Positions 1 through 32,000 of a DNA stretch of 32,000 nt are shown here, in pieces; the first letter of the stretch is position 1; each line of letters opens with the position of its first letter. The notes under the pieces are model-generated. The model was not told where the DNA came from. It ran no database searches and worked only from the letters and a program-made list of their open reading frames with translations. Source of the stretch: Staphylothermus hellenicus DSM 12710. Its GTDB lineage: Archaea > Thermoproteota > Thermoprotei_A > Sulfolobales > Desulfurococcaceae. The stretch lies in contig NC_014205.1 in NCBI RefSeq assembly GCF_000092465.1, forward strand, positions 990,001-1,022,000. The letters are read 5' to 3'. Both the position numbers and the translations under genes were made by a program.

Positions 1-150
1 CCATGGGGCTTGCTGTAGATGGGAGGCCCGTGCCGTTGGCCTCGACAGCCGCCCATGACCCCACAACCCTCTTTTAGGGTTGTGGGAGAGGTGGAAGTCC
101 CTACCGTAGATATAGCCAAATATATAAACACACAGAATGATACGGTAGGG
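1..150. ncRNA. GC-rich structured segment truncated by the window edge (unidentified structured RNA or its end)
   Basis: 41 of nt 1-60 and 30 of nt 61-120 are G/C, versus 24 of 100 for nt 181-280 (counted by hand). There is a perfect 10-bp hairpin CCACAACCCT(61-70)/AGGGTTGTGG(76-85) with loop CTTTT. Further stems are GAGGCC(23-28)/GGCCTC(38-43) and CCCTACCGTA(99-108)/TACGGTAGGG(141-150). No ORF covers the segment. Family and strand cannot be assigned by eye. Confidence 0.3.
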
Positions 151-280
151 GCAAACGGTTAATATATATTTAGGGTAGGAACATATAATGCTATTTTCGA
201 AGCATTTATATGTTTTGTTTCGTAGGAAATGTTTACATATATTGTTTATCTGGTATTGTATTTAATGATGATATATGTGT

Positions 281-440
281 CTGTGCCCAGTATGTAGTGG
301 GAGAATTAGCATCGAAAGGGCACTCAGGCTGGAAGCTTGCTCAGGATGAGGGGTGTATCTGTTCTCCCTGAAATGAGAATAGAGAGGGGAAGGCTGGCCA
401 TAACTTTTGTTGTTTTTGCTACAGCTGGCTAGAACGGTAA
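281..440. ncRNA. GC-enriched island in an AT-rich spacer; candidate small non-coding RNA of unknown family
   Basis: 63 of 120 nt (281-400) are G/C versus 24 of 100 immediately upstream. Local complementarities include GTGCCC(283-288)/GGGCAC(318-323) and GGGAGA(299-304)/TCTCCC(363-368). The only ORF here (262..459, minus) has an implausible His/Ser/Pro-rich composition. Elevated G+C in AT-rich hyperthermophile genomes is an established ncRNA indicator. Confidence 0.25.
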
Positions 441-632
441 TCATTCGATATAGATCCATATGTGTTATTTTTTCTAAAAATCAAGCTCCTAGCTTATCTA
501 GAAAGAGCGGTTTTTAGATAGCATGTTTATCAACGTATTTATCCCTATATACAAATACATTTATATAATGGTATAAGTGAATGGGAGCCAGGATGTTTCC
601 TTATATTCTAGGTTTTCAATATAGAAAGTGAT

Positions 633-1088
633 CTATGTAGGATTGATCTTTGTTATTATTTCTTCTATTATAGACTTACATTTTTGAATGGTTTTTCCAC
701 AGTAGAAGAGGTGGGAAAGGTCTTTGGGCTTGTCGCTGCAGCCAAAACCTTTTATTGGTTCTAATACGTTGGTTAGGGTTCTTGATAGGAATGATTCATA
801 GTCGAAGCATTTATTTCTGGAGCATTCTATTATTAAATAATCTATGATCTCGGCCTGTCTACATGTTAGCAGATAATCTATGTGCCAAAACAGTTTCTTT
901 CTTTTTCCAAGATGCCTCATTATTCTAGAATATAATCCGCCTTTTCCAAGAGCTGAACCTAAATATATGTAGATGCCTGGTTTTATATTGAATATTCTCC
1001 CGCTCCTAGTAGTTATTCTACATGTTTTTCCCACTTTTATGAATAAAACATAGTATCCTTTACTTTTCGGGATATCGTATTTACTCAT
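633..1088 (-). CDS. DUF123 / GIY-YIG (Uri) superfamily endonuclease-like protein
   Basis: The motif string 'GIYIYLGSALGKGGLYSRIMRHLGKRKKLFWHIDYL' matches the remembered DUF123 signature (G.Y.Y.GSA ... R..RH ... K..WHIDYL). Confidence 0.7.
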   Translation of the reverse strand: MSKYDIPKSKGYYVLFIKVGKTCRITTRSGRIFNIKPGIYIYLGSALGKGGLYSRIMRHLGKRKKLFWHIDYLLTCRQAEIIDYLIIECSRNKCFDYESFLSRTLTNVLEPIKGFGCSDKPKDLSHLFYCGKTIQKCKSIIEEIITKINPT

Positions 1089-1170
1089 AAGTATCTTGTC
1101 CCCCCGATTATAAACAAAATTGAGTGTCTACTATATTATTTGGATAATAAATGATTTATAGGTGGTTTAG

Positions 1171-1470
1171 TTGATACGATCAATAAGGAGGAAGGAGAAG
1201 TCAAGTTTAGATTCTATAGTTGAAGATATGAAATATACTGCTAGAATACTTGCTGGGGGACCCGATGAAAGAGGGGAAAAGCTTCTTAAAGCAAGCGGGT
1301 TCTTCCTCGTTGTCCCTGATCCAACAATGATTTCTACAAGCATTGGTCTTTCAATGATAGTTACTGGAAAATTATTAATGAAGAGGAGAAAGAAGGGTAT
1401 AAAGGATTATATTGAAAAATCCATTATTGAAATGAGGCATTTAAAAGAATTAGCCGAAGAACTTATTTAA
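1171..1470 (+). CDS. Small hypothetical protein with one hydrophobic segment
   Basis: 99-codon ORF with a TTG start preceded by GGTGG (1161-1165). It has a central hydrophobic stretch 'FFLVVPDPTMISTSIGLSMIVTG'. No recognisable family. Confidence 0.4.
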   Translation: MIRSIRRKEKSSLDSIVEDMKYTARILAGGPDERGEKLLKASGFFLVVPDPTMISTSIGLSMIVTGKLLMKRRKKGIKDYIEKSIIEMRHLKELAEELI

Positions 1471-1490
1471 ACACATATATATCCTCTATT

Positions 1491-1551
1491 TATGGGATGA
1501 AGAGCCCGGTTTTCAGCTGATATATGCTGAGGAGTTGCTCAGCTGACCATA
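1491..1551 (+). ncRNA. Candidate archaeal C/D-box sRNA
   Basis: The box order fits a C/D sRNA. The C-like box is ATGAAGA (1497-1503), followed by a 13-nt spacer and D' CTGA (1517-1520). The C'-like box is ATGCTGA (1524-1530), followed by a 12-nt spacer and D CTGA (1543-1546). A terminal stem TATGG(1491-1495)/CCATA(1547-1551) closes it. It lies intergenic in a locally GC-richer patch. Both C boxes carry one mismatch to RUGAUGA. Confidence 0.45.
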
Positions 1552-1572
1552 TTATTTTTGCTTTGCAATTTA

Positions 1573-1610
1573 TTAGGGATTATACTTTATACTATTACGG
1601 GATTCCCTAA
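1573..1610. promoter_or_regulatory. Inverted repeat TTAGGGA-N24-TCCCTAA flanking tandem TATACT(T/A) elements upstream of the AAA+/VWA operon
   Basis: TTAGGGA (1573-1579) and TCCCTAA (1604-1610) are exact reverse complements. They enclose TATACTT/TATACTA (1581-1594), 18 nt upstream of the ATG at 1628. This could be an operator overlapping a TATA-like element. Confidence 0.2.
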
Positions 1611-1627
1611 GCATAGAGGGTTATGTT

Positions 1628-2773
1628 ATGGAACAAGGATTTTCGCAACTGTTGAATAAAGCACATAAGTTCGTCGAGGAATTAGCGAGGCCATTTGTTG
1701 GTAGGGAAGAAGAGGCGAAAGTAATAGCATTAGCTATTATATCAGGTGAACACGTCGTCTTAATAGGTGAGCCCGGCACTGCTAAGTCAGCATTGGCTAG
1801 GAGAGCTGCTGAGCTCATCAATGCCAAGTTCTTCAAATATTTATTAACAAAATTCACCGAGCCAGATGAATTATTTGGCCCCCTCGACATTAATGCGTTA
1901 AAACAGGGCAAATATGTGCGTATAACACATAATAAATTACCAGAGGCAGAAATAGCTTTTATTGATGAAATATTTAATGCTAACTCAGCAATACTAAACA
2001 TGTTCCTTACAATAATGAATGAGAGAATAGTATATGATGGATACAATGAGATAAAGGTTCCCCTATGGAGCATGATAGCTGCGAGTAATAATGTTCCAGA
2101 CGAGCCCGAGCTCCAAGCACTATATGATAGATTCCTGTATAGACACTTCGTTAAGCCTATTAGCGAGGATAAGTGGGCAGAACTATTAGAAGCATCTTGG
2201 AAAATAGAGTCAGGACTATATGAGCATGCAGAACCAATTTTATCAATGAACGATGTTAGAATGCTAAATAAAATAATTTACGAGGTAAATCTTGAACCCA
2301 TCAAGGAAAAACTATTAAAACTATACGCTATCTTCGAGGATCAAGGAATACACATTACTGATAGACGTAAAGGAAAAGCATTAAAAGCTATTGCGGCTTC
2401 AGCTCTCCTAGATCGTAGAATGAGTGCTAGGGAAGAAGACTTATTCGTATTAAAACATATAGCTCCACATGATATGGAGGAAATGGAACAAGCAAATGCT
2501 ATATTATTAGATGAGATCAAAGCTACTGAGAAACACTTAAGAGAACTTGCCGAAATAGAAGCGAATGCTAGAGAAGCTAAAAACTATATTGTCAAAGTAA
2601 CAGATTTTGATCCAAGACTAGTTGATTACTTGAGAAGCTTTGAAGCTGTTCGGGAAAGAGTTAAGAGAATAGCTGAAGAAACAAGTGATGAAGTTGTTAG
2701 GCAAAGAGCACTTGATGTATTATCTGAAGTTAACGAAGTAGTTGATATGGTTAAAAGAAAATTCATGATCTAA
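1628..2773 (+). CDS. MoxR-family AAA+ ATPase, RavA-like
   Basis: Walker A 'GEPGTAKS' and Walker B 'AFIDEIF' are present. 'LLTKFTEPDELFGPLDINALKQGKY' and 'LYDRFLYR' closely parallel the remembered RavA core. It is followed by a VWA partner gene. Confidence 0.88.
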   Translation: MEQGFSQLLNKAHKFVEELARPFVGREEEAKVIALAIISGEHVVLIGEPGTAKSALARRAAELINAKFFKYLLTKFTEPDELFGPLDINALKQGKYVRITHNKLPEAEIAFIDEIFNANSAILNMFLTIMNERIVYDGYNEIKVPLWSMIAASNNVPDEPELQALYDRFLYRHFVKPISEDKWAELLEASWKIESGLYEHAEPILSMNDVRMLNKIIYEVNLEPIKEKLLKLYAIFEDQGIHITDRRKGKALKAIAASALLDRRMSAREEDLFVLKHIAPHDMEEMEQANAILLDEIKATEKHLRELAEIEANAREAKNYIVKVTDFDPRLVDYLRSFEAVRERVKRIAEETSDEVVRQRALDVLSEVNEVVDMVKRKFMI

Positions 2774-2786
2774 TCTGGGATTATTT

Positions 2787-4118
2787 ATGAATAAATCTTT
2801 CAACCCCAAAACAAAGTCTATAGATAAAGATGAATTATTAGGGGTTCTAAGTAGTATAAGCTATGATGATCCCGTTGTGAAATATAGAGGTAGTAAAGTA
2901 ATAAAAATAGCTAAATTAATAGCTGAGAAAGATCTAAAAATACCTCTTTCTTTAGCAATAGACATATTCTATGTATTCTATTTGCCGATGCCAATACTAA
3001 AGCCTAAAGACAATATTTCGAGAAATAAGAGGTATCATTACAAAATAATAGATTCTCTTCTAAAATCTAGTTTTATACATGACATAAGGAGTAAAACTAT
3101 AGTAGACGGCTTAATGAGCAGTATAGCCGCTAGCATATTCATTTCAGAACTCAAACAGCTTGAGAACGAAAGATCATATGGTAATGCAGCAAGTAATAGA
3201 AGAGGAGAAGAGGGAGGTGAAGAGGGCGAAAAAGCTATTAGGAGAAATGTGGAGAAGGCAATTGCTAATACTATGAGAGACGTTGAAAACGCTAAAAAAC
3301 TAAGAATGCTTATAGAGGGAGAAAGGCCTGGAACCGTTAGTATTATGGCGTATGAAGAATATGGTCCAGAACTGATTAGGCTGGCTAGAAATGTTGAGGT
3401 AAGAAAAATACTGGAAATACTAACGGGAATGAAGCCTTGGAATATAAGTATACCTGAAAGAAAACAGAGATTTAAACATGGAGAACTAATGAGTTATGAA
3501 TTAGGCAAAGATATTGAACGAATAGTTCCGTCAACTCTTGCATTACCAGATGAGCTATTCTATCTAAGATTCCTCGAGAATAGACTGCTTCTATACCAGA
3601 AGATGCTTAGCCAAGGTAAGGGACCACTATATGTATTATTGGATAAATCAGGTTCAATGGATGGAACTAAGATGACATGGGCAAAAGCTGTAGCATTAAG
3701 CCTATATATGAGAGCTGTTAGGGAACATAGAGAATTTTATTTCAGATTCTTCGACAGCATACCCTATCCATTAGCGAAGATAAGTAGGAGACCCCGGGCA
3801 AGCAATGTATTAAAACTCATAGATTATATCGCTAGAGTTAGAGGGAGTGGTGGAACAGATATTTCCAAGGCAATTATTACTGCATGCAATGATATTAGAA
3901 CAAGCAGTGTACGGAATACAAGCGATATCATTCTAATAACAGACGGTGTTGATAGGATAGCTGAACAACTAGTAACATATAATCTAAGAAAAGCTAATAC
4001 AAGACTTGTAGCAGTAATGATAATGGGTGATAATAGGAGCTTAAAGAATATATCGACAAAATACTTTACTGTATCAAGATTTAATACAAAGAATATTATT
4101 CAGATTGTTGAAGCATAA
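2787..4118 (+). CDS. von Willebrand factor A (VWA) domain protein, ViaA/CoxE-like partner of the MoxR ATPase
   Basis: The C-terminal VWA domain carries the MIDAS motif 'LLDKSGSM', plus 'GGTDI' and 'ILITDG'. It sits 13 nt downstream of the AAA+ gene, the canonical MoxR-VWA pairing. Confidence 0.85.
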   Translation: MNKSFNPKTKSIDKDELLGVLSSISYDDPVVKYRGSKVIKIAKLIAEKDLKIPLSLAIDIFYVFYLPMPILKPKDNISRNKRYHYKIIDSLLKSSFIHDIRSKTIVDGLMSSIAASIFISELKQLENERSYGNAASNRRGEEGGEEGEKAIRRNVEKAIANTMRDVENAKKLRMLIEGERPGTVSIMAYEEYGPELIRLARNVEVRKILEILTGMKPWNISIPERKQRFKHGELMSYELGKDIERIVPSTLALPDELFYLRFLENRLLLYQKMLSQGKGPLYVLLDKSGSMDGTKMTWAKAVALSLYMRAVREHREFYFRFFDSIPYPLAKISRRPRASNVLKLIDYIARVRGSGGTDISKAIITACNDIRTSSVRNTSDIILITDGVDRIAEQLVTYNLRKANTRLVAVMIMGDNRSLKNISTKYFTVSRFNTKNIIQIVEA

Positions 4119-4444
4119 TTTCTCTAAAAATATCCAATACAAAAAAGTAAGAAAACAATTAAAAATTCCTTGCTTAACTTGCTAGGTCAAAAATAATGAT
4201 ATAACCGTTATAAGGAAAACACAAAGATCTATTACCGTCCTTAACCGTTATCTTAGCGTCATTACTGCCAAGAATATACGTATTAAGCAAGAATAAATCA
4301 CCTACTTCGCCACCGAAATATGGCGATTCTTTAGAGCAATATTAGTGTTTATTCGATTTAATGCATTTATCTATTGAATATAGAAATGATTCAATATATT
4401 AAAACATACAGTTAAATTTTACAATTAACAAAACAAGGCTAGAT

Positions 4445-4990
4445 CTAAATGTTTGTTGATATAACAAGTGTTGTAGCGATTAATGTGGTTATGTCTATTA
4501 TTTTATCTCTTGGATCGGCTGGTTCATATAGTATTTTCCATATTGTAGATCCTCTTGGTATGTATCCTCCAAGGGCTTCAATTAATTCAGCCGCTCTAGT
4601 TGCTAGCACTAGTGATAATGCATTAAGAACCTCAGGTTCTTCTTCAGATAATGCTTTTTCTTTAAATATAATTGTATCAACTAGTATTCTCTCGATGGTC
4701 TCATCGGTTAATGTGCTTTTTTCATCCCATACCTTATATTTGATAATTGATGAAACTTCTTCAACTAAACCGGGTATGTAGTTGAGGGGCGATATCTCTT
4801 CTAACCACATGTTAGTTAGTGCCCATATCTTTTTCTTAACTTGATCTCTGGTCTCCATATTACTATCTATATTGTAGAGTGCTAGCATTATTGTGAATAG
4901 ATCAGAAATTGAATATATTCTTGACAATTTATTTTCAACAAATACATTATTTGATTGAACTTGGAGATCAGTCATACCCATATTATACAC
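4445..4990 (-). CDS. Hypothetical protein (predicted helical, acidic)
   Basis: 181-codon ORF with normal composition. No motif recognised. The antisense ORF 4449..4781 is less protein-like. Confidence 0.45.
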   Translation of the reverse strand: MYNMGMTDLQVQSNNVFVENKLSRIYSISDLFTIMLALYNIDSNMETRDQVKKKIWALTNMWLEEISPLNYIPGLVEEVSSIIKYKVWDEKSTLTDETIERILVDTIIFKEKALSEEEPEVLNALSLVLATRAAELIEALGGYIPRGSTIWKILYEPADPRDKIIDITTLIATTLVISTNI

Positions 4991-5063
4991 CCTAACAAAT
5001 TATTTAGTTAGGATTAGTTTTTAGAGCCTAGGATTCATTATGCAGAAGCATTGCTGTGATCCC

Positions 5064-5540
5064 TTATCGAATAATTTTCTTAAATACTATTATTGATGCA
5101 AAAATGATAGTGCAGGCAATAAGGTTTCCAACTATTATTGATATAGTTGATTTCTTCTTATCAAGACCTAATATATACGCGATTAATGAACCCGTCCATA
5201 CACCTGTTAGCGGAAACGGTATTGCAACATATAAAGCTAATCCTAAATATACTATTCTATACTGAGAAACCTTATGTGCTCTCAAACGTGCCCGCTCAAT
5301 TATCCTATCATAGATCTTCTTGAGAAAAATAATTCTAAAAATTATTGCTTTTTCAAGCCATGATAACCCATAAACTAGCAGAGCAGTAGGTATACTACTA
5401 GCAATGAATGAAAGCATAAATGAAATATATGGATCAATGCCTAGCAGAACAGCTGTGGGCATAGCAACCCTTGCCTCAATACCTGGCGAGATAGCTAGAA
5501 GTATAACAAATAATATATTAACTAAATAATCCATCGCCAT
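5064..5540 (-). CDS. Small integral membrane protein, COG2426 / small multidrug export-like (PF06695-like)
   Basis: Four or five hydrophobic segments. The N-terminal 'ISPGIEARVAMPTAVLLGIDP' resembles the conserved 'P.iElRgaiP' motif of that family. Confidence 0.55.
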   Translation of the reverse strand: MAMDYLVNILFVILLAISPGIEARVAMPTAVLLGIDPYISFMLSFIASSIPTALLVYGLSWLEKAIIFRIIFLKKIYDRIIERARLRAHKVSQYRIVYLGLALYVAIPFPLTGVWTGSLIAYILGLDKKKSTISIIVGNLIACTIIFASIIVFKKIIR

Positions 5541-5815
5541 GCCCTATTCCTTTCTTACTAATACTTGATAATTCTTTAGAAAAAATATCACGGCTTAAAT
5601 ATATTTATTTTTAATATAATAACTATGAATTAATAGTAGGTTTTGGAAAAGATAAAACTTTGTTAAAAGTATACTAGATTAAGGTGTTTGATTTATTTAG
5701 CGATGCTGAAACCTATTTCTGGGTGTTGTTAATAGCATTGGTCCATTATCATAAGCTAATAATAAAAGGGCTCCACTATATAGAGATGGATCAAAACGGT
5801 AGGTTAGTAACTATT

Positions 5816-6778
5816 CTATTGGAGATATGGTGGGATAAAGAATTTTTCTTTCTTAAACTTTTCTTCGTTACTAATAATTTCCAGTATCTTATCGACATCA
5901 ATTAATCCAGGTATTCCAGCAGCGTTCTTGTGTCCACCTCCTCCAAGCTTTTTAGCAATCATAGCTACATCGATATAATCGCTTCTCAAGCTTACACCTC
6001 TTGGATACCTTATAATATATACATCAGCTGTTAACCCGTTTTGCCTAGCAATCAATGCTAATTCTCCAGGATGTACTCGTGGATCAACATCCTGGAATAT
6101 TAAGAGCTTTAATCCATTTTTTGTAGTAATATTATCTACTCGTCCCATAGCTTCTCTAATCAAGTTTTCATACAAATTCTTAACTTCTCTCCTATACATT
6201 TCAAGCATCCAAGCAGGCCTTATTTCTCCTTTAATAAACGATTCTAGGGCCTTATACCTTATAGGCCACCCATACCAGCGTAGAACTCTCCGCCACATTA
6301 TTGTTGTCTCATATCTATTAATGAAGAAATCATCATCGAAAGCTAGATCGACTAGTTTGAAAACATATTCATTATGTAAGGCATCAAAATATCTAGCAAC
6401 AAGATCTGATGCTGTAGTGCGTGGGTCAACCCTATACCATAATATATCATTAAATCCAATTATTGTATCATATATTTTCTTATCCCATTCGTGGTGATCA
6501 AACCAATAAATTTTTATTTTTCTCCTACGCGCTTCAATCAATATATTTCTTAAATCCTTAGCATATTTTTTCTGAGGATTAAGATCTGTAACCCATATCT
6601 CTCCGAACCTACCAACGTAATTAATAGCCGAGGCTAAATACTTCGTCAATGCTGTAATAGATGAAAGAATCGTTTTTGACACCTTCATATATAGATTTAC
6701 TATTGTAGCTCCAGCTATACCGTCTAGATCCCAGTGACTTATCACTACTCTCTTCAACTCCTCCATCACCGATAACAT
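5816..6778 (-). CDS. DHH/DHHA1-family phosphoesterase (NrnA/RecJ-like)
   Basis: Motifs 'HWDLDGIAGA', 'VTDLN', 'FDHHEW' (DHH) and C-terminal 'GGGHKNAAG' (DHHA1) are all present. Confidence 0.85.
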   Translation of the reverse strand: MLSVMEELKRVVISHWDLDGIAGATIVNLYMKVSKTILSSITALTKYLASAINYVGRFGEIWVTDLNPQKKYAKDLRNILIEARRRKIKIYWFDHHEWDKKIYDTIIGFNDILWYRVDPRTTASDLVARYFDALHNEYVFKLVDLAFDDDFFINRYETTIMWRRVLRWYGWPIRYKALESFIKGEIRPAWMLEMYRREVKNLYENLIREAMGRVDNITTKNGLKLLIFQDVDPRVHPGELALIARQNGLTADVYIIRYPRGVSLRSDYIDVAMIAKKLGGGGHKNAAGIPGLIDVDKILEIISNEEKFKKEKFFIPPYLQ

Positions 6779-6788
6779 CGCTGTGAGA

Positions 6789-7286
6789 TTAGTTTCGGAG
6801 ATGCTGTCGAGATCTGTAATGTTTTATTATGTTTTTAAGTCTATTATAGATTTTTAGGGTATCGTTTAATAATAATATATTTATTGCTATAAATGATGAT
6901 AAAACATAAACATTGATCATATTTGAAAACAGTATTACATACCCTATAGTGAGAAAAATTGTTACAAGCAATGTGAAGAACTGTCTTGGAACAACTAAGC
7001 CTTTAAATTCAAAAATTAAATCAAGAATTGATCCTCTAGGCTTAACAGCCACATATCCATATCTAGTCTTCTCCACAAAACCTAGGCTACTCAATCTCTC
7101 TAAGTGATGCCTAACACTGTTAGGGCTCTTAAAACCCATCATTCTCTGGATTTCCCTTATACTTAATGGTTCCTTATGTCTGAGAAGCAACATATACACA
7201 TCTAAGCTACTACCACTAAGCTCTATTAGTGGGTCACGATGCTTCATTGATACTTGTCTAGCCTTTCTAAGCAATCCACATCCCAC
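6789..7286 (-). CDS. Membrane-tethered winged-helix (ArsR/MarR-like) DNA-binding protein
   Basis: 'LSIREIQRMMGFKSPNSVRHHLERLSSLGFVEK' is a typical wHTH. The C-terminal half has two hydrophobic helices. The track start is GTG at 7286, with an alternative ATG at 7247. It lies 10 nt upstream of the DHH gene. Confidence 0.65.
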   Translation of the reverse strand: MGCGLLRKARQVSMKHRDPLIELSGSSLDVYMLLLRHKEPLSIREIQRMMGFKSPNSVRHHLERLSSLGFVEKTRYGYVAVKPRGSILDLIFEFKGLVVPRQFFTLLVTIFLTIGYVILFSNMINVYVLSSFIAINILLLNDTLKIYNRLKNIIKHYRSRQHLRN

Positions 7287-7377
7287 ACTATTATTAATTA
7301 CCGGGGAAAATTAATTATCTTTTGTCTTTTCTCTAAATGGAATAAAAGCGCTAAATAAGCATATGAAGAGCTGTTTA

Positions 7378-8121
7378 TCACTTCCTTAATAGCTCTGCTA
7401 ATAAAATATATATCCTATACGTTATTATTAATGAGATAAATACTACTGAAATACTTATGAATGATGAGAGATACATGGAGTATTGGGCATTATTTGTGTA
7501 ATCTGTACCAAACAAATAGTGAGAACTAGTATTAACCATGGGAACGGCCATGTATGATGTTGTTTCTGGTTTTTGATTATTTCCTGACTGGATTCGTGAA
7601 GTAAATATTGTAGTTCTAATAGTATTTGTTGAGAATGGAGTTTCCGACATGTTAGATCGGTTGTTGCGGCTTACTAAATATATTTTAATTCTCTTTTGTT
7701 CCTCTATGGAAAATAATGCTTTTCCATTAACTACGACTAGATACCTGCCAGAGTATGCTATTATTTCGTCGAATTTATTCTTTGAAGTAATAGTTATATT
7801 AACAATTACGTGCTTACCTGGTTTAACAAATAATTTCCCCTTATACAATACGTATCTATTACTATATACTATGCTATTATTCGATAACATTGATATTTGT
7901 GGATGCTCTAACACGTCGAGCTCAATTGTAGAACTATTGTTATTAGTTATTATTACGGCAAAACTTATTGTTATATTAGTGTCATGAACGTAGTGGTTAA
8001 CGTATACATTGACAGAAACCGATTGATCACTTGAGGATAATTCAGCATTTGCCAAACTACTGATTAGTAGAGAGAACATCAAAACCATAACTAACATTAT
8101 CAAGTAAATAGTGCTTTTCAA
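7378..8121 (-). CDS. Secreted, C-terminally anchored surface protein of unknown function
   Basis: N-terminal signal-like 'LIMLVMVLMFSLLISSLANA', many N-x-S/T sequons, and a C-terminal TM 'FISISVVFISLIITYRIYILL'. Confidence 0.5.
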   Translation of the reverse strand: MKSTIYLIMLVMVLMFSLLISSLANAELSSSDQSVSVNVYVNHYVHDTNITISFAVIITNNNSSTIELDVLEHPQISMLSNNSIVYSNRYVLYKGKLFVKPGKHVIVNITITSKNKFDEIIAYSGRYLVVVNGKALFSIEEQKRIKIYLVSRNNRSNMSETPFSTNTIRTTIFTSRIQSGNNQKPETTSYMAVPMVNTSSHYLFGTDYTNNAQYSMYLSSFISISVVFISLIITYRIYILLAELLRK

Positions 8122-8263
8122 TATTGAAAACCTTGTATTTAATGCTTATCCCTATTTATTTCTCAATAACGATTTTTGTTTATTGTTTTAAATATAGTTA
8201 TCTCGAAAAGTAATTGTACAATAGAATTGTTATTCGAAATTAAAAATATTGAAGTTTAAAAGA

Positions 8264-10183
8264 TCATCTTGGATTTGGTGGTAGTTTAGGCTTCACATCT
8301 ATATCGATGACTTTGCTATCAATAATTAATCCTTTAGAAATAGCTGAAACCACTATTTTTTGTTCGCCGATGAATTTAGCTTTTACAGGTATTATTCTTG
8401 TATATGATGAACTAGGGTTCATTTTAACTGTTTCAAGATCATTATTTATAGATGAAAACCCTATTCCGCCTATAGTGAATGATACACGTATTTCTTTCTC
8501 TAATTGGTTTCTAATCGTAACAATTAAATCAGCTTTCCCGCCTTCATAGAGTTTAGATGCTAGTCTAGCATCTATAATTTGTATCTTATTCATTCTTTCA
8601 TTAAGAATATTTTCTGCCTCTCTTAGCCATGTATCGATTATTTTCGGTAACCAAAACTCTGCCCACCAATAATCGCTATCTAATGCGTGCCATAAAGCCC
8701 ATCTTGCTTTATTACTAAACTCATCCCTGCCACCGATCATTTCCTCGTATGCTAATAGTTTTCGATAGGCACTATATGTTTTAACCCAGTATTCTTCGTG
8801 TTGAGGAACTTCTCCTCTCCACTTACGAAACGTTCCCAGCCAAGAATTTGTAGGTATATTTGTCAATATACGGTTAGCCGGTACTTTATTATATATTTCG
8901 CGTAAGGTGCTTAGCTTAATAAATTTATTATCGGCTAGCATTTCGAGATAGATTATCATTTTGTCCAGAAAATATGCTGTTAATGGCGGGTTAACTGAGA
9001 ACGACATCCAGTTCTCACCGTCAAGAGCTACCACGAGAATTTTAGAATTTTTATCAATCCATTTCTCGGCAACTCTTAAAGCGAACTCGTACGCGTTCCT
9101 CCAAGCATGTGGTTCGCTGTAGAAATTATTTCTAAAGCCGAGAATATCGCTTAAGTCATGATCTCTAAAGAATACCGTAATATATTTCTTTGACTCAGTA
9201 TCGATTACCATGTAAGGCTCATATTGGCTGTCCTTATTTCCCCCTGCGTGGAAGAAATGGAACTTGTCGTCAAGGACAGTATATTTAATGTCTAAATCAT
9301 AATATATGGGGATTAATTTCATTGAGAAAGCCATTTCAGGAGTCCATATACCTTGAGGACTATAATTGTTACCCATGATTTTGCTTGTAACTTCTTTTCC
9401 ATACCTTATCTCTTCTTCAACAATATCAGTTGCTCCTAATACATCGGTTAGGAATCCTCCTATGGTATGTGCATAAATACTTGTCAATACGTCTATCTGG
9501 CCTTTAAATAATGCTTCTCTATAGTTGTTCAAAGTCTCCTCTACAAGCTTTATTTTTTCATGGCTTGGATCATATTTTTCCCCATTAGTAAACTCCACAC
9601 CTTTCTCAATTGCTATTTGCCATTGCTGGAGAAGGCTTGGGCTGAGATTATATGTTGCTTTAAAATGTGGATGTATCTTTAGCATTAATGAGTGATAATG
9701 ATATGGTCCTTTACCATATGGTTTTAATAGATCGCTCCAAACATAGATATAAGCCCATGGTCCATGTATTCGTCCATCAGGCAAATAATTAGGAGCTTGG
9801 TGATGATGCCATACTATTGTAAAATATATTTGTTCTCTCGAGCTTGGATCGCCTACTAGGAGACATGTAGTATCTGCTTGTTCATTATCAACGAGTAATT
9901 TATAACAGAATTTGCCGGGCTTATCCGGAGTTTCTATAGGGATTGTCTCAACTATAAATTTTTTCTCTTCTATATTTATTTGCTTAGAAATTATTTCCTT
10001 ATTTCCATCTATAGAAGCAACTTTATAGGATAGATTCCGCCTCATTCCATGATTATTTAGAAGAACATAGATTTTTGCTTCAGTGTTGGTTTTATGAGCT
10101 GGTTTATCGAATACTAAGTAGGCTTCAACGTTATTGATTAGCCTAGGCTTTATCAACGAAGAATACTTGTCCAATACTTTCAA
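8264..10183 (-). CDS. GH57-family glycoside hydrolase (amylopullulanase-type), predicted cytoplasmic
   Basis: GH57 region motifs are 'VWHHHQAPNY' (nt 9785-9814), 'GIWTPEMAFS', 'ALDGENW' and 'HALDSDYWWAEFW'. There is no signal peptide. It is a paralog of the 841-aa surface enzyme. Confidence 0.85.
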   Translation of the reverse strand: MKVLDKYSSLIKPRLINNVEAYLVFDKPAHKTNTEAKIYVLLNNHGMRRNLSYKVASIDGNKEIISKQINIEEKKFIVETIPIETPDKPGKFCYKLLVDNEQADTTCLLVGDPSSREQIYFTIVWHHHQAPNYLPDGRIHGPWAYIYVWSDLLKPYGKGPYHYHSLMLKIHPHFKATYNLSPSLLQQWQIAIEKGVEFTNGEKYDPSHEKIKLVEETLNNYREALFKGQIDVLTSIYAHTIGGFLTDVLGATDIVEEEIRYGKEVTSKIMGNNYSPQGIWTPEMAFSMKLIPIYYDLDIKYTVLDDKFHFFHAGGNKDSQYEPYMVIDTESKKYITVFFRDHDLSDILGFRNNFYSEPHAWRNAYEFALRVAEKWIDKNSKILVVALDGENWMSFSVNPPLTAYFLDKMIIYLEMLADNKFIKLSTLREIYNKVPANRILTNIPTNSWLGTFRKWRGEVPQHEEYWVKTYSAYRKLLAYEEMIGGRDEFSNKARWALWHALDSDYWWAEFWLPKIIDTWLREAENILNERMNKIQIIDARLASKLYEGGKADLIVTIRNQLEKEIRVSFTIGGIGFSSINNDLETVKMNPSSSYTRIIPVKAKFIGEQKIVVSAISKGLIIDSKVIDIDVKPKLPPNPR

Positions 10184-10198
10184 AACAAATCACCTATA

Positions 10199-10600
10199 CT
10201 ATTTTTCTAGTTCATGAACTTCTATTTTTTCCATACAAGTATCTGGTGCTTCCTCAGCTATTCTTTTCCAATCAATTCTTTGCTCAACAATGTATCTGAG
10301 ATGCTTTTCGAGAAGCCTTCTAGCTTTTTCACGGCCCAGCCTAGTCGCGTTCCAAGTAACATAGGGTGAATAAAACGATGCTATTTCAACATGTATTTTT
10401 CTCTTCTCTTTATCAACCTTAAACTTTATATAGCCTAGTTCTTTTAGGTGACAAGCAGGATTTGCGCAAAGAATATCTATTTCACATTGATCTTTTTTAA
10501 CAAAAACTATTTTGTATTCATCAGGAGATCTATATATTTTGCCGCAGGGACATTGTAGGAATTCTTCTTCATTGGATGACAAAATACTTTCTTCCCCCAT
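10199..10600 (-). CDS. Small Cys-rich hypothetical protein (possible zinc-ribbon)
   Basis: 'CPCG', 'CEIDILC' and 'CH' give a five-Cys cluster in the first 50 residues. It lies 15 nt upstream of the cytoplasmic GH57, so it is probably co-transcribed. Confidence 0.45.
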   Translation of the reverse strand: MGEESILSSNEEEFLQCPCGKIYRSPDEYKIVFVKKDQCEIDILCANPACHLKELGYIKFKVDKEKRKIHVEIASFYSPYVTWNATRLGREKARRLLEKHLRYIVEQRIDWKRIAEEAPDTCMEKIEVHELEK

Positions 10601-10736
10601 AGCTTCTGTTAAACATATTAATCCAAGTATGATTTTATGAATTATCCGAGTTAATAACTATTGATATAGTAAATAATTTATTTTAATAATGTAATTAAAA
10701 TATGTGGTCTCACCATATAAGCAAACAAAATAGGTA

Positions 10737-10743
10737 TTTAAAA
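10737..10743 (+). promoter_or_regulatory. TATA-like box for the FtsX/ABC operon
   Basis: TTTAAAA lies about 45 nt upstream of the ATG at 10785. GGTGG (10772-10776) sits 8 nt before that ATG. Confidence 0.3.
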
Positions 10744-10769
10744 GAATCATACAAATACTTATACATGAC

Positions 10770-11336
10770 TTGGTGGTCACGGACATGAGCGAGGAAAAAA
10801 CTATACTGCCATTATCTGAAGCTATATATCTTGTTCTTCATAGTATTAGACTCAGAATTGGAAGAATATTAATTGTTATAGTTGCTATAACTGCTAGCAT
10901 AGCATATATGGTTAGCTTGGATATGTTATCTTCCATTCTTATATCAAATATTAATCCCCAAGGTGCTGAAGTATATATGTTATTACTTGATCTAACTGCT
11001 TTCACGGTTGCAGCCGCGGGAACAATGAATTCGTTGCTTATAATGATCGCTGAGAGATACCATGAAATTGGAACTATGAAAAGCTTTGGAGCTAGAGATA
11101 TTCATATTTTCGAATTATTAATGCTGGAAGCTGTTATTCTTACAATTATAGGTGGATTATTAGGATACATTATTGGGATAGGAATAGGATACATGCTAGG
11201 TGGTAGTGGAGATATATTGTTTCTTCTAGAAAAATCATTAGCTGTAGCAGTTATTATTGGCTTAGTTTCAGCATCATATCCATCCTATCAAGCCGCTCGT
11301 ATGAGCCCCGTAGAAGCACTTAGAGTGGAGGTGTGA
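10770..11336 (+). CDS. Minimal FtsX/MacB-type ABC permease (4 TM, no extracytoplasmic domain)
   Basis: FtsX-domain signature 'ERYHEIGTMKSFGARDIHIFELLMLEAVILTIIGGLLGYIIG' and terminal 'SYPSYQAARMSPVEALR'. Only about 10 residues separate TM1 and TM2, where MacB/LolC/FtsX carry a domain of roughly 200 aa. The likely start is the ATG at 10785. Confidence 0.8.
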   Translation: MVVTDMSEEKTILPLSEAIYLVLHSIRLRIGRILIVIVAITASIAYMVSLDMLSSILISNINPQGAEVYMLLLDLTAFTVAAAGTMNSLLIMIAERYHEIGTMKSFGARDIHIFELLMLEAVILTIIGGLLGYIIGIGIGYMLGGSGDILFLLEKSLAVAVIIGLVSASYPSYQAARMSPVEALRVEV

Positions 11337-12106
11337 AAATGCAGAATGCTGAAGAAGCTAAGAATGTAAAGCTGCCTAGCAGGAGAAAACTTGAATATGT
11401 TGTTGAAGCGGTTGAGGTGAAGAAATATTATAAGATGGGCAAGTTTATCGTGAAAGCCCTTGATGGCGTTACATTTAATGTGAAGAGAAGAGAATACGTT
11501 AGTATAATGGGGCCAAGTGGTAGTGGTAAAACAACATTATTCAACATGATCGGAGGACTGGATAGGCCAACCGGTGGAAAAGTCTATATTGACGGAGTCG
11601 ATATAGCGATGCTGGATGCCTATGAACTAGCATGGCTTAGAGCTAAGAAGATAGGATATATTTTCCAAACATTCAACTTAATACCAGTACTCACAGCAGT
11701 AGAGAACGTTATGTTGCCAATGATCTTTGTAGGTACACCATATGAAGATGCAATAGTGAAAGCTAAGAAATTACTGGAGCTTGTTGGGCTTGGAAAATTC
11801 ATACATCATAAACCAGCAGAACTCAGCGGTGGACAGCAGCAGAGAGTGGCTGCTGCTAGAGCACTAGCAAATGATCCATCAATAATACTGGCAGATGAAC
11901 CCACTGGAAACCTAGACTTACATACAGGCTTGAAGCTAATCAATTTATTAAAGGAAATAAATGAGAAAAAAGGTGTCACTATTGTTACTGCAACACATGA
12001 TCTCAAAATGGTTGATGTAAGCGACCGTATTATTTGGATAAGAGATGGTAAGATAGAGAAAATTGAGCTTAGAAGAGATATTGAAGCTGTAATGGGTGAG
12101 CAGTAG
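11333..12106 (+). CDS. ABC transporter ATP-binding protein, MacB/LolD-type (paralog 1)
   Basis: Walker A 'GPSGSGKTT', Q-loop 'FQTFNL', signature 'LSGGQQQRVA', Walker B 'ILADEPTGNLD' and H-loop 'ATHD'. GGAGGTG precedes the ATG at 11339, which is an alternative to the GTG at 11333. Confidence 0.95.
   Translation: MKMQNAEEAKNVKLPSRRKLEYVVEAVEVKKYYKMGKFIVKALDGVTFNVKRREYVSIMGPSGSGKTTLFNMIGGLDRPTGGKVYIDGVDIAMLDAYELAWLRAKKIGYIFQTFNLIPVLTAVENVMLPMIFVGTPYEDAIVKAKKLLELVGLGKFIHHKPAELSGGQQQRVAAARALANDPSIILADEPTGNLDLHTGLKLINLLKEINEKKGVTIVTATHDLKMVDVSDRIIWIRDGKIEKIELRRDIEAVMGEQ
11510..11564. repeat. 55-nt block identical to 12229-12283 (Walker A region of the two ATPase paralogs)
   Basis: Hand alignment shows GGGCCAAGTGGTAGTGGTAAAACAACATTATTCAACATGATCGGAGGACTGGATA in both genes. 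The flanks are clearly diverged. Confidence 0.9.
11855..11895. repeat. 41-nt block identical to 12574-12614 (between the signature motif and Walker B)
   Basis: GCTAGAGCACTAGCAAATGATCCATCAATAATACTGGCAGA occurs in both paralogs. Confidence 0.9.
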
Positions 12107-12834
12107 TGGGGGATGTTGTGATCAAAGTAGTTGATCTCCATAAATACTATGTATTGAAGGGAGAAACCGTAAAAGCTCTTCAGGGAATAAATCTCGAGAT
12201 CTACAGGGGCGAATATGTATCCGTTCTTGGGCCAAGTGGTAGTGGTAAAACAACATTATTCAACATGATCGGAGGACTGGATAAGCCTACATCAGGCAAA
12301 GTATATGTTGACGGAGTAGATATTTATTCTTTGCCGAAGAAGAAACTCGCATATTTTAGAAATAAGAAACTAGGCTATGTTTTCCAAACATATAATCTCA
12401 TACCATATTTAACCGCCGTAGATAATGTAGCATTACCCATGATATTCGCTGGTGTTCCAAGAAAGAAACGTATCGAAAAAGCACGTAGACTTCTAGAAGC
12501 AGTTGGCTTAGGGGAAAGACTCCACCATAGACCCTTCGAGCTTAGCGGTGGACAACAACAGAGAGTAGCCATCGCTAGAGCACTAGCAAATGATCCATCA
12601 ATAATACTGGCAGACGAGCCTACAGCTAATTTAGATCTAGTTACGGGTAAGCAAGTCATTAATTTATTGAAGGATATAAGCTTAACACATAACGTTACAG
12701 TCGTCACCAATACGCATGATTTAAAGATGATTGACGTAAGTGATCGAATAGTCTATATTAGAGACGGAAAAATCGAAAGGATAGAGGAGAGACAAACAGC
12801 TGAGATAAGAGACATAATTATTGATATAAGCTAG
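12106..12834 (+). CDS. ABC transporter ATP-binding protein, MacB/LolD-type (paralog 2)
   Basis: It has the same full motif set ('GPSGSGKTT', 'LSGGQQQRVA', 'ILADEPTANLD', 'NTHD'). It abuts paralog 1 with a 1-nt overlap. The start is GTG at 12106 or GTG at 12118. Confidence 0.95.
   Translation: MGDVVIKVVDLHKYYVLKGETVKALQGINLEIYRGEYVSVLGPSGSGKTTLFNMIGGLDKPTSGKVYVDGVDIYSLPKKKLAYFRNKKLGYVFQTYNLIPYLTAVDNVALPMIFAGVPRKKRIEKARRLLEAVGLGERLHHRPFELSGGQQQRVAIARALANDPSIILADEPTANLDLVTGKQVINLLKDISLTHNVTVVTNTHDLKMIDVSDRIVYIRDGKIERIEERQTAEIRDIIIDIS
12229..12283. repeat. Second copy of the 55-nt identical block
   Basis: See 11510-11564. Confidence 0.9.
12574..12614. repeat. Second copy of the 41-nt identical block
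   Basis: See 11855-11895. Confidence 0.9.
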
Positions 12835-13387
12835 AATATATTTCTTTCAAAAACTCCTCATTTAGTAAAAGCATTCTCTTAATATCAGAGGTAGGCGTTA
12901 ATGTATAGAAAACACGTGTTCTTCCCACTACTATAATACTGGATCCTTTAGAAGACTTTATTTCTTTTCCGACAAGCACTAGCTTATTGCTTGTTTTCAA
13001 TACTATTTCCTCATATTTTGTAGAAAATATTTTATCTCTCAATTTCTCAACGAGTTTGTCAGCTACGTCTTTGAGTTTTCCTTTTCCACTTAATAATAAC
13101 TTCCTACCTAAACCCAGAATACCCTTTTTGACTATGATATCAACAAATCCAATATCCTCTAATTCTTCATCTAATTCTAGAACAGATATTGTTATATAAT
13201 AGAATTCGCCTGTATACTTGGTTGTATTTTTCCCTATGAAAAAATACTTCATATATGGATTATTTTTAAAACGAACTAGAGTTGCTCCTCCTTTATCATA
13301 TATTATTTCTGCTCCAGCTGGTAAGATTTTTTTAAGGGATTTCGATGTTTCACCGGTTAAGCTACTCATATAATTTATTCCCCACAC
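12818..13387 (-). CDS. Hypothetical cytoplasmic protein downstream of the surface GH57
   Basis: 189-codon ORF lying 7 nt after the GH57 stop on the same strand. The start is GTG, with an alternative ATG at 13369. No motif recognised. Confidence 0.4.
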   Translation of the reverse strand: MWGINYMSSLTGETSKSLKKILPAGAEIIYDKGGATLVRFKNNPYMKYFFIGKNTTKYTGEFYYITISVLELDEELEDIGFVDIIVKKGILGLGRKLLLSGKGKLKDVADKLVEKLRDKIFSTKYEEIVLKTSNKLVLVGKEIKSSKGSSIIVVGRTRVFYTLTPTSDIKRMLLLNEEFLKEIYSSLYQ

Positions 13388-13394
13388 CGTTATT

Positions 13395-15920
13395 TCATGA
13401 TCTCTTATGTTTAATATAGTATAGAGCCGCTAAAACAGCTACTATAATCCATAGAATAATCGCTAATATTATGAGCAACTGTGTATTTTCACCTGTATTT
13501 TCCTGCCTAGTTTGCGTTACTATTATTTGTCCAGTGAATTTGTTGTTGTCGATGAATGGATCATATGGTGACACAACATTGACTTCATATGTATAAGTTC
13601 CAGTCTTCAGATCTATGTTGAACACTTCTGTAACGCTATTTTCTCCCTTGAACATGGTGGCTTCTTTAATGTATGTTTGTCCTCCTATTTTCAAATATAT
13701 CTTAACGGGAACATCGAAGGATGCTGTTTCGCCTTCGGCTAGTGAAACAGTTGCAAATATTTTATGTGTGCCTGGAGGCGTAGGATTTATGCCTCCTAAT
13801 ACACCGTTCGGGCCTATAACTGATATTTTTAATGATAGATCAATTGGGCTAAGGAATTTTATTTTGAAATACCTTGTTTCAAGATAAAATGTTTCTTTAC
13901 CAATCTTTGCGTTTGGAGTGTACATTGTTAATACTAGTTGTTTTGTCCCGGCTTTATCCACTTTAAATATTAATGACACATTTACCGAGTCGCCCGGGGA
14001 TATTGTTACTTGTTTAGTTGTAGCATTTATTCCCGGCATACTTAGAGTTATTATGGTGTTCCTCATCTGGTAATCATTATTATTTGTAATTGTTACTATT
14101 GCCTTAGTCGTAGTCTGTGCAACTGGTTGGGATGGTTCCGTTGTAAGGGAAATCTTGTATTTCATAATGTTTGAAATGTCATGGTCAAATTCCTCGAGCC
14201 AAGCATCTATTACACCTGGTGAAAAGAATTCGCTCCACCAGAAATCGCTGTCGATTGCATGTATCAAGTCTATTACGGACTCATTGAATTTGGGGTTCTT
14301 TTTGATTTCATCTATGAATTTATTGTATGAATCTATGTTTTTATAATACATATATGCCTTATACTTCCCTATACGTTCATATAGTTTCTCCCATTCCTCC
14401 TTGTGTTTAGCTCCTTGTTCCGTTGTCCACTTACCCCATCCTCCAAGCCAGCTTGTCCATGTAATACTTGTTAATACTCTTTCCGGTGGATGCACTTTAA
14501 CAGCGTCACTGAATGTTCCAGTATTCATTATTCCCTGATCTGTTAATCTACTAACATACTTATAGATCCTGTCAAGGAATAATGCGCCGTTGGCATGGCT
14601 TGGAGCGAATAATATCCAGTTCTCTCCATCTGCAGCTATTACTTCAATTGGAGGATACTTATAGTTCTTAAATGAGTGCTTATTGTATATATGGTAATAG
14701 AGTGCTCTCGCGTCTCGATCAGCGGTTCTAGCGTCTCCCCAGTCATTATTTGTAAAACCAATATAGCCATCGCTCACCTCCTGATCACGGAAGAAGACAA
14801 TTAACTCTCTTCCCTCATTATCCTTGATAATGTATGGTTCAAATATTGTTCCCTTATCGCCTCGTGCACCGGGAAAGTGGTATGTGCCATCCAAAACCGT
14901 GTATTTGATCCCGAGATCTAAATATATAGGAACCAGTTTATCGCTCCAAGCCATTTCAGCAGTCCATATAGCATCAGTATCTACTCCTAAGACTTTCTTA
15001 GTCCATTCCTTACCTAACCATATATCATATTTGAGAAGATATGGTATATTCAATTTTTCCATTATATAGCCAGCTATTGTATGTGCGAACTCGGTTGTTA
15101 AAAGATATGCTCTGCCTTCATCGTGTAGCTGTTTTAATCCTTTGAAGAAGTCTTTGATTGCCTGGGCAAGCGAGCTGTTAGGCGGTATTTTTCTAGTGGA
15201 ACCAGTATTTGGATCATATATTGTGAACCCCTTATTTGCAGCGATATATAATTGGTATAAGAGGCTTGGACTATAGTGTAGGTTTACCTTGATATTGGGA
15301 TATTTCTTTAATAAATAATAGTGTAGGTAATATGTGCCCATATCAGGGTATGTGTTATCGATCTTGAAGTATGGTGTTAAACTATCTTTGAAAAAGTGAT
15401 CTATATGCCAGTTAGCGAAGAACGTTCCATCAGGCCAATAATTAGGTGCCTGATGATTATGCCAAACAAAAAGTATCATCGGCGGCTTACCTGATGGTGG
15501 TCCATGTCTGATCCAGAAATCAACTGTGTCTTCATATATGACTTGGTTATTCACTATTATCTGCATATGTAGATGATATGTTCCATCATTAACATCTGGA
15601 ACGGTAACTGGTTGTGATTCTACATGGATAAATCTTGCATCATTTGCTGACGGTATTGTTACATGTATTTCGGGAATAGTGGGAGCATTGGGTAGATCTG
15701 TAAAATAAAACTTGATTATTGCTTCTCTGCTTTCTTGAACAAGCGGATACACATATGCTTCCGCAACCATATGTGATCCTGGAAGATATATTGGGGAATC
15801 CGTTGTTACAAACGCATATATCTTATATGTCTGACTCATACCAGGTGATGCTGTGATTAATGAAATGATAATTATTGTGGTAAGCATAATCATAACAGCT
15901 TTATTCATGGCGACCCCCAT
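13395..15920 (-). CDS. Extracellular, membrane-anchored GH57 glycoside hydrolase (amylopullulanase-type)
   Basis: Signal peptide 'MNKAVMIMLTTIIIISLITASPGMSQ'. GH57 motifs are 'VWHNHQAPNY' (nt 15438-15467), 'AIWTAEMAWS', 'AADGENW' and 'HAIDSDFWWSEFF'. A beta-rich C-terminal region is followed by the TM anchor 'LLIILAIILWIIVAVLAALYYIKHKRS'. Confidence 0.85.
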   Translation of the reverse strand: MGVAMNKAVMIMLTTIIIISLITASPGMSQTYKIYAFVTTDSPIYLPGSHMVAEAYVYPLVQESREAIIKFYFTDLPNAPTIPEIHVTIPSANDARFIHVESQPVTVPDVNDGTYHLHMQIIVNNQVIYEDTVDFWIRHGPPSGKPPMILFVWHNHQAPNYWPDGTFFANWHIDHFFKDSLTPYFKIDNTYPDMGTYYLHYYLLKKYPNIKVNLHYSPSLLYQLYIAANKGFTIYDPNTGSTRKIPPNSSLAQAIKDFFKGLKQLHDEGRAYLLTTEFAHTIAGYIMEKLNIPYLLKYDIWLGKEWTKKVLGVDTDAIWTAEMAWSDKLVPIYLDLGIKYTVLDGTYHFPGARGDKGTIFEPYIIKDNEGRELIVFFRDQEVSDGYIGFTNNDWGDARTADRDARALYYHIYNKHSFKNYKYPPIEVIAADGENWILFAPSHANGALFLDRIYKYVSRLTDQGIMNTGTFSDAVKVHPPERVLTSITWTSWLGGWGKWTTEQGAKHKEEWEKLYERIGKYKAYMYYKNIDSYNKFIDEIKKNPKFNESVIDLIHAIDSDFWWSEFFSPGVIDAWLEEFDHDISNIMKYKISLTTEPSQPVAQTTTKAIVTITNNNDYQMRNTIITLSMPGINATTKQVTISPGDSVNVSLIFKVDKAGTKQLVLTMYTPNAKIGKETFYLETRYFKIKFLSPIDLSLKISVIGPNGVLGGINPTPPGTHKIFATVSLAEGETASFDVPVKIYLKIGGQTYIKEATMFKGENSVTEVFNIDLKTGTYTYEVNVVSPYDPFIDNNKFTGQIIVTQTRQENTGENTQLLIILAIILWIIVAVLAALYYIKHKRS

Positions 15921-16002
15921 ATGCTAAATATGATTTGATATTAATAAGGCTATATCTTGTATATAAGTTATTAAATTGCTTGTTTATAAAAACATGTATT
16001 AT

Positions 16003-17958
16003 CTAGTATACTAGTAGCCAGAGACTTTTCATGATTAATGCAACAGCAACCGATATAGCTATCATAAGTCCCTCTCCCAATCCTAGACCTGCTGATATTA
16101 CTGCAACGTATTCCTTAAACCACTCAGATCCTTTCTTTTTCTCCAATATCCTAGCGATAATGCCTCCGATAAACATTGTCATAGTATATGATATTGGCTG
16201 ACTAATACCTATAGTAAATCCTATGAGTTCGAATGGTATCGAGAAGATTTTAACCAACGCAACTATGACTGCTCCAACTATAAATGGTACCATTATTCGT
16301 GTAGGCCAGTTAGAGAAATGCGATAATAATGCAGATGCTACACTGCTCTCACCAGTTTTTAATGCACCACTAGCCCAAGCAGGCCATAACAATGCCCACA
16401 ACGCTGATACACGCCAGAAAACAGCTGATGCTGGATAAGCCGAGCTTGGAATAGGAGCTATTCTCCAAAATATATCTGCATATATTAGGCCCATCAAATA
16501 TGTTAGTGGAAACGCTATAAAGTATGCTTTCAAGTAATCGCTCTTCTTAGTATTTGTCCAATCACATGCAACATAGACTGCTGTCCATCCACTAGCTCCT
16601 CCATAAACATATATGGGTGTAAACCATGCTGCAACACCTCTATAACCACTCGCCAGTAAAGCTCCCTCCTTAACATATGGTAAGTTTATCCCAGTAGCTG
16701 CTTCACCTAAAGCACGAGTATTTGCCAGCTGGAACAACGTAGAGAAACCCACTATTAATGCCAGGAATATTAATAGAAATTGGATAGTAGCATATTGTGG
16801 CTCAACAATGTATACTAGATAATAAACGAACAAGCTTAATCCAGTAGCTGATAACAAATATATTAGGAGAGCAAATCTTGTAAGCGGCAAACCCCAAATA
16901 GTAGGCTCTGAAACCGTGCTTGCTTCTCTACCACGTATCTTTGGGGGTCTAAATACTCTAACAACGCTTCTCCAATTAATAACCATTGGCGCTAATCCTG
17001 CTGCAAAACTCAACCCTATTAATGGCCCCACATATAGTTGGAGCAACCCATACTGGAAAATATCTCCTAGATTCATTCCCGGCCTCCACAATGTAAATAA
17101 TCCATACTTGACAGCCATTGGAGCACCTATTAGATAAGCAAATATTCCTCCAATAAATATTGACACATTAACTTTCCAAGGCATAATCATACCTATACTT
17201 ATCAATAGTAGATCTAGGCTGAAACCCAGACTAGCACCATTCAATCCTATAGATTCCAGAGAAGATGTTAGATCAGCCCATGGAACAGGAAGTAGCTGAA
17301 CGCCAAACATGAACCAAACACCATATAGTAGGAAGGTGTAAAGTAAACTGAATACTGCAACACTAATCATTACCCTAGCCTTATCTCTCCAAATATGTTT
17401 TTCTGCAAGAACAATACTTGATTCAGCCCATATCCTAGCACCTGGGAACGGTAATTTTTCTTCTACAGCATATATCTTGTAGAGCACATATGCTAGACTA
17501 AGATCCATACCCTTGGTAAGTAGGGCAGATGCAATAGCTACAAGAAGAGGCGGGATGAAAACTGCTTGGAAAAGTGTTCTAGGCAGTTCAGGAATAGTGG
17601 GAGCATACCAGAACGGTATCTTACCATATAATCCGAAACTTCTAGCATATTCGCTTATAGCAATATACCATGCAAGTATAAGGTTCACCCCGAACAAGCT
17701 CTCAGAAATAGTTGTTCCAACATTACTAAACATTACAAATGCTTCTTGACGAGTAAGCCTAGCCCCCATTATTGCGGCTATAGTTGTAAACAACAACAAT
17801 GTAGTATATTCTGCAGAATTAATTATCTGCCAGGGATTAAGACCTGCAACCAAGTTAAGCCATATAGCTGCAGGCTCAAATACTAGTGCTCCATAAAGAA
17901 TAGCTAAAACAACACGCCATGTAACAGCTGATCCTCCATTGCTCGTGGATTCGGCCAA
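16003..17958 (-). CDS. Large polytopic membrane protein, putative transporter (distant OPT-superfamily-like), paralog A
   Basis: 651 aa, hydrophobic throughout with many TM segments. 'EEKLPFPGARIWAES' (nt 17419-17463) and C-terminal 'VISAGLGLGEGLMIAIS' resemble remembered OPT motifs (L.FPsGtA.AE; aSGLIaGeal). The TTG start is preceded by GGGAGG. Confidence 0.5.
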   Translation of the reverse strand: MAESTSNGGSAVTWRVVLAILYGALVFEPAAIWLNLVAGLNPWQIINSAEYTTLLLFTTIAAIMGARLTRQEAFVMFSNVGTTISESLFGVNLILAWYIAISEYARSFGLYGKIPFWYAPTIPELPRTLFQAVFIPPLLVAIASALLTKGMDLSLAYVLYKIYAVEEKLPFPGARIWAESSIVLAEKHIWRDKARVMISVAVFSLLYTFLLYGVWFMFGVQLLPVPWADLTSSLESIGLNGASLGFSLDLLLISIGMIMPWKVNVSIFIGGIFAYLIGAPMAVKYGLFTLWRPGMNLGDIFQYGLLQLYVGPLIGLSFAAGLAPMVINWRSVVRVFRPPKIRGREASTVSEPTIWGLPLTRFALLIYLLSATGLSLFVYYLVYIVEPQYATIQFLLIFLALIVGFSTLFQLANTRALGEAATGINLPYVKEGALLASGYRGVAAWFTPIYVYGGASGWTAVYVACDWTNTKKSDYLKAYFIAFPLTYLMGLIYADIFWRIAPIPSSAYPASAVFWRVSALWALLWPAWASGALKTGESSVASALLSHFSNWPTRIMVPFIVGAVIVALVKIFSIPFELIGFTIGISQPISYTMTMFIGGIIARILEKKKGSEWFKEYVAVISAGLGLGEGLMIAISVAVALIMKSLWLLVY

Positions 17959-18114
17959 TTAAGCCACAACCTCCCATATTTTGCGTTATTCAAATACCTC
18001 TGCCTAAAATAAATAGAATCTTTAAGACCCATATTTAAAATTAAGCAAGAACTAAAAATAATAGTTCGACATATTTTTCTTAGACAAGTAAAAAATTATT
18101 TATAATTTGTTAAG

Positions 18115-20145
18115 TTATGTTCCCAATACATATGATAACCATATCATTATATAGCTGAATATTGCTAATCCAGCCATGAACGGCACTATCTTCTCCTCGT
18201 ATCCCTCTACACCTGTAACCCTTATAATGATCCATTTAGAAATCAATGCTATAATGTTTGGTATAAACATTAGTAGTCCGGTAACAGGCATATCACCTAT
18301 CAATATACCTATTGGATTAAACGGTACACCTGGGAACAAGAGCCTTACCCACACCAGTAATATTCCAAGTATTATTCCAACAACAAACTGCGGCATGAAG
18401 AGCGTTGGATCATTACTCATGTGTTGTATATAGTTTTGATGAACCATGCTATCGATCCAGTTTGGCTCAAACCCTGTATCTGCTCCACCAACCCATTTAC
18501 CACCTACAGAGCCGAACCATCCATAATAGTATAGTCCTAGTAGAGTTATTAGGAATGATAATATTATACCGGAGATCACTGCTATGAAAGATATTTTAAC
18601 CACCTTGTTAGGATTGACACCTCCAACCTTAGCTAGTTTGAACCCCTCCATAACTGCTGGGCCAGGAGTTGTAGCTAATGCACGATCATTGACTAATGGG
18701 TAAAATGATGCTGCAGCTGCAAATGCTTCTTTCGAGTGCCAGTTACCGCTATACCTGTATGGCAGCCATGGCAGTACTAGCATTTCATGCCACCAAGGAC
18801 CATAGTTATAGATTGCTGTGGTCCATGTTGATTCTCCACGTATACGCATCCATGTAATATATAATAGTAGAGTCACTACTACGACGAGCAATGCTATATG
18901 GGGTTCTACGCCTGTTCCGGCCAGTAATCCCCATGCTAGTAAGAAACCTATTATTGCAAAGATTGTTCCAAACCATACTTCTTTATCACTTCTCAAATTC
19001 TTGAGATGCCTCCAGGCTAGTGCAAACCATGCTATGGGGAAACCTATTGCTAAACCCCTTGTCACCATATGAGGCATTAAACCATACCAGTGGCCGATTG
19101 TGAAATAGTTTGTGTGTGCATCCTGTGTTTCCGTAAGGGGTACTATACCTAAGGATACCTCGATTGGCGGCAACACTATATACATGAGGAAATACCATAC
19201 AACAGCTGTAATCAATATATCCATTGGCATCAGAAATGCTAAACCAATGAATAATGGTGCAACAGTAATCATTAATGCTATATCATATCCTATTGATGGA
19301 GAAAGATCGTAGCCTCCATACTGGGATACGAGTAATTGACCATAGATTGACGGCAGGTCCTGTATTATCTTTAATGAAGCCAACAGGTTGGGCAGTAGCA
19401 TAACTACTGCAACAACAGCTCCTACTAAGAACATTATCTTCGAGATAAACCTATGCTCAGAAGCCCCCTTGAACCCTGTTATTCTCATAACTTCAACAGC
19501 CATTTGTGCGTATGGGAATGGTAACATTTCCTCCTCTATCCATGGCTTACGAAACATTAACGCAATACCTATTTGAGCCATTGCTAAACCGAAAAAGACA
19601 AGTATCCACAGCGTCAGCGATGGTGCCCACGCACTTAATACTATGCCTACCCAGTTAGGATCAGATAATAGCATTGAACGAGCTGATTCATTAAATATTG
19701 GTGCTAATGCAGGTATTTCTTGGCCATTAACAATGATCGTGCCCTTAGGAACCCATAGATCAGGCATTAATGCTCCATTATCAGTTATTGATGGAACCTG
19801 ATAAGTCATATAGGCATAATGGACCAGTAGGAAATTCGCTGAGAAAGCATAACCAGCACTCGCAGCAATAGCTATATAGATCAAAACTGCATCAGCAACA
19901 GTTAAAGCAAGTCTTTTACTGATCAATGCAACTATTAAATTGAGAACACCTATTACCAGTAATAATATAAGCGCTGCCCATGCCCATACCCATTCGAGAA
20001 AAGTGCTCGGCCACGCTAATCCATATAGTAAGTTCGTTATAATCGGAGCTAGAATAGCCATTATTATAGCTACAACAACTCCTTTAATGGTGACGCTAGC
20101 AGGTGAAACACCCCATAATAGTTTCTTTCCCTCTTCAACTGACAT
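18115..20145 (-). CDS. Large polytopic membrane protein, putative transporter, paralog B of 16003..17958
   Basis: 676 aa with many TM segments. It shares 'EEEMLPFPYAQMAVE' (nt 19492-19536) and a C-terminal 'PF.PIG..IG..P....MFI..IIA' block with paralog A. GGTGG precedes the ATG. Confidence 0.5.
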   Translation of the reverse strand: MSVEEGKKLLWGVSPASVTIKGVVVAIIMAILAPIITNLLYGLAWPSTFLEWVWAWAALILLLVIGVLNLIVALISKRLALTVADAVLIYIAIAASAGYAFSANFLLVHYAYMTYQVPSITDNGALMPDLWVPKGTIIVNGQEIPALAPIFNESARSMLLSDPNWVGIVLSAWAPSLTLWILVFFGLAMAQIGIALMFRKPWIEEEMLPFPYAQMAVEVMRITGFKGASEHRFISKIMFLVGAVVAVVMLLPNLLASLKIIQDLPSIYGQLLVSQYGGYDLSPSIGYDIALMITVAPLFIGLAFLMPMDILITAVVWYFLMYIVLPPIEVSLGIVPLTETQDAHTNYFTIGHWYGLMPHMVTRGLAIGFPIAWFALAWRHLKNLRSDKEVWFGTIFAIIGFLLAWGLLAGTGVEPHIALLVVVVTLLLYITWMRIRGESTWTTAIYNYGPWWHEMLVLPWLPYRYSGNWHSKEAFAAAASFYPLVNDRALATTPGPAVMEGFKLAKVGGVNPNKVVKISFIAVISGIILSFLITLLGLYYYGWFGSVGGKWVGGADTGFEPNWIDSMVHQNYIQHMSNDPTLFMPQFVVGIILGILLVWVRLLFPGVPFNPIGILIGDMPVTGLLMFIPNIIALISKWIIIRVTGVEGYEEKIVPFMAGLAIFSYIMIWLSYVLGT

Positions 20146-20249
20146 ATAATTCCACCGGAAACCATATTGATTTATACGGTAAAAATCTACATTAATATTT
20201 TATTATGTCAAGAATTAAAAATTTATTCATATAGTTAAATGTAAATGTT

Positions 20250-23200
20250 TTAAACCTTAATTATTGATTCAGCTTTTGCAATGTATTGTTTTTTCTCGTC
20301 AAGAGTAATGGTTCTCCATAATAGTAATTGTTTACGGAGAGCATCTATGAAGAACTTGTTTGACCTTATCCATAATCTCGTATTGCCTGATAATCTCTTC
20401 AGATAAATACTGATCTCCCACTCATTCGGATTAACTTCTAAAGCTCTAATCTGGAACTCTTGTTTTACACCTGCATGCCATGGCTTAAGCCTAACAACCC
20501 CTCCTAATACTACAACGTTTTTACCATTCATTGTTGTTTTACCAATGCTTATCTTCTCAATTACAAAATTACCTATATCTGGACTCGTGAACCCGCTGAT
20601 GTATTCGTATACATAATATAGTGAGCCAATCAGCTCCTTATAACTCGTGATCTTGAAAGGCATAGGTATAACCCATTCATCTCCTTTAGGCTTTGTTGGA
20701 AACTCCCATTTTCTACGGAGACTTGGCAATGCCATCTTGCTTGCCTTGAATACAGGATATATAGTAGCCGCTAAGACAGAAATAAATGTGGCAGCAATAG
20801 CTAATACAACGTATTCGCTGCTATAGTTTGGCCTGAATATTTCAGGCATAAATGTTGCAGCTGATGTAGTTATTAGTATTCCTGTAACATAGCCTACTAC
20901 AGTAGCTATTAGAGCATATGCTAGTGCCTCCGCTATGAACATTAAACCTATCTGGCTAGGCGATAATCCTAGTGCGGCATAGATGAATATTTCCCTTTTC
21001 CTCTCATATATGCTTCCGAGAAGAACACCAAGAATAGAAACGCTAGCAATTATGATTGGTGCAACAACATAGTTGAAGCCGGCTCCACTTAATGCAATCA
21101 TTTTACTATACTTGGCTACTCCATGGCTAGGCGAGTATGCATATGTATCTGTTGATGGTAGGATAAATACTATATCTCTACCTAGAATAAATGGATCAAT
21201 CCCTGTCTTAATAGATATTTGAGCTAAATAAAAGCTTAAACCTTTATTCAACCATGGATTGATCTCAGCTATTTTAGCTGGAATAAATATTGTTCTAACA
21301 GTTCTAGCTCGTGGAAACCCAATTACAGGGGTAATTGTTTGTCCATCAAGCTCTCTTATCTCAAGGATTCTTCTATCATCATATGCTCCTATGATTCTAA
21401 ACCTTACTCCTGCGATGACAATTGTTTTATTAACATCGATAACTCCATTAGTATCATTTATTGCTGTAGCCGGTATTATAGCAACGTATTGATCTGAACT
21501 ATTAAACCACCTACCCTTAACAATAATCTTTGAAATATTACTGATTACATCTTCCTCGGGCTCTACTGCCGTTATAGAATTTATCGGGTAATACTTCGAT
21601 GGATCATCATAGAGGAATAGATAAGTTGAACCAACTGCCCAATACCTTACAACAGCGTCTTTGCCAATGATAACTTTAACTAGATCATATAATTGACTAC
21701 CCATTGGTAAATTCCTATCTATCGTTTCCCTCTGCAATAAGAAGCCCTGAGGCCTTATAGGTTCAAAGCCTGATAGAGCAACTGGTTTAGGAGCTACATA
21801 GCTCGTCATACTCGTGAATAAAACAACACTAATAACAACCACAATTAAAGTTATTATTGTCAATAATGTTCTCAGTCTTCTCTTCTTCATATATTCAACG
21901 CCATAGCTGAAAGACATATAACCAGCTACAAGCTTGCTTCTCTCAACCTCATGGACACCGACTATTTTCCTCCTTATTTCCTTCAATGCCTTATTGAAAT
22001 CACCTAGGAGAACTAGGAGCGCTGGTATCACTAGGATTATCATTATGAAGCCAATAATAGTCATTATAGCATTAGCTGTTAAATGGAGAGCGGGATGTAT
22101 GAAATAGAATATTATGCCTGGAATAGCTGTTACTACTAGTGTTTTCCCAATTACACTAAATGGGCTAGAGCCTGGCTTTCTAAAGTAGAGCCCCATAATA
22201 AATGCGAACAATACTAGTAATACTGAGAACAGTGTAGCAGTGTTTTCTACATCTAGGTAAGCGGATTTAGTTAATTGGTAACCATTATATGCTAAAGTTA
22301 AACCTTCAAGAGTATAGGCTCTATATGCTGTGTAATTATATGTGGAGAGGGATTTTGTTGCATTAGATAATGCTGTTGCCCCTCTAGTAACAAATTCCTC
22401 TGCAGCCGGATTTCTTATTTTATAACTAGATAGCTTCTCCAATCTCCTATCAACGATATTTATTGTAGAGCTTAATGCATCGTACAAGCTATATTTATGG
22501 CCGATCCTAACATTTTCAATAACATAAAATACCGGGTCAGGGCCGAATACTAGGCTATAGTTAAGATCCTTGTATAGATAAGCTACAAGGAACCCTGTTT
22601 CGTCTATTCCTATATAGTAATAGTCCGGCTCAGCCATTGTATCCGTTCTTACAATTCTACATCCAATACTTCCACCCTCAATAGGGATCTGATAAGATAA
22701 CGGATCCACAACCATGTTTACAGTAATGTTTCCCTTAAACTTAATAATCCATACCTCCCACGGTGCTTGCTTTGATCCAAGTACTGGTTGTGAAATAGAG
22801 ACAGAGGAACCCCTGGATACGGTTCCCATAACGTTTAATGCTACTACGTTGCCATTGTCCGAGAGAACAAGCGCTGTTATTGTTAAGCCTGTTGATCGCG
22901 ATGTAGGTAATCCTTCAACAGTAAAATATCCCTCATCATCAGTAAACCTTACTATCCTTAAATTCCAAGGACTACTTGTCTGAGTCCTTGATCCAGCACT
23001 AATAATGACTAGTGCTCTGCTAAGATTTGCTTTTTTGAGATTAACTCGTTGTCCAAGCTTCGGATTCCAAACCATGACTTGCCCAATTAAATTAGCAAAC
23101 ATCTCATTTCGAGGACTTGTACTAATACGTGTTGGCGCATTTGGAGAGAACCCTGCTGAAATAGCGTCTCTTAGTTGTTGCGGATTCTTGCTATATATTT

Positions 23201-24680
23201 GATCCAATATTATATCGAGTAAGTTATACTGCAATACTATATTTTCCGAATTGATCTTATCGAAATAATCAATTGGCGTCCCCTTTGCACCTTTTTCGGC
23301 GAAAGCTGATTTAAGAGTAAATGCTGCTAGTCCCGAACTCCAAAACGGCTCTGTATCAAGCCAGTATGGGCCGGGGAACAATGCCCACCATGTATTAGGA
23401 TCGCGTGAATACGAGAATAATTGTCTAATAGCAGATCCTAGATCTTTTCCTAATTTATTCGAAACGCTTTGTTCAAGCCTGTTCAGATCAAAAACATTTG
23501 ATATAAAGCCAGCATAATAGTTTATTGGGCCACGTGTTATTCCTACTGCTTGTGCTGTGTAGAAATACCCTATACTAGTTGGAGCTATATATTTGGATCT
23601 ATAATTTAGATCTAATCCTATAAACAGTGTTTTTGCAGGATTTATAACTATTGATATGTTTCCAAAAGATAGTTTTTGTTTATTAAAAATATATTTATCC
23701 ACAAAATGTCTCTGCCCCTCTAAACCCTCATAATACCCGGAGAACCACACTATTATAGTATCGTATTGAGGGGTCTTATTCACTAGTTTCTCAGCATACA
23801 TTAACAAGTATATTGGTGCTAAAGCATCTGTTGCTCCAGGAGCGAACCCTACTACCGGGGACCATGAATCATAATGAGCCCCCAACACGATCCTGTAATC
23901 ATGGTTTTGTCCTGGAACATATGCAACAATATTTGAAACATTAACTTCTACCCATTTCGATCTCAGCTCTAAATATCCCCTCTTACCATTGAGATCGCTA
24001 AGTGTTAAACCATATTCTTCTTTCAACATTCGAGTAGATATATAGCCTATAGGAAGATCAACTGGGGTGTCAAGGTATTTATCATAATTCTGGCTATTCA
24101 CAATATTATCTTCATAGAATAAGATCGCTTTTACTCCTAGATGTGGATCGAGAAGCCATAACCAGCGCCAATCATTTGAGTAGCTTATCAATACTATGCT
24201 TCCATGAAGATCTACGCCGTTAAGATCATTGATGGAATCTGCAACGATAATTTTGCCTTTACAAATAGCATTAACCGGAACACCTCCACTAGGCCATATC
24301 GGGTAAACTTTAATAGTTCTATTATCAACTTTTAGATAACTACCCTCATCAACCGGGATAACAACTGTATAGTTATCAAGAACAACATTTACAGTTATGT
24401 TTTTAATTAAATTGTATAGAATCCTTGTAGCTTCGAAGTATCCTCTATGCCCTGTTAATCTATCATGTATGCCTGCAAATAGGTTAAGATAATGGTTAAG
24501 CTTAGCACTTGTATTTGTCGCTGTTAAATTAATATTTATATTTTTATTAAAAACATCAAAAACAGGATCGTTTAAAAAATTATTATTACTACTCACCGAA
24601 TATGCTCCAGTATAATTTATGGATGCGAAAAGGGAAACAATGATTAAGAAAAACAAATAGATGAATATTGTTTTTTTCAT
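20250..24680 (-). CDS. Giant surface/membrane fusion protein: PA + M28-like ectodomain, TM bundle, MacB/FtsX-type permease module, C-terminal cytoplasmic domain
   Basis: Signal peptide at aa 1-25. PA-like region around aa 125-225 ('KGKIIVADS', 'GSIVLISY', 'VKAILFYED'). M28-like motifs at aa 266-456 ('LGAHYDS', 'GATDALAP', 'YYEGLEG', 'LDTEPFWSSGLAAFTL'). 'RIVRFTDDEGYFTVEGLP' is CarboxypepD_reg-like. Three TMs at aa 815-893. 'MKKRRLRTLLTIITLIVVVISVVLF' plus a 240-aa loop plus 'GSIYERKREIFIYAALGLSPSQIGLMFIAEALAYALIATVVGYVTG' give a MacB-type 4-TM FtsX module (aa 931-1316). A 160-aa tail follows. The ORF is uninterrupted. Confidence 0.8.
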   Translation of the reverse strand: MKKTIFIYLFFLIIVSLFASINYTGAYSVSSNNNFLNDPVFDVFNKNININLTATNTSAKLNHYLNLFAGIHDRLTGHRGYFEATRILYNLIKNITVNVVLDNYTVVIPVDEGSYLKVDNRTIKVYPIWPSGGVPVNAICKGKIIVADSINDLNGVDLHGSIVLISYSNDWRWLWLLDPHLGVKAILFYEDNIVNSQNYDKYLDTPVDLPIGYISTRMLKEEYGLTLSDLNGKRGYLELRSKWVEVNVSNIVAYVPGQNHDYRIVLGAHYDSWSPVVGFAPGATDALAPIYLLMYAEKLVNKTPQYDTIIVWFSGYYEGLEGQRHFVDKYIFNKQKLSFGNISIVINPAKTLFIGLDLNYRSKYIAPTSIGYFYTAQAVGITRGPINYYAGFISNVFDLNRLEQSVSNKLGKDLGSAIRQLFSYSRDPNTWWALFPGPYWLDTEPFWSSGLAAFTLKSAFAEKGAKGTPIDYFDKINSENIVLQYNLLDIILDQIYSKNPQQLRDAISAGFSPNAPTRISTSPRNEMFANLIGQVMVWNPKLGQRVNLKKANLSRALVIISAGSRTQTSSPWNLRIVRFTDDEGYFTVEGLPTSRSTGLTITALVLSDNGNVVALNVMGTVSRGSSVSISQPVLGSKQAPWEVWIIKFKGNITVNMVVDPLSYQIPIEGGSIGCRIVRTDTMAEPDYYYIGIDETGFLVAYLYKDLNYSLVFGPDPVFYVIENVRIGHKYSLYDALSSTINIVDRRLEKLSSYKIRNPAAEEFVTRGATALSNATKSLSTYNYTAYRAYTLEGLTLAYNGYQLTKSAYLDVENTATLFSVLLVLFAFIMGLYFRKPGSSPFSVIGKTLVVTAIPGIIFYFIHPALHLTANAIMTIIGFIMIILVIPALLVLLGDFNKALKEIRRKIVGVHEVERSKLVAGYMSFSYGVEYMKKRRLRTLLTIITLIVVVISVVLFTSMTSYVAPKPVALSGFEPIRPQGFLLQRETIDRNLPMGSQLYDLVKVIIGKDAVVRYWAVGSTYLFLYDDPSKYYPINSITAVEPEEDVISNISKIIVKGRWFNSSDQYVAIIPATAINDTNGVIDVNKTIVIAGVRFRIIGAYDDRRILEIRELDGQTITPVIGFPRARTVRTIFIPAKIAEINPWLNKGLSFYLAQISIKTGIDPFILGRDIVFILPSTDTYAYSPSHGVAKYSKMIALSGAGFNYVVAPIIIASVSILGVLLGSIYERKREIFIYAALGLSPSQIGLMFIAEALAYALIATVVGYVTGILITTSAATFMPEIFRPNYSSEYVVLAIAATFISVLAATIYPVFKASKMALPSLRRKWEFPTKPKGDEWVIPMPFKITSYKELIGSLYYVYEYISGFTSPDIGNFVIEKISIGKTTMNGKNVVVLGGVVRLKPWHAGVKQEFQIRALEVNPNEWEISIYLKRLSGNTRLWIRSNKFFIDALRKQLLLWRTITLDEKKQYIAKAESIIKV

Positions 24681-24794
24681 CCTTGTTTCACCGAGAAATA
24701 CTCTATCTTGATAAAGACTTTTTAAATATTGACATATCTATTTCCCATATCGTTTTATAAAAAATGACGATTGTGTTTAAATGATTTCAATGAA

Positions 24795-26621
24795 TCATTT
24801 TTTCTTCTTTAATAGTAGAGCTATTATAATAATGAGTACTAGCGCTGCAATTACTATAGTCCAAACCAATAATCCTCCTCCACCACCTGTTATTCCTCCT
24901 GTTGAATATACTACTTTTAATTCGTGCACGCCCGGTTGATCCAGTGCAAATGTTGCTTGTGCTTCATCGCCTACTATAGTATACTGTAGCTCAGCATCAT
25001 CGATCATTATTTTGCTTAATGTATAAACTCCCGCCTTTAAAGGTACTTGTATAACGTATGTTTCTGGCACTCTAAAACCGGGTCTAGGAGGCGAGACAGA
25101 TTGATCTAGTGCTGTGATGTTTCTAGATGCTGGAGCCGAGGAGCCCTTGAATAATAGTTCTCCAGCCGAGCCAAGTAGTGTAAAGTTTATAGTTTCAGCT
25201 TGTTGAGGTAGATATGAGCCGTCAGGCGTTACAAATAAGATGACTAGCTTAGCTAATGGCTTAATCCTGAACTTTAAAGTAATCGTATCGCCTTCCTTCA
25301 ATGTAGCATTTACTTTTGATCCTGTGACTTCTGTTCCATTAGGTAGTATCCAACTTGTGAATACAAATTCTCCGTAGCCATCCCTTGTAATTCCTGTTTG
25401 TGGAGAGATTTCTAGAATATATGGTGCATTACTGTATGGTATTTTAACCGTGAACTCGTTGCTTTCAATCTCTGTTTGAACATATGGTGTTCCAGAATAA
25501 TAGTCATAAATAGATATCGCTGCCTTAGGCACGCCAGTGCCTCCTTCGGTAGCTATTTTAATATTAATAGGGTATTTAAGCTCTACAGCAACAACCCTGC
25601 ACGGTATTTTGGGGGAGAAAGCTGGGTTATAGAAGAAGGTCTTATATTGTTGTTCCGTAAAACCTGCTTCTCTAACTAAGTATTCGCGGTGGAGGGGACC
25701 AGCATAGATTTTCATATGGTATTCTTCGCTTTCGCCAGGGTTTAGTGTTAATGGTTTAAACTCTACACGTATAATGGTATTCTGTGCACCTCCAGCACTG
25801 GTTTCAAACCATACATAGCTTGTTTTTGAAACTGTTTCATCATCCGTCATGAATAATGCGATCATAAAGCCCCATGGTGATGGATCGGTTGTGTTATCAT
25901 AGATTCCAATACCCTTCAATGTGCCATTAACCTTTACCGGTCCTCCTGGAGCTCCTCCCCAGCTTGATCCCTGATAATAGGACTCTATTTTACCATCATT
26001 GAACAACATAAACTGGTATTCATCCTGCTTACTACCCATCAACGATACTAGCTCGATCATTGGGCCTGAAGAGCGTCCCCAAGGTTCTGAAAGATCAATT
26101 GTTACAGGGTTCGTTCCAGTATTGGTTAGTGTCATGTTGAAGTCCACAATAAATGATTCATTATATACACGATATGTTTTAATCACTTTTAACCCTGGAA
26201 ATGGCGTGTTTTCGTCTAGAGTATATGTGATCTGTATAGTTGTATAATTTTGTGTTTCCTCTAACACTTCATACGAAGCTTTAGCGTAAACAGCATGTCC
26301 TTCCCATGGATTGTTATCAGATATAATATCCCACATTAATGCATGAATAGTTGATTCTTTCCCAGCCAATCCACCCCTATCAGCAGCCATGCCTTTTTTA
26401 GCTACGGGGGTGTTTTTGAAATCACTACATACTGGTTGAATATTTTGTATTGCTCCACCATGTTCTAGGTCCCAAGTAATTTTCAGATAGGACTCAGTCA
26501 CTGTAACAGTATTGTCTGTCTCTGTCACAGCGGATAAGGCAGGTGTTGATGCAGAGAATAAACTAGCGATTACTACTCCTATTAAGAAGCTTAATAGAAA
26601 TCTATCAAGCAATTTCATCAA
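24795..26621 (-). CDS. Secreted, C-terminally anchored beta-rich surface protein of unknown function
   Basis: Signal-like 'FLLSFLIGVVIASLFSASTPALSA', Gly-rich linker 'GGITGGGGG', and TM plus basic tail 'LLVWTIVIAALVLIIIIALLLKKKK'. The likely start is the ATG at 26618, preceded by GGTGG. Confidence 0.6.
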   Translation of the reverse strand: MMKLLDRFLLSFLIGVVIASLFSASTPALSAVTETDNTVTVTESYLKITWDLEHGGAIQNIQPVCSDFKNTPVAKKGMAADRGGLAGKESTIHALMWDIISDNNPWEGHAVYAKASYEVLEETQNYTTIQITYTLDENTPFPGLKVIKTYRVYNESFIVDFNMTLTNTGTNPVTIDLSEPWGRSSGPMIELVSLMGSKQDEYQFMLFNDGKIESYYQGSSWGGAPGGPVKVNGTLKGIGIYDNTTDPSPWGFMIALFMTDDETVSKTSYVWFETSAGGAQNTIIRVEFKPLTLNPGESEEYHMKIYAGPLHREYLVREAGFTEQQYKTFFYNPAFSPKIPCRVVAVELKYPINIKIATEGGTGVPKAAISIYDYYSGTPYVQTEIESNEFTVKIPYSNAPYILEISPQTGITRDGYGEFVFTSWILPNGTEVTGSKVNATLKEGDTITLKFRIKPLAKLVILFVTPDGSYLPQQAETINFTLLGSAGELLFKGSSAPASRNITALDQSVSPPRPGFRVPETYVIQVPLKAGVYTLSKIMIDDAELQYTIVGDEAQATFALDQPGVHELKVVYSTGGITGGGGGLLVWTIVIAALVLIIIIALLLKKKK

Positions 26622-26731
26622 ATACCACCATATTTAATGGTTTATCATATTTAATAGTTTATTAAAAAGAATATTAAAAACTATTTCATTATAGCATTAT
26701 CTAAAAATCGTTTCTCGCAGAATTGATACGT

Positions 26732-27097
26732 TTATATCAAGAATTTAAGTCTATGCATTAATACTAAGACTCCTGCGAAACGGGCTTTTAAACCATTCAT
26801 AATATTATCTCTAGGCGGATCAAGAAAATATCCTTTGTAAAGGCCTGATAAATTAGTAATGTAGAAAGCTTGAAGAACAAATAAGGTTAGTGCAACTAGT
26901 TTCCAGGGTTTATTCTTTATTATTTGAATTATATCGTTGGTTACGTGATCAATTCTATTTATAAGCTCTTCATATACATCTATTCCCTCATCAATCATTG
27001 CAATGAATAAATCGTTTAAATCAATACCGTATTCTCTCAATAGATCATGTAGAGCTGTCTCAATCGGTATTGTTAAGTATTTTTCACCATTCAACAC
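26732..27097 (-). CDS. Hypothetical small protein with one TM segment
   Basis: 121-codon ORF overlapping the end of the upstream gene by 14 nt, with a GTG/TTG start. It has one hydrophobic helix 'WKLVALTLFVLQAFYI'. Confidence 0.4.
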   Translation of the reverse strand: MLNGEKYLTIPIETALHDLLREYGIDLNDLFIAMIDEGIDVYEELINRIDHVTNDIIQIIKNKPWKLVALTLFVLQAFYITNLSGLYKGYFLDPPRDNIMNGLKARFAGVLVLMHRLKFLI

Positions 27098-27935
27098 AAT
27101 AAGTACCCTTCACAATGTCTATTGCTTCATCAAGTCTTTTACGGGGTGCTTTAACCAGTGTATATTGTATATAGTCGGGTTTAACACATTTATTTATCTT
27201 CTTCAGTAAGACTCCATATTTAATCCTCTTCAATAAGGCATGTGCTATGTAATATTCTTCATAAGAATTCTTGCTAATGAGAACTAACTTTGTAAATCTA
27301 GGAATAAGGTATCTCAGATGCTTCTTGAAAATATCGTCTTCGCTTACCTCTTGAGATTCAATAACGTATCTGGCTATAGAATACTGTATTACATGCACTT
27401 TCTTATCTCTACTCATAAAATAAGCCATACTATAACCTATTTTGAAATCTCTAAGATTAACAAAGTAATCCTCATATAGTCTCAACCCTATACCCATTAG
27501 TCTCCAATTAACCATTCCATTATGGATTGGATGACAATTTATATTGCCTAGAATACTCATAAATGATCCCATAGATGCTGATACGCCATCTAATTGGACT
27601 ATAAATAATCGTCTTGTCTCGTCGCAAAACCATGACGCAGTAAATACTTTGTTGTTTTCATCTCTCAAAAAATATCCTAATACTTTATGTTTATGTAGCG
27701 TTGTCGAGAAACTACTTTTTCTAGTAAATCCTTTTTTCTCGAGTTTTCCAAGGTATTTCTCATAGGCTTTAGGGAAATCGCTTGGCTTACTATGTCTCCA
27801 ATATATTTCGAGTTTTGCACCGGTTTCAGGCGCAGCTACTAGGACTCCATTAATACTTGTTCCGCCCTCTCTAGTTATTTCCCATCCACTCGGTAGTTTT
27901 ACTTCGACCTTGTTCCAAGAAATTAGTTTATCCAA
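27084..27935 (-). CDS. Hypothetical protein (no recognised domain)
   Basis: 283-codon ORF. The TTG start is preceded by GGTG 8 nt upstream. It follows the PqqD-like gene on the same strand. Confidence 0.5.
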   Translation of the reverse strand: MDKLISWNKVEVKLPSGWEITREGGTSINGVLVAAPETGAKLEIYWRHSKPSDFPKAYEKYLGKLEKKGFTRKSSFSTTLHKHKVLGYFLRDENNKVFTASWFCDETRRLFIVQLDGVSASMGSFMSILGNINCHPIHNGMVNWRLMGIGLRLYEDYFVNLRDFKIGYSMAYFMSRDKKVHVIQYSIARYVIESQEVSEDDIFKKHLRYLIPRFTKLVLISKNSYEEYYIAHALLKRIKYGVLLKKINKCVKPDYIQYTLVKAPRKRLDEAIDIVKGTYCVEW

Positions 27936-27948
27936 GTATACGGCACCA

Positions 27949-28332
27949 CTATTTCTCCGGGATTTTTAATTCTATCAGGCCCTTCATTACAAGTGTTTTT
28001 ATATAGTGGTAAACAGCTAATTCAACATTTCTCCTGGAAAGACCGGTTATAGATGCTATTTTCTTAACTATGTTTTCAACGGTGTGTTCTCCATCACACA
28101 TTTTCCACACGATAGATCCTATTTTGTCGAGTACTATTCTTTTATATTTCGGCGGCGGAGTTATAGAGATCGCCTTAATTATTTTACCGATCAAACCCTT
28201 ATATTCGAGCTCGACGAGGATTGTAACTATGCCATCATCATCCTCTGTATAGTCTTCAACTACACGTATAGGAATTGATTTAAGCCATCGCTCCCTCTCA
28301 ATTCTTATACCTTTAGATCTTTTGAATATCAT
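27949..28332 (-). CDS. PqqD-family (RiPP-recognition-element-like) small protein
   Basis: 'LDKIGSIVWKMCDGEHTVENIVKKIASITGLSRRNVELAVYHYIKTLVMKGLIEL' (nt 27967-28131) fits the remembered PqqD/PF05402 pattern (Ln.tg..iW.l.dG..tv.eiv..l...y.v......D v..fl..L...gli). Its ATG overlaps the glycogen synthase stop as ATGA. Confidence 0.65.
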   Translation of the reverse strand: MIFKRSKGIRIERERWLKSIPIRVVEDYTEDDDGIVTILVELEYKGLIGKIIKAISITPPPKYKRIVLDKIGSIVWKMCDGEHTVENIVKKIASITGLSRRNVELAVYHYIKTLVMKGLIELKIPEK

Positions 28333-29978
28333 TTTCTAGCTCCCACATATATTTTTAAAGCTTTTTCAGCTGATTTATCCCATGTATAGCTTAGGGCTCT
28401 TCTAATACTTGATCTTCTAATGAGTTCTGGCGCTTTAGGATTCGATAATAATATTTCAACCAGTGCTTTATTATTTATTCTCTCCAGAATACTTTTCCAT
28501 TCATGGCTCCATAGTTGGTAATTAATTGTATTCATGAATAATAGGAGGTCACTTGTTTTATCGGCAAGATCGTCTGGATCTCCGGGGGTAACGTGTAATC
28601 CCGTACCCATAACACCGTTTGCAATAATGTCTATGACTGTTTCAGCTAATCCACCAGTCTTGCTAGCAACTACAGGTGCTCCTGCAGACATTGCTTCGAG
28701 AGCCATTAATCCAAATGGTTCATATATGCTTGGAGCAATCATTATATCTGCTGCGAGATGGGCTAGCTGATAAATGCTTTTCGCTCTCCCGAAGACCACT
28801 CGAATATTGTCAGGCATTGTTATAGTATACTCTATTAGTTCTTCAGCTAATTTTTTCTCGCCCCAAACAGGTAGTAATAGTAAAACAAATTTTGCACCTG
28901 GTACTCGATAAGTTATCTTCTCGACAGCTTTGAGAAATACATGTATACCCTTCTGCCTAGCCAGTCTACCAGTAATGATGGCTAGAGGGCCGTCTTCTTT
29001 GAAAGGATATATTTTACCTCCGCCAATAAAGGGGGGAATATCTATTTTATCTATGAATTCTCTGAATTCTCTATCATCAATAACTGGTTCTCCACCACTC
29101 ATTTTTCCTAGACCTTCAAGTAAGAAATACTTTCTAATATTGATACGGTTCGATACGATGTCGTTAAGATCTTTAATATATGTTTTAAGATCCTCATGTA
29201 TTTTTAGGACATTACTTATTATCTCCTCTGTTTTCCAAGTTGTAGCATTAGGTATGTAGTCGACGTGTTCCATTAGATCCCATCCTACCCTCTTAACTAC
29301 TTCCTTAATATATTCCCGGCTAACTGTAAGTGTTTTATCACTGAGCAATCCTCCTAATCTATCAGCGTATCCATGTGATAACTCATAGTATTCCTTAAAT
29401 GTTTTCCATCCATAAATACCGCGGATCTCCTTATTCGGATCTACTCCTATCATATAAGTCAGTTGTTCAAAGGGATAATAGTGCCTAGACAGTAAATGTA
29501 TTTGATAATAGAAGCCCACATAATTTCTTGATCCTTTGATATCGTAGACTGATTTTAAACCTATGATTCCTGGAACACTGTGCCAGTCATTAGCGTGAAT
29601 AATATCTGGTATTATTCCTTCACTACTCAGAATATATTCTGCATATAGTTTTAACCCTATACTCCATAGAATAATTTTTTCTAATAGGTATTCTGAAGCA
29701 TATACTTCGCTTTCCTCTAGTATGTCTCCTCCAATAATAACATGTTCTACTGGAGGCTTCGAATACTTATATATTTCTATTGTTTTATTTCTAATCTCAT
29801 ACTTCTTTATGAACTCTAATTCTTTAGAGTGCTCTTTTACGAATCCATGACTTGGAACAATAACAGTTACATCATGGCCTTTATTCTTTAAGGCAGTACC
29901 TAGTCTGGGAGGAACTTCTGCTAATCCACCAACCTTTCTAGTATAGGTTGATTCAAACGTTAAAAGCCATATTTTCAA
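28329..29978 (-). CDS. glgA: Glycogen (starch) synthase, archaeal GT-B type
   Basis: N-terminal 'KVGGLAEVP' with 'GHDVTVIVPSHG'. C-terminal 'PSIYEPFGLMALEAMSAGAPVVASKTGGLAE' is the E-x7-E region. The TTG start is preceded by GGAGGG. Confidence 0.88.
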   Translation of the reverse strand: MKIWLLTFESTYTRKVGGLAEVPPRLGTALKNKGHDVTVIVPSHGFVKEHSKELEFIKKYEIRNKTIEIYKYSKPPVEHVIIGGDILEESEVYASEYLLEKIILWSIGLKLYAEYILSSEGIIPDIIHANDWHSVPGIIGLKSVYDIKGSRNYVGFYYQIHLLSRHYYPFEQLTYMIGVDPNKEIRGIYGWKTFKEYYELSHGYADRLGGLLSDKTLTVSREYIKEVVKRVGWDLMEHVDYIPNATTWKTEEIISNVLKIHEDLKTYIKDLNDIVSNRINIRKYFLLEGLGKMSGGEPVIDDREFREFIDKIDIPPFIGGGKIYPFKEDGPLAIITGRLARQKGIHVFLKAVEKITYRVPGAKFVLLLLPVWGEKKLAEELIEYTITMPDNIRVVFGRAKSIYQLAHLAADIMIAPSIYEPFGLMALEAMSAGAPVVASKTGGLAETVIDIIANGVMGTGLHVTPGDPDDLADKTSDLLLFMNTINYQLWSHEWKSILERINNKALVEILLSNPKAPELIRRSSIRRALSYTWDKSAEKALKIYVGARK

Positions 29979-29996
29979 AATAAACCCTCCAAGGAA

Positions 29997-31946
29997 TTAT
30001 TGTGGAGCCACATAGTACTTAACAGTGGATCTGAATTCTTCTCCAGGCTTCAGCTCAATATTCTTCACAAACATGATCGCTATCCCCTGGAATATTTCCT
30101 GCATCCCCTTATCCGTCCTAGCTAGACTATTTAATGGCGCCACCCATACTTGATCGGTATTTTTAGATTCAAGTATGATATCCGGGTACACGGAACTTTT
30201 AATTACAACTTTATCATATTCTCCAACCCAGTACTCATTCGAGCGGTGGAAACCATCTTTTACTTCATAACCAATTGGTTTCCCCTTACCTGTCCTATCA
30301 ATCTTTGGAGCTACATGGTATTCCAACCCTATTATTGTATTTACAACTCTATTACCATGATTAACTATTCTATAATCAGTTAGTAAACCCTTATCTAAGA
30401 TCCTGATCTTCTTTTCAGCAAGGATCTTGGCTGGTTCCATACCGTAAACATAGTGTCCTCCAAGAGCTCTCATTACTAGTACGTCATCTTTTGTCAGAGA
30501 TGCACTATGCTTTTTCAGGGCAAGATCGCTTTGATCCTTAAAAGGCGTATTATTAATCCAGTCCCAAATAGAAGTATCGGGAGCCCAGAGATGTATTCGT
30601 AGACTAACCCTCCTATACCAGTCAGGGTTAAACTTTACCCCTTCAAGATATGGTTCCCGATACCGTGTCATGGTATCTTGAATATTATGTTCTAGATCCT
30701 TAGCTTTCACATCAAATTCAAAAAGCGTACCACCATCATCTGGCTTGAAATAAAGATTAAGCTTTTTAGTCTCAAACAAGTACTCGTTTCTACCATCATA
30801 GTCGAAATCAATATAATATATGTGTAGAGGCTCCTCATCATAATAGCCCATAGCTTCCTCAGCTAGCCTTTCTGCTTTCAAATAGTACTCGTATATTGCT
30901 TGTCTTAGATGGGACAAATATATTCCACCAAATAATCCATGCCAGTAAGCATCATTGCATTGTGCTAAGTGATAATATCTCCACGCCTCATCAGCTACTT
31001 CTGGCGCGTTCTTGAGTTTTCTCCTTACCCACAACATTTTTTTATGCATATTATTGCTTTCTCTATACTTAATCAAGAAGTTCCGGAAGAAACCATTGCT
31101 CCATTCCAGCATTTTATCATAGCTTCCAGTAGGTAAATACATTAATCCTCTAGCACCATATTCTCTTAGATACTCAATTGGATGAACCATGTTTATTTCG
31201 TGTCTTCTACTCCTAATTTTAGATAGGAAGTCGTTCAACCACCACCTAGCCCATCCCGGATCTTTCCATTCACCGAACTTCTCAGCATCACTACCCCACA
31301 CGATTACTCTATTTCCCTCCTCATCTCCTTTCGAAAGCATATAGTTGAATACTTCTTCACTAGTTCTCCAAGGAAGAACATATCTCAGAGCTGTATCGAT
31401 AAAGAATAATTTAACAATGTTTCCTCCCTCCTCAGTAATCCATGCATAGTATGCATTATCACTGCTTCGCCCAGCTCTATACAGTGTTGAATCATCTATG
31501 AACACGTATTCAACCCCGTTCTTAGCTAATGGTTCTGGAAGACTAGGCTCCCATACTCTCTCCGGGAGCCATAACCCTTTAGGTTTATACCCGAATATTT
31601 TTTCGAAGAACCTAAGATATTCTCTTACCTGATAATATCTATCCTCCGAGGGAAGCAGTGGTAGAATAGCTTCACCCATACTTCCAGCTAAAAACTCGAC
31701 AGTACCGTAGTCTCCGAGCCTAGCCATTTCATTTATCCATTCAGGATAATTATCCAGTAACCATAAGAGTAAGGGGCCGCTTATATGTACTGTAAATTTT
31801 AAGTCGGCATAACTCTTCATAATATCGAGTAACAACCTATAGCTATTCTCAAATATTCTCCTATTAACCCATTCAAGCTGGCCTGTTGGTTGATGAAAGT
31901 GAATTGTGAATATAAAGTTTATCCTAGCCAAGATCTTCTCCACCAC
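29997..31946 (-). CDS. GH57 4-alpha-glucanotransferase / alpha-amylase (Thermococcales AmyA-like), cytoplasmic
   Basis: 'INFIFTIHFHQPTGQ', 'GLWLPERVWEP', 'SDAEKFGEW' and 'AQCNDAYWHGLFGGIYLSHLRQAIY' align closely with the remembered Pyrococcus/Thermococcus GH57 enzyme of about 650 aa. The 5' end is uncertain: GTG at 31946, or a TTG about 15 nt downstream after GGTGGAG. Confidence 0.9.
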   Translation of the reverse strand: MVEKILARINFIFTIHFHQPTGQLEWVNRRIFENSYRLLLDIMKSYADLKFTVHISGPLLLWLLDNYPEWINEMARLGDYGTVEFLAGSMGEAILPLLPSEDRYYQVREYLRFFEKIFGYKPKGLWLPERVWEPSLPEPLAKNGVEYVFIDDSTLYRAGRSSDNAYYAWITEEGGNIVKLFFIDTALRYVLPWRTSEEVFNYMLSKGDEEGNRVIVWGSDAEKFGEWKDPGWARWWLNDFLSKIRSRRHEINMVHPIEYLREYGARGLMYLPTGSYDKMLEWSNGFFRNFLIKYRESNNMHKKMLWVRRKLKNAPEVADEAWRYYHLAQCNDAYWHGLFGGIYLSHLRQAIYEYYLKAERLAEEAMGYYDEEPLHIYYIDFDYDGRNEYLFETKKLNLYFKPDDGGTLFEFDVKAKDLEHNIQDTMTRYREPYLEGVKFNPDWYRRVSLRIHLWAPDTSIWDWINNTPFKDQSDLALKKHSASLTKDDVLVMRALGGHYVYGMEPAKILAEKKIRILDKGLLTDYRIVNHGNRVVNTIIGLEYHVAPKIDRTGKGKPIGYEVKDGFHRSNEYWVGEYDKVVIKSSVYPDIILESKNTDQVWVAPLNSLARTDKGMQEIFQGIAIMFVKNIELKPGEEFRSTVKYYVAPQ

Positions 31947-32000
31947 AATTAGATATCAACATTTCTTAATTATATTTAGCTCCCTAATTTTATAATAGTT

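Follow-up and report, generated by a model that had tools for sequence, protein, structure and literature searches.

Type VII ABC systems (MacB, LolCDE, FtsEX, BceAB and YbbAP) are the model for ATP-driven extramembrane mechanical work. To our knowledge, the characterised systems are all bacterial and are all thought to require a Porter ectodomain, which is present on every characterised FtsX unit save one half of BceB. We know of no member among MacB, FtsEX, HrtBA, YtrEF and YbbAP that has two distinct ATPases, OPT-superfamily partners or PqqD-like partners. LolCDE is composed of two permeases and one type of ATPase, and LolD is homodimeric. According to a 2018 review, an extracytoplasmic domain with a Porter subdomain is located between TM1 and TM2 in all known type VII members, and MacB, FtsX and HrtB are homodimers (PMC5985334). 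BceB possesses two FtsX bundles and a single ECD (PMC9169098).

In this study, a stretch of 32,000 nucleotides from the archaeon Staphylothermus hellenicus DSM 12710 was analysed (the window; positions are counted from its first nucleotide). It contains an operon of one minimal FtsX and two ATPases, and a second gene block around a giant FtsX fusion. The features of the two blocks and their flanks are listed in Table 1.

Table 1. Genes of the operon, the giant block and their flanks in the window.
Feature	Position	Strand	Basis
133-aa Cys-containing protein, divergent from operon	10199..10600	-	synteny; homologs in L033 and L059
Minimal FtsX permease unit, 188 aa	10770..11336	+	Pfam FtsX; TM scan; conserved length
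ATPase 1, 257 aa, MacB/LolD-type NBD, kind directly downstream of small FtsX	11333..12106	+	ABC_tran E=1.8e-33
ATPase 2, 242 aa, second catalytically complete NBD	12106..12834	+	ABC_tran E=5.5e-36
189-aa soluble protein, convergent with ATPase 2	12818..13387	-	overlaps ATPase 2 3' end by 17 nt
OPT-superfamily-like polytopic membrane protein, final gene of giant block	16003..17958	-	Pfam OPT E=5.1e-10
DUF6785 polytopic membrane protein, directly downstream of giant	18115..20145	-	Pfam E=1.6e-29
Giant FtsX fusion, 1476 aa	20250..24680	-	Pfam M28, MacB_PCD, FtsX; PDB profiles; AF2; Foldseek
608-aa secreted/anchored protein, between 283-aa gene and giant	24795..26621	-	block conserved in L091-L094
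121-aa protein within giant block, lineage-restricted	26732..27097	-	position conserved
Conserved 283-aa soluble protein, accompanies PqqD	27084..27935	-	iterative HMM
PqqD-like protein (peptide-chaperone fold), first gene of Desulfurococcales giant block	27949..28332	-	Pfam E=5.5e-8

The minimal FtsX and its tandem ATPases

The three ORFs of the operon are co-directional. At both junctions, between FtsX and ATPase 1 and between ATPase 1 and ATPase 2, the stop codon overlaps the next start codon, which suggests that the three proteins may be co-translated. The sole Pfam match of the first ORF is the FtsX C-terminal domain (E=1.1e-15). Four TM segments are predicted by hydropathy, with a TM1-TM2 loop of about 10 residues (SNINPQGAEV), and this protein has the shortest TM1-TM2 interval of the 48 small FtsX proteins compared. 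The four-TM FtsX fold of the type VII ABC (MacB/FtsX, ABC3) superfamily is possessed by both the minimal FtsX and the giant; the extracytoplasmic (Porter) domain of this superfamily is found in the giant's unit and is absent from the minimal FtsX. BLASTP detected no direct similarity of the minimal FtsX to the FtsX unit of the giant.

The protein is annotated by NCBI with 183 aa from the ATG at 10785 (P0001, 100% identical, Staphylothermus hellenicus), and this ATG is probably the true start. A longer protein is impossible, since 10770 is the most upstream start and the gap to the divergent gene is 170 bp. Relatives of the minimal FtsX fall into 21 clusters with 57-100% identity, every one of 168-211 aa, and the cytoplasmic loop ER-Y-x-EIGTMKSFGARD is invariant across all of them. 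The conservation of both the short length and the loop denotes a functional gene and not a fragment.

ATPase 1 carries an N-terminal extension of about 20 aa and is 66% identical to ATPase 2, so that the two are distinct yet fairly close paralogs. The canonical motif set of MacB/LolD/FtsE-type NBDs (Walker A, Q-loop, signature, Walker B-Glu and H-loop) is present in both, with GPSGSGKTT, the Q-loop, LSGGQQQR, ILADEPT and THD. The top NCBIfam matches of both ATPases are LolD, MacB, DarD, DevA and FtsE, all under the equivalog cut-offs. A degenerate ATP site in one of the paralogs, as in a functionally asymmetric NBD dimer, was found in no clade.

A previous sequence-only reading of this DNA had described a 188-aa FtsX with a TM1-TM2 loop of about 10 residues and no ectodomain, followed by two catalytically complete MacB/LolD-type ATPase paralogs. 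The ORF coordinates, Pfam and hydropathy confirm the former, and the degree of identity and the intact motifs bear out the latter.

The giant FtsX fusion

The giant, a DUF214 fusion, starts with a signal/anchor TM followed by an ectodomain (about residues 24-812) of M28-PA-helical, beta-sandwich and helical stalk parts. Three TMs come next, then a MacB-like unit (about 938-1316) with TM1, a PCD ectodomain and TM2-4, and at the C-terminal end a helix-grip-like alpha/beta tail in the cytoplasm (about 155 aa). The Pfam FtsX match has E=3.4e-12, and the MacB_PCD score is 24.1 bits (cut-off 27). AF2 models were obtained with pLDDT of 83 and 89. Based on PDB profiles, AF2 and Foldseek, the C-terminal module resembles MacB, LolCE, HrtB, YtrF and YbbP; the Foldseek matches of the models are MacB (E=3e-12 for the module), LolCDE, HrtBA and YbbAP, and the model aligns about 450 columns with MacB and LolCE.

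The Foldseek matches of the ectodomain are TfR and GCPII. Its alignment to them covers about 510-590 columns and exceeds the length of bacterial PA-M28 aminopeptidases, so that the match probably reaches the helical domain. The M28 catalytic Glu-Glu motif is missing in all 26 giants (26/26), and the first His zinc ligand is retained mainly in archaeal giants and lost in nearly all bacterial ones; the ectodomain as an active M28 aminopeptidase effector was rejected on both grounds. Judged from the models, the ectodomain is a catalytically dead, transferrin-receptor-like M28-PA fold.

The giant is the sole other FtsX module in the window, on the opposite strand and 7.4 kb from the operon end, and is flanked by no ATPase gene on either side. 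This bears out the earlier claim that it is the only other FtsX module and has no adjoining ATPase. No ATPase adjoins the giant in L007, L009 or L091-L094 either, and in L008 the single ATPase within 10 kb belongs to a phosphonate ABC transporter. These results show that the giant bears a genuine MacB-like permease unit and lacks an ATPase of its own.

Genomic coupling across archaea and bacteria

A total of 80 species-representative GTDB loci were collected by anchoring on ATPase 1, and neighbours were taken within 10 kb. ATPase 1 was chosen as the anchor because the giant family is too divergent for back-translated patterns. Twenty-two of the 80 loci carry an ortholog of the giant, and a small FtsX is located directly upstream of the ATPase in every one of them (22/22); the giant with an ATPase and without the small FtsX was found in 0/22. 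All genes occur in a single cluster in Sumerlaeota, Lentisphaerota, Planctomycetota, Verrucomicrobiota, Desulfobacterota and one Thermoproteati archaeon (tight clusters in L010, L020, L033, L036, L049, L053, L063, L085 and others), co-directional in bacteria and divergent in the archaeon (L033). The Sumerlaeota operon is arranged as DUF6785, giant, OPT-like, FtsX, ATPase, PqqD and ATPase, and its parts specifically match their counterparts in the window. The ATPases are 60% and 54% identical, the higher value being that of ATPase 1 with the FtsX-adjacent ATPase; the OPT-like protein is 27% identical over its full length to a 690-aa protein (E=1e-44); and PqqD matches with E=5.5e-8. The synteny of the operon and giant blocks is conserved in Desulfurococcales. 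Adjacency to the giant was lost in one lineage (L005, L006 and L011), and one Desulfurococcales MAG has the blocks unlinked with both present (L011 and L093).

Across archaea and six or more bacterial phyla, the gene neighbourhoods show the ectodomain-less FtsX, with its one or two ATPases, to be linked in the genome to the giant and to the DUF6785, OPT-like, PqqD-like and 283-aa proteins. The core idea of the sequence-only reading, that the giant's missing partner is the minimal FtsX with its ATPases, gains strong support from the 22 loci, the clusters, the unlinked MAG and the confinement of tandem ATPases to this system.

Other parts of that reading fared less uniformly. It had argued that two ATPases imply two permeases. 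Tandem ATPases are indeed confined to the giant-linked system among the ATPase-anchored loci, but nine giant clusters, including all those of Desulfobacterales, encode two FtsX proteins with a single ATPase. The LolC/LolE analogy offered for this argument is not supported, because LolCDE, like these nine clusters, combines two permeases with one ATPase type. The reading also asked whether the small FtsX and tandem ATPases always accompany the giant, which applies to the small FtsX in the 22 loci and not to the tandem ATPases; around the three distant archaeal giants of L007-L009, neither a small FtsX nor an ATPase of the operon type lies within 10 kb in this locus-level view. Tandem ATPases do not occur outside the system, but an ectodomain-less FtsX with one ATPase and no large FtsX within 10 kb was found in no fewer than six full-length loci (L014, L017, L021, L023, L025 and L029), and Brocadiia possess the 283-aa protein, PqqD, FtsX and ATPase with no giant nearby. 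Such modules may act alone or with partners encoded elsewhere.

In the NJ tree of the ATPases, ATPase 2 clusters with archaeal orphan ATPases (84% bootstrap), and the bacterial second ATPases, encoded after PqqD, form a separate clade with weak support (0.57). ATPase 2 was accordingly rejected as an ortholog of the bacterial post-PqqD ATPase, and its grouping with the orphans denotes no ancient dedicated partner. The tree suggests that a second ATPase may have been gained more than once; being non-universal and apparently acquired repeatedly, it is not a defining part of the system. Proteins of about 600 aa adjoining the orphan ATPases were considered as partner candidates and turned out to be ABCE1/RLI, a housekeeping gene.

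The accessory genes extend the earlier four-part set of minimal FtsX, giant and two ATPases, which was too short. Of the 22 GTDB loci with a giant, 15 have DUF6785 adjoining it, as do L007, L009, L010 and Desulfurococcales. DUF6785 shows weak homology (E=2e-7) to the OPT-like protein, which adjoins the giant in most loci and scores 39 bits with Pfam OPT (cut-off 25.8), mainly over the C-terminal 80 residues, and 28 against 128 bits with NCBIfam OPT_sfam. The PqqD-like protein scores 33.5 bits with PF05402 (cut-off 23.4), and the specific NCBIfam PqqD equivalogs are all below cut-off; it was found in 21 loci, lies between both ATPases in L010-type clusters and is fused to the giant in P0051. 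The 283-aa protein was found by iterative HMM in 20 loci of several phyla, where it adjoins PqqD or closes the cluster, and it has no Pfam or NCBIfam match and no meaningful PDB-profile match.

The 133-aa protein is syntenic across all Desulfurococcales loci, with homologs between FtsX and the ATPases in L033 and next to an orphan ATPase2-like gene in L059, and is probably an accessory component. The co-directional block of the 608-aa gene is conserved in L091-L094, and no homolog of it was found beyond Desulfurococcales in the loci searched. The 121-aa protein has no homolog in the loci searched; a gene of 123-127 aa occupies its position in L091-L094, matched by size and position alone. The 189-aa protein is syntenic in every Desulfurococcales locus, including L005 and L011 without an adjacent giant, and is absent elsewhere; whether it belongs to the system is uncertain. 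A role in carbohydrate utilisation, hinted at by GH57 and glycogen-synthase neighbours in the window and, for Sumerlaeota, by neighbouring GH130, GH43 and malectin genes, was rejected, since most flanking genes in the remaining phyla have housekeeping roles (RelA, ProRS, PhoH and RNR) and the carbohydrate theme is inconsistent.

A proposed split engine, its alternatives and known systems

On balance, the operon probably specifies the membrane and cytoplasmic parts of an engine that belongs to a conserved multi-gene type VII ABC system, with the giant fusion as its output subunit and the minimal FtsX and the giant as a heterodimer. The minimal FtsX would pair with the giant's FtsX unit into an asymmetric transmembrane heterodimer, a split version of BceB, and ATPases 1 and 2 would dock below it as an NBD heterodimer with two active sites, giving the 1:1:1:1 heterotetramer put forward in the sequence-only reading as a hypothesis. 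ATP-driven NBD closure would shift the stalk helices, and the mechanical work would reach one side only, because the giant alone has a Porter-type domain and a large TfR-like ectodomain. The two OPT-superfamily membrane proteins would probably be the target of this work or take part in it, and the PqqD-like and 283-aa proteins and the helix-grip-like tail of the giant may work from the cytoplasmic side. For the cargo, a peptide or a hydrophobic ligand is a weak guess. Natural single-chain fusions of an ectodomain-bearing to an ectodomain-less FtsX unit exist (P0208, P0223 and P0230) and, along with BceB, are the best precedents for this pairing; Bathyarchaeota show a similar pattern, with another large FtsX protein next to a mini-FtsX and ATPase. 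Against the pairing, the likeness of the ectodomain to TfR and GCPII would also be compatible with giant-giant contacts, and the ectodomain might dimerise by itself.

A more far-reaching interpretation, which we hold only tentatively, is an undescribed widespread envelope machine in which a split BceB-like engine would drive the OPT-superfamily pair, with the PqqD-like chaperone and the tail handling cargo. If true, mechanotransmission coupled to a secondary-transporter fold would be a new mode of ABC-dependent uptake or export. The range named for this machine comprises Thermoproteota including Bathyarchaeia, Desulfobacterota, Planctomycetota, Verrucomicrobiota, Lentisphaerota and Sumerlaeota, with a heterodimeric NBD pair of two active sites in some lineages.

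Alternatively, the giant, held by its TfR-like ectodomain, and the minimal FtsX may form two separate homodimers in one pathway with no shared transmembrane dimer, each with one ATPase or both served by one ATPase where it is single. TfR and GCPII, the closest folds of the ectodomain, homodimerise through the helical domain, MacB, FtsX and HrtB are homodimeric as well, and two ATPases for two permeases fit one each. The standalone pairs of mini-FtsX and ATPase imply that the mini-FtsX is presumably able to homodimerise. However, a single ATPase serves two permeases in nine giant clusters, and the absence, among the 22 loci, of a giant with an ATPase and no small FtsX is unexpected if the giant could use the ATPase alone. 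From the single-chain fusions it is evident that ectodomain-less units usually pair with ectodomain-bearing ones. Since a review regards the Porter domain as intrinsic to mechanotransmission (PMC5985334), an ectodomain-less homodimer would have no Porter domain for doing work and hence no output. We consider two homodimers unlikely.

Slightly less likely again is a generic promiscuous module, in which the mini-FtsX and its ATPase(s) would energise several large FtsX proteins in trans, including the giant, those of about 950-1076 aa and others. In eight Bathyarchaeota loci, the large FtsX protein next to a mini-FtsX and ATPase is not the giant but another one of about 950 aa, and in L033 the giant and a 1076-aa FtsX protein flank one mini-FtsX with two ATPases. 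The ATPase family is also unusually conserved across phyla (60-77% identity), and giant-linked and standalone ATPases are interleaved in the tree. Nevertheless, most bacterial clusters hold exactly one large FtsX, the giant, in the operon of the small FtsX, and the PqqD and 283-aa genes go specifically with the small FtsX and ATPase. A promiscuous module would in any case overlap with the split engine and does not exclude it. An independent small ABC exporter, whose proximity to the giant would be inherited gene order without function, could account for plain vertical synteny in Desulfurococcales, the lineage without adjacency (L005, L006 and L011) and the opposite strands with a GH57 gene between the blocks in the window, but is very improbable, because the blocks co-occur even when unlinked and the same components are joined into single operons in several gene orders in distant phyla (Sumerlaeota, Lentisphaerota, Planctomycetota, Verrucomicrobiota and Desulfobacterota), which rules out inherited synteny as the explanation.

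Nothing describing this system was found in the literature, with no mention of DUF6785, of DUF6784 with Staphylothermus, or of PqqD with FtsX; the titles and abstracts joining 'type VII ABC' with archaea name no archaeal system. We have identified a conserved FtsX family without any ectodomain, whose plausible role is the 'blind' half of an asymmetric pair, and which is tied to proteins without assigned function (the giant DUF214 fusion, DUF6785/DUF6784, the OPT-like and the 283-aa protein). Among type VII systems, the one proposed here would be the first to use two different ATPases that are both fully active, as predicted from their motifs. The system is present in cultured Staphylothermus marinus, S. 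hellenicus and Desulfospira joergensenii DSM 10085, and the hypothesis is thus directly testable.

The proposed split engine is closest to BceAB of Bacillus subtilis, which has two FtsX-fold bundles over two NBDs and an ectodomain on one bundle (PMC9169098). The gene content here likewise provides one ectodomain-less and one ectodomain-bearing unit, and we infer the joint complex from synteny. BceAB is asymmetric and performs mechanical work outside the cell with no transmembrane transport, as would the machine proposed here. Unlike BceB, a single 10-TM polypeptide with two identical BceA, the FtsX units here come from two genes that lie 7.4 kb apart, and the ATPases of this lineage are of two kinds; the unit that bears the ectodomain is the 1476-aa fusion, whose ectodomain is TfR-like and which also has a cytoplasmic tail. 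The partners also differ, being OPT-like, DUF6785 and PqqD-like proteins here; no histidine-kinase or response-regulator match of a BceRS-type partner was found among the Pfam-scanned ORFs of the window.

LolCDE contains a heterodimer of two distinct FtsX-type permeases, encoded alongside an ATPase of the MacB/LolD type, as is proposed here, and the single-ATPase clusters of Desulfobacterales share the LolCDE gene logic of two permeases and one ATPase. LolC and LolE, however, both possess Porter/Sabre ectodomains and are of similar size, whereas here one permease is ectodomain-less, the other is about eight times larger, and two ATPases are present in the operon. The equivalog scores are far below the cut-offs (35.5 against 362 bits for lolCE, TIGR02212; 225-231 against 308 for LolD, TIGR02211). 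As far as we know, archaea have neither an outer membrane nor a Lol pathway. FtsEX differs as well, with FtsE scores of 196-199 bits against a cut-off of 265 (TIGR02673) and a minimal FtsX without ECD, whereas in FtsEX the ECD of FtsX binds an activator of cell-wall hydrolases; archaea are also devoid of peptidoglycan.

The giant ectodomain shares the loss of catalytic residues with the M28-derived ectodomains of TfR, nicalin and nicastrin; unlike these and that of GCPII, it is fused to a type VII permease unit, with beta-sandwiches and a helical stalk following. The FtsX fold in both permease units and the LolD/MacB/FtsE-type NBDs are shared with MacB, FtsEX, HrtBA, YtrEF and YbbAP, and the C-terminal module of the giant has the TM1, ectodomain, TM2-4 layout of MacB. 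By this analogy, the principle of mechanotransmission is probably common to these systems and to that of the operon.

Minimal FtsX operon and its genomic coupling to the giant

The three-ORF operon, the short-loop FtsX and the two complete ATPases described in the sequence-only reading were all confirmed by ORFs, Pfam, hydrophobic segments and motifs, and at each of the two junctions (FtsX/ATPase1 and ATPase1/ATPase2) the stop codon of one gene overlaps the start codon of the next. The minimal FtsX is identical (100%) to the NCBI entry 'ABC transporter permease [Staphylothermus hellenicus]'. Its sole Pfam domain is the FtsX C-terminal domain (E=1.1e-15), and its four hydrophobic segments include a TM1-TM2 spacer of about 10 residues (SNINPQGAEV). 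A longer protein is not possible, since no start codon lies between 10770 and the preceding stop, and the divergent gene is just 170 bp away. Nor is it a decayed fragment, because the length is kept at 168-211 aa in all 21 clusters (57-100% identity), where numerous positions, among them the cytoplasmic ER-Y-x-EIGTMKSFGARD loop, are invariant.

Positions of the operon, the giant and neighbouring features in window coordinates
Feature	Position	Strand	Description
MoxR-VWA pair	1628-4118	+	MoxR-type AAA+ ATPase (bpMoxR, E=6e-66), then VWA-domain protein
GH57 gene	8264-10183
133-aa Cys-containing protein	10199-10600	-	no family assignment
Minimal FtsX	10770-11336	+	188 aa; first of three co-directional ORFs
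ATPase1	11333-12106	+	257 aa; ABC_tran, E=1.8e-33
ATPase2	12106-12834	+	242 aa; ABC_tran, E=5.5e-36
189-aa soluble protein	12818-13387	-	convergent with ATPase2, overlapping its last 17 nt
GH57 gene	13395-15920		between operon and giant block
OPT-like protein	16003-17958	-
DUF6785 protein	18115-20145	-
Giant	20250-24680	-	1476 aa; M28, MacB_PCD and FtsX matches
Giant C-terminal tail	20250-20720		residues ~1320-1476; cytoplasmic, well conserved across phyla
608-aa protein	24795-26621	-
121-aa protein	26732-27097	-
283-aa soluble protein	27084-27935		recurrent partner
PqqD-like protein	27949-28332		127 aa; start overlaps stop of the next gene by 4 nt
Glycogen-synthase-like gene	28329-29978		GT5/GT4
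GH57 gene	29997-31946

The sequence-only reading had placed the minimal FtsX, the giant and both ATPases in one asymmetric heterotetramer. As it noted, the giant has no ATPase gene beside it, its neighbours being the DUF6785 protein and the 608-aa protein. The order 133-aa gene, FtsX-ATPase-ATPase, 189-aa gene, GH57, OPT-like, DUF6785 and giant is kept in two Desulfurococcales lineages (loci L001-L004; minimal FtsX 72% and 66% identical to that of the window), and a third lineage (L005, L006) keeps the operon with no giant block at that position. Decisive evidence for the link is supplied by distant relatives. Locus L010 from a Sumerlaeota bacterium forms one co-directional cluster of DUF6785/DUF6784, giant (1743 aa), a 690-aa protein, FtsX (343 aa), ATPase, PqqD and ATPase. 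Each of its components has a specific counterpart in the window. The two ATPases share 60% and 54% identity with ATPase1 and ATPase2, the 690-aa protein can be aligned from end to end with the window's OPT-like ORF (E=1e-44), and its PqqD matches the 127-aa window ORF, which is confirmed as PqqD by Pfam.

Since giants vary too much in sequence to be found by pattern scans, GTDB species representatives were scanned with ATPase1 as the anchor, and the resulting 80 loci with 10-kb flanks were annotated by ORF calling and iterative profiles. The giant is present in 22 loci. They come from Desulfobacterales (with Desulfospira joergensenii DSM 10085 as a cultured member), Lentisphaerota/Victivallales, Planctomycetota, Verrucomicrobiota and Brocadiia, and further from 'Zipacnadia' and from a completely sequenced Thermoproteati archaeon. 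The genes are ordered differently from phylum to phylum, so their association has survived rearrangement. Eleven loci possess accessory genes only, with no giant within the stretch fetched; eight from Bathyarchaeota have a different large FtsX protein (~950 aa) with a mini-FtsX and one ATPase; and 19 encode orphan ATPases without adjacent permease. The expectation that minimal FtsX and tandem ATPases always accompany the giant stood only in part: a small FtsX lies directly upstream of an ATPase in 22/22 giant loci, but two ATPases are found in only 13 and one in the other nine. A giant with an ATPase and no small FtsX occurs in none of the 80 ATPase-anchored loci. As to the operon without the giant, small FtsX and ATPase stand alone in 20 of the 80 loci, whereas tandem ATPases were never found outside the system. 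The only apparent exception, L011, belongs to these 20 and lies on contig JALWZC010000048; a giant block (L093) is on JALWZC010000053 of the same MAG, and thus operon and giant co-occur even when unlinked. The empirical rule that tandem ATPases imply the giant system holds in this sample.

The two ATPases and the recurrent partners

ATPase1 and ATPase2 share 66% identity and a full set of catalytic motifs, from which both are predicted to be active. In NCBIfam both score best against LolD, MacB, DarD, DevA and FtsE, in every case under the equivalog cut-off. No ATPase clade has a degenerate ATP site, because the canonical motifs are kept throughout. In the neighbor-joining tree (200 bootstraps), ATPase2 and its Desulfurococcales orthologs cluster with archaeal orphan ATPases adjoining ABCE1, their closest relatives (bootstrap 0.84). 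The bacterial second ATPase forms a clade of its own with weak support (0.57), both ATPases of L033 are sisters, and the position of ATPase1 is not resolved. These groupings suggest that a second ATPase was gained more than once. Orphan MacB/LolD-type ATPases next to ABCE1/RLI are found in many Thermoproteota and Bathyarchaeota (L015, L019, L037, L048, L060, L062, L064 and L065), the neighbor being Pfam-confirmed for L015 and L048. LolCDE has a single type of ATPase. For this reason, and because nine giant clusters have one ATPase, the earlier argument from LolC/LolE that two ATPases imply two permeases is formally wrong.

The system is larger than proposed, with DUF6785, OPT-like, PqqD-like and the 283-aa protein as recurrent partners. 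PqqD, 283-aa, 121-aa, 608-aa, giant, DUF6785 and OPT-like genes form a seven-gene co-directional block kept in Desulfurococcales. DUF6785 and the OPT-like protein display weak homology (E=2e-7), and the 283-aa protein has no match in Pfam, NCBIfam or PDB profiles. In precomputed Pfam matches, the distant giant homolog P0051 (1902 aa) has a PqqD domain fused into its own chain, which independently points to PqqD as a component of the system. Homologs of the 133-aa protein lie inside the operon of a Thermoproteati archaeon, between small FtsX and ATPases (L033:9542-9991), and beside an orphan ATPase2-like gene on a Bathyarchaeota contig (L059:3482-3820); it may be an ATPase-associated accessory factor. 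With this gene and the seven-gene block included, the system in the window spans ~10199-28332, interrupted by a GH57 gene.

All Desulfurococcales loci have the 189-aa gene in synteny, also those whose giant lies elsewhere; its product has no Pfam or NCBIfam match and no homolog beyond Desulfurococcales. Four loci (L091-L094) present GH57, GH57, GT and then PqqD through giant to OPT as one co-directional array, an alpha-glucan link that is local to Desulfurococcales. A carbohydrate role was rejected, as the carbohydrate genes adjoining the system in the window and in Sumerlaeota do not recur consistently in other phyla. The MoxR-VWA pair appears typical and unrelated to the operon.

Fold of the giant and ectodomain range of the small FtsX

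The N-terminal region of the giant-family profile matches PA-domain M28 aminopeptidases, transferrin receptor (TfR), nicalin and nicastrin, and residues 915-1333 match MacB, LolF, YtrF and LolC/E. The AF2 model of residues 900-1476 (pLDDT 83) consists of TM1, a beta-rich ectodomain and TM2-4, and resembles MacB (E=3e-12), LolCDE, HrtBA, YbbAP, YtrEF, FtsEX and BceAB. Weaker Foldseek matches (E ~3e-3) to helix-grip/SRPBCC proteins, namely norcoclaurine synthase, PR-10, Aha1 and Rieske-oxygenase catalytic domains, probably correspond to the 155-aa cytoplasmic tail, a tentative assignment that hints at hydrophobic-ligand binding. The ectodomain model (pLDDT 89, pTM 0.88) aligns with TfR and GCPII over ~510-590 columns, with additional beta-sandwiches and a three-helix stalk. 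The Glu-Glu motif of M28 is absent from 26/26 giants, which rules out a peptidase, and most bacterial giants have also lost the first His ligand. Judged from this loss of catalytic residues, the ectodomain is predicted to be a non-catalytic binding or scaffold module.

The TM1-TM2 interval of giant-associated small FtsX ranges from no insertion in the window to ~310 residues. Archaeal members have 15-20 residues, those of Victivallis and Desulfobacterales 31-48, and those of L010-type clusters 145-170. The ectodomain of the small partner is thus dispensable, and the window protein represents the extreme state. An exhaustive profile search detected 7,413 relatives at E<=1e-10; among the best 150 cluster representatives, ~40 are ectodomain-less proteins of 180-240 aa. 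Natural fusions of an ectodomain-bearing and an ectodomain-less unit into a single 8-TM chain were also found (P0208, P0223 and P0230; MacB_PCD detected by Pfam in the first two only), and further long relatives are multi-unit BceB-like proteins. Four of 1,700-2,800 aa (P0191, P0273, P0285 and P0303) have two or three tandem BceB-like double-FtsX units, and their C-termini, read from sequence, resemble a membrane-sensor region with an adenylate/guanylate-cyclase-like domain after it. In P0200, P0234 and P0215, ectodomain-less units have other modules fused at the N-terminus. The module is either a large extracellular part that contains M61-N/Ig-like or M6 (immune inhibitor A-like) peptidase domains and comes with an extra TM, or a PilZ (c-di-GMP-binding) domain on the cytoplasmic side. 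In eight Bathyarchaeota loci (L016, L028, L031, L032, L038, L042, L061 and L077), mini-FtsX (~200 aa) and one ATPase are convergent with a ~950-1000-aa protein. This protein combines an ectodomain at the N-terminus with additional TMs and one FtsX domain (MacB_PCD detected in L031 only) and is a smaller analogue of the giant that lacks its N-domain and C-tail signatures.

Proposed machine and comparison with known systems

A 2018 review describes the Porter subdomain as intrinsic to mechanotransmission and, as believed at that time, common to every type VII member (PMC5985334). An ectodomain-less homodimer would therefore have no obvious output, and pairing of the minimal FtsX with an ectodomain-bearing unit is favoured by this analogy. 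We infer that the minimal FtsX and the FtsX unit of the giant form a split BceB-like heterodimer over an ATPase1/ATPase2 dimer, working together with the two OPT-superfamily proteins. ATP-driven motion would be passed to the Porter-type domain and TfR-like ectodomain of the giant, and the PqqD-like protein, the 283-aa protein and the tail would act on the cytoplasmic side. The peptide theme (M28-like, OPT, PqqD) and the helix-grip-like tail give only hints of the cargo.

Separate homodimers of the giant and of the mini-FtsX, or a shared promiscuous engine serving more than the giant, are possible. TfR-like ectodomains dimerise, some mini-FtsX and ATPase pairs stand alone with no large partner in the surrounding 10 kb, and neither a small FtsX nor a matching ATPase lies within 10 kb of three distant archaeal giants (L007, L008 from GCA_041641295.1 and L009 from GCA_025059045.1). 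Four Brocadiia loci (L044, L046, L055 and L056) encode the 283-aa protein, PqqD, an FtsX (~470 aa, full ectodomain) and an ATPase, and giant, DUF6785 and OPT-like genes are all missing from their 10-kb flanks; these four genes may be a core module able to exist alone.

No NCBIfam equivalog covers any accessory part, and the literature search gave no mention of DUF6785 or of PqqD together with FtsX. The structural precedent for the split heterodimer is BceB, where TM1-4 and TM7-10 are two FtsX folds and the sole extracellular domain lies between TM7 and TM8 (PMC9169098). The type VII ABC mechanotransducer is a kind already known; what is new compared to characterised systems is the proposed architecture, in which one half-permease lacks the Porter domain and the other is a giant with a TfR-like ectodomain, an optional hetero-NBD pair, and OPT-like, DUF6785 and PqqD partners.

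Follow-up and report, generated by a model that had tools for sequence, protein, structure and literature searches.

Gene Content and Extent of the Locus

Our analyses of a 32,000-nucleotide stretch of Staphylothermus hellenicus DSM 12710 DNA (hereafter, the window) revealed five successive ORFs on the minus strand (13395–15920, 16003–17958, 18115–20145, 20250–24680, and 24795–26621), which encode a surface-anchored GH57 protein, two OPT-fold permeases (A and B), a giant FtsX protein, and an anchored surface protein of 608 residues. Window proteins are 89 to 95% identical to Staphylothermus marinus Smar_1397–1399, and permease A is the ortholog of Smar_1400. An initial annotation had described the same five minus-strand genes, and the ORF coordinates and Pfam matches bear it out. 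The extent that it gave to the locus, 13395–26621, proved too narrow, however, as it overlooked a small FtsX gene and two LolD/MacB-type ATPase genes (10770–12834, plus strand, convergent) as well as a PqqD-like gene (27949–28332), all of which accompany the locus in relatives.

Enzyme genes lie at both ends. The first encodes a cytoplasmic GH57 amylopullulanase-cyclodextrinase (8264–10183, minus strand) that matches PDB 7E1Y (E = 0 over 2–639) and has no predicted TM segment or signal peptide. It is the ortholog of S. marinus SMApu, whose activity is cited in PMC6037648, and is probably the consumer of imported dextrins. At the other end, Pfam identified a cytoplasmic GH57 of the α-amylase/4-α-glucanotransferase type (29997–31946, minus strand) and a glycogen synthase (28329–29978, minus strand), which head a tight gene run into the PqqD-like gene, with an 18-bp gap followed by a 4-bp overlap of the glycogen synthase stop with the PqqD-like start. 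A conserved 189-residue ORF (12818–13387, minus strand) follows the anchored GH57 gene at a distance of 7 bp, and ORFs of 121 (26732–27097, minus strand) and 283 residues (27084–27935, minus strand) separate the 608-residue protein gene from the PqqD-like gene. None of these ORFs matched a Pfam or NCBIfam family; the 121- and 283-residue genes, for which no homolog was detected in the distant loci, are lineage specific.

A Pfam scan of the 23 larger ORFs in the window found no solute-binding protein or MalF/G-type permease, in agreement with the earlier statement that the 32 kb hold no MalE/F/G/K-type importer. Every gene of the locus is preceded by an AT-rich promoter-like region of its own and followed by T-tracts, and a search for an operator shared across the locus genes found none; thus, co-transcription and co-regulation of the locus are unproven. 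We see about an even chance that the five genes form the central part of a conserved α-glucan acquisition cluster of ∼24 kb (8264–31946), arranged around a composite envelope machine.

Surface Proteins of the Locus

The anchored GH57 (841 residues; 13395–15920, minus strand; Pfam GH57, E = 9e-25) consists of a signal peptide, a GH57 catalytic domain, a β-rich C-terminal region, and one C-terminal TM segment with the tail KHKRS, the predicted TM segments spanning residues 8 to 26 and 815 to 833. It matches PDB 7E1Y with an E value of 4.8e-76 and is a paralog of the characterized SMApu. Its catalytic Glu/Asp pair is intact: in an alignment of five GH57 proteins that includes it, the HxHQ motif, the nucleophile E322 (WTAEMAW), and the acid/base D431 (DGENW) are invariant.

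The 608-residue protein (24795–26621, minus strand), which gave a weak Pfam YidC-periplasmic-like match, has a signal peptide, a β-supersandwich (residues ∼30 to 330), Ig-like stalk domains, and a C-terminal TM segment with the tail KKKK. When its AF2 model (pLDDT 87.8) was searched with Foldseek, YidC P1, GH36 N-domains, and mutarotases were matched at 1e-11 to 1e-8, along with pilus-adhesin-like structures. The modeled N-domain thus resembles the galactose-mutarotase/YidC-P1-like β-supersandwich, a sugar-enzyme type, and the protein is a candidate glucan binder. In a distant locus, L010, the anchored GH57 carries at its N terminus a fused domain homologous to this N-domain (2e-9; also detected by Pfam). 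The secretion architecture initially ascribed to three proteins of the locus therefore fits the GH57 and the 608-residue protein but not the giant, which has seven more TM segments.

Two Divergent OPT-Fold Permeases

Permease A (651 residues; 16003–17958, minus strand) is polytopic and matches Pfam OPT above the gathering score (E = 5e-10; 39 bits, cut-off 25.8), while reaching only 28 bits against TIGR00728 (cut-off 128). A phmmer search with permease A among 1.84 billion representatives returned only 448 clusters, nearly all of 610 to 660 residues, and apparently did not retrieve the canonical, abundant OPTs. Full-length homologs adjoin the giant in L013, L014, L016, L017, and L018 (1e-33 to 1e-55), and also in L021. 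Permease A belongs to a family that is small and distinct and occurs alongside the giant FtsX in both archaeal and bacterial loci.

Permease B (676 residues; 18115–20145, minus strand; Pfam DUF6785, E = 1.6e-29) is a collinear homolog of permease A (BLASTP, 2e-7; hhalign, E = 8e-5 over 500 columns with a probability of 61%) and is its distant paralog. The sole significant PDB match of its AF2 model (pLDDT 82.5, pTM 0.88) is the OPT/YSL transporter YS1 from barley (7wst; E = 1e-8, TM 0.61–0.68). On the strength of the collinearity and the YS1 match, the original designation of both proteins as OPT-like stands. The two permeases share the polytopic fold of the OPT/YSL family (TC 2.A.67) but differ from its known members in the marked divergence of permease A, in being paired, always beside the giant and often beside ABC ATPases, and in having carbohydrate enzymes, rather than peptide or metal genes, as their context.

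The Giant FtsX Protein and Its Putative Partners

The giant (1476 residues; 20250–24680, minus strand; Pfam M28, MacB_PCD, and FtsX) begins with a signal peptide, after which comes an ectodomain of ∼790 residues, its PA/M28-like part followed by a β-rich and helical region. Its membrane half contains three TM segments, a MacB-type FtsX module (TM1, an outside core domain, and TM2–4), and a cytoplasmic tail of ∼165 residues that is conserved in the family alignment. The only PDB relatives found were MacB, LolC, LolF, and YtrF. The M28 catalytic Glu has been lost: the EE motif reads Y318-E319 in the giant and Y/W followed by E/I/M/Q across the family, the neighboring ligand Glu thus being variable as well. 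The PA/M28 head therefore looks receptor-like and catalytically dead. To judge from sequence motifs, it shares with the transferrin receptor and glutamate carboxypeptidase II an M28-like fold, an inserted PA domain, and extracellular display. The transferrin receptor, too, is no longer catalytic and serves as a binding receptor; unlike both proteins, the giant joins its M28-like domain to an FtsX permease of the ABC type.

The small FtsX permease (188 residues; 10770–11336, plus strand; Pfam FtsX, E = 1e-15, with a match to the C-terminal part of MacB/LolC) has four TM segments and no outside domain, and probably pairs with the one FtsX module of the giant. ATPase 1 (257 residues; 11333–12106, plus strand; Pfam ABC_tran) is of the LolD/MacB/FtsE type, its best NCBIfam models being LolD, MacB, DarD, YbbA, DevA, and FtsE. 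It has no MalK-like regulatory domain at its C terminus and is 51 to 60% identical to the ATPases of the Sumerlaeota module described below. ATPase 2 (242 residues; 12106–12834, plus strand) is its paralog, also of the LolD/MacB type. The PqqD-like protein (127 residues; 27949–28332, minus strand; Pfam PqqD, E = 5.5e-8) is probably a cytoplasmic accessory subunit of the module. Its homologs occur in three loci. In L014, a PqqD-like gene separates the two ATPase genes; in L018, another neighbors the gene for the small FtsX; and on the P0037 contig, the domain is joined to the giant at its N terminus.

These proteins share with type VII ABC systems (MacB, LolCDE, FtsEX, and BceAB) the four-TM FtsX module, whose outside domain sits between TM1 and TM2, together with LolD/MacB-type ATPases encoded as separate proteins; a pair of dissimilar FtsX proteins would recall LolC/LolE. 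They depart from such systems in the giant's large ectodomain with its dead PA/M28 head, its three extra TM segments, and its conserved cytoplasmic tail; in a partner FtsX without ectodomain; in the presence of two distinct ATPases and of a PqqD-like subunit; and in the linkage to OPT-fold permeases and catabolic loci. To our knowledge, none of these features has been described for the known systems.

Conservation of the Locus and of Its Core

Comparison across Desulfurococcales and Thermoproteota showed that the order 608-residue protein, giant, DUF6785, OPT-like permease is kept in every genome locus long enough to show it (8/8), down to 30 to 37% identity in L010. After the block in L010 come genes for an anchored GH57, another GH57 of the PSMA-like type, and a TrmB sugar regulator. 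In L003, L004, L008, and L023, the block is followed by the anchored GH57, the ABC/FtsX genes, with the small FtsX in its place, and the SMApu ortholog at the cluster end. The 189-residue gene is kept in L003, L004, and L008, its position being taken by a 174-residue gene in L023. The 121- and 283-residue genes, as well as the upstream GH57 and glycogen synthase genes, are kept in L005, L007, L008, and L023. No anchored GH57 follows the permease in L005 and L006, where Trk genes are found instead (in L006, by ORF layout).

The core of giant, DUF6785, and OPT-like permease recurs in Bathyarchaeia (L013), in other Thermoproteota (L016 and L017), and in bacteria. In L013, L016, and L017, it has no glycosidase neighbors, those in L016 and L017 being housekeeping genes, and L011 contains the giant alone. 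Genes for the small FtsX and two ATPases adjoin the core in three bacterial loci (Sumerlaeota L014, the P0037 contig, and L021), and small FtsX homologs were detected in the bacterial loci L014 and L018. L014 is a tight co-directional run of a sugar-type regulator, a GH130, seven module genes, a GH43, and a malectin protein, with no other transporter in the locus. Signal peptides are present in its GH43 and malectin proteins and absent from its GH130 and GH172. GH78 and GH29 genes flank the core on the P0037 contig, and a carbohydrate esterase, an FGGY kinase, and a mannitol-dehydrogenase-like gene neighbor it in L021. Neither a binding-protein importer near the bacterial cores, in the stretches examined, nor metal-related genes near the core were seen.

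A Putative Composite Machine for Glucan Uptake

As the gene set recurs from archaea to bacteria and lies, in several lineages, within loci for the breakdown of sugar polymers, the two OPT-fold permeases, giant and small FtsX proteins, two ABC ATPases, and PqqD-like protein probably constitute a machine for the uptake of oligosaccharides of a type not yet described; we found no literature on this OPT-plus-FtsX module. The reading that we favor, with a probability of about 0.5, is that the locus captures, cleaves, and imports α-glucan by way of this composite transporter, its substrate, direction, and physical coupling being inferred. On the outside of the cell, the anchored GH57 would cleave starch, pullulan, or glycogen, and the chains or products would be held by the 608-residue protein and the head of the giant. 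ATP hydrolysis by the two ATPases would act on the outside domains by way of the FtsX helices, as happens in MacB, LolCDE, and FtsEX, and this step would deliver oligosaccharides to, or gate their entry through, a heterodimer of the two permeases. Inside, the SMApu-type and 4-α-glucanotransferase-type GH57s would process the dextrins and glycogen synthase would store the glucose. If so, the same core would serve other glycans in other phyla.

This scheme follows the logic of the archaeal and bacterial maltodextrin or cyclodextrin systems with importers of the MalEFGK/CymEFGD type, which likewise join an extracellular α-glucan enzyme and uptake to cytoplasmic dextrin- or cyclodextrin-degrading enzymes and glycogen synthesis, but here the OPT/FtsX module takes the transporter position and the 32 kb lack a solute-binding protein, MalF/G-type permeases, and a MalK-type ATPase. 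Polysaccharide utilization loci (Sus-like or Gram-positive ABC) similarly co-encode a surface binder, a surface glycosidase, an importer, cytoplasmic enzymes, and sometimes a sugar regulator; the importer here is of another type, without SusC/D or a binding-protein ABC system, and the archaeal surface proteins are tethered by C-terminal TM anchors.

Glucan uptake is favored by the synteny, the glycan-locus contexts, the OPT/YSL fold of DUF6785, the LolD/MacB-type ATPases, the mutarotase-like fold of the 608-residue protein and its fusion to GH57 in L010, the intact GH57 catalytic residues, the loss of the M28 catalytic Glu, and the overlap of the PqqD-like and glycogen synthase genes. It is weakened by the cores without glycosidases, the solitary giant of L011, the lack of an anchored GH57 in L005 and L006, the separate promoter-like regions without a shared operator, and the small number of independent contexts, only about ten. 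We also know of no OPT-family member that carries sugars, the known substrates being peptides, glutathione, and metal chelates, and of no type VII ABC importer, known systems serving to export, extract, or activate. Further points against it come from S. marinus, a described peptide fermenter whose genome encodes four carbohydrate ABC importers at other sites (PMC2678158).

The module could instead act outward, in the manner of FtsEX, LolCDE, or MacB, using ATP to place, release, or activate surface proteins, the anchored glycosidases among them, or to export a product, with the OPT-fold proteins in a non-import or accessory role. Characterized FtsX-type ABC systems are all outward acting or mechanotransmitting, which accords with the PDB relatives of the giant, the type of the ATPases, and the anchored surface proteins encoded alongside, and the activation of hydrolases by FtsEX provides a precedent (PMC6355983). 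We nevertheless regard an outward role as doubtful, as the OPT/YSL fold belongs to uptake carriers, an activator alone hardly explains two dedicated permeases per system, and no transport candidate other than the module was seen in L014 and L021 beside the cytoplasmic sugar-catabolic enzymes, which need imported substrate.

The initial annotation had raised the possibility of two unrelated functions that are merely adjacent. The giant, whose head resembles an aminopeptidase, and the permeases would then capture and take up peptides, the GH57s and glycogen synthase forming a separate glucan set. OPT substrates are peptides and chelates, Smar_1400 was annotated as a peptide transporter (PMC2678158), the organism ferments peptides, and the giant has an M28 fold with a PA domain; the cores free of glycosidases and the Trk genes of L005 and L006 fit as well. 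Mere adjacency is nonetheless disfavored by the synteny, with GH57 adjacency persisting to 30 to 37% identity and TrmB nearby, by the Tyr/Trp in place of the M28 catalytic Glu beside a nonconserved ligand position, and by bacterial copies within glycan operons with sugar regulators, cytoplasmic GH130, a kinase, and the like. The GH57 fusion in L010 and the operonic arrangement of the PqqD-like and glycogen synthase genes also argue against it, and we consider a separate peptide system unlikely.

That the core works as a general system for the envelope or for nutrients, with a non-glycan substrate such as metal chelates or cell-envelope fragments, its glycosidase neighbors reflecting genome packing in a few lineages, would suit the closest solved fold, a metal-phytosiderophore carrier, the housekeeping neighbors in L016 and L017, and the few contexts sampled, but is improbable given the absence of metal-related genes near the core and the fact that at least four independent lineages place it among different carbohydrate enzymes, one of them in a tight operon with a sugar regulator.

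The Five-Gene Locus Lies within a Larger Cluster

The locus at 13395–26621 had been delimited in the initial annotation as five consecutive minus-strand genes, and ORF listing combined with family scans upheld both the genes and their family assignments. Specifically, the minus strand encodes a 608-aa protein (24795–26621), a 1476-aa giant FtsX protein (20250–24680), a DUF6785 protein, here called permease B (18115–20145), an OPT-like protein, here called permease A (16003–17958), and an anchored GH57 (13395–15920). Upstream on the same strand, the same listing and scans placed a GH57 of the alpha-amylase/4-alpha-glucanotransferase type (29997–31946), a glycogen synthase (28329–29978), and a PqqD-like protein (27949–28332), followed by two listed ORFs without family assignment (27084–27935 and 26732–27097). 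The limits originally drawn missed what lies directly downstream: beyond a 189-aa minus-strand gene without family assignment (12818–13387), the scans identified two LolD/MacB-type ABC ATPases (11333–12106 and 12106–12834) and a small FtsX (10770–11336), all convergent on the plus strand. A further minus-strand ORF without family assignment (10199–10600) and a third GH57 (8264–10183, minus strand) follow. The genes are not spurious ORFs, as their orthologs are kept down to 30% identity. As the initial annotation had stated, there is no binding-protein importer in the window; none of the 23 larger ORFs scanned encodes a solute-binding protein, a pair of MalF/G-type permeases, or a MalK-type ATPase.

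Close counterparts are encoded in Staphylothermus marinus F1, with 95% identity between the DUF6785 protein and Smar_1399, 90% between the giant and an FtsX-like giant, and 89% between the 608-aa protein and Smar_1397. The window thus stems from a close relative, and identical copies are present in two sequencing runs. In the S. marinus numbering, the glycogen synthase corresponds to Smar_1393, and Smar_1400 is listed as an "OPT peptide transporter" (PMC2678158).

Two Divergent OPT-Like Permeases

Permease A scored 39.1 against 25.8 with the Pfam OPT model, chiefly over its C-terminus, and 28 with TIGR00728, below the cut-off of 128 for that model, while permease B matched only DUF6785 among sequence models. 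The two proteins are homologous and collinear over their whole length. An AlphaFold2 (AF2) model of permease B (pLDDT 82.5, pTM 0.88) had a single significant structural match, the barley OPT/YSL transporter YS1 (Foldseek E 1e-8, probability 1.00, TM 0.61–0.68). From its collinear homology to permease B, we infer that permease A also adopts the OPT fold. Thus, the description of both proteins as OPT-like permeases holds, with wide divergence from canonical OPTs in each case. When 1.84 billion representative sequences were searched with permease A, only 448 clusters were recovered, nearly all of 610 to 660 aa, and a sequence search of the PDB with the OPT-like profile gave no match. Genomic context points to sugars, rather than peptides or metal chelates, as the substrate class of the permeases. 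The bacterial DUF6785 proteins found in related loci (L014, L018, L021, and the P0037 contig) are longer, at 701 to 974 aa, and carry an additional C-terminal DUF6784, which is absent or weakly present in the archaeal proteins of 660 to 690 aa.

The Giant FtsX Protein and Its Putative Partners

Hydropathy and family matches indicate that the giant consists of a signal peptide, a PA/M28-like head and further ectodomain extending to about residue 812, three transmembrane helices (TMs) with a cytoplasmic loop, and then a MacB-type FtsX module. In this module, the first TM (938–956) is separated from the second by an outside core domain, with the remaining TMs at 1194–1308; the protein ends in a family-wide conserved cytoplasmic tail of ~165 residues. 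The FtsX match scored 46.9 bits, and MacB_PCD scored 24.1, slightly below its cut-off of 27, with MacB_PCD on record for orthologs. The initial annotation had ascribed one secretion plan to three of the five proteins; the anchored GH57 and the 608-aa protein do share a signal peptide, an ectodomain, and a single C-terminal TM, but the giant is a multi-TM protein. Homologs of the giant reach the Thermoprotei, Bathyarchaeia, and bacteria.

The M28 match of 37.9 bits covers only profile positions 1 to 91 of 193. The domain retains H269/D271 and an acidic residue at 286, but the Glu-Glu motif that carries the catalytic base in M28 enzymes, as placed by alignment to a solved M28-type chain, is Y318-E319. 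In 19 homologs, Y or W occupies the first of these two positions, with E, I, M, or Q at the next. An active aminopeptidase head was therefore rejected, as the catalytic Glu is absent; judged on the defining residues of the M28 family, the predicted head is not a peptidase.

The two LolD/MacB/FtsE-class ATPases (242–257 aa) adjoin the small FtsX, and this adjacency is kept in relatives. In bacterial loci they fall inside the same gene run as the permeases and giant, and those of the Sumerlaeota locus (L014) are 51–60% identical to the window ATPases. The window pair (11333–12834, plus strand) are tandem paralogs that cross-match at 62–71% identity. With one FtsX module in the giant and a second in the small FtsX, a heterodimeric FtsX pair is suggested, by analogy with LolC/LolE.

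The PqqD-like protein passes the PqqD domain threshold (33.5 bits vs. 23.4), with every NCBIfam equivalog model below its cut-off. No radical SAM, lasso peptide, or PQQ genes were found in the window or related loci, and a RiPP system around PqqD was rejected in view of the missing maturase and precursor genes. The giant P0037, of 1902 aa and encoded on a metagenome contig (JGI 3300072015), has a PqqD domain fused at its N-terminus (residues 44–102), which physically links PqqD to the giant.

Predicted Surface and Cytoplasmic Glucan-Active Proteins

The anchored GH57, with its signal peptide and single C-terminal TM, scores 88 bits in the Pfam GH57 model, whose cut-off is 21.2. GH57 enzymes are defined by conserved regions that include a catalytic nucleophile Glu and a proton donor Asp (PMC6037648). 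In an alignment with SMApu, the characterised amylopullulanase-cyclodextrinase of S. marinus, and with a 4-alpha-glucanotransferase-type GH57, the HxHQ motif, nucleophile E322, and proton donor D431 are invariant. The anchored GH57 matches SMApu (PDB 7E1Y) with E = 4.8e-76 and is an SMApu paralog, which homology predicts to be an alpha-glucan hydrolase; the true SMApu ortholog is the cytoplasmic protein encoded at 8264–10183 (7E1Y, E = 0).

The AF2 model of the 608-aa protein (pLDDT 87.8) has an N-terminal beta-supersandwich of the galactose-mutarotase/YidC-P1/GH36-N-domain kind, followed by Ig-like stalk domains and the TM anchor. This modeled fold is a binding fold of the type seen in sugar enzymes and makes the protein a candidate binder. 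In the more distant locus L010, the N-terminus of the anchored GH57 is itself a mutarotase/YidC-P1-like supersandwich domain corresponding to the separate 608-aa protein of Staphylothermus (BLASTP 2e-9). This L010 enzyme (13942–16863 of that locus) has 973 aa and a C-terminus that matches DUF6049.

About 45–60 nt upstream of the 608-aa gene start codon (window ~26660–26675) stands a conserved AAATAGTTTTTAATA, found also in loci L005 and L007. It is probably a BRE/TATA promoter, which would give the 608-aa gene a separate transcription start. A survey of intergenic regions in the window and in seven orthologous loci revealed no shared operator; it detected only AT-rich TATA-like elements, GGTG ribosome-site-like motifs, T5–6 tracts after stop codons, and, in three loci, AAATAGTTTTTAATA. 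Recurrent ATATGG was dismissed as a special element since it occurs all over the window.

Gene Order Is Conserved among Relatives

A genome scan with the DUF6785 alignment identified eight loci in Desulfurococcales and one other Thermoproteota MAG, and loci were compared by tblastn with all window proteins. In this synteny check, which the initial annotation had proposed, the order 608-aa protein, giant, DUF6785, OPT-like was kept wherever the contig allows. Three loci (L003, L004, and L008) continue with the anchored GH57, the 189-aa gene, the two ATPases (one in L008, at 17141–17866), the small FtsX, the gene without family, and the SMApu-type GH57, and three (L005, L007, and L008) have the upstream run of GH57, glycogen synthase, PqqD, and two genes without family. 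L023, at ~48% identity, has the 15 genes in the same order, glycogen synthase through SMApu-type GH57. At 30–37% identity, L010 retains the four-gene block, followed by the anchored GH57, another GH57 that is PSMA-like and cytoplasmic, and a TrmB sugar regulator. In L005, Trk genes take the place of the GH57 after the block, and L006 has the same ORF layout; the anchored GH57 is thus a frequent but not an obligatory neighbor. For the 189-aa gene and the two upstream genes of 283 and 121 aa, the distant loci yielded no homologs.

The Module Recurs beside Diverse Carbohydrate Enzymes

Beyond this lineage, the DUF6785 protein, OPT-like permease, and giant occur together in Bathyarchaeia (L013) and, among housekeeping genes, in two Thermoproteota loci (L016 and L017, in the order DUF6785, giant, OPT-like). 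L018 encodes a DUF6785+DUF6784 protein, a 297-aa protein, PqqD, FtsX, giant, and OPT-like permease. In Sumerlaeota (L014), a tight co-directional run comprises a GntR/LacI-type regulator, GH130, DUF6785+DUF6784, giant, OPT-like, FtsX, ATPase, PqqD, ATPase, GH43, and a malectin protein, with a GH172 upstream. The P0037 contig carries a GH78 and, farther along, ATPase, FtsX, ATPase, the PqqD-fused giant, an OPT-like-sized 669-aa protein, DUF6785+DUF6784, GH29, and GH78. A metagenome scan with two bacterial OPT-like members, with poor N-terminal patterns, yielded four loci, of which the high-GC contig L021 was examined; it encodes DUF6785+DUF6784, FtsX, ATPase, M28-FtsX giant, OPT-like, ATPase, a mannitol-dehydrogenase-like protein, a carbohydrate esterase, and an FGGY kinase. 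The OPT-like proteins of L013, L014, L016, L017, and L018 are full-length homologs of the window OPT-like permease (1e-33 to 1e-55). The giant stands alone in one archaeal genome of 1.55 Mb (L011, 10001–16662), where it has 1581 aa, a weak PA-domain match, and no nearby permeases; two genes (339 and 296 aa) come after it, and a GH127 lies ~6 kb downstream.

The recurring unit thus has up to seven genes. Its three large membrane proteins (the two permeases and the giant) form an invariable core, which the small FtsX, both ATPases, and PqqD directly adjoin in some loci; in the Staphylothermus lineage they lie no more than ~15 kb away. In at least four lineages, the unit has carbohydrate enzymes of various families as neighbors. 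In L014, the GH43 and malectin protein have signal peptides and the GH130 and GH172 do not, so that the operon encodes enzymes outside and inside the cell and a sugar-type regulator, with the module as its only transport candidate. In both L014 and L021 the module adjoins cytoplasmic sugar-catabolic enzymes, with no other transporter in the stretches examined. A gene position of this kind is normally held by an importer.

A Candidate Glycan Uptake Machine

The window surroundings comprise a complete alpha-glucan route: the surface GH57, the 608-aa surface protein, cytoplasmic SMApu-type and glucanotransferase-type GH57s, and glycogen synthase. Together with the importer-like position of the module in L014 and L021, this route favors capture, cleavage, and import of alpha-glucan oligosaccharides, to which we assign a probability of about 50%. 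The capture-cleave-import scheme of the initial annotation is thereby favored for these substrates, with a machine larger than it envisaged that includes the ATPases. In such a machine, the permeases would carry the sugars, ATP-driven FtsX movement would help import, and the parts of the module would form one complex, as gene linkage suggests. A broader proposal, which we hold at somewhat less than even odds, is that an OPT-fold heterodimer coupled to a type VII ABC mechanotransducer (giant, small FtsX, and two ATPases) and a PqqD-like adaptor constitutes an undescribed class of glycan uptake machine in archaea and bacteria, which in polysaccharide loci stands in for SusC/D or for ABC importers with binding proteins.

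An outward-acting, FtsEX/Lol-like machine serving the surface enzymes would agree with all known type VII systems, but it accounts neither for the pairing of uptake-type permeases nor for the importer that L014 and L021 require, and we consider it unlikely. That a peptide system lies beside a separate glucan set is quite unlikely in view of the inactive M28 site, the synteny with GH57 and TrmB genes down to distant relatives, the GH57 domain fusion, and the bacterial glycan operons, despite the OPT precedent, the fermentation of peptides by the organism, and the existence of glycosidase-free contexts. That the substrate is not a glycan, an option kept alive by the only about ten contexts seen, appears improbable.

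If the broader proposal is correct, the module would include the first OPT-fold carrier for oligosaccharides, widening the substrate range of this fold, and would be the first FtsX-type ABC system in nutrient import, giving type VII ABC proteins an import role. It would add a route of polymer-sugar uptake to binding-protein ABC importers, TonB-dependent SusC/D, MFS/GPH carriers, and PTS, assign a function to DUF6785/DUF6784 and to a 448-cluster family spread over both domains, and allow the metabolism of uncultured Thermoproteota, Bathyarchaeia, and Sumerlaeota to be predicted better. The locus also bears on how hyperthermophilic archaea use the GH57 enzymes that are under study for starch processing. 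Sugar uptake as such can be explained without it, as S. marinus has four carbohydrate ABC importers elsewhere in its genome (PMC2678158). A full-text search, with most subscription journals outside its reach, returned no match for DUF6785, DUF6784, PF20581, or PF20580, no relevant paper on OPT with FtsX, no match for FtsX, PqqD, and glycoside hydrolase combined, and mention of Smar_1400 only in the 2009 genome paper. The parts of the module come from known superfamilies, but we are aware of no published system that combines them in this way; an earlier description may exist beyond the literature covered.

Other Genes in the Window

tRNA and Rfam scans of the window gave no matches. A 247-aa protein without family match (7378–8121, minus strand) has a signal peptide, an ectodomain, and a C-terminal TM like the anchored GH57 and 608-aa protein, and is possibly the third of the cluster's surface proteins. 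A 165-aa protein encoded a little beyond the SMApu-type GH57 (6789–7286, minus strand) has an N-terminal winged-helix DNA-binding domain of LexA/TrmB/Lrs14-like type, and its hydrophobic segments at ~96–141 suggest a membrane-tethered regulator. Unrelated to the locus are a DUF123-domain protein at the window edge (633–1088, minus strand; 6e-25) and a MoxR-VWA pair (1628–4118, plus strand), in which a MoxR-type AAA ATPase (bpMoxR, 5.7e-66) precedes a VWA-domain protein.

Follow-up and report, generated by a model that had tools for sequence, protein, structure and literature searches.

Does the open reading frame at 20250..24680 (minus strand) of the window, i.e. the whole 32 000-nt stretch of Staphylothermus DNA analysed here, encode a genuine fusion of a peptidase-like ectodomain with an FtsX-type permease, and what could such a protein do? 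The frame is unbroken from its ATG start to a product of 1476 aa. Since stop codons are frequent at the ∼36% G+C observed across the window, a frame of this length is not a chance occurrence. Full-length homologs were found at identities from 90% (Staphylothermus marinus F1) down to 22% (Bathyarchaeia), which bears out the single uninterrupted ORF of the original prediction. We conclude that the ORF is real and that its product carries a PA/M28-fold ectodomain fused in cis to a complete MacB/FtsX module.

Architecture, topology and conservation of the fusion

From the N- to the C-terminus the protein consists of the following parts:

24612..24680, minus strand: N-terminal hydrophobic segment, aa 1-23 (hydropathy; MKK and 16 hydrophobic residues)
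23151..24515, minus strand: PA/M28-fold head, aa ∼56-510 (Pfam M28, PDB profile matches, AF2/Foldseek, site conservation in 132 relatives)
22509..23096, minus strand: two beta-sandwich modules of ∼7 strands each, aa ∼529-724 (AF2 secondary structure)
22248..22487, minus strand: three-helix stalk, aa ∼732-811 (AF2 models)
21996..22247, minus strand: three-TM-helix (3TM) block, aa 812-895 (hydropathy, AF2; within PADLOC model PDLC01991)
21870..21995, minus strand: Lys/Arg-rich cytoplasmic linker, aa 896-937 (12 Lys+Arg)
20733..21869, minus strand: MacB-type permease module, aa 938-1316 (Pfam FtsX and MacB_PCD, PDB profile, Foldseek matches to MacB/LolCDE)
20253..20732, minus strand: conserved cytoplasmic C-terminal domain, aa 1317-1476 (many invariant or nearly invariant columns, AF2)

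The AF2 model of the N-terminal part (pLDDT 85.8) matched PA/M28 aminopeptidases, transferrin receptor and GCPII in Foldseek (E-values from 2e-20 to 1.5e-16 among the 50 matches listed). The C-terminal model, of moderate confidence (pLDDT 72.4, pTM 0.48), matched MacB, LolCDE, HrtB, YtrF and YbbP. The helical stalk leading into three TM helices, as originally predicted, was recovered by AF2 and hydropathy, and in the AF2 models the final stalk helix continues without a break into the 3TM block; in sequence this block does not resemble the FtsX domain (hhalign probability 0.6%). Of the CarboxypepD_reg-like module proposed originally, the beta character was retained, as two seven-stranded modules in AF2; the HMM search of the protein and its relatives gave no Pfam match in this region, CarboxypepD_reg included.

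In the permease module TM1 is followed by an extracytoplasmic domain of 240 aa (aa 961-1202) and then by the FtsX domain with its three helices (aa 1209-1316; PF02687, E=3.4e-12). The MacB_PCD match (aa 938-1103) scored 24.1 bits, slightly below the gathering score of 27; of 11 relatives, 8 gave a significant match (best E=1.9e-9); with the PDB profile match to MacB 5gko (aa 900-1301, E=6.6e-11) and the Foldseek matches, the complete MacB-type module stands as predicted. The linker forms an amphipathic helix whose end, ‘MKKRRLRT’, immediately precedes TM1. In the family alignment M931, R934 and L940 are invariant at this junction, and L936, R937 and T938 nearly so. The coupling-helix motif of the FtsX domain, ‘ERKREIFIYAALGLSP’, is similarly constrained (R1227, G1238, L1239 and P1241 invariant; E1226, E1230, Y1234 and S1240 nearly so). 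The expected 160-aa cytoplasmic tail proved to be a conserved domain with the motifs ‘PSLRRKWxxPTKPKGDEW’ and ‘RKQLLLWR’, predicted by AF2 as beta-alpha-beta4-alpha2 with pLDDT mostly of 77-90 and <70 over the last ∼20 residues. It had no PDB or Pfam match by sequence and matched lipid-binding helix-grip folds weakly in Foldseek (E∼0.01).

Hydropathy placed TM segments at ∼1-23, 815-835, 843-865 and 870-895, and in the permease module at ∼938-960, 1203-1225, 1245-1272 and 1290-1312. Lys and Arg cluster where the chain is predicted to be cytoplasmic, with 12 such residues in aa 896-937 and 6 in aa 1313-1340, while N-x-S/T sequons are found in the head (13) and the permease loop (4) and are absent from the cytoplasmic parts. 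Together these three patterns put the head outside the cell; judged by sequence, the ectodomain is extracellular, as had been proposed. The predicted signal peptide was seen as a hydrophobic segment that could also be an uncleaved N-in signal anchor. In one relative (P0021) a PqqD domain at the N-terminus (aa 44-102) presumably precedes the equivalent segment, which could therefore serve there as an anchor.

In a survey of orthologs, a step suggested with the original prediction, the head used as the sole query produced hits to 483 clusters at E≤1e-10; 132 of the best 147 representatives were at least 1300 aa long (median length 1488 aa). Going by these homologs, the fusion is the rule across the family and is neither a frameshift nor an assembly join. 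The family was observed in Thermoproteota and in at least eight bacterial phyla (Armatimonadota, Omnitrophota, Sumerlaeota and Latescibacterota among the carriers); the fusion does occur in an archaeon, a Staphylothermus, and is not specific to archaea. Several genomes have more than one copy (L022/L030/L041, L021/L026, L029/L031 and L028/L051), a situation usual among nutrient-uptake systems.

Neighboring permeases and ATPases

The genes of the window relevant to the large gene are:

18115..20145, minus strand: DUF6785 protein, 676 aa, immediately downstream of the large gene (Pfam DUF6785, E=1.6e-29)
16003..17958, minus strand: OPT-family permease, 651 aa, conserved partner (Pfam OPT, 39.1 bits versus cut-off 25.8)
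27949..28332, minus strand: PqqD-like protein, 127 aa (Pfam PqqD)
27084..27935, minus strand: 283-aa protein of no recognised family (travels with PqqD, small FtsX protein and ABC ATPase)
10770..11336, plus strand: small FtsX protein, 188 aa, four TM helices, no extracytoplasmic domain (Pfam FtsX, E=1.1e-15)
11333..12106, plus strand: ABC ATPase a, 257 aa (Pfam ABC_tran; Walker A, signature, Walker B and H-loop intact)
12106..12834, plus strand: ABC ATPase b, 242 aa (Pfam ABC_tran; motifs intact)

Among 50 loci with enough flanking sequence, 42 had an OPT-superfamily permease gene within 400 bp of the large gene; as called, the OPT genes and the large gene overlap or are a few bases apart. The eight loci with no adjacent OPT-type gene (L004, L053, L071, L074, L077, L080, L083 and L084) come mostly from Fimbriimonadaceae, Chthonomonas and Latescibacterota. 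The DUF6785 protein aligns with the OPT-like set in hhalign (99.7%, E=2e-26, 518 columns); on this profile comparison it is a homolog of that set and an OPT-superfamily paralog, giving the window two OPT paralogs. The 651-aa permease has full-length orthologs adjoining the large gene, at E=2e-45 in Sumerlaeota and at E=4e-36 in Bathyarchaeia. Its ortholog in S. marinus, a peptide fermenter, is annotated as an OPT peptide transporter (Smar_1400). OPT family members are known as importers; to our knowledge, those characterised are stand-alone secondary carriers, and a partnership with an ABC machine is without precedent.

The original prediction named no ATPase; credible candidates are present in the window, 8 kb from the large gene and on the opposite strand. 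Their link to it comes from synteny: in other phyla a block of a PqqD-like gene, a second FtsX gene and one or more ABC ATPase genes is situated directly beside the large gene, and the window contains each of these components. Orthologs of ATPase a that adjoin the large gene gave E-values of 1e-88 to 1e-111, versus 5e-32 for an unrelated ABC ATPase. For ATPase b synteny is kept in Desulfurococcales (L001, L007 and L010) and is also seen in L005. Most loci have no ABC ATPase within 10 kb of the large gene. We consider the two intact ATPases at 11333-12834 as probably those serving the 1476-aa protein. The small FtsX protein, with the coupling motif ‘ERYHEIGTMKSFGA’ and with orthologs adjoining the large gene in six loci (L005, L032, L044, L046, L066 and L081), is a candidate partner half-permease. 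The PqqD-like protein, with an ortholog within the Sumerlaeota module and an N-terminal fusion in P0021, is a probable cytoplasmic partner. The 283-aa protein, with neither a Pfam nor a PDB match, occurs beside the PqqD-FtsX-ABC genes in L044, L046 and L081 as well as in Desulfurococcales.

The altered M28 site and possible functions

The M28-like fold of the original prediction was supported by PDB profile and Foldseek matches as well as by Pfam (PF04389, aa 250-347, E=2e-9, covering only positions 1-91 of the 193 in the profile). The PA-like insert had no Pfam match in the 1476-aa protein itself; it was recognised by Pfam in 4 of 13 relatives, and the family profile aligns over the insert of the PA-bearing M28 aminopeptidases 2ek8 (E=7e-19) and 6hc6 (E=2e-15). 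Further PDB profile matches of the head were to TfR1, nicalin and GCPII.

The pocket residues (H269, D271, D285, Y316-Y317, D357 and D442-T443-E444) are non-canonical. The Glu-Glu pair of M28 enzymes, general base and Zn ligand, is replaced by Y316-Y317; ‘AEENGL’ of 2ek8 aligns with ‘G(H/Y)(W/Y)(Q/E)G’ of the family, and among 132 relatives none has Glu at the first position and one has it at the second. With this family-wide replacement the head, as read from its sequence, is not a canonical M28 enzyme. The rest of the pocket is conserved in these relatives (D271 in 132/132, an acidic residue at 285 in 124/132, D357 in 104/132 and E444 in 113/132), the last two M28 ligand positions being placed by motif resemblance, without residue-level alignment. 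Position 316 is His in 104 of the 132; a catalytic metal site could thereby be restored in most relatives, and activity may not have been lost. M28-fold proteins without these catalytic residues, such as transferrin receptor and nicalin, are non-catalytic.

Our preferred reading, with a probability of about 0.45, is that the 1476-aa protein is the large subunit of a conserved but uncharacterised type VII (MacB/FtsX-type) ABC machine that cooperates with OPT-type permeases and probably serves to capture oligomers and take them up. The ATPases at 11333-12834 would dock on the conserved coupling helices of the 1476-aa protein and probably also on those of the small FtsX protein; by binding and hydrolysing ATP they would move the extracytoplasmic domain and, via the stalk, the head. 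The head would act as a binding or gating module, as proposed by parallel with transferrin receptor, nicastrin and nicalin, rather than as a canonical aminopeptidase, capturing extracellular oligomers and offering them to the neighboring OPT-type permeases, which would import them. In a peptide-fermenting archaeon these oligomers would most likely be oligopeptides, with glycans possible in relatives with other heads. The alpha-glucan genes (GH57, glycogen synthase) among which the cluster is set in Desulfurococcales disfavor peptides.

We rate as rather unlikely a catalytically active head, namely a metallo-exopeptidase tethered to the membrane that has re-built its site and trims extracellular peptides for the OPT permeases, with FtsX as an anchor or ATP-dependent regulator of access. 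Such an enzyme would explain the strongly conserved pocket, with His at 316 as a possible ligand or base, and would suit a peptide-fermenting host with an annotated peptide transporter; also, the nearest solved structures are active PA-bearing aminopeptidases. However, the general-base Glu is missing in 132/132 relatives, position 316 is Tyr in the protein studied here, the Pfam match is limited to the first half of the M28 model and the fold has the non-catalytic members mentioned above.

We find it unlikely, too, that the machine extracts or exports in the manner of LolCDE, MacB, HrtBA or YbbAP-TesA. In this case the FtsX module would pull a hydrophobic or lipid-linked molecule, or a PqqD-delivered peptide, out of the membrane and pass it to the head, and an envelope component would be flipped or channelled by the OPT-like proteins. 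The type VII systems characterised to date are known to extract or expel substrates from the outer face of the membrane, and none is known to import; PqqD-like domains are peptide-binding chaperones of RiPP pathways, and a protein of this type belongs to the module. The glycogen synthase and GH57 genes around the cluster in Desulfurococcales point the same way, as does the helix-grip resemblance of the tail, which is weak. Outside this order, annotated loci show no conserved association of the large gene with biosynthetic, precursor-peptide or glycosyltransferase genes. The importer record of the OPT family and the several copies per genome also argue against extraction. YbbAP is reported to work with a hydrolase (PMC12646458), a point in favor of extraction.

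A signal-controlled machine, in which the C-terminal domain is a ligand sensor that could bind a nucleotide second messenger, with a link to defence or stress, is improbable. The PADLOC models ‘CARF_m8--CARF_LolE_TM’ (E=4.2e-45) and ‘CARF_m8--CARF_Beta-galactosidase_LolE_TM’ (E=1.3e-26) both match aa 812-1349, and the tail ranks with the best conserved regions of the family; yet the match stops ∼30 residues into the tail, whose predicted fold is not Rossmann-like, no CARF structure appeared among the Foldseek or PDB profile matches, and the loci with annotated neighbors showed neither cas nor cyclase genes. Least probable is the FtsEX-EnvC analogy of the original prediction, i.e. a dead, ATP-switched head activating a separate envelope or S-layer hydrolase: a peptidase-fold head lacking canonical catalytic residues on a type VII module does recall EnvC with its inactive LytM domain, but in annotated loci the large gene has no conserved neighbor with a hydrolase, division or envelope function, the constant partners are OPT-type permeases, several genomes have multiple copies, and the carriers include peptidoglycan-free S-layer archaea as well as diderm bacteria.

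A widespread family

Our literature search found no published description of a protein fusing a PA/M28 head to a MacB/FtsX module, consistent with the earlier statement that no characterised example was known. The names of the PADLOC models, which list the 3TM and FtsX chassis also with a beta-galactosidase-like head, suggest that the chassis of 3TM block, FtsX module and tail has already been catalogued computationally. With the chassis apparently among these models, the 1476-aa protein is uncharacterised rather than unseen, a member of a family that is widespread yet unstudied.

Head and permease of the large protein

The large ORF of Staphylothermus hellenicus DSM 12710 (20250..24680, minus strand) runs uninterrupted from an ATG start for 1476 codons; as stop codons are common at the G+C content of the window (∼36%), a frame of such length is not a product of chance. 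The closest named homolog, a 'DUF214' protein of Staphylothermus marinus F1 (1476 aa), is 90% identical to its product, while homologs in other Thermoprotei and in Bathyarchaeia remain almost equal in length at identities down to 22–29%. In the databases these homologs appear as 'DUF214', 'FtsX-like permease family protein', 'M28 family peptidase' or 'hypothetical protein'.

The original prediction was that a peptidase-like head and an FtsX-type permease are joined in cis here, in an archaeon. We used the head alone (aa 1–810) as a query against 1.84 billion cluster representatives and observed hits to 775 clusters at E ≤ 1e-3 (483 at E ≤ 1e-10). Lengths of at least 1300 aa were found in 132 of the best 147 head-matching representatives (median 1488 aa); the shorter ones are probably fragments. 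The fusion is therefore real, not a frameshift or an assembly join, and it is the rule in the family. Its host here, Staphylothermus (Desulfurococcales), is indeed an archaeon, and the rule extends beyond archaea. A genome scan with one genome per species returned 305 stretches encoding relatives of the large protein, with archaeal hosts among Desulfurococcales, Thermoproteales, Thermofilum, Bathyarchaeia and Brockarchaeota, and bacterial hosts among Armatimonadota (including the cultivated Fervidibacter sacchari PD1, Fimbriimonas and Chthonomonas), Omnitrophota, Ratteibacteria, Desantisbacteria, TA06 and Latescibacterota. A host in Sumerlaeota is known from homolog and neighbourhood data, outside the genome scan.

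The predicted anatomy was confirmed overall, and both FtsX and M28 gave significant Pfam hits. The match to Peptidase_M28 (PF04389) spans aa 250–347 (E = 2e-9) and is limited to profile positions 1–91 of 193; such a match is present in 12 of 13 relatives. Since a single-sequence search of PDB with the head produced chance matches only, a family profile was needed: its aa 43–317 align with M28 aminopeptidases that carry a PA domain (2ek8, E = 7e-19; YwaD/BSAP 6hc6, E = 2e-15), and shorter stretches of transferrin receptor, nicalin and GCPII align as well. The AlphaFold2 model of aa 24–812 (pLDDT 85.8, pTM 0.86) consists of the M28/PA head, two modules of about seven strands each (aa ∼529–724) and a three-helix stalk. 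In a Foldseek search the head matched 2ek8, PaAP and BSAP at E = 2e-20 to 1e-18, with transferrin receptor and GCPII among the 50 matches listed (E from 2e-20 to 1.5e-16).

No Pfam match to the PA domain (PF02225) was seen in the large protein at E ≤ 10; four of 13 relatives have one (best E = 1.2e-4), and in one relative, P0018, the match (19.8 bits) lies under the cut-off of 23.9. Still, the family profile runs through the PA insert of 2ek8 and 6hc6, and Foldseek matched PA-bearing enzymes over 466–532 columns. One label of the original prediction, CarboxypepD_reg (PF13620), found no HMM support, either in the large protein at E ≤ 10 or in 13 relatives at E ≤ 1; by their modelled fold, the two beta modules could possibly be related to it.

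The M28 co-catalytic zinc site is built of His, bridging Asp, Glu, Asp and His ligands and a general-base Glu (the 'EE' pair). We aligned the first three M28 motifs by HMMER to 2ek8 and 6hc6. The large protein keeps H269 and D271 in 'AHYDS' and the bridging acidic residue D285 in 'PGATD', while the 'EE' pair ('AEENGL' in 2ek8) is replaced by Y316-Y317.

Residues at the M28 site positions, counted over 132 full-length relatives
269: His in 89, Tyr in 32
271: Asp in 132
285: Asp or Glu in 124
316: His in 104, Tyr in 14, Glu in 0
317: Trp in 72, Tyr in 23, His in 14, Glu in 1
357: Asp in 104
444: Glu in 113

As the sequence alignments end near residue 320, the equivalence of D357 to the fourth ligand, and of 'LDTEPF' to the fifth-ligand 'SDHxPF' motif, would be one of motif resemblance only; the Foldseek search of the head gave no residue-level alignment. 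Judged from these residues, the site is conserved yet re-tooled, and a canonical co-catalytic aminopeptidase mechanism is excluded. The conserved positions would suit a pure binding role of the head. An active peptidase with a rebuilt site, e.g. a different metal site, would be in keeping with them too, but we consider it unlikely.

The large protein thus has the M28 fold and lacks the M28 catalytic site. The PA-domain M28 aminopeptidases of Aneurinibacillus (AM-1, 2ek8), Bacillus subtilis (YwaD/BSAP, 6hc6) and Pseudomonas aeruginosa (PaAP), its best profile and structure matches, share with the head the fold, probably with its PA insert, the 'HxD' motif and the bridging acidic residue; however, they are soluble, secreted and active enzymes with the Glu-Glu pair and the His ligand, whereas the large protein has Tyr-Tyr (His-Trp in most relatives) and 'LDTEPF' in place of 'SDHxPF'. 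M28-fold ectodomains are known as non-catalytic receptor, gatekeeper or scaffold of membrane complexes in transferrin receptor, nicalin and nicastrin. These proteins, like GCPII, present a PA/M28-fold ectodomain at the membrane surface; they are eukaryotic single-pass proteins without an ABC module, and no kinship beyond a likeness of fold is meant.

In the permease part, the Pfam match to FtsX (PF02687) covers aa 1209–1316 (E = 3.4e-12, 46.9 bits versus a cut-off of 25.5) and is found in 11 of 11 relatives; the match to MacB_PCD (aa 938–1103, 24.1 bits) is just under the cut-off of 27, with eight of 11 relatives matched (best E = 1.9e-9). Against PDB sequences, aa 900–1301 of the family profile align with the whole MacB permease part (5gko, E = 6.6e-11), and the permease region aligns with YtrF, LolF and LolC as well. 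The AlphaFold2 model of aa 796–1476 (pLDDT 72.4, pTM 0.48) matched MacB and LolCDE in Foldseek at E = 4e-11 to 1e-8, along with HrtB, YtrF, YbbP and BceB. In this model the last stalk helix continues into the first of three TM helices; after this 3-TM block come a cytoplasmic linker rich in Lys and Arg, the MacB-type module and a folded domain at the C-terminus. Between TM2 and TM3 lies a putative ATPase-docking coupling helix, 'ERKREIFIYAALGLSP', with invariant R1227, G1238, L1239 and P1241 and nearly invariant E1226, E1230, Y1234 and S1240. Location of the head outside the cell, as predicted, is indicated by hydropathy, by the distribution of Lys and Arg and by N-glycosylation sequons (13 in the head, four in the permease loop, none in the cytoplasmic parts).

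By its sequence and predicted fold the large protein qualifies as a type VII ABC permease. With MacB, LolC/LolE, FtsX, YbbP and HrtB it has in common TM1, a large extracytoplasmic domain and TM2–4, the FtsX domain, a MacB_PCD-like domain and an 'ERxREI...G' coupling helix between TM2 and TM3; it differs from them by ∼810 extra N-terminal residues, three extra TM helices and an added, conserved 160-aa cytoplasmic domain at the C-terminus. We also considered a degenerate first FtsX repeat made up of the N-terminal helix and the 3-TM block. Its topology would fit, yet this idea was rejected for lack of sequence support (hhalign of aa 800–905 versus aa 1195–1320, probability 0.6%).

For the C-terminal domain (tail, aa 1317–1476) AlphaFold2 predicts a beta-alpha-beta4-alpha2 fold, and Foldseek found weak helix-grip matches only (E ∼ 0.01). 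A search with aa 1314–1476 gave no PDB or Pfam sequence match, and the tail showed no relation to a 283-aa protein encoded in the window.

Candidate partner genes and other genes of the window

Gene neighbourhoods were collected for six relatives with precomputed Pfam annotation, two more relatives and 78 genome-scan loci; locus numbers have the form L0xx. The window genes to be considered as partners, and the carbohydrate genes around them, are as follows.

Candidate partner genes and flanking carbohydrate genes in the window
16003–17958 (−): OPT-like protein, an OPT-family permease
18115–20145 (−): DUF6785 protein
10770–11336 (strand opposite to that of the PqqD-like and 283-aa genes): small FtsX protein
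11333–12106 (same strand as the preceding): ATPase a
12106–12834 (same strand as the preceding): ATPase b
27084–27935: 283-aa protein, recurring with the ATPase block
27949–28332: PqqD-like protein (Pfam)
8264–10183, 13395–15920, 28329–29978 and 29997–31946 (all −): three GH57 genes and a GT5 glycogen or starch synthase

Adjacency to OPT-superfamily genes was counted in the 50 loci whose sequence reaches 2.5 kb or more beyond either end of the large gene. Such a gene lies within 400 bp of the large gene in 42 of them, and two or more are present in 25. Junctions of called genes are tight, with overlaps of 7 nt (L003), 1 nt (L005) and 4 nt (L085) and gaps of 3 nt (L005) and 5 nt (L006). In the window, the OPT-like protein matches PF03169 (39.1 bits versus a cut-off of 25.8) and is a full-length ortholog of the corresponding neighbour in Sumerlaeota (E = 2e-45) and Bathyarchaeia (E = 4e-36); the DUF6785 protein is its paralog (hhalign probability 99.7%, E = 2e-26, 518 columns). 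By gene order, the S. marinus ortholog of the large protein is Smar_1398, in a locus that spans Smar_1394–1400 and has the ABC block downstream. The ortholog of the OPT-like protein there, Smar_1400, is annotated as an OPT peptide transporter, and S. marinus is a peptide fermenter (PMC2678158). By our mapping from L060, the F. sacchari PD1 counterpart of the large gene lies at NZ_CP130454.1 3,508,218–3,512,777 (complement), with its OPT-like neighbour at 3,506,140–3,508,146; RNA-seq and proteomic data are published for this strain. For the metaproteome, the F. sacchari paper names an M28 peptidase and an OPT transporter, which may be the products of this locus. Our literature searches found nothing on DUF6785 and nothing on expression of the large gene in S. 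marinus.

The second recurrent group of neighbours is a block that encodes the 283-aa protein, the PqqD-like protein, the small FtsX protein and either one ABC ATPase or two. Some of its genes sit directly beside the large gene in L005, L032, L044, L046, L066, L081 and the contig of relative P0021; in most loci no ABC ATPase occurs within 10 kb of the large gene. In the window the parts are present yet dispersed, and the same layout is kept in the Desulfurococcales loci L001, L007, L010 and L012. ATPases a and b, which are of the FtsE/LolD/MacB type, are intact, with Walker A (GPSGSGKT), signature (LSGGQQQR), Walker B (IILADEPT) and H-loop. ATPase a matches its orthologs beside the large gene in other phyla at E = 1e-88 to 1e-111, whereas an ABC ATPase unrelated to it scores 5e-32. 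Four TM helices and a coupling motif of its own are present in the small FtsX protein, which is practically without an extracytoplasmic domain, unlike MacB, LolC/LolE, FtsX, YbbP and HrtB. A heteromeric permease pair of LolC/LolE style is possible.

In P0021 (1902 aa, JGI contig) a PqqD domain is fused at the N-terminus (aa 44–102). Such a Rosetta-stone fusion argues that the PqqD-like protein of the window is a physical partner of the same machine. We infer that the PqqD domain of P0021 precedes the first hydrophobic segment, which would then be an N-in anchor.

Other FtsX proteins were seen beside the large gene. A 548-aa one comes immediately before it in L086. A second FtsX protein of ∼1000 aa adjoins it in some Thermoproteales and Bathyarchaeia loci (L014, 8150–11302; also L015, L016, L025, L035 and L039), sharing the FtsX module and the motif 'PSLxRRWK' after TM4; it may replace the small FtsX partner there. 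In L077 and loci like it, ABC genes also occur upstream of the large gene; they were rejected as partners, those of L077 encoding an unrelated type I importer (BPD_transp_1, TOBE).

The remaining ORFs of the window are listed separately.

Other ORFs of the window
24795–26621 (−): 608-aa protein, directly upstream of the large gene
26732–27097 (−): 121-aa protein of no known family, between the 283-aa and 608-aa proteins
12818–13387 (−): 189-aa ORF of no known family, after the 841-aa GH57 gene
1628–2773 and 2787–4118 (+): MoxR-type AAA+ ATPase (bpMoxR, E = 5.7e-66), then a VWA-domain protein
633–1088 (−): DUF123 protein
5064–5540 (−): small multidrug-export-family protein
5816–6778 (−): DHH/DHHA1 phosphoesterase
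6789–7286 (−): winged-helix regulator (LexA/TrmB-like HTH)

The first three were found in Desulfurococcales loci only. In the 608-aa protein the N-terminus is signal-like, and the beta-rich body gives a YidC_periplas-like match (E = 2.4e-7); the protein also has a Gly-rich linker ('GGITGGGGG') and is anchored at its C-terminus by a TM segment. It does not correspond to the partner of ∼630–690 aa seen in other phyla, which is the OPT-like protein. A 124-aa gene of L086 resembles that of the 121-aa protein in position. The 189-aa ORF is convergent with ATPase b, with a 17-nt overlap at the 3′-end of the latter. The MoxR–VWA pair is unrelated to the large protein, and the last four ORFs look like ordinary housekeeping context. 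A tRNA scan of the window found no genes.

Proposed working and alternatives

We propose that the large protein and the small FtsX protein would probably pair, as LolC does with LolE, with the two ATPases docking. The ATP cycle would move the MacB-type extracytoplasmic domain and, with the stalk and the 3-TM block as transmitters, the head. Extracellular oligomers would be bound by the head and handed to the OPT-type permeases. To this overall reading, a type VII uptake machine working with OPT-type permeases, we assign a probability of about 45%. Our confidence in its type VII membership and multi-subunit nature is far greater than in transport direction or substrate.

A role in nutrient acquisition is favoured by several considerations. 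Single genomes carry two or three copies (L022/L030/L041, L021/L026, L029/L031, L028/L051), the hosts are heterotrophs degrading proteins or polysaccharides, and longer bacterial relatives sit in loci rich in glycoside hydrolases. The chassis, i.e. the 3-TM block with the FtsX module, is also modular. Two PADLOC models, 'CARF_m8--CARF_LolE_TM' (E = 4.2e-45) and 'CARF_m8--CARF_Beta-galactosidase_LolE_TM' (E = 1.3e-26), match aa 812–1349 only, from the 3-TM block through the FtsX module into the beginning of the tail; the C-terminal part of the models is unmatched. The chassis thus exists without a large head or with a beta-galactosidase-like one, and the large protein differs in carrying a PA/M28-like head. 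Genes for a GH57 amylase/glucanotransferase, a glycogen synthase and a further GH57 protein flank the cluster in Desulfurococcales, with synteny kept at 48–63% protein identity (L008, L012, L013); an alpha-glucan-related substrate is therefore possible in this order.

The likeness of the permease to its Lol, MacB and YbbAP counterparts would also suit an extractor or exporter working in their manner, which we find rather improbable. Even less credit is due to a sensor-controlled machine with a CARF-like tail. It takes its support from the PADLOC label, and this label is not borne out by the predicted fold of the tail, which does not look Rossmann-like; neither Foldseek nor a PDB profile search found a CARF fold in the tail. 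The model names presumably stem from a computational CARF census; Makarova et al. 2020 is reportedly such a census, with related architectures apparently listed. The names suggest that the family is uncharacterised rather than unseen. A defence-system reading was rejected: PADLOC matches to the ATPases reflect generic ABC/AAA similarity, and no cas genes were seen.

The original prediction had also drawn an analogy with FtsEX-EnvC. Like the large protein, FtsEX-EnvC, FtsEX with PcsB, CwlO or RipC, and YbbAP-TesA combine an ABC module of the mechanotransmission class with a hydrolase-fold protein on the outer face. In those systems the partner acts in trans on the extracytoplasmic domain of FtsX or YbbP, whereas the large protein carries its head in cis, ahead of an additional 3-TM block and outside any peptidoglycan context. 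The analogy did not hold up, and a hydrolase regulator of EnvC type is highly improbable, as no cell-wall or division activator or hydrolase genes are kept in the neighbourhoods examined and the hosts include archaea without peptidoglycan.

Novelty and significance

Type VII ABC systems are known from a few bacterial machines: MacAB-TolC, LolCDE, FtsEX, BceAB, HrtBA and YbbAP. To our knowledge, no archaeal one has been studied, nor is any known to cooperate with permeases of OPT type. FtsX-family permeases with large, variable ectodomains are no rarity; what is new is the pseudo-peptidase head in cis, the extra 3-TM block with the conserved tail and, most notably, a conserved genomic association with OPT-superfamily permeases and a PqqD-like protein, where MacB, Lol, FtsX and YbbP have the adaptor and TolC, LolA, EnvC and TesA. 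Literature searches found no description of the family or of an M28 and FtsX fusion. For annotation, it matters that the family is often labelled 'M28 family peptidase' though the canonical catalytic residues are missing.

If real, the partnership would be a new output for mechanotransmission and would give the first functional handle on DUF6785 and prokaryotic OPT proteins. More speculatively, one could picture a hybrid ATP-driven uptake machine, in which a swappable pseudo-hydrolase head, M28-like in the large protein and beta-galactosidase-like in relatives, captures oligomers outside and loads or gates the OPT pair, and in which the PqqD-like protein and the tail are regulatory or assembly parts; we regard this picture as doubtful. 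Were it true, a transporter family thought purely secondary would receive primary-active help, in a manner common to Thermoproteota and many little-studied bacterial phyla. With cultivated carriers at hand (S. marinus F1, Fervidibacter sacchari PD1, Chthonomonas and Fimbriimonas species), the question is testable. The family is abundant in heterotrophs living on detrital protein and polysaccharide (Bathyarchaeia, Brockarchaeota, Desulfurococcales, Armatimonadota, Omnitrophota and Sumerlaeota), and it may therefore matter for the way these organisms feed.
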